This document shows, piece after piece, positions 1 through 64,000 of a stretch of DNA of 64,000 bases. The stretch comes from Macrostomum hystrix. Taxonomy: Eukaryota; Animalia; Platyhelminthes. The stretch is from contig CATNEN010000038.1 in NCBI GenBank assembly GCA_950097015.1, forward strand, positions 27,714,001-27,778,000. Reading direction: 5' to 3'. Numbering within the stretch: the stretch's first letter is position 1; each line of letters opens with the position of its first letter. The position numbers and the translations under genes are program-made. The notes beneath the pieces are model-generated. The model had not been told where the DNA came from, did not search any database, and saw only the letters and a list, made by a program, of their open reading frames with translations.

Positions 1-365
1 ATCCCAAAGTTGGTCTGATAATCCCTTGCAGGATCTCAAATTTAGTATTATAATCCCTTCCAGATTCTAAAGTTAGTCTGATAATCCTGTCCTGATCCCA
101 CATTTAGTCTGATCAATCTATTCCAGATCCCAAAGTTAGTCTGATAATCAATTCCTGATCCCAAAGTTAGTCTGATAATCAATTCCAGATCCCAAAGTTA
201 GTCTGATAATCAATTCCTGATCCCAAAGTTAGTCTGATAATCAATTCCTGATCCCAAAGTTAGTCTGATATAATCAATTCCAGATCCCAAAGTTAGTCTG
301 ATATAATCAATTCCAGATCCCAAATTTAGTCTGATATAATCAATTCCAGATCCCAAAGTTAGTCT
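1..365. repeat. 31-33 bp minisatellite (ATCCCAAAGTTAGTCTGATAATCAATTCCWG), in the intron upstream of the first visible Haspin exon
   Basis: Tandem units seen directly; more degenerate toward the window start. Confidence 0.9.
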
Positions 366-462
366 CGAGTTAAAATCCGTAACACTAGTCGACCATTCGT
401 TTTGCACCAAATATCTGCTGTGTACATTATTCTAGAATGGGATTTTTACTTTCTTCCCCCAG

Positions 463-2543
463 ATGGGAAGACGCCCTGCCGCAGGACATGCTGGACGGAC
501 TGCACAAAGTCGGCGAAGGTGTCTACGGCGAGGTCTACGCCAGTAAACGGGGTCGCCAAGAGGTGGCCCTAAAGGTATTCCCAATCGAAGGTGGCCAATT
601 AGTTAACGGCGAGCCGCAGAAGATGTTTCATGAGGTTCTGCCAGAATTGCTTATCTCACGCAAGCTAACTAACCTGGCGTACAGGTATCGCAGTAATAAA
701 ACTGGCAATTTTGTTCAATTGCTCAATGCTAGCATTGTGCGCGGGCGTTTACATCCGCGCCTATCCGAAGAGTGGGAGGCTTTTAATAGCGGTGTGCGCT
801 CTACTGACAATGAGAATCCGGAATTCCTGCCAGCCAGACAGCAGTGGCTACTGTTGGAGTACAAGTGAGTAGTGTCTGTTGCATGTATTTTAATGTAGGA
901 ATATTAAAATGTAGGTACAGTAGGTACACTACAATCTCTTAGGTTAATCACACCGGCATGTCCTCCAAAGATCACTTTGATAATATTCTTTAAACCGATT
1001 TGAAGCCTCACTTTAACTAACTAACTAATTCAGCTAACACAGACATTCCCTATATCCACAGTTTGAGAACACCTATCTACTATCCCACGGTCCTTGGATT
1101 TAGCAAGCCGTCTTATTATCCAAATATCCTTAGTTTAAGCAAGCCCATCTACTGTCACAGATCTTCAGTTTGAGCACACTCACCTAACCCCCAGGATCAG
1201 GGGGTCGGTGGCAGAGCGGTTAACGCGTTTGCCTCTCGCACCAAGGTCCCTAAGTTCGATTCCACGGCAAGGCCGCATTTATTTGGGGCGCAGCCGCAGA
1301 GATAAGGCTTGGGGGGCTTGTCGTGCAATTTACGCCCTTGAGGGCCAACCTCCAAGGCACAGTGAAGTGTACACTGCCTGACTATGAGAAAGTCAGGGCA
1401 GATGTACACACCTGTGTGAGTATCTGTGTGAGTTGTGCTCAGGAGTCAGCGAAATGGGCAGAATTGCCTCCTAGCTGGTTGCGGGTCAGTGTCACTAAAT
1501 GATGTGCCTCTGCCCACAGCCCTCCTGCAATTATTATTATTATTATTATTAACCCCCGAAATACGTAGTTTGAGCACACTCACCTATACTCCCCAATTCC
1601 GCAGTTTGAGCACACCCACATTTTATCCTTAGATCCTCAGTCTGAGCACACTCACCTTTTCTCAACAAATCCTCATTTTGAGCACACTCACCTATTCTAA
1701 AAAAATCTTGAACACAATTTGAACACAGTTTGAACACAATTATATACTCAGTTTGAGCACAATTATATATTCTTAAAAAATCCTCAGTTTGAGCACACTA
1801 ATCTATTCTCAACAAATCCTCAGTTAAAAATCACTCACCTATTCTCAAGAAATCCTCAGTTTGAGCACACTCACCTTTTCTCAACAGATCCTCAGTTTGA
1901 GCACACTGAAAGCCTCTTCAAACGCAATTCCCCCAGATTCGCAGGCTGCCCTCTGCCAGCATTTCGCTTCGGCTGCTATCTCGAAGCCCGATCAGTCATC
2001 CTGCAGCTCGCTCTGTCCCTAGCCGCCGCAGAATCTCAGTTTCAATTTGAGCACCGCGATCTACACTGGAACAATGTCCTAGTTAGAAGATCCGGCCGTT
2101 CCAAGATTCGCTATCGCATCGCCGATCACAACTATGCCATTAGTAGCGAAGGCCTTGAAGTTGCCATCATCGATTTCACTGTTAGCCGAATTAGTCCAGC
2201 GCCCGGCTATGTACTCTACATCGACATGTCCGGCGATGAAGGCATCTTTGTTGGCGACGGCGATTATCAATTCGAAGTCTATAGAATGATGCGACGCGAT
2301 TGCGGCGACGATTGGCGACAGTTTAATCCGCGCAGCAATCTAATGTGGCTGCACTATCTATTGGACAAATTGTTGACCGCAACGGCGTTTCCTAGACGAG
2401 ATCCCGACTCACTGGCTGTACAGTCTGAGCTAGCAGCCCTGCACGACTGCCTGCTGACCTACAACAGTTGCGAACAATTGGTTAGGGAGAATTTCTACTT
2501 TCTAGGAAACGCTATGGATATTGATACTGCCGGACTGGAATAA
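463..2543 (+). CDS. HASPIN: Haspin-family Ser/Thr kinase, last two exons (463-864, 1937-2543); 5' part lies outside the window
   Basis: KVGEGVYGEVY Gly-loop, VALKVFPIEG, VNGEPQK..EVLPE, FEHRDLHWNNVLV, IIDFTVSR, GDGDYQFEVYRMMR and SNLMWLHYLLDKL are all Haspin-type motifs; AG/GT sites at 461-462, 865-866 and 1935-1936 join in frame. Confidence 0.92.
1045..1910. repeat. Degenerate ~35-40 bp tandem repeat (ATCCTCAGTTTGAGCACACTCACC...) in the Haspin intron, interrupted by a SINE
   Basis: CAGTTTGAGCACAC core recurs on both sides of the SINE. Confidence 0.75.
1200..1550 (+). mobile_element. tRNA-derived SINE family 1, full-length copy
   Basis: GGGGTCGGTGGCAGAGCGG A-box, GTTCGATTCC B-box, conserved body, CCCTCCTGCAA(TTA)n tail; about 11 related copies in the window. 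Confidence 0.88.
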
Positions 2544-2639
2544 GTGGGCCGTTTGCTCCGTGCTTTTATGAAACAACTGGACTCGGCTTTGTGTATTTTG
2601 CTTGTCATTGGACATTGCTAATCTTTATGTTATACTATT

Positions 2640-2955
2640 AACCTACCTTCATTCTGTCCTATGACCTCCCTTCATTCTCTCCTCCGACCTCCATTCATTC
2701 TGTCCTCCGACCTCCATTCATTCTGTCCTCTGACCTCCCTTCATTCTGTCCTCTGACTGCCCTTCATTCTGTCCTCTGACCTACCTTCATTCTGTCCTCT
2801 GACCTCCCTTAATTCTGTCCTCTGACTGCCCTTCATTCTGTCCTCTGACCGCCCTTCATTCTGTCCTCTGACTGCCCTTCATTCTGTCCTCTGACCTCCC
2901 TTCATTCTGTCCTCTGAACTTCCCTTCATTCTGTCCTCTGACCTCCCTTCATTCT
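2640..2955. repeat. 23 bp pyrimidine-rich minisatellite downstream of the Haspin stop
   Basis: Tandem CCTTCATTCTGTCCTCTGACCTC units. Confidence 0.9.
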
Positions 2956-3464
2956 CCCTGCATCTTCGACCTGCATTCACATTCAAATTGAAAATGTTAA
3001 ACTAAGTCAGGCATCGCATTGCAAGAATAGATAATTAGCAATCCATAGTATTTTTGGATAGTTTTACTAACTGCGGCATTGTATACTAATTTGCATCACT
3101 TGTTTTTTCCTGTCCAGTGCTTCATTATTTTCTCACCGAGTAAGATGTACGCTTATTAGTAATAATTTAATTTTTACATATTTATTTGTTGTCGCATTTT
3201 GAAGTCTTCTCATCTGTAGGGTAATTAAACCAAATTTATATCTAGGTTTCAATGTTTTTGTTTTATATTATTTTATTTGTGTTGTGCATGCTGCGCTGTT
3301 TAAATTAAAAAAATGCTTTTTATATAGAGATCATCTATGATTTATTAAATGTCATAGGGTTATTTTTTTAGTATTTCAGCTTCAATAATACCCTACAAAT
3401 TTTACGCCTATAGGTGCTAGCTATATTTTCATTAATAAACCGGTAATGTCTTCTTTCGTAAGTG

Positions 3465-4399
3465 CGAGGGGCGATCAAAAAGTTCTGCAAGCTGCGTTAT
3501 TACAAAGTCCAGAGAAAACTGGAGCACACATTCAGTGTCGCATTCCCTCAAAGTACTTCCCGTCAGCTTCAATGCACCGTTGCATTCGCATCCGCCAGGC
3601 CTGGAAGCAGCTGAGGTACTCTGATGTTGGTAGTCTCTCGAGTTCTGATTTGACTGCTCGTGCCAGGTCCTGAATGCGAGAAAAGACCATGTTGGACTGC
3701 TTGTCCTTCATCGTGAAGAAGGAAATCCAAAATTAGTCTCCTGTCACGACGTCAGACAGCCTTCTTGGACCATTTGGTTCGAACAGCTCCAGCCCCAGGC
3801 GGCAGATTCGCACGCGCTCAGCGCACTGTTCCATTGTGAGCAGGTGCGGCACCCAGCGGGCGCAGGTCTTGGAGCGGCCCAGCTGCTCATGCATGATGGT
3901 GTGGGCGCTTCCATAGTTGACACCGAACTCGTAGGCAAGGAATCTCAGTGTCACACCGCAATCCTCGCGCACAATTGTGTCCGCGCGGGCCACTGATGCC
4001 TCGGTCACGGATGTCCGGGGTCGTCCAGACTGACTCTCGTCTTTGGAGCTCGTTCGTTCATCGGTAAAGTGGCGCATCCTGCGTGCGACAGTGTCAAATG
4101 ACGGCGCAGCTTCAGCCAACTCTGAAACTAAGTCGCTGTGAATTTCCACAGCTTTTTCCCCAGATGCATGCGCATATAGATGTAGAAGCGAATGTTGTCT
4201 TTTGACGATTCCATGTACATGCTGAAAACTGGAGTTGGTTGGTGTCCAGTAAAACTGAAACTGATTCTCGAAATCAACTGAAACTCTACAAGGAAGGAGT
4301 TCAACAAAATGTTGCACAACTCCAGCAAATTTCACTTTATTTGGTGCAGCAGAAGTGGCTACAGGACAGTTGGTTGCAGAACTTTTTGATCGCCCCTCG
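3465..4399 (-). mobile_element. Internally deleted mariner transposon
   Basis: 26 bp perfect TIRs CGAGGGGCGATCAAAAAGTTCTGCAA (3465-3490 / 4374-4399); TA on the right flank, TG on the left; frameshifted transposase with RSGRP-like QSGRP, WVPHLL, VVTGD and C-terminal RCIEADGKYFE; middle of the catalytic domain is missing. Confidence 0.93.
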
Positions 4400-4877
4400 T
4401 AGTAGCTAAAAATGTTTTCGTCTTTCTTAGTTTAACTAAAGACTTAAAAGTACTTACGTATAGCTTTTACGTATAACCTAACAATTATTTTTAAAAAGAG
4501 AATTCTGCGTAGGGAACTGTTTAATTTGAAAATAAACACAATCAAACTCAACTGTGCAGTTTTTTGCGTTCGAAAAAAGTTAGAAACTTTTATTTCTTTT
4601 TTTTAAGTAATTTTGCTTTGTGCGAAAGAAAGCATGAGAATGTAACTATTTATTTTTTCCTCTATTAGTCATTTCAACAGATGATAAAACTTTTTTAACA
4701 TCAAGGTAACGTTATGTAAAATGTAATATAAATTCGCATATAGTTTTTCAAGACAAAAAATTTAATAACATAAAAATGAAACATTTGTAAATATAATGTG
4801 AAATGATACAAAAAATATAATGTCATACAGTCACAATCCTTCTAATATGTTGTATAATAAGGTTCAACTGTCTCATA

Positions 4878-6372
4878 CAAAAATGGACATCCCATGCTGT
4901 TAGATACTAAAAAGGATATCCTATTCTGTTAGATACTAAAAAGGATATCCCATGCTGTTAGATACTAAAAAGGATATCCCATGCTGTTAGATACTAAAAA
5001 GGATATCCCATGCTGTTAGATACTAAAATGGATATCCTGTTCTGTTTTAGATACTAAAAAGGATATCCTGTTCTGTTAGATACTAAAAAGGATATCCTAT
5101 TCTGTTAGACACTAAAAAGGATATCCCGTGCTGTTAGACACTAAAAAGGATATCCCATTCTGTTAGATACTAAAAAGGATATCCTGTTCTGTTAGATACT
5201 AAAAAGGATATCCCATCCTGTTAGACACTAAAAAGGATATCCCATTCTGTTAGATACTAAAAGGATATCCTGTTCTGTTAGATACTAAAAAGGATATCCC
5301 ATTCTGTTAGACACTAAAAAGGATATCCTATTCTGTTAGATACTAAAAAGGATATCCCATCCTGTTAGACACTAAAAAGGATATCCCATTCTGTTAGATA
5401 CTAAAAAGGACATCCTATCCTGTTAGACACTAAAAAGGATATCCCATGCTGTTAGATACTAAAAAGGACATCCCATGCTGTTAGACACTAAAAAGGATAT
5501 CCCATTCTGTTAGACACTAAAAGGATATCCCATTCTGTTAGATACTAAAAAGGATATCCCATGCTGTTAGATACTAAAAAGGATATCCCATTCTGTTAGA
5601 CACTAAAAAGGATATCCCATTCTGTTAGACACTAAAAGGATATCCCATTCTGTTAGATACTAAAATGGATATCCTGTTCTGTTTTAGATACTAAAAAGGA
5701 TATCCTGTTCTGTTAGATACTAAAAAGGATATCCTATTCTGTTAGACACTAAAAAGGATATCCCGTGCTGTTAGACACTAAAAAGGATATCCCATTCTGT
5801 TAGATACTAAAAAGGATATCCTGTTCTGTTAGATACTAAAAAGGATATCCCATCCTGTTAGACACTAAAAAGGATATCCCATTCTGTTAGATACTAAAAG
5901 GATATCCTGTTCTGTTAGATACTAAAAAGGATATCCCATTCTGTTAGACACTAAAAAGGATATCCTATTCTGTTAGATACTAAAAAGGATATCCCATCCT
6001 GTTAGACACTAAAAAGGATATCCCATTCTGTTAGATACTAAAAAGGACATCCTATCCTGTTAGACACTAAAAAGGATATCCCATGCTGTTAGATACTAAA
6101 AAGGACATCCCATGCTGTTAGACACTAAAAGGATATCCCATTCTGTTAGATACTAAAAAGGATATCCCATGCTGTTAGATACTAAAAAGGATATCCCATT
6201 CTGTTAGACACTAAAAAGGATATCCTATTCTGTTAGACACTAAAAAGGACATCCCATTCTGTTAGACACTAAAAAGGATATCCTATTCTGTTAGACACTA
6301 AAAAGGACATCCCATTCTGTTAGACACTAAAAAGGATATCCCATCCTGTTAGACACTCAAAGGGACATTCCA
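4878..6372. repeat. 29 bp minisatellite (AAAGGATATCCCATKCTGTTAGAYACTAA), about 50 copies
   Basis: Tandem units seen directly. Confidence 0.95.
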
Positions 6373-6542
6373 TTTGTGCAGCTGCGGGGGCTGAGGCTAC
6401 ATCTATGGGAAATAAAAATTGAGTGTCTTGCTCAAAGTCGCAAATTGTATCTTTTGGCTGAGATTCCAACTTCCGACCGATCTCCGTCTGAAGTCCAATG
6501 CTCTAACCATTTTGCCCGTTTCCCTGATCCCGGATCGCGTCA

Positions 6543-7448
6543 TCAGCGTGTGGTAGCTGTGCCATTTCCCACTGTCTGGTGATGCGACTTCTGGCATCTG
6601 CGACGGCTGATTTGCCCGCCTCCGTGTGGATCAGCCTGCCACTCTGAATGACCGCCGTCTCCTCCCCCACCGCCACCGCCTCCCCCACCGGCTCCGCCGC
6701 CTTGTCCCTGATGCTCCGCTGCCGGTTTCTTAGTCTCGACCTCCTTGACAACGCAGTGGTACTCAGGCGGGCAGGTGCACTTGAACTCCACGCTGGCCGG
6801 CGAGTTCTCCTGGGCGCGTCTTTTAACCACGCACACGTCATCGTCATTGTCGTTGTCGGCGTCGTTACGAACGCCGCTGTTGGCACTGCCGCCATGCTCG
6901 GCCGAGGCTGATGTCATGGCGCAGACTGGCAGGTGACAGGCGAAGTCGTAGTGCCAGGTGGCGCCGCCGTCGCTTGGTCGCCAGGACCGAAGCTGAAACA
7001 CGCCGTCCGGGCAGGAGCACCTCAGCTGCTGAAGCCGGGGACTCCACACGGACATTGGGCTGGTGAACACGGCGGCCGGCTTGCCATCGCCGATGCTGCA
7101 CTGGCCCCTGCGAGGCATCGGGCTGCACTTGACGAACTGGACTCGCATATTTGGATCCTCCCAGTGCTGCCAGTAGAAGCTGTTGTCTGACATTGCCGCC
7201 ACCGCTGCGGCCGCCTCTGACTCGACGCTGGGCATGGCGCAGTTGGCGCAGCCGTTGCAATAACGGCCCTGGTCCACAATGCGGTCGGGAAAGTGGAGGA
7301 CGGCATTGCAAATCGACTCGTTGGTCGGACAGTCGGGTAGTTGAGATTTGCCGGATTGACTCAAAGTCGGGCTGGCTAGAAGCAGAAGACAGGTCACAGT
7401 GGCCGCAGCTAGCAGCAGATGCTGATGAATGCATCTTGTCTCAGTCAT
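6543..7448 (-). CDS. Secreted cysteine-rich protein, Argos/giant-lens-like
   Basis: Signal peptide; Cys pattern LPDC..IC, FVKCSP..QC, LRCSCP, YDFAC, VCVVKRR, FKCTCPPEYHC parallels Drosophila Argos as recalled; single 301-aa ORF. Confidence 0.7.
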   Translation of the reverse strand: MTETRCIHQHLLLAAATVTCLLLLASPTLSQSGKSQLPDCPTNESICNAVLHFPDRIVDQGRYCNGCANCAMPSVESEAAAAVAAMSDNSFYWQHWEDPNMRVQFVKCSPMPRRGQCSIGDGKPAAVFTSPMSVWSPRLQQLRCSCPDGVFQLRSWRPSDGGATWHYDFACHLPVCAMTSASAEHGGSANSGVRNDADNDNDDDVCVVKRRAQENSPASVEFKCTCPPEYHCVVKEVETKKPAAEHQGQGGGAGGGGGGGGGGDGGHSEWQADPHGGGQISRRRCQKSHHQTVGNGTATTR

Positions 7449-7884
7449 GGCTTCCTAATTTTCTTTGCTTCTGTGTCCACCTCAGACCTGTCTAATATGC
7501 CGGACATCCAAGTTATAGGCCTCGCGCAGTCCAACTGTCACTGTCCGCTCAATTTCTCTTCCTCGAACTCTCTTGGGCCTCCCAATCCCACGGCTCCCCA
7601 GCCAGCTATAGGCGTTGATTATTCAGTCCGAATCGCCCAGATAGGACCGGAACGGTTGTGGTGGGGTAGGCTTTTCTGCGGCCGGTCTAATTGACAAGGG
7701 AATAGAAGTCCCTTGACACCAACTCTATGTGAGTCCGTATATATTGGGTTTGTTAAAAATTAAAATTGGATATCTTGATAAGAACTGAATGTTCGCTGCT
7801 TTTTGCATGGATTTCTACTCCCAAAGGTGATCGTTGGGTTTTGGAGTTGAAGTTTAATCAAGTTTTTAACTGTATCTTCAGCTA

Positions 7885-7930
7885 TCTTCAGCTTGAAGGT
7901 CATGGGTTCGATTCCTGACTACACCGGGAC
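7885..7930 (+). mobile_element. tRNA-derived SINE family 3 fragment (B-box region)
   Basis: TTGAAGGTCATGGGTTCGATTCCTGACTACACCGG matches the reverse complement of 16124-16158. Confidence 0.55.
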
Positions 7931-8019
7931 TGTTGAATGTAGGTGGTTGTGGCCTTCTGCCCCCAGTCCATGGACTTAACAGCCTTAAGCAGCCAAGAAG
8001 TTTCCAAAGTTTGACACAG

Positions 8020-8390
8020 TGACACTCCATGTCAAAATGATATTAGTTTTCTACTTCTTAGCTACACTTTGTGCAGATCCTATCTTCCAAGGGAATTCTT
8101 GGTCTTGCAGCCCGTAGTGTTTCACATGATAATTTATGATTTTGTGATAAATTGGGATAAGGATTATGAAAGTCTTTCTTAGATTTATAATAGAAATAAC
8201 AAAGTTTTACGGACTTCTCGACCACACTGGGCGCGCATTCACTCTCTATGCTGTGCCTTAGATAAATCGATAAATCGATAGTTAGGCCGCACCAAATAGG
8301 AAGTGACTGAGGCCACAGGAAATTGTTTAAAGCCTTGGTTAAGAAGGCAAGTTGCAGTTTTACGATATAGATGTCCTGGCCCAACACAAG
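8020..8390 (-). mobile_element. Degenerate non-LTR retrotransposon ORF2 C-terminal remnant
   Basis: HKLSCETLR..RIPLEDRICTKC..EVEN.YHF..C matches the Cys/His-rich C-terminus typical of LINE ORF2; contains stops. Confidence 0.55.
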
Positions 8391-9239
8391 AGCTCTCCAT
8401 CATGCTTGCTCTATTTTACTAGATAAAGCGAAGATGTTAGGGTAGGGAAGCCAAGCCAATGTGGCATGCTGCTGTCGCGCGGAGTGTTGCATGCGTACTG
8501 AACTAGAGTGTGCCTGGCGGGGTAAGTGCGTGTAATTCTATTCCCGCCTCCTCTTCTCCACTCCCCTATTTCATCCTGTCTTATCTTACCTCTCGCGGGC
8601 GAGTAGTTCAGATGTAGTCACTAAACTATATACTATCTGTGAGTACGTGTGCTCATGCTAGCCATGGCCATTGGTCCCCAGGGAATGAAGGCTGGCGAAC
8701 TGGGCTATATACCGAGGTCCTTTGAAGATTATTTCTGCTATCTCGGCCTCTTTTTGTCCAGTATTCTCGGGCATTGATTTTTTTCTTCCCTCATATCCTC
8801 ATGGCCTATAAAGCCGCGATGATTGGGTCGACCGTGTTGTTTTTTCGTATGTCTAACTATTATGCACCGCTATTAATTCCCTGCTGTATTATATATATAT
8901 ATATATATATATATAAATACTAGTACATATATTAGAGACTTGCAGATTACATTATCAAGTCTAAGTTAACTCGACTTTGTCACCTTACCTCAGAGTTTAA
9001 TATTGGCTTCTTATTAATGCTACTGATGGCAATGATGTGACGTGATTGATATACAAAAATTTATTGATTCTCGTCAGGATGTGTAAATACAAGTTGTATT
9101 TGTCTGTCTGTCCGTGTGTATAAAAAGTAAACTAAACTCAGATACTGGTTAGGGAACTCAGCGGGAACTGTTTTAGGGAGAGGACAGAGGAGGCAGTTGA
9201 TAGGCGAAAAATGAGATCGACAGTAGAGATGTGAGTGGG

Positions 9240-9690
9240 AAATCGACAGGGGAGAGGGAAGAGAACTAGAGAAGAGGGAACAGGAAATAGAGAGAGAGGA
9301 GAGGGGACAGGAAATAGAGAGAGAGGAGAGGGGACAGGAAATAGAGAGAGAGGGGAGAGGACAGGAAATAGAGAGAGAGGGGAGAGGACAGGAAATAGAG
9401 AGAGAGGAGAGGGGACAGGAAATAGAGAGAGAGGAGAGGGGACAGGAAATAGAGAGAGAGGAGAGAGGACAGGAAATAGAGAGAGAGGGGAGAGGACAGG
9501 AAATAGAGAGAGAGGAGAGGGGACAGGAAATAGAGAGAGGAGAGGGGACAGGAAATAGAGAGGAGAGGGGAGAGGAAATAGAGAGAGAGGAGAGGGGAGA
9601 GGAAATAGAGAGAGGAGAGGGGGACAGGAAATAGACAAGAGAGGGGAGCTAGAAGATAAGAGAGAGAGAGGGAGAGGGGAGAGGAAAGAT
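9240..9690. repeat. 27 bp purine-rich minisatellite (GGGACAGGAAATAGAGAGAGAGGAGAG)
   Basis: Tandem units seen directly. Confidence 0.9.
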
Positions 9691-10780
9691 TAAAAAGTGG
9701 CGGGTAGGCGACGGAAGAACTAAACTAGATTTAGGAAGAGTTCTACTAGATTCTGCCATCAGTTGTGGATAGTGATTTTTTAATCGCCTGCTGTGCCATC
9801 TACCCAATTCGCTGTTCTAATATTAAATTATTAATTTTTTTATCGGCAGAAATTAGAATGGAGCAGAGTTCTGGCAGTGTGAGCTTTTAACAAATTTCCT
9901 TAAGCAGTTCTCGGGGGAAATTTCACTAAATATGAGCTTTTTTTCTTGTTTTCCCATAGCTGTAGAAAATGTATTTTTCATTATAATCCACCGTTGTTAA
10001 ATTCACCCCAGCAATCCACGAGAGAGATGGCGTACAGTCTTCTTTCTAGTCGAAGTGATAAATAATTGAATGCTAGAAAATTGAGTCCCGTATTATAGAT
10101 ATAGGGCTTAAACCTGCACCAATAGGAGTGCTGTTATAGGCTTAGTCTGAGTTAATGCTCATTGGAACTGGATAAGATTTAGCAAAGTACATTATAGCTG
10201 TTTTAGTAGTCGCGTATGCTCGATTAATAATTAACAAAAATACATAAAAATCAGCAGCCATTATCATTATTACACGGTAGTTCCTTCGCCGAGAAATTGT
10301 CTATTAAAGTGAAATTTACCCTGGTTAACTAATTAAATATTTGCACTTCATTCTAAATATCATAGTCGATATCTGTTCCACCCGTGTGTGCGTGTGACAA
10401 CTGCAGAACTTTATTTTAAAAAACCAACTTGGACGGGTGAGAAGGCCTAGGCTAATAAGAGGGGTAGCGTTGGGAGTGTACGCGAACTCTGCCCTATTGC
10501 TGTACAGTCATGGTAGACTGAAGGAGAACATTTTCCAATTGTTGGGCAGGAGAGTCGGAGTGCAGAGAGCTCAGTGCTCAGGTGAGAAATGAGGGTAGGT
10601 TGCTGAGGGTAATGGGGAAGAACTGACGGACAAAAGAGGCTTCATGTACTTTAGCTTCTCGCTACCTCTAAGCTTCCCAACTCTCCGAGCAATCCTTAAT
10701 AATTAAGGCTGTGAAAGCTGTGACACGGCCGACAAAAAAGCAGAAAGCCTAACTTAGAGCAGCTCACAGCAGTTTAGAGC

Positions 10781-13700
10781 ATGCCAGTGCAGGATCTGAT
10801 GCGCTATCGAGACTCTGGTGAGCTGTCCGACCTCACCGTGCGTCTCGGCGACAAAACCGAATGGAAGCTGCACCGGTTTCCGCTCTTCATCAAGTCGGAC
10901 AGATTTCGCAACCTTCTGTCCGACCAGTCGGCCGCCTCCTCGGTGGTGGAGCTCGAGTTGGACTTCCCCGGCGGCGCTGAATGCTTCGCCCTGGTGGCCG
11001 ACTTTTGTTATAACAAGCGAATCGATATTGCGCCTGAGAATGCTGTTCAGCTTCGCTGCGCCGCTGAGCGTCTGGCGATGCGAGGTCGAGGAAATCTCGC
11101 TGACCTAGCCGACAGGTACCTCGAAGAACTGCTGGCTGCAGCCAGGGCCGCTCGCTCCGCTGGTTCCGTGGTCGACTTACTGACGCAGTGCGAGGCTGTT
11201 GGTCAGGCAGCAGACGAAATCCGGCTGTCTGAAAGGTGCCTGGCTGTCCTGCTGGACATCTGGCACCGAACCGAGGCGTCGGCGGCGGCTGCTGCTGCGC
11301 TCGGCTACGACAGCGACGACTATCTCTACCGACATCACAATCATCATCATCACAACCTGTTCTCGCCTATCTATTCAAACCGACAACAGCAGCAGCAGCA
11401 GCAGCGAGACACTGAGAGTCACCTATTGAACCTACCGTTGGCTCGTTTTCTCCAACTGATTCGAGCCGTTTGTCCGCCAGCTGATGGGACAAAAAGCAGT
11501 CAAGGGGAAAGCGTCGTTGAAAGCGACGAAGATCTGGACGCCGGACCCAACGCTCGACTGCGCCGTCGACCTCTAGCCGTGCTGGCGGCACGCTACCTCG
11601 ATCAAGCTTTCTGTCGACACCTGGCACCGCCGCCTGCTACGGCCCCCACACCGCCAGAGCGCGAGATGCCCAAGTCTTCGGAGCCTGCAGTCAAAGCGGC
11701 TGACGAAAGTGCTGATCCACGAAACTCGGATGAGACGCCGAAGGAGCTGGACAAGGAGGATAATAGAGAAGGGAAAGATGAACCGCCCTCCGAATCAGCC
11801 ACTGAGGTTCTCGATCGCGTGGTGCTGACCCTGCCAGACGATACGCCGTTGTCCGAGGTGATTAACGCAGACTGGATTCGACGAGCCCTGCGCATCAGCG
11901 AGACGACGAGTCCCGAGTGTCGGGCCAAACTGCTGCAGCTGGCTGGCGGAGCGTTGCATCGATTCACCCAGGACGAACTTCGCGAGACTCCTGCGCCAAT
12001 TCTGTGCGAGATTGTCGAGAACACGGTGAAGAACGACTGCGTTGTACCCGAGGTGCTCTCCTGCGTTGTCGATAGCCACCTGCTGGATTTAGCCCGAGCT
12101 GGCGGACTTTCAGTGGAAGATTTTGTTAAACTGGCAGGCAGCATGCCGCCAGACTATCGCACCAGTCATGACACTCTGTATGAGGCGGCGGAGGCGCTGC
12201 TCACTGGTTCGCTCGAATATCTGTCTGTTTTTTACGTAGCTCATAATTTCTACAGCACCTGAGCACATGAAAACCCTATATCTCTTTCTACATGTCTGAC
12301 GCATCTAGCGTGTTTAAGAACGAACAAAAACATTTTGGCAAAGTAGCCGTTTAAAAGCGAGACAAAATTTCACTTCATCGAAGCCATTTCACGATATCGA
12401 TGCGTCATAAACAAGAAACCTTAAAAGCTAGAAATACTTCACAAAAATAGCTCGTAGAAACTTCACAAGCTAGAGACATTAAAACATTAGACACTTATCA
12501 GGCCAGGAACTTCACAGGCGAGAAAAGTGGCAAGATAGCTCGTAAAAGCAAGATATAAAGACAAAAACCTGGGCAGCACCACCCCCCTCCTCCACCCGTT
12601 CAGCCGAACCGACGCCTACAGAATCCGACCAGCAGAGAGTGTTCGGCGCTCTGGATTTGAATCGCTGCAACGAAGCCACTCTGCAGAGAGCCCTAGATCG
12701 GGGCCTGGTGCCAGCTGGTCTTGTGTGTCAGGCGGCTATCGACATTGCTAAGAAGCTGCGTGAAAAGCTTGAAGAACGAGAGAGACTGAGAGTATGTTCA
12801 CTGACATTTCATTATTGAGTTTCTTAAACCTGATTTGAATCGAGGAACCCAGTCTAAGCTGATTACTCACTTGTTATTACTTACTTACCTACACACGAGC
12901 TGGTAAAACACTCGAGGAGCATACAGCTGTGAGTCATGTTTGTGCCTACATTTTCAGCACCAGGACGATCATCGCAGCTTTCGTCGTGAATTCCGCGGCC
13001 CGTTAGCTGCCTCATCATCTTCGACATGTTTTGCAGTCGGCAGTCGACGATTTCCAGGGGAATCAGCAGCCAGTGGTAGGCACCTGGTTGCTGAGGCCGC
13101 TGCACCCGCGGCAGTGACGCACTACAGCTCTCATTATCAGCAGCCGCAGCAGCAGTATCAGTTTGACGAATTTCTTTCTTCTCTCGGATCAGAGCGCGCT
13201 ACAAATACTACTTCGTACAGTTCAGCGTATTCCAGTAGTAAGTTTGGGGGTAAGTGGCAGAGCGTTATATCGCGTTTAACCTAGTCCTAAGCCCATCAGC
13301 TCGATTCGCGAGGCCAGGCCAGGCCATCAGCGGCGAGGCCACATTTATTTGGGGCGCAGCCGCGGAGAGAAGGCTTGGTGGCTTGTTGTGCAATTCATGC
13401 ACTTGAGGGCCAGCCTCCAAGGCACAGTGAAAGTGCACCCTGCCTGACGATGAGAAAGTCAGGGCAGATGTGCGCACCTGTGTGTGTGTGTGTGCTCAGG
13501 AGTCAGCGAAACAGGCAGAATTGCCTCCTCGCTGGCTGCGGGTCTAGGTCTAGTGCTGTGCCATTGCCCGCAGCCCTCCTGCATATATAATTTTTGTAGT
13601 AGTAGTAAGCCTACAAGCCGTTATTTTGTCTTTTTTAGTCTGCTTTAGCTTAGAAAACTCAATTTTTCAGGCCGCCGAGACGACGACGAGTCCTTGGTCC

Positions 13701-13846
13701 ACTTCGAAGAGAGCTTGCGCGCCCAGCTGAGCAAAATCTCCGCTAGTTATGATAATTACCTGGCTGAGAAGGGCGGCGGCATTGCCAGGTCTGAGCAGAG
13801 AGCTTCCTACCGCGGCAGCTCCAGTGCCGGGGGTAGGCGATGGTGA
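10781..13846 (+). CDS. BTB/POZ protein with NPH3-like C-terminal segment; exons 10781-12206, 12604-12791, 12958-13237 (or 13249), 13671-13846
   Basis: BTB: SDLTVRLG..WKLHRFPL, DFPGGAECFALVADFCY, ENAVQLRCAAERL; NPH3-like DFVKLAGSMPPDYRTSHDTLY..TESDQQRVFGALD; GT-AG junctions keep the frame; AATAAA near 13860. Confidence 0.85.
13331..13590 (+). mobile_element. SINE family 1, 5'-truncated copy in the BTB gene intron
   Basis: Colinear with 1265-1530. Confidence 0.85.
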
Positions 13847-15425
13847 ACATTGTCCTAAAAATAAATATAAATTTGTTTAACTCTTTTTTGGGGAAAAAAA
13901 TTGCACGTGTAAGGACTATCGTTTTAACTAAAAATTCCTAAAAATGACTTTGCTTTTTAGTTAATACTTATATAAGTATAAGTAGTACTAATTTTCTATC
14001 AAAACCTTCTTTTCGTCCTTTATCAAACCCAGTTAGACCATATTTTCTTACATTACATACATATACTTGCTTATCTATTTTCTTGACTTTCCATTTTAAT
14101 CATTTCTTTGCTATAAAAATTTATTACACTTTATATTTTTTTATTTAACTTTGTGAATTTTTTCTCAAATACATATTTCTACTGCGTTTGGCCAGTTAAA
14201 AAATAACTGTGATATGTCTTGACATCAAGGCAAACAAAAATGTATTTGCTTTTATATATCAAATCTTCCGTTAGGTAACGTGTATGAATGATAGGCTCAG
14301 TTCAGATCAACTCAGCTCAGTCGTTTTATCCACAAAGACACTGTACATTGGTTGACGTCGTTAATACAAATACATTACTTCTGTAACACAACACAATAGG
14401 AGATTCGCGGTTGACTCGTCGGTGATAACTGGCCTTCAAAACATTTCCCATCGAACAGGACTGTTGCTGCGACCTATATAGTGTATTTTGTGTCTTTTTT
14501 TCAGATAACTATCTTAGAGTTAGCGACGTGTTCAAAAATAGCATTATCAGCTATTTTTATATATTTTTATTTGTTAGTACCTGCATGGTTTGTTAAGTTT
14601 ACAATGATTGAAAAGTAGTATGGAAGTTTTTAATTACTGTACAGTTTGAATGTCGAGTTACTGGTTCTATGTGCATGCAGTAGCGGTTCGTGTCTCTTAT
14701 TTTTTCATCTTTTCACCAGAAGTATATTTTAAATAACCGTGTGAAAATTTTCTTCTCCTTAATCAGTTTTCCAGTTTTTATCCCGAGCAAGTGCGATCCC
14801 ATTGATTTCCCTTTTGCTCAATACAAATTTGGGATATTTTAATTTTGGGAATATTTCCATAAATAAATAGATAAATATATAAATATATAATTTAAATAGC
14901 TTCGCAATTTAAAGAAAGAACTACTAGCAGCAACTAGTCAATGGGGGAATTAAATACAAAGAATGAAAATTGGAAGGTTTTCAGAATGCAAAAACGACAT
15001 AAAAATCTCAGAGTTTTACCATTTTTTATCTATAACTCTCTTCCTTATTTTATGACGTAATCAAGGCGTGGAAAAAAAGATTTTTCTGCTCCGATGAGTT
15101 CGTTGAATTTTGTAGTTGTTAAAATTTTAGGCAACCAAATGGTGCCTTGCAGGTGAAGTTACGCTCGCATGATTCGACTGCGCTGAATGACGATATTTGA
15201 CGAAAGGATTTAATTCCCTATCGGATTCAGATGCGAGTGTGAATTTCGCTAAAACATTTTTCCTCTTGGCCTGCGGGTTCACTGCCATTGTTCAGCTGAT
15301 GCAGGCGTGACTAAATGTGTAGCTAGAATGATTAGAAGATGGAGCTTTAGTATCGACTAGAGTCAAATCTATCGATGTGGGGCATAGTTAGTTAGATTTG
15401 TTTCATTCCAAATAGCTTGCTTATA

Positions 15426-16033
15426 TACTCAGCAACAGCTAACCCCCCCCCAACTCACGCTGTCACACGGGCACAAAAGTTAAGCAATGTCTTTAATTCT
15501 ACTCTCAGTATCGTATGTAGGAACCACGAGCATGCAAAAGTGCCGTGACTCGTCGTGGCATCCTGATCACCAGCCGGTTGATGAACTCTTGGGGCAGCTG
15601 CTGCCAAGCATTCAGAACCGCAGTCGCAACTGTTCAGCATTCTGTGGGGCATCCTGCTGAACTCTTCGCTTTACAAAGTCCCAGACATGCTCGATGGGGT
15701 TCATGTCTGGAGACTTTGACGGCCAGTTCAATGTGCGAATGCCGAGCTGCTCCTTCAGCAGCTGCACGTGTGCTGCTGCCGATTCGTGGCAATCACCTAC
15801 TATGGAGCCACATGACTTCACACCACCAGAGGTAAAGGACACCCTGAAGGAATTGAAGTCCAAGAAGTAGACGTGGGTTGAGTTGCGCCACCCCCTCCCC
15901 AAATCCCCCATGCCGCACTTTGCGCTCGCGTCTGGCGGCGGCAGCCTTCACACATTTCTGAGTCACCGATGGCATACAAAACTTTTGGGCCGTGTGACAG
16001 CGTGAGTTGGGGGGTTTTAGCTGTTGCTGAGTA
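15426..16033 (-). mobile_element. Non-autonomous Tc1-like element
   Basis: ~55 bp imperfect TIRs starting TACTCAGCAACAGCTAA; TA TSDs at 15424-15425 and 16034-16035; internal WPSKSPDMNPIEHVW (Tc1 DD34E motif). Confidence 0.9.
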
Positions 16034-16117
16034 TAGGTATCATAATTGAGGAAGTTCAGAGGGTTCTTTATTGGCTAAGTAAAGCAGCGCAAGTGTCTTG
16101 CCAAATGATCCAATATT

Positions 16118-16192
16118 TTCCAGTGGAGTCAGGAATCGAACCCCTGACCTTCAAGTCGAGAGTCCGACCATCTTGCCATGAGTCTAGGCTGA
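16118..16192 (-). mobile_element. tRNA-like head, SINE family 3
   Basis: Reverse strand reads AGCCTAGACTCATGGCAAG...GGTTCGATTCCTGACTCC; acceptor stem does not pair; partial second copy near 7890. Confidence 0.55.
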
Positions 16193-16259
16193 TTTTACTA
16201 AATACTATGTGCTTTAAACCCCTAAGAAACCTTCAATTGTCGATTAGTTCGCATATGAA

Positions 16260-16510
16260 TTGATATGATATGATATGATATGATATGATATGCATATGAT
16301 ATGACGTGCGCGCTGCTTTCCCTGCAGGGGCCCCGGCGGCGTGGTCAGGCGAGGGCGCTACGCTATCCTGAACTGCTATTGACTGACGCTGAGATCTCCG
16401 ACCCTCGCGGACTGACAATTCTGCGCCACTCTGCTCTTGCACGTGCCTTTTGACGGCAGCCCCTTTGGCTTCGGCCTTGGGTTGTCGTCCTTTGTTGTAG
16501 TTGTTGTTTT
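16260..16510 (-). mobile_element. Short retroposed insertion with (CATAT)n tail
   Basis: Flanked by direct repeat GCATATGAA (16251-16259, 16511-16519); GC-rich body; microsatellite tail. Confidence 0.5.
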
Positions 16511-16555
16511 GCATATGAAGCATAGCATACATAATGAGATAAATAATGAGATAAA

Positions 16556-16832
16556 TCTGCTCATTTCGCTGACTCCTGAGCACACACGCGCACAGATACT
16601 GTACACAGGCATACGCTCACACAGGTGTGTACATCTGCCTTGACTTTCTCATCGTCAGACAGTGTACACTTCACTGCGCCTTGGAGGTTGGCCCTCAAGG
16701 GCGTAAATTGCACGACAAGCCCCCAAGCCTTATCTCCACGGCTGCGCCCAAATAAATGTGGCCTCACAGTGGAATCGAACTTAGGGACCTTGATGCGAGA
16801 GGCAAACGCGATAACCGCTCTGCCACGAACCC
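16556..16832 (-). mobile_element. SINE family 1, 3'-truncated copy
   Basis: Reverse complement matches 1203-1465. Confidence 0.88.
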
Positions 16833-16982
16833 TCTACTTATACGAGCTACAATCTACATAACTATTCGATATCATGTAGCTATGATGTATGAGTAATTTG
16901 CAGTATAACTAATAAGCTTCTCTTCATAAATCCACGAGTTTAAGTTTATAAATCTTCGGCAGTTTAACTTTCTCTTACTGTT

Positions 16983-17295
16983 CAGGAGGACTGTTGGCAC
17001 CACGTCATCAAATTTGGTGACAGTAGTCCCGCAGCCGGCGTGAAAGCATGATTCTGCTTATGGCTTATTCCGCTCACACACACACAGATACCGTACGCAG
17101 GCACACACTCACACAGGTGTGTACATCTGTCCTGACATTCTCATCGTCAGGCAGTGTACACTTCACTGTGCCTTGGAGGTTCGCCCTCAAGGGCGTGAAT
17201 TGCGCTACAATAAATGTGGCGCCTTGCCGCGGAATCGAGGTCAGGGACATTGATGCGAAAGGCAAACGCGTTGGACCGTTCTGCCACTCACCCCC
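16983..17295 (-). mobile_element. SINE family 1, diverged copy with internal deletion
   Basis: Reverse complement is colinear with the family consensus. Confidence 0.8.
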
Positions 17296-17576
17296 TTTGG
17301 CAGTTCTTGAAACAATTTTTTCTAATTTATTCCATTTAAGCTCTGGACAGAAAACAAGTCCTATAATTAAAAAAACTTTTTTATCTGCAAAGACTTTGTT
17401 TCATCGTTCCGTTTAGATTTATATTTGTGTTTAAAAAAAATACAAGATACAGCACACATATTTTTTCAATTGTACGAGTATTATATTGGGCGGCACATTT
17501 ATAGAGTTGTTTTAAAACTTTATATTGATTACTTCACTTTCACGCCTAACAAATGAGCATCCTCTCCATGTTCAAC

Positions 17577-18336
17577 TCAAACCATTCCAAATTTGACCCA
17601 GTCATCACTGGTCTCAATCGCTTCCTCCACCTGAGCGTCAGTGAACAGCAGCAAGCGACACAGTCCCAGTTTGCTGTTGAAGAGCACGTGTCTACTGGTG
17701 CCAGACTTCACCGCAGTAGCCATGCACTGGAGTGAGTTGGCCACCTCATACACATCTTCGTAGCAGTACTCGGTGTTAAAGTTGTAGCTGGTGCGCTTGA
17801 ACGGAGTCTGCCTCCAAGTGGCGCTGAAGATTGGCTCCATCAAAGCGTTTGGCACGAATTCGCACACGAAGCCTCCTTTGAAGGAGCAGTAGAAGTCCGA
17901 TAGCTTTCCAATCGCAGGCGACTCATCGAGCGGTTTCACTCTGAACACACCATTGTCTAGCACAAGGCAGTCTTGGTTGATCGCATTCTCCGTGTTCGGC
18001 TGGCCGTTTTCCCACAAAGACGGGTCCATGGGTAGAGCGCCTTTGTTCACAATGCTCTGCCAACCCGACTGATCGATCATTCTTTCATCTGGCAAGTCGG
18101 TAACTCCCAACCAGAGCATGATGCTGCAGTGAGCTGTGCGAATTGATAAGCTCACCTCCGAGCAGCAGGCACTGCCGATTGGCCGAGCACCAATCAAAGT
18201 TGTGCGACTTGTCCACGTAGACGCACTTACCGGCTTCGATTTGAAAAGGCTCCGGGCAAAAATCTGCTTTGCACAATGTGAGAAGCTGCATGCTGCAGAT
18301 CAGGAATTGGCACACTTGTAGAAATTTTAATTGCAT
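17577..18336 (-). pseudogene. C-type lectin-PAN copy A; frameshifting deletion near 18122
   Basis: N-terminal half (signal, CPEPF..C, WCSANRQC) and C-terminal half (WLGVTD, WENGQPN, FVCEF, TPFKRTSY, FTDAQVEEAIETS) are in different frames; about a dozen codons are missing relative to paralogs. Confidence 0.8.
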
Positions 18337-19611
18337 TTTCGTCTACTTTAAGAGTCACCGTCTCGAAATCCCTACGAAATCTCTACGTAGCTGTCTTAGC
18401 TATGGCAAGTTGGCAATTAAGTGATCAATTGAACACATCCTTATATTTTTTTCATAGCGTCTCTAATTGGCTGTGCAAACACTCGCCATCATCCAATCCT
18501 TGTGTTTATTTAGTTCGAGGACGTCACTTATTGCGACGTCACTTATTGCGACGTCAATTATTGATCGTCAGTCAACGTTTCTTTTTATCAATAAACTTAA
18601 AGAAAGGGTTTATCATTAGGAGGCAAAATGTTTATATAATTAAACGAATAAAGTCTATCGTTAAATATTCGCTTGAATAGACACCGTTCTTCGCCAATAG
18701 TGATAATGTTAAATGATTCGCCAATGCACATTGTACTCTTTTTCTAGCACAAAGACAGAACAAAGCACAAAAAATTGTTTCGATAGTTTCTATACTCGAT
18801 CTATATACGGCAAAATCTTACTTTCGCAGGTTGCCATTAAGTTCTCGAATAATTTCTGAAGCAGGCTACTGCCAGTAGCCTAATTAGTTCCCAAAGAGTA
18901 GCGTAAGCAAAACTAAACAAAGTTTTATTTATTATTTTACGAGTAATTACACGAGCTTGCCAAAAATATGTTCCATTTCATTATTTGCTAAAAATTCGGC
19001 TTTATAAAAGCTATACTTAACGGAATAAACGCCTGTTGCTAGGGCCGTGCATTCTGTCAAGCGACGTTTGAGATGCAGATTCGTGACCTCTCTGAATGAT
19101 GTTCCAAATTGATCAATTAAATATTTATTGATGCAAATCACAACAGAAGTGGAGTTGGCCACAAAAGAGACTGCGATATCGTCCGTCCTTCATGCAATGA
19201 GATTCTGCTCTGCTCGATCGTTTCATTTTAAATTTTTTAGACATTTCCATTAGACATTTTTTAGACTGCCTGGCACAGTTACACGTCAATAATAGCACAC
19301 AAGATCGTAAAACAGAGTGCTTCATGATGCTCAAAAGTCTAGAAATAATTTGCTTATGCCACAGCTGTCATTATTGAACTTTTTTTCGATACAGTCACGT
19401 CCATTTGTTGTGGTTAAATTCAAAAAGTACTATAGCGTAGTACATATCTGGCAAACGTCTTGAAATATCTGGCAAAATAATGTTCAAGTAAATTGGTGAA
19501 GGTACCTCGAGTATTACTTTATATCTTCATATTTTGTATAAATTCTTCAGACAAATTTAATCGATTCGTCAAGCAGGTAATTGTTTTGTTGGCTCTATAT
19601 AGTGTAGCAAG

Positions 19612-20093
19612 CTAGAGCATGCTGAACTTGACCCAGTCGGCGCTTGTCTCGATGGCCTCCTCAACCTGAGGCGTCGGTGAACTGCAGCTGGCGGCACTTT
19701 CCAAGCACGCTGTTGTACAGCACGTGTCTGCTGATTCCTGAGCTCATTGTGACGAACATGCACTCGAGATGGTCGGCCACGTCCAGGTCAGAGTAGCAGT
19801 ACTCAGAGCTCGGATTGTAGCTGGTTCGCTTGAACGGAGTCAGATGCCATGAGGCACTGGTGACAGGCTTGTACGGAGCTGCAGGTGCGAACTCGCAGAT
19901 GAATCCTTTTAGATCGGAGCATCGAAGGTCATAAAGATGCGCACTGCCGATTGGCCGAGCACCAGCTGAAACTATACGAAGTGTTGACGAATACGCACCT
20001 GCCAGCCTCCAAGCTGAACGGAGCCGGGCACTGAGCCTGCACTGACAGCAGCTAAATGACTAGAAGTAGAAACGCTGAGTAGTGTAGCAACAT
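19612..20093 (-). pseudogene. C-type lectin-PAN copy B
   Basis: TAG at codon 14 (CAG in paralogs); large deletion of the lectin core right after ...CAGTGCGCATC; +1 insertion in the FTDAQ block. Confidence 0.88.
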
Positions 20094-20949
20094 CGCCTTT
20101 GAGTTTAATAGAGGTTTGTAGTCGCACAGAGTAGACTCTGCAAGCGATTTTGTAATGCAACACTCTCTTCAAGGTCTCTTCAAGGCAATTTAAGACAACT
20201 TAATAACTGGATGGAGAATTTAAATTCTATGTTACTTATCTTTATAAATACGCACTCCATGTTTGTACGAGTTAGTGTTCTCTGTTTGCTCAAACATTTA
20301 AACGATTCGTCACGCAGGTAAATGAGTTGTTGGCTCTATTTAGTATACGGATACTGACACTGACACTCTAATAAAAAAAGTCGGGATATGCATTGTTCTG
20401 GCAGTGTTTTAGTTGTACAAAAAATCCGTTACTTCTTCTTTGTCAATTTTTATTGTCAACACAACTGACTGCTAATTTCAAGCATGCTAATTGTTGACTT
20501 TTCACTTACCAATATTACAAGTGCCTATCGTTGCTCATTGAAATTTAGACAAAGAAACGACTGTTTCTGCGTGAAAAAGCGTACAATCGTAACCCAAAGC
20601 TTCCAATTAGGAACCGAGAAAGCGGACCAGGTTGCGAGAGATTGAGCATGCGCCTATAGGACGGGTCTCCGACAGCGTCGCCATTCTAAGTTGACTTGTC
20701 AGAACACAGGTGACAAAACACTTTATCCTCCAAGTGTACTCCAAACAATTTGAACAAACAAAGCTATTAAAAGGGCATTCTGCAGCTTAAACATATCTCA
20801 CTTTAACATTATTAACTAATTTTTCGTTTCATAATCAGTTTTAAGCTACTTTTTTGTGCATTTTTTCATGGACAATGAAAGAAGCGTCGGACTCAACGCC
20901 TTATAACTATGAAAGGTTTCTATGAACTTACAGAGCAGTCCGAAGAAGC

Positions 20950-21750
20950 AGAGGATTAAGTTAATTTCGTATGGCTAAGGAATGTCTTGAAGCATGGAAA
21001 AGCTATTTTATAGATAAAATCTACCGCAAGATTAGAAATACCACGCTATTTTTCCCCGTGGGAGAAGACCACGGTACAGGTATTTCAAATACCTACTGCC
21101 TATTTCACAATAGCTCGCAAACCGAGTGACCGATTTTTGAGAAAGTTCACGATCCGCCTTTATCGATGAACCAACTTTCAAAGCCGTACGAGCCAGCATC
21201 GTCGAGTTATTCAGTGATTCTTGTCGAAGTGACCAGTGACCCTGGTGACAAGGACGTTTTCTTGTTGTCCCGTGCATTATCATGTGAGCTAGCGGGTATA
21301 TGTTGGTCAGTTTTGATTCTTATTGAATGATTCTCATTTTCGCAATCTGTTCAAAATCGATTTCACACTCTAAAGAACAGAAGACAAAACGTGCATTTAG
21401 AATGCTATCTATAGGAGCTTTTTCTGAGGAGCTGCAGTCTCATCTTCCCCGCCTTGCACACTGTTTTCCACAAAAACACCTCAGCTATAGGCTCTTAGCA
21501 GTCCAGTTAATAGTGCAGAGTCAATTTTTTGTCACAAATACTCGTACCAGTGGCTCTGTTTCAAAAAGCGAATCTTTGAAAATATCCTACATTCATCAAA
21601 ACCGGATGATTCAATCCGGTCCGTTCTGTTATTTCACTCTCATCTTTGCCCGATGTTGTGTTACATATTTGTCTGACTCTTTCTTCTCTTCCTGCTCTGC
21701 TTCTGGTAGTCAAGGGCACATCCTGGTGCATTGTTCTAAAGTACTTCCAT
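20950..21750 (-). mobile_element. Possible decayed Crypton-like tyrosine-recombinase remnant
   Basis: Across frameshifts: ..ESKLTNIY.. and ..LVTRVTGH/RQESLNN resemble Crypton YTNHS and I..TGH.S..SL..Y motifs; many stops. Confidence 0.3.
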
Positions 21751-22280
21751 GATCAGATGTTCTGTAAAAGATAAGATTTTTTTCAACCTTTATTTGCGTG
21801 ATGGCTTTAAGAGCACTAGCTCCCTCTGAAAAAAAGTATCAGCTATGACTTTTGCTTCTCGCGTTATTTGTCGATTATAATGAATAGATTTTGTCCTGTA
21901 GCGGCTCGTACGAGCAGTGGTCTGTAGTTTTGATTGCTTTCGCTAGGACAATATTGATTGAGCTAAATTGTGCGTAACTCGTAACTAAAGAGTTCACGAA
22001 TAAGTGAAGTATATATTTTATATAATAGATTCGTGGGCAGAGTGAGCTTTGGAAGAATGAGAAATTGTACCTGTACCGGGCGAGGAGTTAAATGCATAGA
22101 AAACAATTGGTGAATAAGGAACGGGTGGGCCTGGTACGAATAGTCTATGAACTAAAAGAATATATAAGCCTAACACAAGAAAAGTGCAGAGAAACCCAAT
22201 AGTAACTATGTTTGCAATAGAAAACATAACGAAGTTCTGGAGGAAACTAGTCTATTCTATAGAACATCGTCTATTTAGAC

Positions 22281-22923
22281 CAGGGGTCGGCAAACTCCGG
22301 CCCGCGGGCCAGATGCGGCCCTCGAAGCTCCCAAATCCGGCCCGTTGCCCCTTCCAACACCTATAGTATCCTGTCTCATCTCTCCCGTGTCTCATCTCTC
22401 CCCTGTCTCATCTCTCCCGTGTCTCATCTCTCCCCTGTCTCATCTCTCTCGTGTCTCATCTCTCCCGTTTCTCATCTCTCCCGTGTCTCATCTCTCTCGT
22501 GTCTCATCTCTCCCGTGTCTCATCTCTCCCGTGTCTCATCTCTCCCGTGTCTCATCTCTCCCGTGTCTCATCTCTCCCGTGTCTCATCTCTCCCCTGTCT
22601 CATCTCTCTCGTGTCTCATCTCTCCCGTTTCTCATCTCTCCCGTGTCTCATCTCTCCCGTGTCTCATCTCTCCCGTGTCTCATCTCTCACGTGTCTCATC
22701 TCTCACGTGTCTCATCTCTCCCGTGTCTCATCTCTCCCGTGTCTCATCTCTCCTGTGTCTCATCTCTCCCGTGTCTCATCTCTCCCGTGTCTCATCTCTC
22801 CCGTGTCTCATCTCTCCTGTGTCTCATCTCGCCCTTATATCATATTTCTATAATCAAAGCGGCCCGCTGTCGTCTTTTAGATTCTCTCTTTGGCCCGCCA
22901 GCTAATAAGTTTGCCGACCCCTG
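22281..22923. mobile_element. hAT-type MITE carrying an internal 16 bp minisatellite
   Basis: TIR CAGGGGTCGGCAAACT / AGTTTGCCGACCCCTG; perfect 8 bp TSD ATTTAGAC (22273-22280, 22924-22931); GGCCCG subterminal motifs. Confidence 0.92.
22370..22830. repeat. 16 bp minisatellite (GTCTCATCTCTCCCGT)
   Basis: Tandem units seen directly, inside the MITE. Confidence 0.92.
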
Positions 22924-22945
22924 ATTTAGACTATTGTTTACGGAT

Positions 22946-23533
22946 CTCTATATCTATTTGCAGGGGGGCCCGGGGCACTTGTCGCACGAGCGACGGAGCG
23001 GCACGCCCCCAGACCGGCGAACTAGGCGCTTAGCGCCCATCGCGCCGCCTCCCCTGAGCAGGCACCATACACAGCAGCACAGACCAGCCGGGGAGGGCAG
23101 GAGGCACCCAGAATAGGCAGCAGTGCCCCCACCCAGCCCCACACGCACAGAGCAGACCGAGCCGGGGCGGAAGTCTGATAAGAAATCAGTCCTCAGGGGG
23201 GGCCGGGTGATGAGTGTACACTTATCCAATCGCGCTGACGGAAGTCCAGAAAGCGCTCGGCGGTGTACACCCGCACTCCAGCCACCCCCCGCAAGGTCTC
23301 ACGCCCCAGCGCCAACGCACACAACTCACACAACGCAGAACAGGCACACAGAAGGTAGGAGCGAAGCTATTATTTCAAGCTTTAATTGCACGAAATATGG
23401 TGCACCTCCGCCGGTCGCTACTGTCCAAACCCCCCAACAAGTCCCGGAATTAATCGTGACTTGAAGGGAGAATCGAACTAGCGTCCTTTGGAGTGCGAGG
23501 CAGCGACGTTAGCCGCTGACCCACACGCCCCCC
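22946..23533 (-). mobile_element. tRNA-derived SINE family 2, full length (~590 bp)
   Basis: Head GGGGGGCGTGTGGGTCAGCGG...GTTCGATTC; tail CCCTGCAAATAGATATAG; 13 bp TSD ATTGTTTACGGAT (22933-22945, 23534-23546). Confidence 0.85.
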
Positions 23534-23988
23534 ATTGTTTACGGATGCGTTTAAATGACTTTAATGTTGATCACTTGGTTCGCATTTAGTATCACTGCCA
23601 TGCAAGATAGCTCGTATCATCACCAAAATTTTCTCTCCGATATGGATCACTTTCGTCGACATCCCTTGGGCCATATAGCAAGTCATTGACCCCAATTCAA
23701 TTTCTAAAACAATAACCAGCTTCAATATTACTCGTATATTTTAAACCAGAAGATTTCAAGACTTTCTAAACACTTTTTAGAAGTGTTTCAATTTAACGGA
23801 ATCATCTGCAGACTCATGTAAATAATTATTGTCAGGAGGAATTGTTGTTCAAGCTGGTATGCTTCTGAAAAAGAGCATACTGAAATGTAGATTCGGCAAA
23901 GACAGTCACTTGGTGCTGAAAATTCACGATTCTCTTATTCAACACGATTGCAAACAGTTTGACACCAATTCGAAAGTCAAATCCTTGC

Positions 23989-24720
23989 TCAGCGCACACT
24001 GAGCTTGACCCAGTCGGCGCTTGTCTCGATCGCGGCCTCCACCTGAGCGTCGGTGAACTGCAGCAGACGGCACTTCATCAGGCCGCGGTTGTACAGCACG
24101 TGTCTGCTGTTTCCAGCTCGCATCGCAGCCGCCACACAGTGCATGGCACTCCTCACCTGCAGCAGGTCAGAGTAGCAGTACTCAGAGCTCGGATTGTAGC
24201 TGGTTCGCTTGAACGGAGTCCGCTGCCATGAGGCACTGGCGACAGGCTTGTACGGAGCTGCAGGTGTGAACTCGCAGGCAAAGCCATATGGGAAAGAGCA
24301 TTGAAAATCGAAAATTAAACCGTTGTAAGATAGACAGTCTTCGCCAATCGTCCCTCCATTATTAGGGTTACTGGAACCCCAATTCAAGTCAATCGTCGAT
24401 TGTGTGATGTCTCCGTTTGTCATCCGCCAGCCGATCTTGTTGCTGACTCTCTCATCTGCCAGGTCCGAGCCTCCGATCCACAGCCTGCAGGTTCCGCAGC
24501 TCATGCTGGACATGTTGCTGAGCAGCTTCAGCGAGCTGAGCGAGCTCATGAGCTGGCCTCCGATCGATGCGCACTGCCGATTGGCCGAGCACCAGCTGAA
24601 CTTTTTCGAAGTGCTTCCGAACACGCACCTGCCGGCCTCTAAGCTGAACGGAGTCGGGCACTGAGCCTGCACTGACAGCAGCTGAATGCCGATAAGCAGA
24701 ATCAGGGAATTGAGCTGCAT
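23989..24720 (-). CDS. Secreted C-type lectin + degenerate PAN/apple domain, copy C
   Basis: Intronless 243 aa; signal peptide; CTLD motifs CP.F..C, W..A...C...GG.L, WIG, W....PN, EDC, D..C...FACE. Confidence 0.9.
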   Translation of the reverse strand: MQLNSLILLIGIQLLSVQAQCPTPFSLEAGRCVFGSTSKKFSWCSANRQCASIGGQLMSSLSSLKLLSNMSSMSCGTCRLWIGGSDLADERVSNKIGWRMTNGDITQSTIDLNWGSSNPNNGGTIGEDCLSYNGLIFDFQCSFPYGFACEFTPAAPYKPVASASWQRTPFKRTSYNPSSEYCYSDLLQVRSAMHCVAAAMRAGNSRHVLYNRGLMKCRLLQFTDAQVEAAIETSADWVKLSVR

Positions 24721-24778
24721 CGTAGCCGTGTATGAAACTTGAAAACTCTGGATTTGAGCTGACTAGAGCTCAACAGGC

Positions 24779-24818
24779 TTTTATAGTCGGGTTACTTTCG
24801 CAGCGGGATTCTGATTGG
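24779..24818 (-). promoter_or_regulatory. CCAAT + TATA core promoter of lectin copy C
   Basis: Reverse strand CCAAT (24814-24818) and TATAAAA (24779-24785), about 60 nt before the ATG; same layout as copy D. Confidence 0.55.
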
Positions 24819-26177
24819 TTAAATGAAGCAATATAGTACTCGAACAGCTATACTAATTCTACTGTGAAGTTTTCTAACTTTCAGATATTATTAGGTAATG
24901 CACTTTTAATATTTAAATATTCCCGGGTAAATGGATATTCTGCGGGAAATGGTCACTTGAGATTTTCTATTTTTCATCTTTACATTTTTATATTTTTCTC
25001 TGATTAGAATTTTCCTATCGATTTATACAAACGCTTCATCATACCTTTCGACACAATGTCAAAAAAGTAGCTAATATATAAAAGACTGGGTGCACCCCAC
25101 CTGCCCTTTTTGTGGCTTAGGTGAGCCAACTGCGGCGCACCACGTCACTTCGAAAAAGAGCGCAGGCTGCAGCTTGGCCATCGACGAGCTGACGAGCGTT
25201 TCGCCCCCCCGCAAGTAGTAAGTAAGTAGTAAGTATAACATTATATTGTACTTTTAATCGTGAGGAGTTAATGCTAGAATAGTCTACTAATAAATGGGAT
25301 CTAGCGCTGACCTACAGTGGTAATTAGAGCTTCAGTTTTGAAGAGGTGTGGAAGACCGTATACTTTTCAACGAACCCAGCAGTTAAATTTAAAAAACTAG
25401 CAGCTAGTTTTTATTCAGTTTATTCGGAACAGCGTCGAGAAGCACCGCTCATTATTGGCACCTGTGCCACTGGCTCTACATTCTTCTCAACTGGGTTAGG
25501 TTTAAGCTATAAGGCTATTCCTTAGTTTCATAAAAAATTCGGCATTAAAATTCTAATGAAACTTACCTTTATTAACGGCTGCTTAACAGCCATGAGACAA
25601 CAACCAAGTTGGTACAACTTTTGTTTAATTAACTAGGTACTTTAGTAGCAAGACACGGTGAATTTCCTGCTGATGAGAACGGCACAAACGAATAAACACC
25701 TGCTGCTGTTCACATGGCTGTCAATATCGTCTGTTAATTGGACTGAATTATCAAATAAGTTTTGGATAACTTAGTATAAATAAGACCATATAAATAAGCT
25801 ACGAAATAAGTACAACAGGAGAGTAAAAAGTTTAACAGTCAAAGTCACTGATTCATTTAATCATTCGTTTTTGTCCAAATAAATTCATAACCCGTAAACA
25901 GAGCAGTAGAGTACTTGATCACAAACATCGCACGTGTTTCCAACACGGTGCTGTCTGAATGGCAAAAGGTTATGTTCACGACAGTAACTTCTTAAGCTAA
26001 ATTCAAGCCGTCCACACCCCATTGCTTGAAAGTGATTTGAAGTGCTAATTTAGCTGCTTAGTACACCATAACAAAATGTGATTTACGGCTGGAGAATCGA
26101 GTGAATGTTGTTTAGAGCCAGCCAAAAATTTACATTTCCAACAATCTCGCTCGGTAACAAATCGTTTGTGCCTGCGT

Positions 26178-26273
26178 TCGGTATCTGTGTGCGTGTGTGC
26201 TCAAGAGTCAGCGAAATAGGCAGAATGGGCTCCTCACTGGCTGCGGGTCTAGTGTCACCAAATGATGTGCCTT
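26178..26273 (+). mobile_element. SINE family 1 fragment
   Basis: Matches the 3' body of the family. Confidence 0.7.
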
Positions 26274-26299
26274 TGAGCAATTTACTCACTTACCCACTT

Positions 26300-27072
26300 G
26301 GGGTTTCTCTGATAAAGACAGGCATTGGTTCTCTGATAAAGACAGGCATTGGTTCTCTGATAAAGACAGGCATTGGTTCTCTGATAAAGACAGGCATTGG
26401 TTCTCTGATAAAGACAGGCATTGGTTCTCTGATAGTGACAGGCATTGGTTCTCTGATAAAGACAGGCATTGGTTCTCTGATAGTGACAGGCATTGGTTCT
26501 CTCATAAAGAGAGGCATTGGTTCTCTGATAAAGACAGGCATTGGTTCTCTGATAAAGACAGGCATTGGTTCTCTGATAAAGACAGGCATTGGTTCTCTGA
26601 TAAAGACAGGCATTGGTTCTCTGATAAAGACAGGCATTGGTACTCTGATAAAGACAGGCATTGGTTCTCTGATAAAGACAGGCATTGGTTCTCTGATAGT
26701 GACAGGCATTGGTTCTCTGATAAAGACAGGCATTGGTTCTCTGATAGTGACAGGCATTGGTTCTCTCATAAAGAGAGGCATTGGTTCTCTGATAAAGACA
26801 GGCATTGGTTCTCTGATAAAGACAGGCATTGGTTCTCTGATAAAGACAGGCATTGGTTCTCTGATAAAGACAGGCATTGGTTCTCTGATAAAGACAGGCA
26901 TTGGTACTCTGATAAAGACAGGCATTGGTTCTCTGATAAAGACAGGCATTGGTTCTCTGATAAAGACAGGCATTGGTTCTCTGATAAAGACAGGCATTGG
27001 TTCTCTGATAGAGACAGGCATTGGTTCTCTGATAGAGACAGGCACTGGTTCTCTGATAAAGACAGGCATTGG
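26300..27072. repeat. 24 bp minisatellite (TTCTCTGATAAAGACAGGCATTGG)
   Basis: About 32 near-perfect tandem units. Confidence 0.95.
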
Positions 27073-27351
27073 AAGGGGCATTATTTATTATCATTAATTA
27101 TCAATGAAACGCGCACGCTACTTTGGGTGCTGATTTTTATTTTAATTTATATATATTTTTGGTTGCGCGGTTCACTGCTTTTCTGCTTTATTAAATTGGT
27201 TCTCCCATGATATTTTTACATCAGAGGGAATTGTGTTAGGGGCATTAGCTTATTATGGGATATTTCAATTGAGGATTTGCGAAACATATTGATGGGTTAT
27301 TTTAGCGTAATGTTGGGTAATTTTCTAATTAGGGGATAATATAAAATGAAA

Positions 27352-27705
27352 ATAATTGCAGGAGGGCTGCGGGCAATGGAACATCATTTGGTGACACTAG
27401 ACCCGCAGCCAGCGAGGAGGCAATTCTGCCCATTTCGCTGACTCCTGAGCACACACGCACACAGATACCGTACGCAGGCACACACTCACACAGGTGTGTA
27501 CATCTGCCCTGACTTTCTCATTGTCAGGCAGTGTACACTTCACTGCGCCTTGGAGGTTGGCCCTCAAGGGCGTAAATTCCATGACAAGCCCCCAAGTCTT
27601 CTCTCTGCGGCTGCGCCCCAAATGAATGTGGCCTCGCTGTGGAATCGAACTTAGGGACCTTGTTGCGAGAGACAGACGCGATAACCGCTCTGCCACCGAC
27701 CCCCC
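27352..27705 (-). mobile_element. SINE family 1, full-length copy
   Basis: Complete head, body and tail on the reverse strand. Confidence 0.9.
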
Positions 27706-28346
27706 TAATTTAAGGTATTTTTTTGCTTAGGGGTTTCTGCTTGTGCTCCCAGGCGGGCTTACATGCAAATTGCTGTCTGTTGTCTGTCTTAGTGGATGTC
27801 TTGTTGTCTGTTTATCCAGTAATCAAAATAAAATGGACGGAACCAATGGAAGGAGCTGTAAAAATTTTTTTATGGCAACATTTTAAAAAACGTAAGTTTC
27901 CTTTTGTAGGTGAACTCTTTGCAGGCCCACTTGGTGGCTTAGCATGCTAGTTTTTGCACACTAGACTGATCATTTTAAATGCGCAAATTTTTTTCACCCC
28001 AAACTAGGAATCTAAGAAGTTATCGATTTACTTTAGCTGCATTGTCATAAGAGTGGTAGCTTCCATACATGGTTAGAAGGAGGAGCAACTGCAACTCCCC
28101 TGACTTAAAAGTGCTCACAAACGCAAGGTATTCGTAAAATCCAAAGAAAAATGCTCCTTTGTGAAAAATTTGTCAATTTTTCCTGAAACGAAGTTTCAGC
28201 CCGACTTTTTTGTTCCTGTCGCCGTTTAGCGTCGAGGCCGCAACACTTGCATTAAAAAACCCTTGGCGTTAAAAAAGTCCCAACTTACGACTTGCTTGTC
28301 AAGTAAAAATGGTCAGTAAAAAACCTTGGCAATTGACTGCGTTCAG

Positions 28347-28372
28347 CCAATCGAAATTCTTTCATATAAAAA
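28347..28372 (+). promoter_or_regulatory. CCAAT + TATA core promoter of lectin copy D
   Basis: CCAAT at 28347 and TATAAAA at 28365, about 60 nt before the ATG. Confidence 0.55.
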
Positions 28373-28430
28373 CCCGTTGTAGCTTTCTCAGGAGCAGTTA
28401 CTGAATTCTTTAGTCTCATACACAGCCACG

Positions 28431-29156
28431 ATGCAGCTCAATTCCCTGATTCTGCTTATCGGCATTCAGCTGCTGTCAGTGCAGGCTCAGTGCCCGACTC
28501 CGTTCAGCCTGCAGGCTGGCAGGTGCGTGTTCAGAAACACCTCACCAAGCTTCAGCTGGTGCTCGGCCAATCGGCAGTGCGCATCGATCGGAGGCCAGCT
28601 CATGAGCTCGTTCAGCTCGCTGAAGCTGCTCAGCAACATGTCCAGCATGAGCTGCGGAAACTGCAGGCTGTGGATCGGAGGCTCGGACCTGGCAGATGAG
28701 AGAGTCGGCAACAAGATCGGCTGGCGGATGACAAACGGAGACATCACGCAATCGACGAGTGACTTGAATTGGGGTTCCAGTAACCCCAACGATGGAGGGG
28801 GCAATGAAGACTGCGCTTGTTACTCAGGAGGTTCAATTTTAGATTTCCGGTGCTCGATTGCTTATGGCTTTGCCTGCGAGTTCGCACCTGCAGCTCCGTA
28901 CAAGCCTGTCGCCAGTGCCTCATGGCAGCGGACTCCGTTCAAGCGAACCAGCTACAATCCGAGCTCTGAGTACTGCTACTCTGACCTGGACGTGGCCAAC
29001 CATCTCGAGTGCATGGCGGCCGCTATGAAATCGGGCAACAGCAGACACGTGCTGTACAGCAGTGTGCTGAAGATCTGCCGCCTGCTGCAGTTCACTGACG
29101 CTCAGGTTGAGGAGGCCATCGAGACGAGCGCCGACTGGGTCAAGTTCCGCATGTAA
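28431..29156 (+). CDS. Secreted C-type lectin + degenerate PAN/apple domain, copy D
   Basis: Intronless 241 aa ORF; same motifs as copy C; AATAAA near 29213. Confidence 0.9.
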   Translation: MQLNSLILLIGIQLLSVQAQCPTPFSLQAGRCVFRNTSPSFSWCSANRQCASIGGQLMSSFSSLKLLSNMSSMSCGNCRLWIGGSDLADERVGNKIGWRMTNGDITQSTSDLNWGSSNPNDGGGNEDCACYSGGSILDFRCSIAYGFACEFAPAAPYKPVASASWQRTPFKRTSYNPSSEYCYSDLDVANHLECMAAAMKSGNSRHVLYSSVLKICRLLQFTDAQVEEAIETSADWVKFRM

Positions 29157-29394
29157 TGAGCGAGCTTGCTAGCTGTGATATTTTCTTGGCAAATGATAAA
29201 AAGTGCTGTAACAATAAAATTTTGAACGCAGAACGTCAGTAAGAACTTATCTGGATGTTTGTTTGTTTGTGTTTTCCATGCGAATGTGTGCCATATTTGA
29301 TATAATTGGAGATGTCCATTGACTATATATGTAACCCCCTTTCGGGATTCATCCCAGGTTTTTTGTTTCAAATAGCGCCTAATTTTCTAAATTA

Positions 29395-29680
29395 GAGGAG
29401 TGCCATGCACTGTGTGGCGGCTGCGATGCGAGCTGGAAACAGCAGACACGTGCCGTACAACCGCGGGCTAGCGGTGTGCCGCCTGCTGCAATTCACTGAC
29501 GCTCAGGTGGAGTCCGCGATCGAGACAAGCGCCGACTGGGTCAAGCTCAGTGTGCGCTGAGCAAGGATTTGACTTTGGAATTGGTTTTAAACTGTGTGCG
29601 AGCCGCTTTAATATCAGAATCGTTAATCTATTCAACAGCGATTAACACTGAGTGACTATCTTTACAGTATCTACATCTGA
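29395..29680 (+). pseudogene. Orphan C-terminal cassette of the lectin family (copy G; coding 29396-29540 plus C-like 3' UTR)
   Basis: RSAMHCVAAAMRAGNSRHV...WVKLSVR* and the downstream flank match the copy C tail and 3' flank (23885-24155). Confidence 0.85.
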
Positions 29681-30599
29681 TTTTTTTCGAATAGCTTCGA
29701 GTGATGATGCATGTCCCATGCATCGACTAAATAATCAAATTAAATAAATAAATATAAAAATAAATAAGCTGAACATTGGATGTCTCCAAGTTTTTTTCAC
29801 ATTACGCAGCGCGATTGAGAGAAAAAGTTGGGCAGCCCACTATAGCTATACCCACAACAGTTATAATCGGAGTAAGAGAGAGAAAAATTGCTTAGGCAAA
29901 AATAATTTTTATCTCAATTTGCGCTTAATTCTACTAACATCTCTCATCGCAAGAGTAGGATAATACTTATAATGCTTTTTATCAAGCAATGTAGCTCGAT
30001 TGATGAATTTATATTCAACTTTCTTGACTTTCTGGCCATAGACTATTTTACAAATGGAGGTCCATGTTGGTATTGATGTAGTCTCCAGGCGGGAACCCTA
30101 TTCACTTGCAGAGGGTGGCGGTCACAGACGGACAATGGCATTGACGCGCAGCGCTAACGTTGTCAAGCCCACGGGCTGCGCAAATATACGAGCAACCGAA
30201 AGTTCATTTCTCTCTCTCTCTCGCATCGGCTCGCGAGCCACTACAAGAGACACTATTGGATTAACAGAACAGATTGTGCAGTAGGTGCAAATAAAAGTTG
30301 AAAACGAGGACCCCTTCGTATTTAAATGTGTAGTTGGAATAGCTCGTAGATATAGCACTGCCCGTTCAATTCCTAAAAAGAAAATCCCAGCAAATTAAAA
30401 AAGTGGTTTCAAAATATGTAAATTTATTTCCATTTATAAGTCTAACTTAAAATAAGCCAAAAGGTTCCTCTGATACCTGATTGCTTCAAATTTCTGCTAA
30501 AGCAGAAACTAAATTTATTGTTTTTTTCACTTGAGTCTTTAACTTGAGTCCTAAGTCAAGGGCTAGACTGAAAATTCAAACTCAAGGCTCGACCCTCAC

Positions 30600-31343
30600 T
30601 TAGCCAAGCTCGTACACGCTGAACTTGACCCAGTCGGCACTTGTCTCGATGGCCTCCTCAACCTGAGCGTCAGTGAACTGCAGCAGGCGGCAGATCTTCA
30701 GCACACTGTTGTACAGCACGTGTCTGCTGTTGCCCGATTCCATAGCGGCCACCATGCAGTCGAGATGGTTGGCCACCTGCAGCAGGTCAGAGTAGCAGTA
30801 CTCAGAGCTCGGATTGTAGCTGGTTCGCTTGAACGGAGTCCGCTGCCATGAGGCACTGGCGACAGACTTGTACGGAGCTGCAGGTGCGAACTCGCAGGCA
30901 AAGCCATAAGAAATCGAGCACCGGAAATCTAAAATTGAACCTCCTGAGTAACAAGCGCAGTCTTCATTGCCCCCTCCATCGTTGGGGTTACTGGAACCCC
31001 AATTCAAGTCACTCGTCGATTGCGTGATGTCTCCGTTTGTCATCCGCCAGCCGATCTTGTTGCTGATTCTCTCATCTGCCAGGTCCGAGCCTCCGATCCA
31101 CAGCCTGCAGGTTCCGCAGCTCATGCTGGACATGTTGCTGAGCAGCTTCAGCGAGCTGAATGAGCTCATGAGCTGGCCTCCGATCGATGCGCACTGCCGA
31201 TTGGCCGAGCACCAGCTGAAGCTTGGTGAGGTGTTTCCGAACACGCACCTGTCAGCCTGCAGGCTGAACGGAGTCGGGCACTGAGCCTGCATTGACAGCA
31301 GCTGAATGACTAGAAGTAGAAATACAGAACCATTTAGCTGCAT
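30600..31343 (-). CDS. Secreted C-type lectin + degenerate PAN/apple domain, copy E
   Basis: Intronless 247 aa ORF; near-identical to D in the lectin domain; TATA-like element near 31401-31408. Confidence 0.9.
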   Translation of the reverse strand: MQLNGSVFLLLVIQLLSMQAQCPTPFSLQADRCVFGNTSPSFSWCSANRQCASIGGQLMSSFSSLKLLSNMSSMSCGTCRLWIGGSDLADERISNKIGWRMTNGDITQSTSDLNWGSSNPNDGGGNEDCACYSGGSILDFRCSISYGFACEFAPAAPYKSVASASWQRTPFKRTSYNPSSEYCYSDLLQVANHLDCMVAAMESGNSRHVLYNSVLKICRLLQFTDAQVEEAIETSADWVKFSVYELG

Positions 31344-32365
31344 TATTACACAGTTTGCAATTTTAAGAAAGAAAATTAGCTGACAATATGCTGCACTAGC
31401 TTTTTATAATGCATACTATTTACTCTGTTCGATTCTATCTGTTGACGAAGCGAGAGAAGTAAATTCCGGGGAACTTCCGGTAACCGGGATCAACAGTCAT
31501 GGCGGGGATATTCTTAAAAAACAGACATTCATTTAACTAAATACGAGTAAATTATGCGTGTTTAACAGTGGCTGCAGCTGGGTGTGTGAGGAGGACATCC
31601 ATATCCTTGTTGTTTGCTAAGTTTGGCTGCTTCTGAAATCTGAAAAACCAAGAGTGTGAGCCACAAAAAAGCCAAAAAGCTCGATTTCATTATTACGAGT
31701 ACAATTTAGTATTTTTGCAAATTAACCAGCTCAAGCGATCGCTGCGAAATGGTATACCATGTATTCTGTGTGGTATACTGCCCGCAAAGAAAGTAAATTA
31801 AAACTCTTACGATTTACGATTCCATTGCAGCGACAAACGCTAGAAGACAGGGCTAATGCATCCTGTTAATTTTTCCTGTAGACATACACTTTAATGTAAT
31901 TGACTTCCTGGAGCTATTTGTGTCCATGGTAACGGCAGGCAAACAAATAGCTTCATAAGTTGACAGCCCCAGCATGTGGAACAATAGGTATGACGACGTT
32001 AAGTAAACGAATGAGATGACGAAAGTGGCTTGCACATACGAGGTATTGCATTTTTGTTTGGTAACATTTACTGAAGATTTCATCTTTTACGTTCGTATTT
32101 ACTACTTAATATGTCAGTAATTAGTAATTATACTACTTTCCAAGCCTAATTATTGAATTATATAGCAAAGCGACGAATCATTTGGGCATTTAAATGATTT
32201 CTGAATTTTCCGACAAAGCGTTGCTAACTGAGAAAATACTTTATAAAAATGTTTTAACTGTCAAACAGGTCTGTTATAACTGTTGGCAGGCTTTAGAAAA
32301 TAATATGTTGGCGTCTTCGTCACACTTCCAAAAGTTTTAGACGCCTAAACAGTGTGCAACTGCTT

Positions 32366-33112
32366 TTAGTACACCTTGAACATGTACTTGACCCAGTCAG
32401 CGCTCGTCTCGATGGCCTCCTCAACCTGAGCGTCGGTGAACTGCAGCAGGCGGCACTTCATCAGGCCGCGGTTGTACAGCACGTGTCTGCTGTTTCCAGC
32501 TCGCATCGCAGCTGCCACACAGTGCATGACACTCTTCACCTGCAGCAGGTCAGTGTGGCAGTACTCAGAGCTCTGATGGTAGCTGGTTCGCTTGAACGGA
32601 GTCCGCTGCCATGAGGCACTCGACTCGACCCGCTTGGAAATTTCCGAATCGAATTCGCAGGCAAAACCAAGTGCAGAACTGCACATGTCATTCGCGATAT
32701 TTCCCTGTACGGTGAACTTCTGAATGCAGTTTTCCATAGTGTCTCTATTCGGGTCTCCCGGATGCCAAAACGAGTCTTCCAGCGAAAGTATCCCCTTATT
32801 GTTTACCTGCTGCCAGCCAGTCCGATTGCTCCATCTTTCGTTGGCCAAGTCGGTCACTCCAAGCCAAATTTTTGAATAGTTTCTGAAGCTCATCATGGTG
32901 GTGAGCAGCTGCAGCGAGCTGTAAGAGTTCATTAGCTCGCCTCCGATCGATGCGCACTGCCGATTGGCCGAGCACCAGCTGAAACTCAGCGAATAGTTCA
33001 CGAACACGCATTTGCTTGAGTCTAGACTGAACGGAGCCGGGCACTTAGCCTGCACAATGAGAAGCAGCAGACTCCAGACCACAATCTGAAGGGGACTCAA
33101 AACAACAGCCAT
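32366..33112 (-). CDS. Secreted C-type lectin + degenerate PAN/apple domain, copy F
   Basis: Intronless 248 aa ORF; divergent lectin core (WLGVTD, WHPGDPN, ENC, ANDMC); C-terminus nearly identical to copy C. Confidence 0.9.
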   Translation of the reverse strand: MAVVLSPLQIVVWSLLLLIVQAKCPAPFSLDSSKCVFVNYSLSFSWCSANRQCASIGGELMNSYSSLQLLTTMMSFRNYSKIWLGVTDLANERWSNRTGWQQVNNKGILSLEDSFWHPGDPNRDTMENCIQKFTVQGNIANDMCSSALGFACEFDSEISKRVESSASWQRTPFKRTSYHQSSEYCHTDLLQVKSVMHCVAAAMRAGNSRHVLYNRGLMKCRLLQFTDAQVEEAIETSADWVKYMFKVY

Positions 33113-34201
33113 GGACTAAGGATGTTGTATTGAATGTCTTCTATATCGAAGCGTCACTTTTTAGCAAAATTAACTTATCCCAGATTAAATTAAGTGCTGC
33201 GTGTCTGCCAAATGATGCATTTTTATTGCAGGTGTCTGTTTTCTTCATTTTGATTGGTCAGCTTAGTTTGCACCTATCATGCTCGATCAATGCATGCATG
33301 CTTACTTCATGTTAAGCGCAATTAAAAATGCATTGCCAATTTTAGTAGCTCATTAGAAGGACGCCACACTCGAAATCTAAGGGACACGTAGAAAGGCATT
33401 TTTTCGAATGGTGTCTAATTCAAAATTCAAATTCAAAAAGCATTCAAGGCTCATTTATACCGTATAGTTGATTAATATAGTCGTTCCGAAAATCTTATAA
33501 CTCTGCAATTGGTTGCTTAGAACAATTTCGAAACAATTTTACAAGTAAAACACAAATTCAATTAAGCTTTAGTTGTTACTTAGTAGTAGTAAGTGAATAT
33601 GTTGTGCTCAGAGGTTAGTTTTAGATTAGGAAATATTGTATACAGATGCGAGCGTTCTTGCATAAATTCTTTACTTATTAATTAACTTACTTAAGTACTT
33701 GTAATTGCGTATTAGTTAACAGATGTAAAAAACTTTACTTAAGCCATCGGGATTGCTATACTTGAGCACATTGCAGATGGCAGTCCGATTGGTAGTGTTT
33801 CTTGAGTCAACACTCTATCGCTGGACGAACTACAGAACTACAGCGATTGGCTAGACTCTGTATAAGGCTGCTATATGCACACTGAACAAGTGGCAAATTA
33901 ATGCTAAGCTAAAACAGAACTAAAGGCAAAAATGCCAAAAGCAATTAGAAAGTGACTTTGGTAGGAATTAACTAAACCAACACAAGCGCATACCAGATTA
34001 GCAGGTCAAACTTATATTAATCTCATTTGCCTGTCTTCTCAATGTTCCATGACAATCTTTGATGTATATGTATTGTCAGCCTCAAGTCAGTGGTCCTTCT
34101 CAGTTCTCACTTCTCAGTGGCGAAACGAAAATAGACCCGAACTTACAAAAGCTGAGAGTTTTCAGAAAGTATTACATGAAAGACAAATTTTCTAGATGCA
34201 A

Positions 34202-34365
34202 TTCTGCTCATTCATCTCACCCTGAGCACACATAGGCTCATCGATACGACGTAGGCATTTTCACACAGGTGTGTATATCTGCCCTGTGTATATCACCCAA
34301 TTTTTTTCTCTCCAAATGAATTTGACCTCGCCGCGGAATCGAAATCAGGGACCTTAGTCCGAGAG
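34202..34365 (-). mobile_element. SINE family 1, degenerate fragment
   Basis: CACACAGGTGTGTATATCTGCCCTG and CCGCGGAATCGAA..GGGACCTT segments. Confidence 0.65.
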
Positions 34366-36274
34366 CTATAGTCCAACTCCACTACCTTAATAACACACCA
34401 TGGCTGATGTTGCATAACAGAATACGTAGCAAATCACGGCGTAATTAGAAGTGAAAATTTTTCTGGTCTGCCCGTGTGAAGAAAGCTTAAAACAAAAAGT
34501 GTTTTCTTCGCAGCATAAACTCGAAAATAGTAATGCAGAAAACGAAAACTATTTGTGCTTTTTCCAAAGTAAGTGAGTTGTTGATCAAATTTTAAGACTC
34601 GAAGGAAACTTGACTTGCAGTTGTCTGGAAAAAAAGCAAAACAGGCTAATAAAATTTGTGTTTTTTACGTGACTTATTTAATTAAGTGTGTGCCAAAATG
34701 CGAACATTGAGTTAACAGCATCGAGATAGGAAACAGGGTGATAGTATCAGAATCCCTTAAAATTAACTATTCGTAAGTGCTTGTTTTGCAGATGAGCGAA
34801 ACTTATTACGAAAAAAAACAATAAGAGTGAGCTATCTAAGAAAGATAGATTGATGTAGGCACACTGAATTTTGAGAACCATTGGAGTAAATAAAGGAGAA
34901 CGATTCATGAAAAACTAATCAGATTGTCTTTAAAAGTGGATCGCGCTAATTGACTGAGAAAGAGTTGGTGTCGATTAGTTTACCAATTTGATCTCGCTTT
35001 GACATGGTCACTCTGAAACGTTGTTCGACAAATTTTGCTTCTTGCTCAAGCCTCTTTAACCTGACCTCCTGTCCTGAGACCGACATTAAAGAGTTGTTCA
35101 GGCAAGCAGCACTGGCAGCAGGAGAATCAGCAGATGCTTTAGCTGATGTCGTGTTACCGATGGAACTGACGATCGCGGCGAGCTGGTTGCTGCTAAAAGG
35201 GTCTGTAAACGTGACTTTCTGCAACGGATAAATCGTCCCTTTTTGCGGCTGGCGCACAGACGCATTGTGTCCAGGTAAATGGATGGCTTGAGTATGTGAG
35301 CATGCGAATTTGGTCCTATTTTTATGCCATTAAAGGTTTCAGAGGTGAATGATATCAACACCAGCTGCAGGATGTGCAGGAAAATGACAGCATATTCCTC
35401 AGCAGCAAACTAGACGGTCTCATTCTCATCACGCCGAGCCGGAATACGTGGGAAAAAATGACATTCTTGCTATTAGACCAGTACTTTATTATTAATCCCA
35501 TTCTTATCTTGCTAATTAATGTAGGTGCCTCCCAGTTACGTCTTAGTTTTAAAGGAACCACATTTTAAACCCTTGGCTCCCTTGTTTTAGTCCTCTTAAT
35601 TTTGACTACCTCAGTGAAGTTGAAAATATCTTTCTTGGAAAGAAGGCTTGTATGTGCCAGCGAACCAATCAGCGACCCCAACAAATCTCATTGGTTGTTT
35701 GCATCGTGCCAAAGCGAATGAGGAACTACAGAAAATAAATGGCTGATGGGAATTCTCCCCCACATAAAAACTGCTATTGCTTTCAGCCTCTGCTGAAAGG
35801 ATGGCAAAGCGCTGTAATTATTATTAATTAAGGAACAAGATATCTTAAAATTGGCTTCTATCACTTCCTGCCTATTGCGTATTGCTAGACAATAATCACT
35901 GAGAGTCAGATAGCTCAGGACACTACAAAGGCAACATACACCGCCATGATAAGCCGTTTCCAATCAAAGTAAAAAGAGAGGAACAGAAAGCCTTGTCTAA
36001 AAGCCTCGTCCGTATCTTAAGCGTTCCATTAAGACAGGCGAACGCCAAACTGCTCACAACGTCGTGATCTATACGTTTGCAAGATCAAAGATCTGACCAG
36101 GTACTGCTATGATCTCGAGACTCTGGCAGTATTTATATTTAGGTTCGATATATAGACTCTAAATAACAAGGAACATTCCTTTTCCCACGTTTTTATCTGA
36201 CCTTAGTATATGTTTACCTTATTGGCAGTTATCTAGTTTAACTCCACACGACACACTTTATTTCACAGGCGAAC

Positions 36275-39200
36275 ATGAAGACATTGTCTACTTTAGCACT
36301 TCTGTGGATTTTCCGCTGTCAGCTCGCCGATTTAAACGCTAGTTCCCAGCTGACTCCCGAATATTCCACCGGCCGTGCGTTTCGTTCGAACACTTACCTG
36401 ATATTCAGAGAAGGTGGCATCTCCGCCGCCTACAGAAGACTGGTGGGCTTAGACATCCGACCGCCTGTGCAGCAGCTACCTACCGTTCGCGCATATCTGG
36501 GCCTGCAATACGCCGCAGTCGGTAAGATGGAGAGACTCACGCTGCACAGATTCGCCCGCTCCGTGGCCGCAATGAAGTACAACTATTACGCCTCTGATAG
36601 TACTTTCTATCGGGACAGCTTCCAGCCAGTGTGTCCACAGAATCATCCTACAGATTTAGAAAAGTCTGATGCTCGTTTAAAGAGAATCCTGCCCTACCTG
36701 AAGCGACAGGATGAGGAGTGCCTGTACCTGAATGTCTACACGCCTGTGTTGGGTGAGTAAGCCAGGTTTACCTAATGCGAGGCACTGTGATAGATCTACC
36801 TTCGTGTAATCGTACACGATAAAAAATATTTGGTCAGATCTTTTAATCGGATGACGCCGCAAGCACAAGACTATCTTGTTCTTCCGTATAAAAGGCTCAC
36901 TTACACTGTCGACAAACGATGCTAGAACACACGTTGTACTTCCGAATCTCTTCTATGATCCTTCTAGCCTCGTACGGTCAAGTGTTCTTGTAATTGACAA
37001 CTCAATGACAGCAAAGCACTGCAACGAGATCAAATACTGCAATTTGAGTGCAAAGACTATGACCATTCGTTAAGAATATTTTTTTCTAATTGTGAAGCTC
37101 TAAAACACAGAACAATATTCTCCCAATCTGTCAATCACTCTTAACTGAAAATCTACGGCACATTATGCATATCAAACTTGTTTTTTTTTCGTTGTGACCA
37201 GACATGACATGCACGCAGACTCGAAGTGGCTTCTTCCGCATAGTATTCTGAGCTAAACGGCTTTCAGCCAAATACACCTTTAGCCCTGGGATAACGGAGC
37301 ATCATGATTTGCACTGTAATTCAGTCGCAATGAGAACTAGGGCTAGAGAGAAGGACACGCAGACAATGACAGATTAAGATGGGAGAACAATGCCACATTA
37401 ATTGGCCTTTAATTAGGCGAACTCTCTCCCAGGAAGGGTCATCCGCTCTTTGTCGGTCTGTCGCAACCCCTACTACAATTGTCTCCAAAATGTGCAGAAA
37501 CTGCAGCGGATAACAATAAGTTCAGCGTTGGGCAGAAACAGCATACAGAAGCAAGCTGAATGTGCTGCAGAAACTTTCATTGCCATCTCATCAGCCCTGC
37601 ACTGCATGGCGTATTGTGCAGTGCAAATGATTTTATTGAAAGATTGCAGCCGGAAGTTATTAAAAGTACATGCGATCGCGGCTGTTCATCTAACGATGCG
37701 GAGGATAGATAGGAATTCAAGTAACCAAACTGGGCAGATAGACGTACAGCCAATACCACAGGAGCAGCTACTGTGCGGTACATGGATAGGCTGCGTACAG
37801 CTGCAGTTCAGTCCGTGGACAGGAAGGGGGTAGCATACCGATCTACATTTATGCTCCATCTGATAACTCTCCCGACAAAGTATTTATGAAATAGCTCACC
37901 ATGGCCCTCTAAATCCATCCTTCTAAATACGTTGATTCAACCCCCGTGTCCTATAGGCGGTAGTCCAGCTGGTTTTACGCCCAAATCTTGAAGCTGTGTG
38001 CTCCCGACGCCGGCTATCAGGTTGCCGAATCGTGTTTTGCGAGCAGTTTGACTCAGAACCCGCAGCTTCTCTGAAAGAAAGTAGATTGGCACCGAGCATG
38101 TGCAACCCTCCCTTTGCTTCAATCTTACCCTCGATAACGTTCCTGCACCCGTCCATTCAGGCTCTCTCTCTCCCTATTTCTGTGTCAAAAAATTCGACGG
38201 CTTCCGGTCATAGGACGTACGGGAGAGAGTAACTTAGAGAGGGTGCGAAAATGTGTGAAGTGTTGTAGGCACGGAGAAGCGACAAACCATTACTTATTTT
38301 AGACTCGTGGTCAATACTACTGGCCAACAGCTCAGGTACTGCTTAGTAATCAGCGCAGGAAGGAAACGTTTGAGAGTTGTGAATGAATTTAACTCTTGCT
38401 AAATTTTTAACGTTCAAAATAATCTCTTCTTAGAAACCAAGCAAAACTTTGTAGTAATTTCTCTTTAAAGTTCTCGCCTCCAAAACACAACAGATTCCTA
38501 CGACAACGATAACAAATTTTCCAACTTTCATCGCCGCTACAAGCCGTTGCTACCTGTGCTAGTCTTTGTCCACGGCGATAGTTACCTGTGGGGCTCTGGC
38601 AATGCTTACGATTTAAGCGTTCTCTGCGCTGTTAGTCGAACGATTGGCGTCACCTTGAACTATCGACTGGGAAGCTTGGGTGAGGCACTGAATGGGATCA
38701 GGGATAATTGGAGGGAAGTGACAACTCACTGAATGGGATCAGGGGGATTGGAGGGGAGTGACAACTCACTGAATGGGATCAGGGGGATTGGAGGGGAGTG
38801 ACAACTCACTGAATGGGATCAGGGGGATTGGAAGAGAGTGACAACTCACTAAATGGGATCAGGGGGATTGGAGGGGAGTGACAACTCACTAAATGGGATC
38901 AGGGGGATTGGAGGGAAGTGACAACTCACTGAATGGGATCAGGGAGAATTGGAGGGGAGTGACAACTCACTGAATGGGATCAGGGATAATCGGAGGGGAG
39001 TGACAACTCACTGAATGGGATCAGGGATAATCGGAGGGGAGTGACAACTCACTAAATGGGATCAGGGGGATTGGAGGGGAGTAACAACTCACTGAATGGG
39101 ATCAGGGAGAATTGGAGGGAAGTGACAACTCACTGAATGGGATCAGGGAGAATTGGAGGGAAGTGACAACTCACTGAATGGGATCAGGGGGGATTGGAGG

Positions 39201-42200
39201 GGAGTGAGAACTCACTAAATGGGATCAGTGGGATTGGAGGGAAGTGACAACTCACTGAATGGGATCAGGGAGAATTGGAGGGGAGTGACAACTCACTGAA
39301 TGGGATCAGGGATAATCGGAGGGGAGTGACAACTCACTGAATGGGATCAGGGGGGATTGGAGGGGAGTGACAACTCAATGAATGGGATCAGGGGGATTGG
39401 AGGGGAGTGACAACTCACTGAATGGGATCAGGGGGGATTGGAGGGAAGTGACAACTCACTGAATGGGATCAGGGAGAATTGGAGGGGAGTGACAACTCAC
39501 TGAATGGGATCAGGGATAATCGGAGGGAAGTGACAACTCACTGAATGGGATCAGGGAGAATTGGAGGGAAGTGACAACTCACTGAATGGGATCAGGGAGA
39601 ATTGGAGGGGAGTGACAACTCACTGAATGGGATCAGGGAGAATTGGAGGGAACTGACAACTCACTGAATGGGATCAGGGAGAATTGGAGGGAAGTGACAA
39701 CTCACTGAATGGGATCAGGGGGATTGGAGGGGAGTGACAACTCACTGAATGGGATCAGGGAGAATTGGAGGGAAGTGACAACTCACTGAATGGGATCAGG
39801 GGGGATTGGAGGGGAGTGACAACTCACTGAATGGGACCAGGGAGAATTGGAGGGAAGTGACAACTCACTGAATGGGATCAGGGAGAATTGGAGGGAAGTG
39901 ACAACTCACTAAATGGGATCAGGGAGAATTGGAGGGAAGTGACAACTCACTGAATGGGATCAGGGAGAATTGGAGGGAAGTGACAACTCACTGAATGGGA
40001 TCAGGGAGAATTGGAGGGAGTGACAACTCACTGAATGGGATCAGGGGGGATTGGAGGGGAGTGAGAACTCAATGAATGGGATCAGGGAGAATCGGGGGAA
40101 GTTGTGTTACTGAATGTTACAATCCCCTGGATTGTCCTGACCTCGCCAACCGCAAGGATTCCTGTCTGCGGACAGCTCGGAGGCGCCTGGCAACTACGCT
40201 CTGATGGATCTTCGCGACGCCCTGCAGTGGGTCAGGTCGAATATTCGCCAGTTTGGCGGCGACCCTGAGCTGATCACCCTCATGGGTCACGGCTACGGGG
40301 CGACTTTGGCCTCTCTGCTTGTGACATCTAGATTTGCTCAAGGTGAGTCAGTCACGTGTTGTGTTACTATGCTAACTAGCTGATTTACATTTTTTCAACT
40401 TATACGAGCCGTACTTAAAGTCGAGGATGTTTCTACCGTCTAGCCTTTTAACTTGTCTAATTAGGACTTCGGTTTTATCTAAACCAAACCAAATGGTCAG
40501 CCACTCGGGTAAGATGGAAGGCGAATTATTTTCTAGTTCAACGGATTTTCAACAGTTCTTTTGCTACTTTTGGTGGATGGAAGATAAAAAAAGGCTGCTT
40601 GTAAGGAAGTGAAACGGAACTTAAAATCGAAAGAGATTATCCACCTATCAATTACGAGAATCAAGGCTTTGCTAGGTCAGTGCCAGTTTGGGCCCTTTAA
40701 ATTGGTTCTTATGGTCAACTGAAGCCGAAATTCAAACTCCTATTTAACATGCTGGAAAAAGAGCGATTTCATAAAATCGATTACAACTTAGTTACCCTCT
40801 GAAAGTAAAGCACGTTTATGATTTGACCCTATCGAAGTAACACCTTAAAATATCGTTTTTCTCAACCAGTGGATGGCCAGGAGACTTTCCTGGGAGTACG
40901 CCGGCTCATCCTACTGAGCGGCAGCGGCCTGGCCTCCTGGGCCCTGGCTGATCCCGAAGAAGCTCGCAAGTTTTCCCAGCGTCTCCTCCTAGATGCTTTG
41001 ACAAATAATGGCACTTTAGCTCGTCCAGTAACTGCGTCCAAGCTTTCATCGTCCTCGTCGATTCGACATCTAATCGATTCGGCGAGACGTCTGTCGACTG
41101 CCGAAATTCTGGCCACAGAGCGTCGACTTCTGTCCGACGGCGCTGGTGAAACCCTGACGGAGAAGCGACTCGGTCCGGTGGCCAGCGATGGGAATTTCTT
41201 CCAGTCGAGCAATCTGCGCCAAGAAGCGACATCTCCGCGCTCTGCTTTGTCCAGAACCGGCCTCCTAATTGGCTTCTCCGCGAGCTCAGCGCGGCATCTG
41301 TTGAGCGCGAGCAAAAATGCCAGACTACTATTGACTGATACTGGTAGGCTGTCCTTAGCACAGCGCCTGGTCGATGTGGTAGTTCCTAACAGCTCCATGA
41401 AAGGCATTGGAACCAGTGTTCTGGACGCTGTCTACGATATATTGGGAACGAACAACAATACAAAGCGACCAGCTGTACTAGCTATGCTAAATGACGGACT
41501 GTACGCATCGCCCTGTCTGACGAGCGCTCTCGACCATTCATCGTGGCCATTGTCCTCTACTTCGGACACATTTGTCGGCGTCTTTGAAGCTAGCAGCGAA
41601 GACAGAGAAGGACTTTGGCAGGATGATCTGGCGATGGCCCTGGGAGAGCCGATCCTGTCTGACGGCAGGCACGTGTCAACAGTGGCGATTGAAGCTCAGA
41701 CTCGATACAATGCAGCTGATCGAGCCACTTCCGCTGCGGTGATGTCCTACTTGACTAACTTTATTGCTACTGGGTAAGTAAAATGTTCGGTTGTTAGCGT
41801 TTGAAAAGGCTCACATGTCAGGTTTGAGTGCACGTGAGATAAGGTCAGGTTTGAGTGCACGTGAGATAAGGTCAGGTTTGAGTGCACGTGAGATAAGGTC
41901 AGGTTTGAGTGCGCATGAGATAAGGTCAGTTTGAGTGCGCATGAGATAAGGTCAGTTTGAGTGCACGTGAGATAAGGTCAGGTTTGAGTGCACATGAGCT
42001 AAAGTGAGGTTTGAGTGCGCATGAGATAAGGTCAGTTTGAGTGCACGTGAGATAAGGTCAGGTTTGAGTGCACGTGAGATAAGGTCAGGTTTGAGTGCAC
42101 GTGAGATAAGGTCAGGTTTGAGTGCACATGAGATAAGGTCAGTTTGAGTGCGCATGAGATAAGGTCAGGTTTGAGTGCACGTGAGATAAGGTCAGGTTTG

Positions 42201-43608
42201 AGTGCACGTGAGATAAGGTCAGTTTGAGTGCGCATGAGATAAGGTCAGGTTTGAGTGCGCATGAGATAAGGTCAGGTTTGAGTGCGCATGAGATAAGGTC
42301 AGGTTTGAGTGCGCATGAGATAAGGTCAGGTTTGAGTGCACGTGAGATAAGGTCAGGTTTGAGTGCACATGAGATAAGGTCAGGTTTGAGTGCACGTGAG
42401 ATACGGTCAGGTGTGAGATAATTTGAGAGCTTGAGTGTCGAATATCTGATTTCCCACCACCAACAGGAATCCCAACCAGAAGGCAAGCAATCGGACGGGG
42501 TACCCAACTGAGGAAGCAACAATGAATGCCAATATTGAATGGCCTCCGTTCAGGCGTCAAACGCAGAGCTATCTGGAGTTTGGTGAGTGCGTATGGAAAC
42601 ATATAGCTTTCTTAAATGGTAAAAAAGTTTTTGAGAGGACTTGAAAATGCCCATCTACTTGTTTAAACTAAAGTATCAAAAGTTAACAAATAATTCTTTT
42701 GATACAGACGATTTTGAGACCTCACTACAGCTATATCTTTGTTTATGCAAAAGCTGAAAGAAAGTTAAGGAAATGAAAAAAAACATTTTTCATCAGGCGA
42801 TTCTTCGGGTCGTCCGTCACCGAGCAGTTTCTATCGAGCCAAGCAGATGCGGTTATGGCAGAGCCATCTGCCAGACATTCTCGACGATGCCAGCCAACTG
42901 GGCGAACAAACGAATGCAAAATTCGATCGTCTAAGGAGCAGAAACGCTAGCACTGACTGTCGGCCAGGGTTCTACGACCGCAACGGCGCTTTGGCTAACG
43001 CAGCAACGACAAGTCAGCAGTCAACTTCGGCTTCATCGCAGACGACCATCCAGCCTGTGACAGAGCTCAGCATCAGCGAGGCGAACAATGATTTGATCTT
43101 GACGCTAACAATCGGCTGCGGGCTCCTTGCAGGCAATTGCCTAGTCTTGGCCATCGTTTGTCTGGGAGTCGGTCGCCTCCGATTAGAACGTCGACGTCTT
43201 CGTCGAGAGCAACAGCAGCTGCAGCAGCCGCAGCATGGACCAAGCGGTCGGCATCGCCGACGAAAACATCAAAGAAGAAATAGTCGTCGGCGTCAGAATG
43301 AAGTCGACAATGACTACGACGATAGTTTGGACGACTTCGACAATGGCGTGAAGCTCGAAGATGTGGACGACGACGGGCACGATGATTTTCGGGTCGCACT
43401 GACGCTGCAGCCGCCGGCGCTAACAACGCCACCGCCGCCTCCGCCGCCGCCGCCGCCGCCGCGACCGCCGCTGCAAATGTCAAACAGCATGGGCGATTGT
43501 CCAGGCTATGTGGACTGCGACTACTGGTTGAATATCAAATTGGCCGGCTGTGGAGGTCGCAGCGGCACCAGTGGATGTGAGACCGACGGACAGACTACCA
43601 TGGTTTGA
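36275..43608 (+). CDS. Neuroligin-like catalytically inactive cholinesterase-fold membrane protein; exons 36275-36752, 38494-38679, 40157-40342, 40870-41773, 42467-42582, 42797-43608
   Basis: Signal peptide; YLGLQYA, PVCPQ, EECLYLNVYTP, PVLVFVHGDSY.WGSGN, TLNYRLG.LGFL, GNYALMD..ALQWV..NI..FGGDP, GHGYG in place of catalytic GESAG, NFIATGNPN, one TM segment, PDZ-type C-terminus TTMV; all GT-AG junctions are phase-compatible. Confidence 0.88.
38687..40095. repeat. 40-41 bp minisatellite filling neuroligin intron 2
   Basis: Tandem CACTGAATGGGATCAGGGRGAATTGGAGGGRAGTGACAACT units starting 7 nt after the donor site. Confidence 0.95.
41815..42420. repeat. 26-27 bp minisatellite in neuroligin intron 4
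   Basis: Tandem GTTTGAGTGCACGTGAGATAAGGTCAG units. Confidence 0.95.
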
Positions 43609-44344
43609 CCAGGGGCTACTGAATACTTAATATTCGAGTAACTGTAATAGACACTTTTTCGGCATGTAGATCTTGATTCATATAGCGCGTCTTAAGCGCA
43701 ACGAAGCTTAACAGCTTAACAAGAAGAGAGACGAGAAGAGGAGAGGAGAGAAGATAAGAGGAGAGGAGAGGAGAGACTGGAAGAGGAGAGGAGAAGAGAA
43801 GAGGAGATGAGAGGAGAGGAGATGGGAGAGAGGAGATGTGAAGAGAGTTAAGCAAGACGGAAGTAGAGGAAAGGAAAAGAAGAACGAAGCCCTAGGTTAA
43901 TTAAAAACTAATTGAAGATCTAACGAAGTTACGAAATATAATTGTGGGTCTAGAAGTGTTTAGAAAAGCTATTCATTTCATAATTATGAAATTAAAACTA
44001 TTTGAAGCAGCTCTCACTTGAAAAAGAGATTTTTCTAATTGTCTTTTTGTCGCTTTTTTATGTTTATCAGTTCGTTCGATAGGTATTGATGTTTTCTACT
44101 GTTAAAGCAATCATTGGCTAAAATCTGGCGATAATTAATAAAGTTTTCTGCATCAAAGCTTTCTAAGGTTGCACAATGCTAAATGGCAATTTTTCAATTC
44201 TAAAATTTCTATTGAACACAGCTAACTATTGCTAAAACATGTAGATGCACATTTAACTAAAATGTGGAGAATTTATTCAAGTTTCAAATAAGAAGACCAT
44301 TAAAACAATACGTTGCACGATACAGATGCACGATAACTCTACGC

Positions 44345-45360
44345 CTCTCCTCTTATCTATCTACCAGTCTCCTCTTATCTATCTACCAGTCTCCTCTTAT
44401 CTATCTACCGGTCTCCTCTTATCTATCTACCGGTCTCCTCTTATCTATCTACCGGTCTCCTCTTATCTATCTACCAGTCTCCTCTTTCTTATCTATCTAC
44501 CGGTCCCCTCTTATCTATCTACCAGTCTCCTCTTATCTATCTACCGGTCCCCTCTTATCTATCTACCAGTCTCCTCTTATCTATCTACCAGTCTCCTCTT
44601 ATCTATCTACCAGTCTCCTCTTATCTATCTAACCTCTCCTCTTATCTATCTACCAGTCTCCTCTTATCTATCTACCAGTCTCCTCTTATCTATCTTCCGG
44701 TCTCCTCTTATCTATCTACCAGTCTCCTCTTATCTATCTACCAGTCTCCTCTTATCTATCTACCGGTCTCCTCTTATCTATCTACCGGTCTCCTCTTATC
44801 TATCTAACCTCTCCTCTTATCTATCTTCCGGTCTCCTCTTATCTATCTACCAGTCTCCTCTTATCTATCTACCAGTCTCCTCTTATCTATCTACCAGTCT
44901 CCTCTTATCTATCTAACCTCTCCTCTTATCTATCTACCAGTCTCCTCTTATCTATCTACCAGTCTCCTCTTATCTATCTACCAGTCTCCTCTTATCTATC
45001 TACCGGTCTCCTCTTATCTATCTACCAGTCTCCTCTTATCTATCTACCAGTCTCCTCTTATCTATCTACCAGTCTCCTCTTATCTATCTACCAGTCTCCT
45101 ATTATCTATCTACCAGTCTCCTCTTATCTATCTACCAGTCTCCTCTTATCTATCTACCAGTCTCCTATTATCTATCTACCAGTCTCCTCTTATCTATCTA
45201 CCAGTCTCCTCTTATCTATCTACCAGTCTCCTCTTATCTATCTACCAGTCTCCTCTTATCTATCTACCAGTCTCCTCTTATCTATCTACCAGTCTCCTCT
45301 TATCTATCTAACCTCTCCTCTTATCTGTCTACCGGTTATCTATCTGCCCTCTCCTCTTAT
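44345..45360. repeat. 22 bp minisatellite (CTCCTCTTATCTATCTACCAGT)
   Basis: Tandem units seen directly. Confidence 0.95.
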
Positions 45361-46432
45361 TATTCTACCACGATGCTCTTGTCTAACTAATTATTTTTTA
45401 TGCTGTTATTTCTACATCTTATAAATTTTGTATAGCATTGGCAATTGGCAATTGGCAACCAATACTTTCGTTGTACGATTAACGTATGCATTCTAAGAAA
45501 CAAAAAATTTATAATGCAAATTACGATTAAACGGCAGTAGATATTTCTGCCGTAGAAGTATTATCATGTTTGTTCAGCACCAATAACAATTATATCAACT
45601 AGTAAATCAAGTAGGAAGACTTTATTTCGATTTTAAGTGTCACAACTCTTCAAACGGAGTAGCTTAGTGATAAAAATAATTAAATAATTATGATATATAA
45701 CAGAATACAAATAGACTGATTAATACATGCAGATAAATAGGATTTCTGGTGAGCTCTTGGTTTATTCATTTCTTGAATAAAGTTATTTAATGCATTATAC
45801 AAACAGTTTTAAGTTAGTAAAAAAATTGAGGCAAAACACTTGCCCTGGTACAGTGTCTTTGCTGTCTTGGTGGAGTGTCTTTGTGCATGCCTGAGCTCGT
45901 GATCTCTTTGTCTGCCAGTTTTTGATAGCGTGCCTCACGTGATCCTAGAGGAAATTGCACCTGTCTACTTGAACTAGTGACTCATTGTTCTATTTTTAGT
46001 TGCAAGTATGCCTGCCCCCTCACGCACGAGTGACGACAATGCTATTTTTAGCATCCGACCCCTCTTAACGAGTATCCCCATTGCATATTTGACTGACGTC
46101 AGTTTCTATTAATAGAAACTCGCGCGAGTGTTCTCCTTTTTGTAACTATTTAAGCTGCGTTGATTTGAATCCAATTGACAATGAATTCGCGAAATTGTGC
46201 AACATTTAAGTCTGCAGGAGGACTCTGTTTCGACTCTGATCATAATTTTCTCTTCGATTGTTTGACTTCTCCCTGACCGGAGTGGGAAGATATATAAAAC
46301 GCTTCTACGCAATCTTACTACTACTAGTACTACTCAGAATTCATGTCTGTTGCCTCGTGAGCTGGTTGATCTCTATTTGATAAGGGCAAGCATCTAAATA
46401 TTTGTTTCAAGTCAAATTCAACTCGTATCGCG

Positions 46433-48800
46433 TCACGTTGCGTCATCAGTCGCCGAGTAAGCAGGCGGAGGCTCTTCAACAGCCGCTGGCGATGCTAGTT
46501 CAGCACTCGCCGTAGCAGCTTCAGAATAATTTGGCGGCGGCAGCTGATGCTCTTGCTGCTGCTGCTGCTGCAGCTGCTGCTCCTGCTGCGTTGACGGGCT
46601 GGCAACAGTGGTAGAGTAGGCCGGCGGAGGCGGCGGCTGCAACGCTGGCGGCAGCGATGGCTGATTGTAATACTGGTGCCAAGGGTCTTCTATGGCTTCG
46701 CAACCGTCAGATATTCCATCGCCATCGACTGTTGGATTGCGATCGACTCGACTCGTTCGATGCGGTCTGGCAGAACCAACCCAGGCTGAGGAGCGAGTCA
46801 TGGCTGAAAGCGGGTCACAGACATCAGGCTGGCTGACAGAATACTTGAGCAATATCATGCGACAAACAAAAGGTGAATCTCATCAGGCGAATTACACCAG
46901 GTGAATTACACGAGGTGAATCACACGAGGTGAATCACACCAGGTTAATCACACCAGGCGAAGGAGTTTGGCAGACTCACAAATAGCCGGATCGCGAACCC
47001 TTCCGCCCCGCTGTCGGCAGCAGTTGTGTTTCAGAGGCTCCTTACAATTCTTGACAACGTAGGCAATCAGATAGCAGAGAACCACAGAGCCAGCAATGCC
47101 GAGGCCGATGTAGAGAATGCTGAACAGTCAAAAAAGCAAATTAAAAAGATTAAACAATGAAAAACTGAATTTGTTTAGTCTTAACAACATTTCCTAGTGA
47201 ATTTAGTGTACTCACTATCGCCAAAGCTGCTCAGCCCCGCAAGTGTCTGAGTTGCCAACACTGAGTCGACACTCTGAGCAGCAATACTGGGTGGCATTGC
47301 TCAGACTGCGACAGCAGTAGTCTGAGCATCTGATGTAGAATGTGGCCGTGTTGCCGATGAACGGCGTGATTAGGCACGGCTCTGACGCTGCGGCTGAGAA
47401 ATGGACATTGGGAGGCTACTTCATATTACAATAGTTTTTAAAGACCAATAATACTTTATGGCCAAGCTTGTTCAGCCTGATGAAAAGCCTGTCGCGCAAC
47501 CGCAGCTAGACCCTAACCTCTGAGGTAAGATCCTGAAGTGTGCCTGAAGGAACTGAGGTAAGACCCTGAAGTGTGTCTGAAGGAATTAATGAAAGACCCT
47601 GAAGTGTCTAAAGGAATTACTGCAAGACCCTGAAGTGTGCCTGAAGGAATTAATGCAAGACCCTGAAGTGTGTCTGAAGGAATTAATGGAAGATCCTGAA
47701 GTGTGCCTGAAGGAACTGAGGTAAGACCCTGAAGTGTGTCTGAAGGAATTAATGAAAGACCCTGAAGTGTCTAAAGGAATTACTGCAAGACCCTGAAGTG
47801 TGTCTGAAGGAATTAATGGAAGACCCTGAAGTGTGTCTGAAGGAATTAATGGAAGACCCTGAAGTGTGTCTGAAGGAATTAATGGAAGACCCTGAAGTGT
47901 GTCTGAAGGAAAATAATGCAAGACCCTGAAGTGTCTGAAGGAATTAATGAAACACCCTGAAGTGTGTCTGAAGGAACTGAGTTAAGATCCTGAAGTGCGC
48001 CTGAAGGAATTAATGCAAGACCCTGAAGTGTGTCTGAAGGAATTAATGGAAGACCCTGAAGTGTGTCTGAAGGAATTAATGCAAGACCCTGAAGTGTGTC
48101 TGAAGGAATTAATGGAAGACCCTGAAGTGTGTCTGAAGGAATTAATGCAAGACCCTGAAGTGTGTCTGAAGGAATTAATGGAAGACCCTGAAGTGTGTCT
48201 GAAGGAATTAATGGAAGACCCTGAAGTGTGTCTGAAGGAAAATAATGCAAGACCCTGAAGTGTATCTGAAAGAATTAATGCAAGACCCTGAAGTGTGTCT
48301 GAAGGAATTAATGGAAGACCCTGAAGTGTGTCTGAAGGAATTAATGCAAGACCCTGAAGTGTGTCTGAAGGAATTAATGGAAGACCCTGAAGTGTGTCTG
48401 AAGGAATTAATGCAAGACCCTGAAGTGTGTCTGAAGGAATTAATGGAAGACCCTGAAGTGTGTCTGAAGGAATTAATGGAAGACCCTGAAGTGTGTCTGA
48501 AGGAAAATAATGCAAGACCCTGAAGTGTATCTGAAAGAATTAATGCAAGACCCTGAAGTGTGTCTGAAGGAATTAATGCAAGACCCTGAAGTGTTTCGGA
48601 AGGACTTTGAATGGCAGATGGAAAGTCTCTAAGAAACAGTGTTTTACCCTGTAGGAAAATTTTAGGATCTGAAAACATAAGAAAGCAATGTTCAGCTGCT
48701 TGAGAAAGTGTACTCTCTGATTCTGCTCACCAGTATTTAGTAGACCGGCTAGCACGGCAATGTTCGCCAGTATTTCTATAGTCGATAGATAACTCGCCAT
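46433..48800 (-). CDS. Single-pass membrane protein, Shisa/WBP1/VOPP1-like, with three PPxY motifs; exons 48800-48731, 47393-47216, 47119-46980, 46803-46433
   Basis: Signal-like exon; small Cys-rich ectodomain (C..CSDYCC..QYCC..C..C); TM ILYIGLGIAGSVVLCYLIAYVV; juxtamembrane CC; tail PPAY, PPNY, PPAY; phase-compatible GT-AG junctions. Confidence 0.75.
47520..48605. repeat. 33 bp minisatellite in intron 1 of the PPxY gene
   Basis: Tandem GACCCTGAAGTGTGTCTGAAGGAATTAATGSAA units. Confidence 0.95.
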
Positions 48801-49334
48801 TTCTTTGGAACTAACACATTGAACTCACCAAGCTAACAGATTTAGCTTACGAAAAAAGAAGAGAATTGAAATTGAAGTTCAGTTAGCACGCTAGAGTTGT
48901 GCGAGTTGTCGTGCCATTCTAGTATTTAAGCACGACAAACAGAAGGCATAGCTCGCGCCACTCTGTACAATAGCATTGTGGGGTGCATCTCAGAAAAGCT
49001 CTCCAAAAAAACTGCGCGTCAACTCATTCTCGCATTGCACACAGCTCAAATAGCTGGCTTTATTTCGCCGCACAATGGCCAGCTAGCTAGCTAATTCTTT
49101 CCTGTGTTTCTGTAGTCTCGTCTCTTGTTGCTTGCTTTCTATTCGACTCCGACGAATAACAAACTACGAAGCACAATAATAGAACAATTATAAATTAATA
49201 AATAGTTCAAGTTTAATAACTTTGCGTAATCTCCTACTCGCAGTAGTAACATTGCTGTCTGAGAAACTAACACGTAAGAGGTGTAAATTAAATGCATTTT
49301 TTTCTTCGTAATCTATAATATTAATAATATTTTA

Positions 49335-49676
49335 TTAGCAGGAGGCTGCGGGCAATGGCTCGTCATTTGGTGACACTAGACCAGCGAGGAGACAATTCTG
49401 CCTGTTTCGCTGACTCCTAAGCACACACGCACACAGATACTGTACGCAGGCACCCACTCACACAGGTGTGTACATCTGCTCTGACTTTCTCATCGTCAGG
49501 CAGTGTACACTCTCACTGTGCCTTGGAGGTTGGCCCTCAAGGGCGTAAATTGCACGACAAGCCCCCAAGACTTCTCTCTGCGCTGCGAGCCAAATAAATG
49601 TGGCCTCGCCGCGGAATCGAGCTCAGGGACCTTGGTGCGAAAGGCAAACGCGTTAACCGCTCTGCCACCGAACCCC
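49335..49676 (-). mobile_element. SINE family 1, full-length copy
   Basis: Complete head, body and tail on the reverse strand. Confidence 0.9.
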
Positions 49677-49835
49677 TCTAGGATAATTCAGTTTCTACTC
49701 TATATATCCATATAGAAAACTTTAAATCCTAAAATATCGTACTAAAACAAAATATGCCCAAACATGCAAAAGAAAATTAGACAACGAAACTGATTTCATT
49801 TTAATTGCAAATCGACATTCCATAGTCTATTAGCG

Positions 49836-52800
49836 TCAAACGCTGAAGTGTTCAAAAAGAGACTGCAATAGCAGGGCAAGGCCCCCACCACTAGTCTCCG
49901 AGCGTGCCTCTAAGCGCTGCACAATTCTGACGCAATGCGGCAACGGACTAGCTAATAGGCCGCGCAATTGCTTAGCAACGGTTGCTATGGTGAGCTCGTC
50001 GCGTAGCCAGGCCATAGAGTCAGGTAGATTTAGGTTAAGACGATTGTCGGACACTCGAAGTGCAGTTTCAGAAACTTTAACGATTGCAAATTCTACTGCG
50101 GCGGCAGCTGATGCAGACATTGTGCAGGAATCACTTAGCAACGAATGTAAGCAGCTGGGCTCCAAACACAGCAGCGACAGATTGCTGCAGTTTTTAAAGA
50201 ATAAACATAAACATCTTTACACATTGACACATTGGATCTAGGCGTCAAAGATGGGATATAGGAGTCAAAGATGGGATCTAGGCGTCAAAAATGGGATCTA
50301 GGCGTCAAAGATGGAATCTAGGCGTCAAAGATGAGATATAGGCGTCAGAGATGGGATATAGGCGTCAGAGATGGGAGCTATGTGTAAGAGATGGGATCTA
50401 GGCGTCAGAGATGGCATCTATGGGTCATAGATGGGATCCATGGGTAAGAGATGGGATCTATAGGTAAGAGATAGAATCTATGGATCGGAGATTGGATCTA
50501 TGGGTCAGAGATAGGATCTATTGGTCAGAGATGGGATCTATGGGTCAGAGATGGGATATAGGAGTCAGACATGGGATCTATGTGTAAGAGATGGGATCTA
50601 TGTGTAAGAGATGGGATCTATGTGTAAGAGATGGGATCTATGTGTAAGAGATGGGATCTATTGGTCAGAGATGGGATCTATGGGTCAGAGATGGGATCTA
50701 TTGGTCAGAGATTGGATCATCAGGTCAGACATGGGATCTATGTGTAAGATATGGGATCTATGTGTAAGATATGGGATCTATGTGTAAGATAAGGGATCTA
50801 TGTGTAATATATCGGATCTATGTGTAAGATATGGGATCTATGTGTAAGTTATGGGATCTACGGGTAAGAGATGGGATCTATGTGTCAGAGATGGGATCTA
50901 CGAGTATGTGTCAGAGATGGGATCTATGTGTAAGATATGGGATCTACGGGTAAGAGATGGGATCTTCGTGAAAGAGATGGGATCTTCGTGAAAGAGATGG
51001 GATTTATGTGTCAGAGATGGGATCTATGGGTCAGAGATGGGATCTATGTGTCAGAGATGGGATCTATGGGTCAGAGATAGGATCTATGGGTCAGAGATGG
51101 GATCTATGTGTAAGAGATGGGATCTATGGGTCAGAGATGGGATCTATGGGTCAGAGATGGGATCTATTGGTCAGAGATGGGATCTTCGGGTCAGACATGG
51201 GATCTATGTGTAAGATATGGGATCTATGCGTAAGTTATGGGATCTATGGGTAAGAGATGGGATCTTCGTGAAAGAGATGGGATCTATGGGTCAAAGATGG
51301 GATCTATGGGTCAGAGATGGGATCTATGGGTCAGAGATGGGATCTATTGGTCAGAGATGGGATCTATGGGTCAGAGATGGGATCTATTGGTCAGAGATGG
51401 GATCTTCGGGTAAGACATTGGATCTATGTGTAAGATATGGGATCTATGCGTAAGTTATGGGATCTACGGGTAAGAGATGGGATCTTCGTGAAAGAGATGG
51501 GATCAATGATCAAATATGGGATCTATGGGTCAGAGATGGGATCTATGGGTCAGAGATGGGATCTATGGGTCAGAGATGGGATCTATGGGTCAGAGATGGG
51601 ATCTATGGGTCAGAGATGGGATCTATGGGTAAGAGAGGGCATCTAAAAAGCAAATAAGCAAGGATACCAACTGACAGATCGGCTATAGTAGGCTTCTCGC
51701 ATAGCAATTCCTGATGAACAAATCTATGGATGCAATCAATAATAGCCTCATTTGTGCTGGGATCATTGTGCCCAGTAATGTCCACAAGATCCGGCTTTTG
51801 AACAGTGCAAATCAATAAGGTCTGCAAATTTTAGTTTTTATTATTAAAGACGATATAAATTAGAATTTTTGAAGGAATTAAGCAGCTAGACTCAAAACTC
51901 ACAGCCATGCCAGACGGACATTGCTCAAGCAGCCATAGAAGGTAGCGTCGCACTATCGATTCAGTATTATCTGACTGATCAACAGTCGAAGCTAGAAGAT
52001 GCTGCCTGCATCGATTCAGCAGCTGTTGAGAGTGAGTCAGGGCTAGCACTTTATCCATGGAGACACTAGCAGTTGAATTCGATAAGCAAACTGACCGAAT
52101 CTCTGAAGCCACTAATACCAATTGAGACTGAAAATTAATATAAATCTTTGTACGAGGTTACAAAGACGCTCAGTCGATATAAGAAAACTATTTATTAAAT
52201 TAACAAATTCAAAGGTCCAATTACATTCACAGGAGCAGACCACGTGGCATAGTTTGTCAGCACAAAATTCTTCACATCATTTAAGGCGTGACTGTTACAT
52301 AGAATCGCCTGAAAAATGGAAATATATTATCTTTAATTGATAACTGCAGATGCTAGACATTGTAAAGTACATTCAAATTAAATTACCTGCACCAATAGAG
52401 CTACGCCATTTAGCAAACTGTCAAAGTTGATAACGTGCACTAGCTCAGGACAAAGGTGAGCCAGGGTTCGATTAAGTAGTTTAGACACAAGCTGATACTG
52501 AGCTTCTTGATGGCTTTTAACTGTATCAGAAAGTGTCTGAAAATTAAATAAGCATAACACCAGATTGGTCAGATGTATAGCCACTGACGCAACTGCAGCT
52601 ATTATTACCAGTATGATATGAAAAAAAAATTAATGTAAGACTGTTCAGTACATGGACTGGGTGTGGGTAGCCACAGTCAACCTAATTTCTACCTTAGTAA
52701 ATGCTAGGTCTGTCCATTTAACAGCTGGTTAAACTATTATTGGGTAAAAAACATACTGTTAAGTACTTGCTAAGACAGAGTACCTAAGTACTATTAAGTA

Positions 52801-53162
52801 AGTTAAGTACTTATTATTACACTGCTAAGTACTAGAGTGTAATAAGAATCATAATTGCTGGAGGGCTGCAGGCAGTCGCACATCATTAAGTGACACTAGA
52901 CCAGTCACCCGGAGCCAGCGAGACATCTGCCCTGACTTTCTCATTGCCAGGCAGTGTTCATTTCACTGTTCATTTCACCCTTAATAATACAGCGTAAGGT
53001 TAAAAATGCAAAATTTACCTTTTGAAATGATTGTGCAAACTCCAGATAGCTAGCTATCATATCTTGAGTTTGATGCTTCATATATGCCGAAGTTAGTAAC
53101 ATATATACTTCTACATATTTTCTTGCCATATCGGCAAATAGTTGCATTGCCTGTTGTTTCTC
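49836..53162 (-). CDS. Spliced gene of unknown function, 3' part; exons 53162-53019, 52536-52387, 52308-~52231, 52127-51903, 51821-51676, 50184-49836
   Basis: Six open segments bounded by AG/GT with compatible phases; Leu-rich, helical-looking product; no recognised motif; start exon not found. Confidence 0.6.
50233..51645. repeat. 20 bp minisatellite (ATGGGATCTATGGGTCAGAG) filling an intron
   Basis: Tandem units seen directly. Confidence 0.95.
52852..52967 (-). mobile_element. SINE family 1, deleted fragment
   Basis: Tail plus hairpin segment. Confidence 0.7.
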
Positions 53163-53607
53163 CTGTAAGGTTAGGTTGAAGTAATATTTGTTCACATGTT
53201 TATTATTTGTTAAATTCTGATTTTATAAAAAAAGGATATCTTGTTGTGTTGAAAATTGTTTCCAGCTATTGATTGTGCCATACTGAAAAAGTTTTTTATA
53301 TCCTAGCTAGGTAGCTATTTATACAAAACCTTGAGACTGAAGATAGTATTTTTTATATTAAATATGTAGACCTTTGCATTATTTTGAACTACCAGTTTAA
53401 GTAATAGCTAAGAACTCCAAATTATTATAGCCATTGAGGGTGTTGAAGTAGAAGAATTGATTCTTCATTAAAAAACTACATTCTGACTCTGTCTTAGCAA
53501 CACAAGGTTTATCAATTATGACCATAGCTAAAAATTGATAGGCCAAGCTAAGCCAGCTGGTAGCTACATAAGACTAAATAGTTGATAAAGCTAGGTCATA
53601 ATAATTA

Positions 53608-53961
53608 AATTTGCAGGAGGGCTGTAGGCAATGGCACATAATTTGGTGATACTAGGCCCATAGCCAGCAAGAAGGCAATTCTACCCATTTCACTGACCCT
53701 AAGCACACACACATACTGATACCATATGCAGGCATACACTCACACAGGGGTGCACATCTGCCTCATTTTCAGGCAGTGTACACTTCACTGTGCTTTGGGG
53801 GTTGGCTATCCCTATAGGGTGTAAATAGTATGACAAGCCCTGGAGCCCCGAAGCCTTCTCTCTGTGGCTGAGTCCGAGTCCCAAATGTGGCCTCACCATG
53901 GAATCAAGCTTCACCTTGGTGAGAGAGGCAAATGCATTAAATGTTCAGCCACTGACCCCCT
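53608..53961 (-). mobile_element. SINE family 1, diverged full-length copy
   Basis: Colinear with the family; many substitutions. Confidence 0.85.
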
Positions 53962-54350
53962 CAAACTGGTAAAGTTTGACAAAAATTTAACAAAAACCAA
54001 AAATAATAATAGGCCTTGCTAAGTTTCATTATTAGAAAATCAAAAGTTATGAATTTATTTACATAAACTTAGAGAACCAACAAGCAATAATAGTGAGGTA
54101 GCACATCTGTAGTTTTATAAGAAAATTGTAACCACTGCCCTCATAAAAAGAGATTTATATCATATTATTAATCTGATATTTACTTAAGTAAGTAAGTAAG
54201 TTGCTTACTTGCTAATAACAAAAAGTAATATAGCCCAAATATTAAAAACAAATTAGAAAATTACGAATACAAAAAACTGTTCGGAAATAAAGTCAACCAT
54301 TTTCAAAAAAACGTAGAAGAAGGACTTAAGACTATACTATTACATATAGT

Positions 54351-55632
54351 CAGTGTTGGGCAAGTTACTCAAAAAAAGTAACTTCCGTTACAGTAACTTC
54401 CGTTACCAAAGAAAGTAACTTCCGGTAAAAGTTACTGTAACGCTTTAACAAAAAGTAACTTCCGGTACTCCGTTACTGTAAGTCCGTTACTTTTTTATTT
54501 GTACGTTATTTCAGTTGTACTATATATGGACATATCTTTATATTCTAAATAAAATGCGTTATAACCCCTTATAATCACTAACTCACTATACATTTTTAAC
54601 CAGTAACAAAATTATATCAGTAGCAATCTTGCATATTTGTTGTTTGAATAAATTAATTTCCAGGAAAGTAACGAGAACTTTTGACTTAAGTTTTAACTTT
54701 TAACAAGTGTCTTTCCTGAAAATAATTTAACGAATGAGAATGCAGGATTGCCATTTTAGCTGCGAGGCATTTGAAATCCACTTTGAGTCTTTGACTTATG
54801 AAGTTTAAGCTAATAGCAAAAACACAAAAAAGCAGGCAAAAAACTTCCAACTGGCAAAGAGTCCAACTGGCAAAAAACAGTCCAAGTAAGTACCAAGTCT
54901 ATAAAATATTAAATAGATTAACTGATTAAGATGTTAGATGACTGTTTCCCCGCAGCAGCAGCAGACGCGTGAGAGTCCTGTCTGCGAGGGGTGCACGCTT
55001 CGCTCGCAGCACATCTTTTGCCATTGAGAAAGCACGCTCAACGGCAGCGCTGGACGGCACAGCTGTGTTGTAGCGGACGAAGAGGTCTTTAATCACTGGC
55101 GTATTTTTGAAAGCCAGGTCGGAGACCCCAACTTCTGGCTTCCAGACGCCGTCGAGCCAATCGCGGATTATAATCTTTGCCTTCATCCTGGAGTTCTCCT
55201 CCTTGTGGCTGTGGGGCTTTTGCGGCTGACTGACGTGGCTTAGAAGGTCGTCACTGCCATCGCCATTCCCGCTGGAGAGGCTGCTGCCGTCGGCTCCATC
55301 TCCCACCACTTCGACCTGACTTGCCATCGCTAGTTCCAGTTCGCTCCTCACAGCATTCACCATGGCCTGCTGTACTCTCTGACACTTCGTCGCGTCGAAG
55401 CACTTCAGCCACGTCAGACGGAATCGGGGGTGGAAGCCTGACGCCAGCAAGCACTCCATGTTGTTGAAGGCGGGCTCAAATCGCTGTCGAATACAGTCCT
55501 GCAGGCTGTTGACAAGTCCGTTGCAGTACTCCAGCGCGCTGCCATCTGTTCTGGCCTTCAGCTCGTCCAGCTTCGCGAGGACGCCAGTGACAACTGGCAG
55601 CATTAGTCCCAAATAGACGTTCTCTTTTCCTG
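54351..55632 (-). mobile_element. hAT transposon 3' end with transposase C-terminus (ORF 54926-55612)
   Basis: Terminus CAGTGTTGGGCAAGTTAC; clustered GTAACTTCCG subterminal repeats; hATC dimerization motif PSSAAVERAFSMAKDVL..KR..L; LASGFHPRFRL; truncated near 55632. Confidence 0.85.
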
Positions 55633-56859
55633 CTGTAGCTCAAAAAAGGGAACCAAATGTCCCCAGGGGTTTGGCGTTGGGGACGTCGATGACGATGCCA
55701 TCAGTGTGCAAATTCTTAAAATTTGGCTTAATTCGCAGATTCGAGGTAAGGTAACCAGAGTGAGTTACACAGGTCAGAGTCGAGAAAATGATTCAAAGGA
55801 ACAATCGAACGAGAAACGAAAAAAAATTGAATTCAGTCAACAGATAAACAAAATATACAATTAAAATGTAAAAAGTCACAAAAATACTAATAAATGACTA
55901 AAGAGATAGTAAAAAACCTATAAACAATGACAAATAGGAAATTTATACAAACGGGTAATTGGGGTAAACAAGCCACTTGTCACCCGTGTTACACTCCGTA
56001 AAGCCAAATCTGCGTTACAACACGAGCCTACAAAGCGGTACTCTGCGCGCAGCGGCGTATTGATACGCGCAGCTTATAGCTTTCAAAGCCAATACAACGC
56101 TTTTATGTGGGGCAAACGTCGAACGTGCTGCTATATATAAATACGTGCTGAAATATAAATATAAAGCATGCTGCTTATGTTAAATAAGTTTCGCAACAGG
56201 ACAACTAATCTAACATAATGTTTAGGCTAGTGAAAGCTTAAGCCAGTAATTATACAATTAGGCTATCGTATAATTGGAATTGGCTGTTGCTAATTCTATT
56301 TTTAGTACTAGCACTAATAGTAGCTAGGCTGAGCTAGTTGAATATGACTATTCAAAAGGATATTAGACAATAGCAAAAAATTATATATCATATATCGACT
56401 ATAGCTTTAGGTATAGCTTGCTTATGTGCTTCTGTGTACTGTGTAGCCTAGCTAAAATATGTTTAGTGTATATATATATAGGCCTATATATATATATATA
56501 TATAACTGCTATACAGCATTATAGCCTACTTCAAAACCACTTTCACAATTGATAATCAATGGCCTGACAAATATAACTAGATTCAATGCAAGTACACCAG
56601 TATTTAAATAAACTGACTAGTCTAAATGAAATTCTCTTGGTAGCTATTGATATGAAAAATGTTTTGATATACCTAAATACCTAAAAATAGCTAAAGGTCC
56701 CTACCTATATAAATGTTCTTTTTATTGACTGACAAAATGTATATAATTATATTGATCTAGCTCCTGATCTATTATGTCTTGTAAATCTATTATGTCTACT
56801 AGCAAAATAAAAAGAAACATTATTGCCAGCTAGCTAGTTACTATCCTAAAGGCTTTCCT

Positions 56860-59800
56860 ACTCTCCTCTAGCCTCCGCCCTCCTCAACCATCCTCTACCC
56901 TCCACTACTCTCCTCTATCTTCCCTGCCATCCTCTACCCTCCACTACCCTTCACTATCCTCCCCACCATCCTTTACCCTCCTTCACCATCCTCTACTCTC
57001 CTCTACACCCTTCCCTCTTCCCTCTACTCCTCTTCCCTTTACTACTATCCTCTACCCTCCTCTACTCTGCTCTAACCTCTTCTCTCCACTACCATCCTCT
57101 ACCCTTCTCTACCCTCTTCTACCCTCCTATAACCTCCTCTAACCTCCTCTACCCTCCTTTACCCTGCTCTACCCTGCTCTACCCTCCTCTACCCTCCTCT
57201 AACCTCCTCTAACCTCCTCTACCCTCCTCTACCCTGCTCTACCCTGCTCTACCCTCCTCTACCCTCCTCTAACCTCCTCTAACCTCCTCTACCCTCCTCT
57301 ACCCTGCTCTACCCTGCTCTACCCTCCTCTAACCTCCTCTACCCTCCTCTACCCTTCTCTACCCTCCTCTAACCTCCTCTAACCTCCTCTACCCTGCTCT
57401 ACCCTCCTCTACCCTCCTCTAACCTCCTCTAACCTCCTCTACCCTGCTCTACCCTCCTCTAACCTCCTCTAACCTCCTCTAACCTCCTCTACCCTGCTCT
57501 ACCCTCCTCTACTCTCCTCTATCCCCTTCCCTCCACTACCATCGACCATCGACCATCCTCTACCCTCCTCTACCCTCCTCTACCCTGCTCTACCCTCCTC
57601 TACTCTCCACTACCATCCTCTACCCTTCTCTACCCTCCTCTACCCTCCTCTAACCTCAACCTCCTCTACCCTCCTCTAACCTCAACCTCCTCTACCCTCC
57701 TCTACCCTGCTCTACCCTCCTCTACCCTCCTCTAACCTCCTCTAACCTCCTCTACCCTCCTCTACCCTGCTCTACCCTGCTCTACCCTCCTCTACCCTCC
57801 TCTAACCTCCTCTAACCTCCTCTACCCTCCTCTACCCTGCTCTACCCTGCTCTACCCTCCTCTAACCTCCTCTACCCTCCTCTACCCTTCTCTACCCTCC
57901 TCTAACCTCCTCTAACCTCCTCTACCCTGCTCTACCCTCCTCTACCCTGCTCTAACCTCCTCTAACCTCCTCTACCCTGCTCTACCCTCCTCTACCCTCC
58001 TCTAACCTCCTCTAACCTCCTCTAACCTCCTCTACCCTGCTCTACCCTCCTCTACTCTCCTCTATCCCCTTCCCTCCACTACCATCGACCATCGACCATC
58101 CTCTACCCTCCTCTACCCTCCTCTACCCTGCTCTACCCTCCTGTACTCTCCACTACCATCCTCTACCCTTCTCTACCCTCCTCTACCCTCCTCTAACCTC
58201 AACCTCCTCTACCCTCCTCTAACCTCAACCTCCTCTACCCTCCTCTACCCTGCTCTACCCTGCTCTACCCTCCTCTACTCTCCTCTATCCCCTTCCCTCC
58301 ACTACCATCGACCATCGACCATCCTCTACCCTCCTCTACCCTCCTCTACCCTCCTCTAACCTCAACCTCCTCTACCCTCCTCTAACCTCAACCTCCTCTA
58401 CCCTCCTCTACCCTGCTCTACCCTGCTCTACCCTCCTCTACTCTCCTCTACCCCCTTCCCTCCTCTTCCCTCCACTACCATCCTCTACCCTGCTCTACCC
58501 TCCGCTACTCTCCTCTACTCAACTATACTCTACTATATCTTTCCCTGCTCTTTCCTCCTCTACCCTCCTCTACTCTCCTCTACTCAACTCTACTCTACTA
58601 TATCTTTCCCTGCTCTTTCCTCCTCTACCCTCCTCTACTCTCCTCTACTCAACTCTACTATATCTTTCCCTGCTCTTTCCTCCTCTACCCTCCTCTACCC
58701 TTCTCTACCCTCCTCTACCCTCCTCTACCCTCCTCTACTCTCCTCTACCCCCTTCCCTCCTCTTCTCTCCACTACCATCGACCATCGACCCTCCTCTACC
58801 CTCCTCTACCCTCCTCTACCCTCCTCTACCCTCCTCTATCTTCCCCGCCATCCTCTACCCTCCACTCCCCTTCTCTTTCCTACCCGCCATCCTCTACCCT
58901 CCACTCCCCTTCTCTATCCTCCCCAACATCCTCTACCCTCCTTCACCAGTCTTTACTCTCCTCTACCCCCTTCCCTCCTCAACCATTCTCTACCCTGCTC
59001 TAACCTCGTCGATCCTCCCCACTATCCTCTACCCTCCGCTACCCTCCTCTATCTTCCCCGCCATCCTCTACCCTCCACCACCCTCCCTAGCCATCCACTA
59101 ATCTCCTCTACCCCCTTCCATCCTCTTCCCTCCACTACCATCAACCATCCTCTACCCTCCTCTACCCTGCTCTAACCTCCCCTACCATCCTCTACCCTGC
59201 TCTAACCTCCCCTACCATCCTCTACCCTGCTCTAACCTCCCCTACTCTCCCCTACCCTGCTCTACCCTGCTCTACCCTCCTCTACCCTCCTCTACCCTGC
59301 TCTAACCTCGTCGATCCTCCCCACCCTCCTCTATCTTCCCCGCCATCCTCTACCCTCCACCACCCTCCCTCTATCTTTCCCTGCTCTACCCTCCTCTACT
59401 CTCCTCTACCCCCTTCCCTCCTCTTACCTCCACTACCATCGACCATCGACCATCCTCTACCCTCCTCTACCCTCCTCTACCCTCCTCTACCCTCCTCTAA
59501 CCTCCTCTACCCCCTTCCCTCCTCTTCCCTCCACTACCATCCTCTACCCTTCTCTACCCTCCTCTACCCTCCTCTAACCTCCTCTAACCTCCTCTACCCT
59601 CCTCTAACCTGCTCTACCCTGCTCTACCCTCCTCTACTCTCCTCTACCCCCTTACCTCCTCTTCCCTCCACTACCATCGACCATCGACCATCCTCTACCC
59701 TCCTCTACCCTCCTCTACCCTCCTCTAACCTCCTCTACCCTCCTCTACGCTCCTCTACCCCCTTCCCTCCTCTTCCCTCCACTACCATCGACCATCGACC

Positions 59801-60365
59801 ATCCTCTACCCTCCTCTACCGTCCTCTACCCTCCTCTACCCTCCTCTACCCTCCTCTACCCTCCTCTACCCTCCTCTACCCTCCTATACCCTCCTCTAAC
59901 CTCCTCTAACCTCCTCTACCCTCCTATACCCTCCTCTAACCTCCTCTAACCTCCTCTACCCTCCTCTACTCTCCTCTACTCTACTCTACTCTACTCTACC
60001 TTTCCCTGCTCTTTCCTCCTCTACCCTCCTTTACCCTCCTCTACCCTCCTCTACCCTCCTCTACTCTCCTCTACCCCCTTCCCTCCTTTTCCTTCCACTA
60101 CCATCGACCATCGACCCTCCTCTACCCTCCTCTACCCTCCTCTACCCTCCTCTACCCTCCTATACCCTCCTCTAACCTCCTCTAACCTCCTCTACCCTCC
60201 TCTACCCTCCTCTACTCTCCTCTACTCTCCTCTACCCTCCTCTACTCTCCTCTACTCTACTCTACTCTACTCTACTCTACTCTACCTTTCCCTGCTCTTT
60301 CCTCCTCTACCCTCCTTTACCCTCCTCTACCCTCCTCTACCCTCCTCTACTCTCCTCTACCCCCT
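56860..60365. repeat. ~3.5 kb C/T-rich 10 bp satellite (CTCTACCCTC and variants)
   Basis: Tandem units seen directly; strong strand asymmetry. Confidence 0.95.
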
Positions 60366-60665
60366 TTCTTTTTCTTTTTCTCGTCTTGTTTGTCGTTTAT
60401 TGATTGCGTTTTTAAATTGTCAATGTTTTTTTCTAAATAATGATATGCCTATCTTCAAATTGCAGGCATGTTGAGAAAGCTTTCTTCTTGGAATGTGTTC
60501 TGTATGGAACAACAAAAAGGACGAAGTGACTTGAGTTGTAAGTTTTTAACAATATTTAAATTTAGGTAAGAGTCAATATATTATTTTTTGCCATAATTTA
60601 TTAAACCAAAACGAAAAAATGATAGGAAATTGTTCAGAAGTATATTAGATTGATTTTATGAAGGC

Positions 60666-61620
60666 TTGCTTCCCTGCTTAGGTTTGATGCCCTTTGCCCA
60701 AAGCAATGGAAAAATTGGTCTTGTTCGTTGTTTTCTTCATCGGGCCTTTTTCATCTGCAGTTCGTGGGAGCTGTTCCACAATGAGATTGAACATCTGACA
60801 CGTTTATTTGGTCTTATCGGCTACCTGAGAACCTTCCTGTCTAGAATTACGAGTATTAACAAGTTTCTGTGTGAAAAGCTGGATGACCCGCAGAGTTTGC
60901 AAGCTTTTGAGCCTAAGAATCATATTATTTCGTTACCTTTCTTGGATTGTGCTCTGTTGAGTTTAAAAAGATCAGAAAGTTATTCCGAAAAAAATCTCAA
61001 TGCTCAAATTCGTCTTGTTTTTCGCACCGAAAAGATCGCTATGTTTGTGAGCAATCTGAGATATAGTGTGCCTCGACCTCTTGCTGCAGCTGGTGTTGTG
61101 TACAAATTTTATTGTTCTGGTGACCGGAACATTTCCTATATAGGAAAGACTAAGCGAAACCTGTACACGAGGGTTAGAGAACACTGGCTTAAGAACTCTG
61201 CCATTAATGAACATCTGCTCCCACGCAAGAGATGCTGTGACGCTGAACCACATGAAATTATTAAGACTATAAGGTTTTGTAAGAACGATTACAAACTTCG
61301 CCTATTAGAGGCTATGTACATTAAGGCCCAAAAACCTACTCTTAACAATCAGCTCACCATGCGGGGTGCTAGCCGTCAGCTTCAACTTTTTTAGTTTGCT
61401 TGCTCAAAACTGGACTGGACTGACTTGACGCGTACCATGCCTTTACACCCAAAATTTAGCACATAGTCTTGTACTTTTATTCTCTCGTCAACCGTAATAA
61501 TATATATATGTTCAAATCAATATAATATATTTATGAATATATTTCTTTTCTTGTGTCGTTTTTTGTTTAATAAATTATTGAGTTCTGAAGATTACCATTG
61601 TGGACAACATGCATCGGCAA
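60666..61620 (+). mobile_element. Penelope-like retroelement 3' end (RT thumb remnant + GIY-YIG endonuclease, ORF 60666-61394)
   Basis: HRAFFICSSW..FHNEI, ISLPF, GVVYKFYC....SYIGKTKRNLYTRVREH, LEAMYIK..KPTLN.Q. Confidence 0.88.
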
Positions 61621-61924
61621 TAACATATTATGCTGATTCTTACCTTCATTTATCTATTGTTCCTAAAGCGAGCTACACTACCTGAATTTTACCAATATTC
61701 TTCCTCCTTGAATTTTATGCTAAATGTAAGTCAACACTTGCACGTACGCAACACACGCACCTTTCCAGCTGCACCTTGCCCCACCGCAGCTTGCTCCACC
61801 ACACCTTGCCTCACCAAACCTTGCACCATCGTATCTTGCTTCACCGCAACTTGCACCACCGCACATTTCCTGCTGCACCTTGCATTACTACAAAAGCGTA
61901 TATTCAATTTTCCACCAATTGTAG

Positions 61925-64000
61925 CTAATTCGCAGAACTTAAGCCAAATATTTGCAAACCTGCCTCCTGAAGAGCTGGAGCGTCTTAAGCTAGCTGCTGA
62001 GAGAGCGAATGCTGAGAACCAAGCAGGAAAGAAAGTGGAGTCCATAAAGCTGAAGCGCAAGTTCGAATCTTTGGTTAGTCACTGAGCACTGACCAATTAC
62101 ATATACGAGCGTATACGAGATATATACCTATTTTGTGATATCTCGCATACCTTTAATTTTCAACTAGGTTACCCAGTTGGCAAAAATCGGAGGCAGTGCC
62201 TCTTGTGTAATTCGTCTGCCAGACCGCAAACTAGTCATTCTTGAAACCCCTGATGTTAGTGGAGCCGCAGAGCGGACGAATTTCGCTTCAGTAAGTAACT
62301 TCTAGCGCTTTAGTCCACATGCGAATACCAAGTTGAACGCGAGTTAAATCGTTATTCAACGTTTTGTCTCTTTCTAGTATGCGTTCTTTCGCAGCAGCGG
62401 TTCTACCGATGACATGACAATCGAAGAGTTGCGCTCTTCATGCGCTTCCATGCTACAGCTTAAGTATAGTAAGTGCGACTATTCTGCATAATCGTATATC
62501 ATTGTATATCATTCCGTTAAACGTATTTCAGAATGTAGAATGTAATGTAGTCCTCGATTGTGTATGTCCATCTATCCAAATTATGTTACTACTTTCAGAT
62601 TATTATAATTAACTTGTATGAGCACAATCCTGTAATGCTTTTAGAGCAGTCAGGCGGCGGCCGTCGTCTGAACTACGTAAAATATCCAGCCCAGGGATTT
62701 TGGTCCTCATGGCCTCTAGGCGTTCCACCGAATATTCCAGTCAATTCGATGTCAAAGGAGCAGCTTCTCAAAGTCTGGCGCGTCAGAGACGAGCTACAGT
62801 TCAATCCCAGGAGCAGCTCCTCTGTTTCAACCGGATCGTTTAATCGAAATCTGGATCATGAGTCTGGGTTTGTTATACCATATTTTTTACATATTTTTTT
62901 TAAGTTCGTTGTGCTTGGATTAGCAGCCTGCAAAAAGGCAATTCTGCCAATTTCGCTGACCCCTGAACAGACACGCGCATACTCACTAGAAAGTGTGTGT
63001 GTGTGTGTGTGTCTGTGTGTGTACTCTTGTACTCTGTATGTAAACTCTGCCCTGACTTCATCCTCAGGCAGCTCGTCGACGCTTGTACACTCACAGTGTG
63101 CCTCCGACCGTCCAATGCGTCAACTGCACTTCCCACTTCCCTATTTTTAAGCTAAGTACTCATGAACTCACTAAACTCCTTTTAGGTCATCCGTGGCTGG
63201 CGTTTTTTCGGGTTTTGTCGAATACGATAGCACCAATCAAGCCACCTTTGAGCGCTCATCTTCCGAGACCGCTTCCGATTCTGGTGCTGCTGCCTCGGTG
63301 CGCACGACATCTGGTGCTGCTGCCTTGGTGCGCACGACATCTGGTGCTGCTGCGTCGGTGCGCTCGACATCTGGTGCTGCTGCGTCGGTGCGCTCGACAT
63401 CTGGTGCTGCTGCCTCGGTGCGCTCGACATCTGGTGCTGCTGCCTCGGTGCGCACGACATCTGGTACTGCTGCGTCGGTGCGCTCGACATCTGGTGCTGC
63501 TGCGTCGGTGCGCTCGACATCTGGTGCTGCTGCGTCGGTGCGCTCGACATCTGGTGCTGCTGCCTCGGTGCGCACGACATCTGGTGCTGCTGCCTCGGTG
63601 CGCTCGACATCTGGTACTGCTGCGTCGGTGCGCTCGACATCTGGTGCTGCTGCCTCGGTGCGCTCGACATCTGGTGCTGCTGCCTCGGTGCGCTCGACAT
63701 CTGGTGCTGCTGCCTCGGTGCGCTCGACATCTGGTGCTGCTGCCTCGGTGCGCACGACATCTGGTACTGCTGCGTCGGTGCGCTCGACATCTGGTGCTGC
63801 TGCCTCGGTGCGCTCGACATCTGGTGCTGCTGCCTCGGTGCGCTCGACATCTGGTGCTGCTGCCTCGGTGCGCACGACATCTGGTACTGCTGCGTCGGTG
63901 CGCTCGACATCTGGTGCTGCTGCGTCGGTGCGCTCGACATCTGGAACCATTATCACTAACTCCGATCCTTCACCTCCTTTCTCGTTAGTCCAGAGTACAG
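61925..64000 (+). CDS. Spliced gene: HMG-box-like helix, TFII-I-repeat-like domain, (SGAAASVRST)n repeat; exons 61925-62073, 62168-62290, 62378-62468, 62645-62867, 63186-window end
   Basis: Five AG/GT-bounded segments join in one open frame; start and stop are not visible. Confidence 0.65.
62921..63070 (-). mobile_element. SINE family 1 fragment in an intron
   Basis: GGCAATTCTGCCAATTTCGCTGAC and CTGCCCTGACTT..CAGGCAG segments. Confidence 0.65.
63278..63944 (+). repeat. 30 bp minisatellite, about 22 copies, probably coding
   Basis: Tandem ATCTGGTGCTGCTGCSTCGGTGCGCWCGAC units inside the last visible exon. Confidence 0.9.

Follow-up and report, generated by a model that had tools for sequence, protein, structure and literature searches.

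Genes and gene remnants in the cluster

The window (the whole stretch of 64,000 nucleotides that was analysed) contains a group of intronless genes encoding secreted proteins of ∼240 residues, each composed of a signal peptide, a C-type-lectin-like domain (CTLD) and a PAN/apple-like domain. A preliminary description counted seven copies, which is an overcount: intact open reading frames (ORFs) are confined to C, D, E and F, A and B are pseudogenes and G is a fragment, so that three of the seven are dead or fragmentary.

17577..18336, minus strand: A, pseudogene (three-frame translation and alignment to paralog L027; start and stop codons checked)
19612..20093, minus strand: B, pseudogene (in-frame stop, ∼300-nt deletion, frameshift)
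23989..24720, minus strand: C, intact ORF, 243 aa; signal peptide, C-type-lectin-like and PAN-like domains
28431..29156, plus strand: D, intact, 241 aa; chimeric (5′ end C-like, body E-like, 3′ end L006-like)
29395..29700, plus strand: G, fragment (three-way alignment); the last 163 coding nt (to 29557) and a C-like 3′ flank
30600..31343, minus strand: E, intact ORF, 247 aa
32366..33112, minus strand: F, intact ORF, 248 aa; a divergent member

The reading frame of A is shifted by a 32-nt deletion (at about 18130/18131) relative to L027, its nearest relative, which lies outside the window. In B a stop follows in frame after FLLLVI, the lectin core lacks ∼300 nt and there is a frameshift near the 3′ end; by blastn it is closer to L008 (93.6%) and L002 (93.2%), both outside the window, than to D (90.0%). 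Identity between D and E is 94.8% over the stretch that begins at the ATG and finishes 12 nt beyond the stop; their flanks are unrelated. F shares 74% nucleotide identity with C, the exceptions being one tract near the 3′ end (cassette alpha, below) and short identity blocks. Minisatellites occupy 22372-22834 and 26305-27072, between the genes.

Genome-wide the family has at least 137 matches, nearly all of them uninterrupted open frames and most of them on two contigs. The domain assignments first made by eye are borne out: Pfam Lectin_C matches residues ∼42-152, and an AlphaFold2 model of C (input alignment of 44 sequences; mean pLDDT 86.8) has a CTLD fold (Foldseek E 1e-7; VIA Z 16.2, residues 18-153). 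Pfam PAN_1 is found in the C-terminal 86 aa of 12 of 43 members (best E 1.1e-6), and a profile of these 86 residues matches the apple domains of apicomplexan MIC4 in the PDB (E 0.004). Throughout the family the PAN C-terminus is conserved, as is the FSWCSANRQCAS motif.

The lectin domain has the same fold as mannose-binding protein, DC-SIGN and Mincle (Z 15-16, rmsd 2.3-2.5 Å over about 120-130 residues), and shares with canonical C-type lectins the long-form cysteine pattern, a WIGL-like motif and the placement of the xPN...E/QDC...xD site. It differs from them in three added, largely conserved cysteines (C44, C75 and C78), in the fused C-terminal PAN-like domain and in the site itself. C, D and E have a degenerate version (NPN...FD/LD) of the canonical EPN/WND site for calcium and sugar, so that binding of sugar cannot be taken for granted; F reads DPN and ND, and EPN...ND is kept by some paralogs only (L006, L007 and L015). 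A literature search found no paper describing the family, in keeping with the initial reading, which did not recognise it as a described system; the family is large, lineage-specific and apparently undescribed.

One account of the intronless state is that the genes are retrogenes copied from mRNA, with homology confined to the transcribed part. Every copy is indeed intronless, and homology between copies stops close to the coding sequence. However, the upstream sequences of C and D, although diverged, are still alignable, and a TATAAA box stands at the same distance (∼125-128 nt before the first mature cysteine codon) in C, D, E and L002. A search of the 3′ ends of the copies revealed no poly(A) remnants, the copies are grouped in tight local clusters, which is atypical of retrocopies, and retroposition leaves unexplained why the nearest relative is not the same throughout a gene (see below). 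We therefore regard this account as very unlikely.

Mosaicism along the gene

That the closest relative of a copy changes along the gene had been noticed by eye, and statistical analysis agrees. The observed PHI of 0.4415 was reached in 0 of 2000 permutations (mean 0.5243 ± 0.0070), and third codon positions alone give the same result (0/2000). Among 990 ordered triplets scanned, at least five separate events pass Bonferroni correction, with left breakpoints at C nt 562-611. In AU tests the tree of any one segment is rejected by the data of the other segments (p ≤ 1e-5). Synonymous divergence is just as uneven, dS within a single gene pair ranging from 0 to 0.9 along the gene and mean pS among eight paralogs from 0.016 to 0.68, a ∼40-fold range whose variance is matched by 0 of 5000 permutations. 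The mosaic is genuine and far beyond chance, and the PHI, triplet and AU results support the earlier attribution to exchange between paralogs.

Most of the shared segments listed in the preliminary description are recovered. C and D are identical over exactly the first 78 coding nt and then differ at 12 positions in nt 79-120; B and E have in common the FLLLVI ending, an 18-nt run (TTTCTACTTCTAGTCATT); and D and E share the ligand loop, with only 0-2 differences per 90 nt over nt 274-492. Cassette alpha is present in C, F and G: C and F differ at 4 positions in nt 551-680 as against 213 in the first 483 nt, and G matches C at 152 of 163 positions and F at 139 of 163. The cassette beta motif is found in B and D. 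Two further resemblances are not supported as exchanges and are ancestral states: the alpha-to-beta switch proposed within E is not significant (p 0.45-0.63), LLQVAN... occurring also in paralogs L005 and L007, and the 'WLGVTDL..ER..GWQ' core of A and F is close to the family consensus and therefore a shared ancestral state, the nearest relative of A being L027.

Two blocks stand out by their uniformity:

28551..28585, plus strand: identity block 1 in D, encoding FSWCSANRQCAS (exact 35-mer search); other exact copies at 19936-19970, 24566-24600, 31186-31220 and 32949-32983
28881..28985, plus strand: identity block 2 in D, the linker and PAN start (about codons 151-185)

As claimed, the 35-mer of block 1 is exact in B-F, where 0 matches are expected by chance. 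Genome-wide there are 23 copies with up to two mismatches, some on another contig, and even paralogs sharing only about 50-60% of residues carry it at this stringency; mean pS in codons 46-65 is 0.088. Block 2, which includes the 24-mer exact in A-F, is the most homogenised segment (mean pS 0.016-0.034 versus 0.30 overall), a minimum reached in 0 of 5000 permutations. The conversion breakpoints (nt 562-611) cluster just 3′ of it, so switch points do adjoin blocks nearly identical at silent sites. Nucleotide-level selection or codon bias could partly account for the low pS of the blocks. The silent sites of the blocks are not conserved in distant family members: the blocks are a subfamily feature, with no family-wide nucleotide signal. 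The variable lectin loop is old at silent sites too (pS 0.5-0.68); tests of dN/dS in the loop gave no consistent excess above 1, with values of 0.08-0.5 in unsaturated pairs. The loop looks like an island that escaped homogenisation rather than a targeted hypervariable site.

Could the mosaic be imitated without any exchange, by convergent or parallel protein evolution combined with rate differences along the gene? Constraint is clearly uneven along the protein, as the family-wide conservation of the PAN C-terminus and of the FSWCSANRQCAS motif attests. Rate variation, however, cannot change the identity of the nearest relative; shared tracts are identical at silent sites, the third-position PHI and the spread of dS within one gene pair (both above) point the same way, and imported tracts reach the non-coding flank (for example, 239 nt of L006-like sequence after D). 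Such a reading is already contradicted by the silent-site and flank evidence, and its probability is close to negligible.

Anatomy of individual exchanges

Four tracts illustrate the exchanges:

17580..17911, minus strand: recent conversion tract of A and L027, running from the last part of the lectin domain through the entire PAN domain
24041..24170, minus strand: alpha tract of C (C nt ∼551-680), F-like; the rest of C is D/E/L002-like
28412..28508, plus strand: 5′ tract of D and C, comprising 19 nt upstream of the ATG and the first 78 coding nt
29157..29394, plus strand: 3′ flank of D, L006-like, imported with the end of the coding sequence

Within their tract A and L027 (an intact paralog 140 kb away) differ at 3 of 333 nt (99% identity), as against 95 of 361 nt (74%) upstream (Fisher p = 3.5e-26). 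The alpha tract of C has 4 differences from F versus 15-29 per 90 nt from D, E and L002; the triplet test identifies C as D/E/L002-like with an F-like tract at nt 562-669/696 (p<5e-5), and only the partition P3 tree makes F the sister of C. For D the triplet test indicates an E-like gene carrying a C-like tract at nt 9-49 (p<5e-5). At its 3′ end nt 611-726 of D differ from L006, 790 kb away, at 5 of 116 nt, whereas identity further 5′ is only 69-84%; the flank continues at 96% identity to that of L006 (9 differences in 236 nt). A three-way alignment places the D/G junction at 29392-29397, with microhomology over a few nt. Rather than a copy in its own right, G is the C-like 3′ end that locus D originally possessed, now displaced, and locus D bears an insertion-type patch joined by microhomology.

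Chimeras and collapses can also be produced when long reads of similar paralogs are assembled or polished. The paralogs share exact blocks of 35-100 nt, short-read polishing can copy variants between paralogs, and a single assembly was compared. Against this, the genes are short (∼0.75 kb each) and set in unique flanks, spannable by long reads; the assembly presumably derives from a highly inbred line and comprises 42 contigs (PMC10468722); and the tracts show internal consistency over considerable lengths (as much as 333 nt at 99% identity). Over the range checked (28300-33200), short-read DNA unitigs match the window exactly across gene/flank junctions, and contigs from a second study (RNA-like in appearance) cover D and continue without a break over 29097-29602, reproducing its chimeric 3′ end with zero differences at the D/G junction. 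The D/G chimera is not an assembly artefact, and for the mosaic as a whole we consider this source extremely unlikely.

Probable gene conversion and the biology of the family

The mosaic most probably arose by ordinary germline non-allelic (interlocus) gene conversion in an intronless secreted lectin-PAN family. What is seen directly is the architecture, the statistically supported mosaicism and the way in which the D/G and A/L027 events are built; for the repair mechanism, the direction of transfer and the timing of events we infer the following. Patches of roughly 40-900 nt would pass between paralogs that are tandem, inverted or up to about 0.8 Mb distant, and pseudogenes would join in too. 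Exchange would begin and be resolved in stretches of high identity, and for that reason the two framework blocks would stay homogenised, silent sites included; the lectin loop region and a ∼100-nt variable PAN stretch would remain old and divergent, and be transferred between genes as units. In at least one event, at locus D, a single end may have been homologous and the other joined by microhomology, so that the 3′ coding end of a paralog and 239 nt of its flank came to be inserted, with fragment G as what remained of the earlier 3′ end. A single haplotype does not discriminate conversion from crossing-over or inversion between paralogs; since C/D and D/E are pairs in inverted orientation, inversions could have produced some of the chimeras.

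The preliminary description went further and proposed a combinatorially diversified family. In its fullest form this is a selected recognition repertoire: blocks serve as exchange anchors and pseudogene fragments as donors, new lectin/PAN combinations are favoured and somatic shuffling might add to them. Several features are compatible with it. Recurrent breakpoints adjoin one homogenised block, at least 4-5 exchanges of the variable PAN stretch have taken place among 11 paralogs, tracts of A, B and G are also present in intact genes, the variable parts map to the lectin loop region and to a PAN helix and strand, and D and E differ in codons 187-216 by 6 nonsynonymous and 0 synonymous changes. 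But homology-dependent repair yields breakpoints beside identity blocks anyway, and many ordinary tandem families show a similar pattern; moreover, neither the decay of the blocks at silent sites in distant members nor the low dN/dS of the loop is favourable, and the read contigs over 28300-33200 contain no extra variants beyond the paralogs. A selected repertoire is thus unlikely. Of the original proposal the mosaic of paralogs stands; nothing separates it from ordinary germline interlocus conversion.

Known systems provide a context. In the GOT1 paralogs of Tigriopus, non-allelic gene conversion coexists with persisting islands of divergence (PMC3728101). As in such interlocus conversion families, the flatworm genes show patchy tracts that look non-reciprocal and measure tens to hundreds of nt, a nearest relative that changes along the gene, strongly uneven synonymous divergence, and a homogenised framework with divergent islands and breakpoints in identity blocks. 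Unlike those examples, the flatworm family is much larger (the 137 or more matches above), its partners lie up to about 0.8 Mb apart in both orientations, and a microhomology-joined end has left a duplicated gene tail (G). Resemblance to the sea-urchin Sp185/333 (SpTransformer) genes (PMC5103432, PMC5491942) extends to small, tightly clustered secreted genes, members that are mosaics of common elements, and tandem repeats between genes. There is no homology: the flatworm proteins are a folded CTLD plus PAN, those of Sp185/333 are repeat/element proteins, and the flatworm mosaic consists of substitution-type patches instead of elements that are present or absent. Immune induction, RNA editing and more variants per animal than genes are not known from the flatworm family. 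Snail FREPs, for which somatic diversification is reported, and the polymorphic mucins of Schistosoma mansoni (PMC2576457) are likewise lectin-type or secreted recognition families of a lophotrochozoan or flatworm, with clustered paralogs diversified partly by recombination or gene conversion. In contrast to CTLD plus PAN, FREPs combine IgSF and fibrinogen domains and the mucins consist of mucin repeats; a demonstrated host-parasite role also sets both families apart.

The evidence gathered contains no pointer to a purpose-built diversity machine, and the pattern fits ordinary gene conversion. The proteins would act outside the cell as binding proteins, with binding surfaces that are not the same in all paralogs.

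Genes and proteins of the cluster

Positions 17577-33112 had been described in a preliminary way as holding seven intronless copies (A-G) of a C-type-lectin-like gene. The region contains four intact open reading frames and three defective pieces, and therefore not seven copies: there are four genes (C, D, E and F), two pseudogenes (A and B) and one fragment (G). The intact frames were defined by ORF listing and tblastn.

Lectin-like genes, pseudogenes and fragment of the cluster
A, 17577-18336, minus strand: pseudogene; has lost 32 nt compared with its nearest relative, which puts it out of frame
B, 19612-20093, minus strand: pseudogene; stop codon in frame following FLLLVI, lectin core shortened by ~300 nt, 3′ frameshift
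C, 23989-24720, minus strand: intact single-exon gene, 243 aa
D, 28431-29156, plus strand: intact single-exon gene, 241 aa
E, 30600-31343, minus strand: intact single-exon gene, 247 aa
F, 32366-33112, minus strand: intact single-exon gene, 248 aa
G, 29395-29557, plus strand: last 163 coding nt only

These genes belong to a large family. Across the 220.45-Mb genome (42 contigs) C has 137 matches when E≤0.001 is required. Almost all of these are uninterrupted frames of about 240-290 codons, and most lie in local clusters on two contigs (C38, which carries the window at 27714001-27778000, and C39). Named relatives were found in Macrostomum lignano only, the closest being a C-type-lectin-domain protein with 52% identity; further relatives sit on short contigs. 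An exact look-up of six family proteins in the sequence collection returned no match, and no published description of the family was found in the literature on Macrostomum and flatworm lectins.

The Pfam Lectin_C profile, whose cut-off is 22.6 bits, matches residues ∼42-152 of D (33.5 bits), E (34.0 bits) and F (26.1 bits); C falls just below the cut-off at 22.1 bits and frameshifted A gave no match to this profile. A single-sequence AlphaFold2 run was unusable (mean pLDDT 35); the model built from an alignment of 44 family sequences has a mean pLDDT of 86.8 and a pTM of 0.83. In this model residues 18-153 adopt a C-type-lectin-like (CTLD) fold according to both Foldseek, which matched Mincle and DC-SIGN (E 1e-7, TM(target) 0.76), and VIA-align (Z 16.2, rmsd 2.4 Å over 127 residues). 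Cysteines C32, C50 and C149 are invariant among the 44 sequences, C21, C129 and C141 are shared by 90% or more, and the WIGL-type motif is kept (W81 and G83, in ‘LWIGG’ or ‘WLGV’). By Pfam score, fold, cysteine framework and WIGL-type motif the family is a member of the CTLD superfamily. The EPN/QPD and WND motifs of calcium site 2 were not found in the window genes on reading the alignment: the corresponding residues are SNPNN...IFDF in C, SNPND...ILDF in D and E, GDPNR...IAND in F and GQPNT...LSDF in A, so that the canonical calcium/sugar motifs appear degenerate here. A full EPN...ND pair occurs only in three paralogs located elsewhere in the genome (L006, L007 and L015).

The name ‘C-type lectin-PAN’ given to these genes can be kept, with membership of the C-terminal domain in the PAN (PAN/apple-like) group being probable. 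A Pfam search with C's own C-terminal 86 residues gave no match; among 43 family members, 12 match PAN_1 over this segment (best E 1.1e-6), and a family profile of it finds apicomplexan MIC4/microneme apple domains in the PDB (E 0.0037-0.0084, over ∼30 residues). ESM Atlas neighbors are PAN clusters with scores of 0.84-0.86, which we take as a lead only. Both fold searches with the full-length model were filled by CTLD matches. The modeled C-terminal domain (pLDDT >90) runs strand, helix (192-202), two strands, short helix and final strand, with three conserved cysteines only (C182, C195 and C217). Beyond the canonical set, C44 is invariant in the family alignment (copy C numbering), C182 nearly so, and C75 is present in most members; C78 is a further extra, largely conserved cysteine. 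A disulfide tying the PAN-like to the lectin domain is possible. A signal peptide (judged by eye), two binding-type domains, variable site residues and an overall dN/dS of 0.35-0.7 would be in keeping with binding proteins that act outside the cell and evolve under relaxed or diversifying pressure.

Two minisatellites lie between lectin genes, at 22372-22834 and 26305-27072, the second between the divergently oriented C and D; they consist of a 16-nt unit present 29 times and a 24-nt unit present 32 times, respectively, with 94-95% unit identity, and the long ‘ORFs’ found in both are repeat artefacts. A dispersed repeat with copies 87-91% identical adjoins A (16553-16839 and 17012-17201) and recurs ∼0.8 kb upstream of D (27386-27710); pieces of this repeat lie <1 kb from paralogs L020 and L025 on another contig, and the repeat may be a common mobile element. 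Further along, GC skew reaches −0.65 to −0.92 at 56001-62000, where GC content is up to 0.56, and +0.3 to +0.4 at 38001-40000 and 50001-52000; these extremes probably reflect low-complexity or satellite sequence.

Mosaic relationships among paralogs

Comparisons were extended to close paralogs from the rest of the genome (L002, L005-L010 and others). The nearest relatives of C in nt 121-333 and 433-552 are D, E and L002, with 0-3 differences per 90 nt. Over nt 493-705 F takes their place, differing from C at 2-7 positions per 90 nt. Elsewhere, F differs from every other copy at 40-50 positions per 90 nt.

Statistical tests covered paralogs of a single haplotype. PHI for 10 paralogs was 0.4415 compared with a permutation mean of 0.5243±0.0070, a value reached in 0 of 2000 permutations, and third positions alone gave the same result. 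Convergence, by which similar tracts would have arisen with no exchange at all, is in our view extremely unlikely. In a 3SEQ-type maximum-descent test C resolves into D/E/L002-like sequence with an F-like tract at nt 562-669/696, and D into E-like sequence with a C-like tract at nt 9-49 (both p<5e-5). When all 990 ordered triplets of 11 paralogs were tested, at least five separate events passed Bonferroni correction:

Exchange events passing Bonferroni correction
C: received an F/L009-like PAN stretch
D: 5′ end matching that of C
D and E: L006-like 3′ end
L002: L005-like 3′ end
L007: L010-like PAN stretch

Maximum-likelihood trees of 28 paralogs for three segments (codons 1-78, 79-160 and 161-243) nest C within the clade of D, E and L002 for the first two segments (support 92 and 98) and make it sister to F for the third. 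The segment trees conflict, and in AU tests the tree obtained from any one segment is rejected when applied to the data of the others (p≤1e-5). The mosaic of paralogs is real.

The shared tracts on which the preliminary description was built are largely borne out as observations; the interpretation placed on them stands only in part. C and D are identical over their first 78 nt, B and E have an 18-nt run in common at the end of the signal peptide, the ligand loop is near-identical in D and E, the alpha form of the C-terminal cassette is common to C, F and G, and exact matches of 35 nt (B-F) and 24 nt (A-F) are present as reported. Two claims fall away. The proposed switch of E from alpha to beta within the cassette has p 0.45-0.63, and L005 and L007 likewise read LLQVAN...; the ‘core type’ said to unite A and F is near the family consensus. 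In the cassette region a 3-nt deletion is common to D, L002, L008 and B, and the 3′ half of B is nearest to L008 and L002, not to D.

Details of locus D are informative with regard to single events. D and E share 94.8% identity over a stretch that opens at the ATG and closes 12 nt beyond the stop codon, and their flanks are unrelated, an example of homology between copies stopping at the coding sequence. The sequence upstream of D is weakly C-like, the first 78 nt are those of C and the body is E-like. From nt 611 through the stop codon and 239 nt of 3′ flank, D is 96% identical to L006, located 790 kb away; further 5′ this identity is 69-84%. The L006-like import ends at 29392-29397 in a few nucleotides of microhomology, after which C-like sequence returns in the form of G (93% identity to C over its 163 coding nt) and a C-like 3′ flank. 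Given an import followed by a resumed C-like tail, G is the original tail of locus D, displaced. Such a patch would have one homologous end and one joined by microhomology, leaving G displaced beyond it, and might fit synthesis-dependent repair or template switching.

Isolated PAN-end fragments resembling G also lie near full-length genes in several other clusters, for example at G000:C38:27479709-27479873, 26969039-26969197 and 28525998-28526126; exchange between members of the family may repeatedly leave such displaced or incomplete 3′ ends behind. Defective copies take part as well: A is 99% identical to the intact paralog L027 (140 kb away) over its last 333 nt versus 74% before (Fisher p=3.5e-26), and a pseudogene therefore participates in exchange.

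Retrogene origin, by which the intronless copies would descend from reverse-transcribed messages, is judged very unlikely. The single-exon frames and the limits of D/E homology are features on which such a reading could draw. In the family as a whole, strict TATA and CCAAT motifs did not clearly exceed the control in number.

An assembly artefact, in which paralogs were joined falsely, is extremely unlikely. Contigs from sequencing runs were compared with 28300-33200 (4901 letters), a stretch outside which C, A and B lie. Unitigs of a DNA run (X1), which may derive from the sample that was assembled, agree letter for letter across the gene/flank junctions. Three runs of another study (X2-X4, ∼50 Mb of contigs each) cover within this stretch only D and its 3′ side to about 29675, and include an unbroken, difference-free contig (29097-29602) that crosses the D/G junction. 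They hold no contigs over the intergenic DNA of the stretch; E and F were not seen in them either, and such contigs indicate presence, not absence. Judged by this coverage pattern, X2-X4 resemble RNA data, in which case D is expressed and G forms part of its 3′ UTR. One X2 contig matches 28450-28744 (within D) apart from 5 differences and then runs on for 41 nt encoding MLISIYV, the N-terminus of L002 (G000:C38:27475314-27476021, 260 kb away), so that this RNA-like run also represents L002. Contigs of the pooled-animal runs showed no variants beyond the paralogs in 28300-33200.

Silent sites, identity blocks and the loop

Synonymous difference changes along the gene. For the pair C-D, codons 1-19 and 146-186 have a dS of 0 and codons 20-100 one of 0.10, compared with 0.65 for the loop and 0.90 for the variable stretch of the PAN domain: within one pair it climbs from 0 to about 0.9. 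Mean pS was computed on eight paralogs belonging to four clusters distributed across about 2 Mb. It is lowest in codons 151-185 (0.016-0.034), followed by codons 46-65 (0.088), and reaches 0.50 in codons 196-215 and 0.51-0.67 in codons 106-140, a ∼40-fold range of synonymous diversity along a 0.75-kb gene. None of 5000 codon-column permutations reached the observed minimum or variance, and the blocks described as identical even at silent sites are therefore real. That switch points sit beside such blocks also proved correct: left breakpoints of the exchanges of the PAN stretch fall at nt 562-611, directly 3′ of the most homogenized block.

A conserved recombination signal within the blocks was considered and rejected, since silent sites there are largely free among 29 representatives with <60% identity. 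The 35-mer recurs with up to two mismatches in 23 genes, some on another contig. The blocks do not look like a dedicated signal; they are best read as both products and substrates of homology-dependent exchange, with codon bias and constraint on the protein contributing. In the loop, silent sites have diverged as well and dN/dS is 0.08-0.5 in unsaturated pairs; from these values the loop behaves as an old island spared homogenization and not as a targeted hypervariable site.

Probable gene conversion in a flatworm lectin family

Recombination signal combined with segment-wise tree conflict, as expected of interlocus conversion, was returned by the PHI, triplet and AU tests. We consider it likely, with good confidence, that the mosaics arose by germline interlocus gene conversion in a large family of secreted CTLD-PAN proteins with rapid turnover. 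Inverted pairs may in addition have undergone some crossing-over or inversion, the data being one haplotype of one strain, on which basis conversion is not separable from these. The process is textbook, with close parallels: islands of divergence inside converted paralogs (PMC3728101), the mosaic, clustered immune family Sp185/333 (PMC5103432, PMC5491942) and the polymorphic mucins of schistosomes (PMC2576457).

That the shuffling is itself selected or programmed to yield a combinatorial repertoire is improbable. Equally improbable is the fuller form of this idea, a germline-encoded repertoire of >100 genes for secreted two-domain binding proteins serving flatworm defence or mate/gamete recognition. 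Selection would then keep the modular layout, with homogenized anchor blocks flanking an old, divergent loop and a swappable PAN cassette, and repeated exchange of patches, pseudogene fragments included, would keep making new pairings of lectin and PAN domains. If true, the family would be the flatworm counterpart of the FREP and SpTransformer families.

Read as gene conversion, the cluster is a well-resolved case of region-limited concerted evolution: it combines a ∼40-fold synonymous range, a recurrent place of breakpoints and, at locus D, one event with a footprint, where the gene tail lies displaced behind an imported flank. It also carries a caution: ‘hypervariable loops’ and ‘cassettes’ in expanded lectin families do not equate to immune-type diversification, for here the loop is old at silent sites too. 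Because gene trees of the CTLD-PAN family are not trees, analyses of orthology and dN/dS in Macrostomum are affected. Macrostomum possesses a large secreted CTLD-PAN family that may matter for the biology of the flatworm surface, mucus, defence or reproduction.
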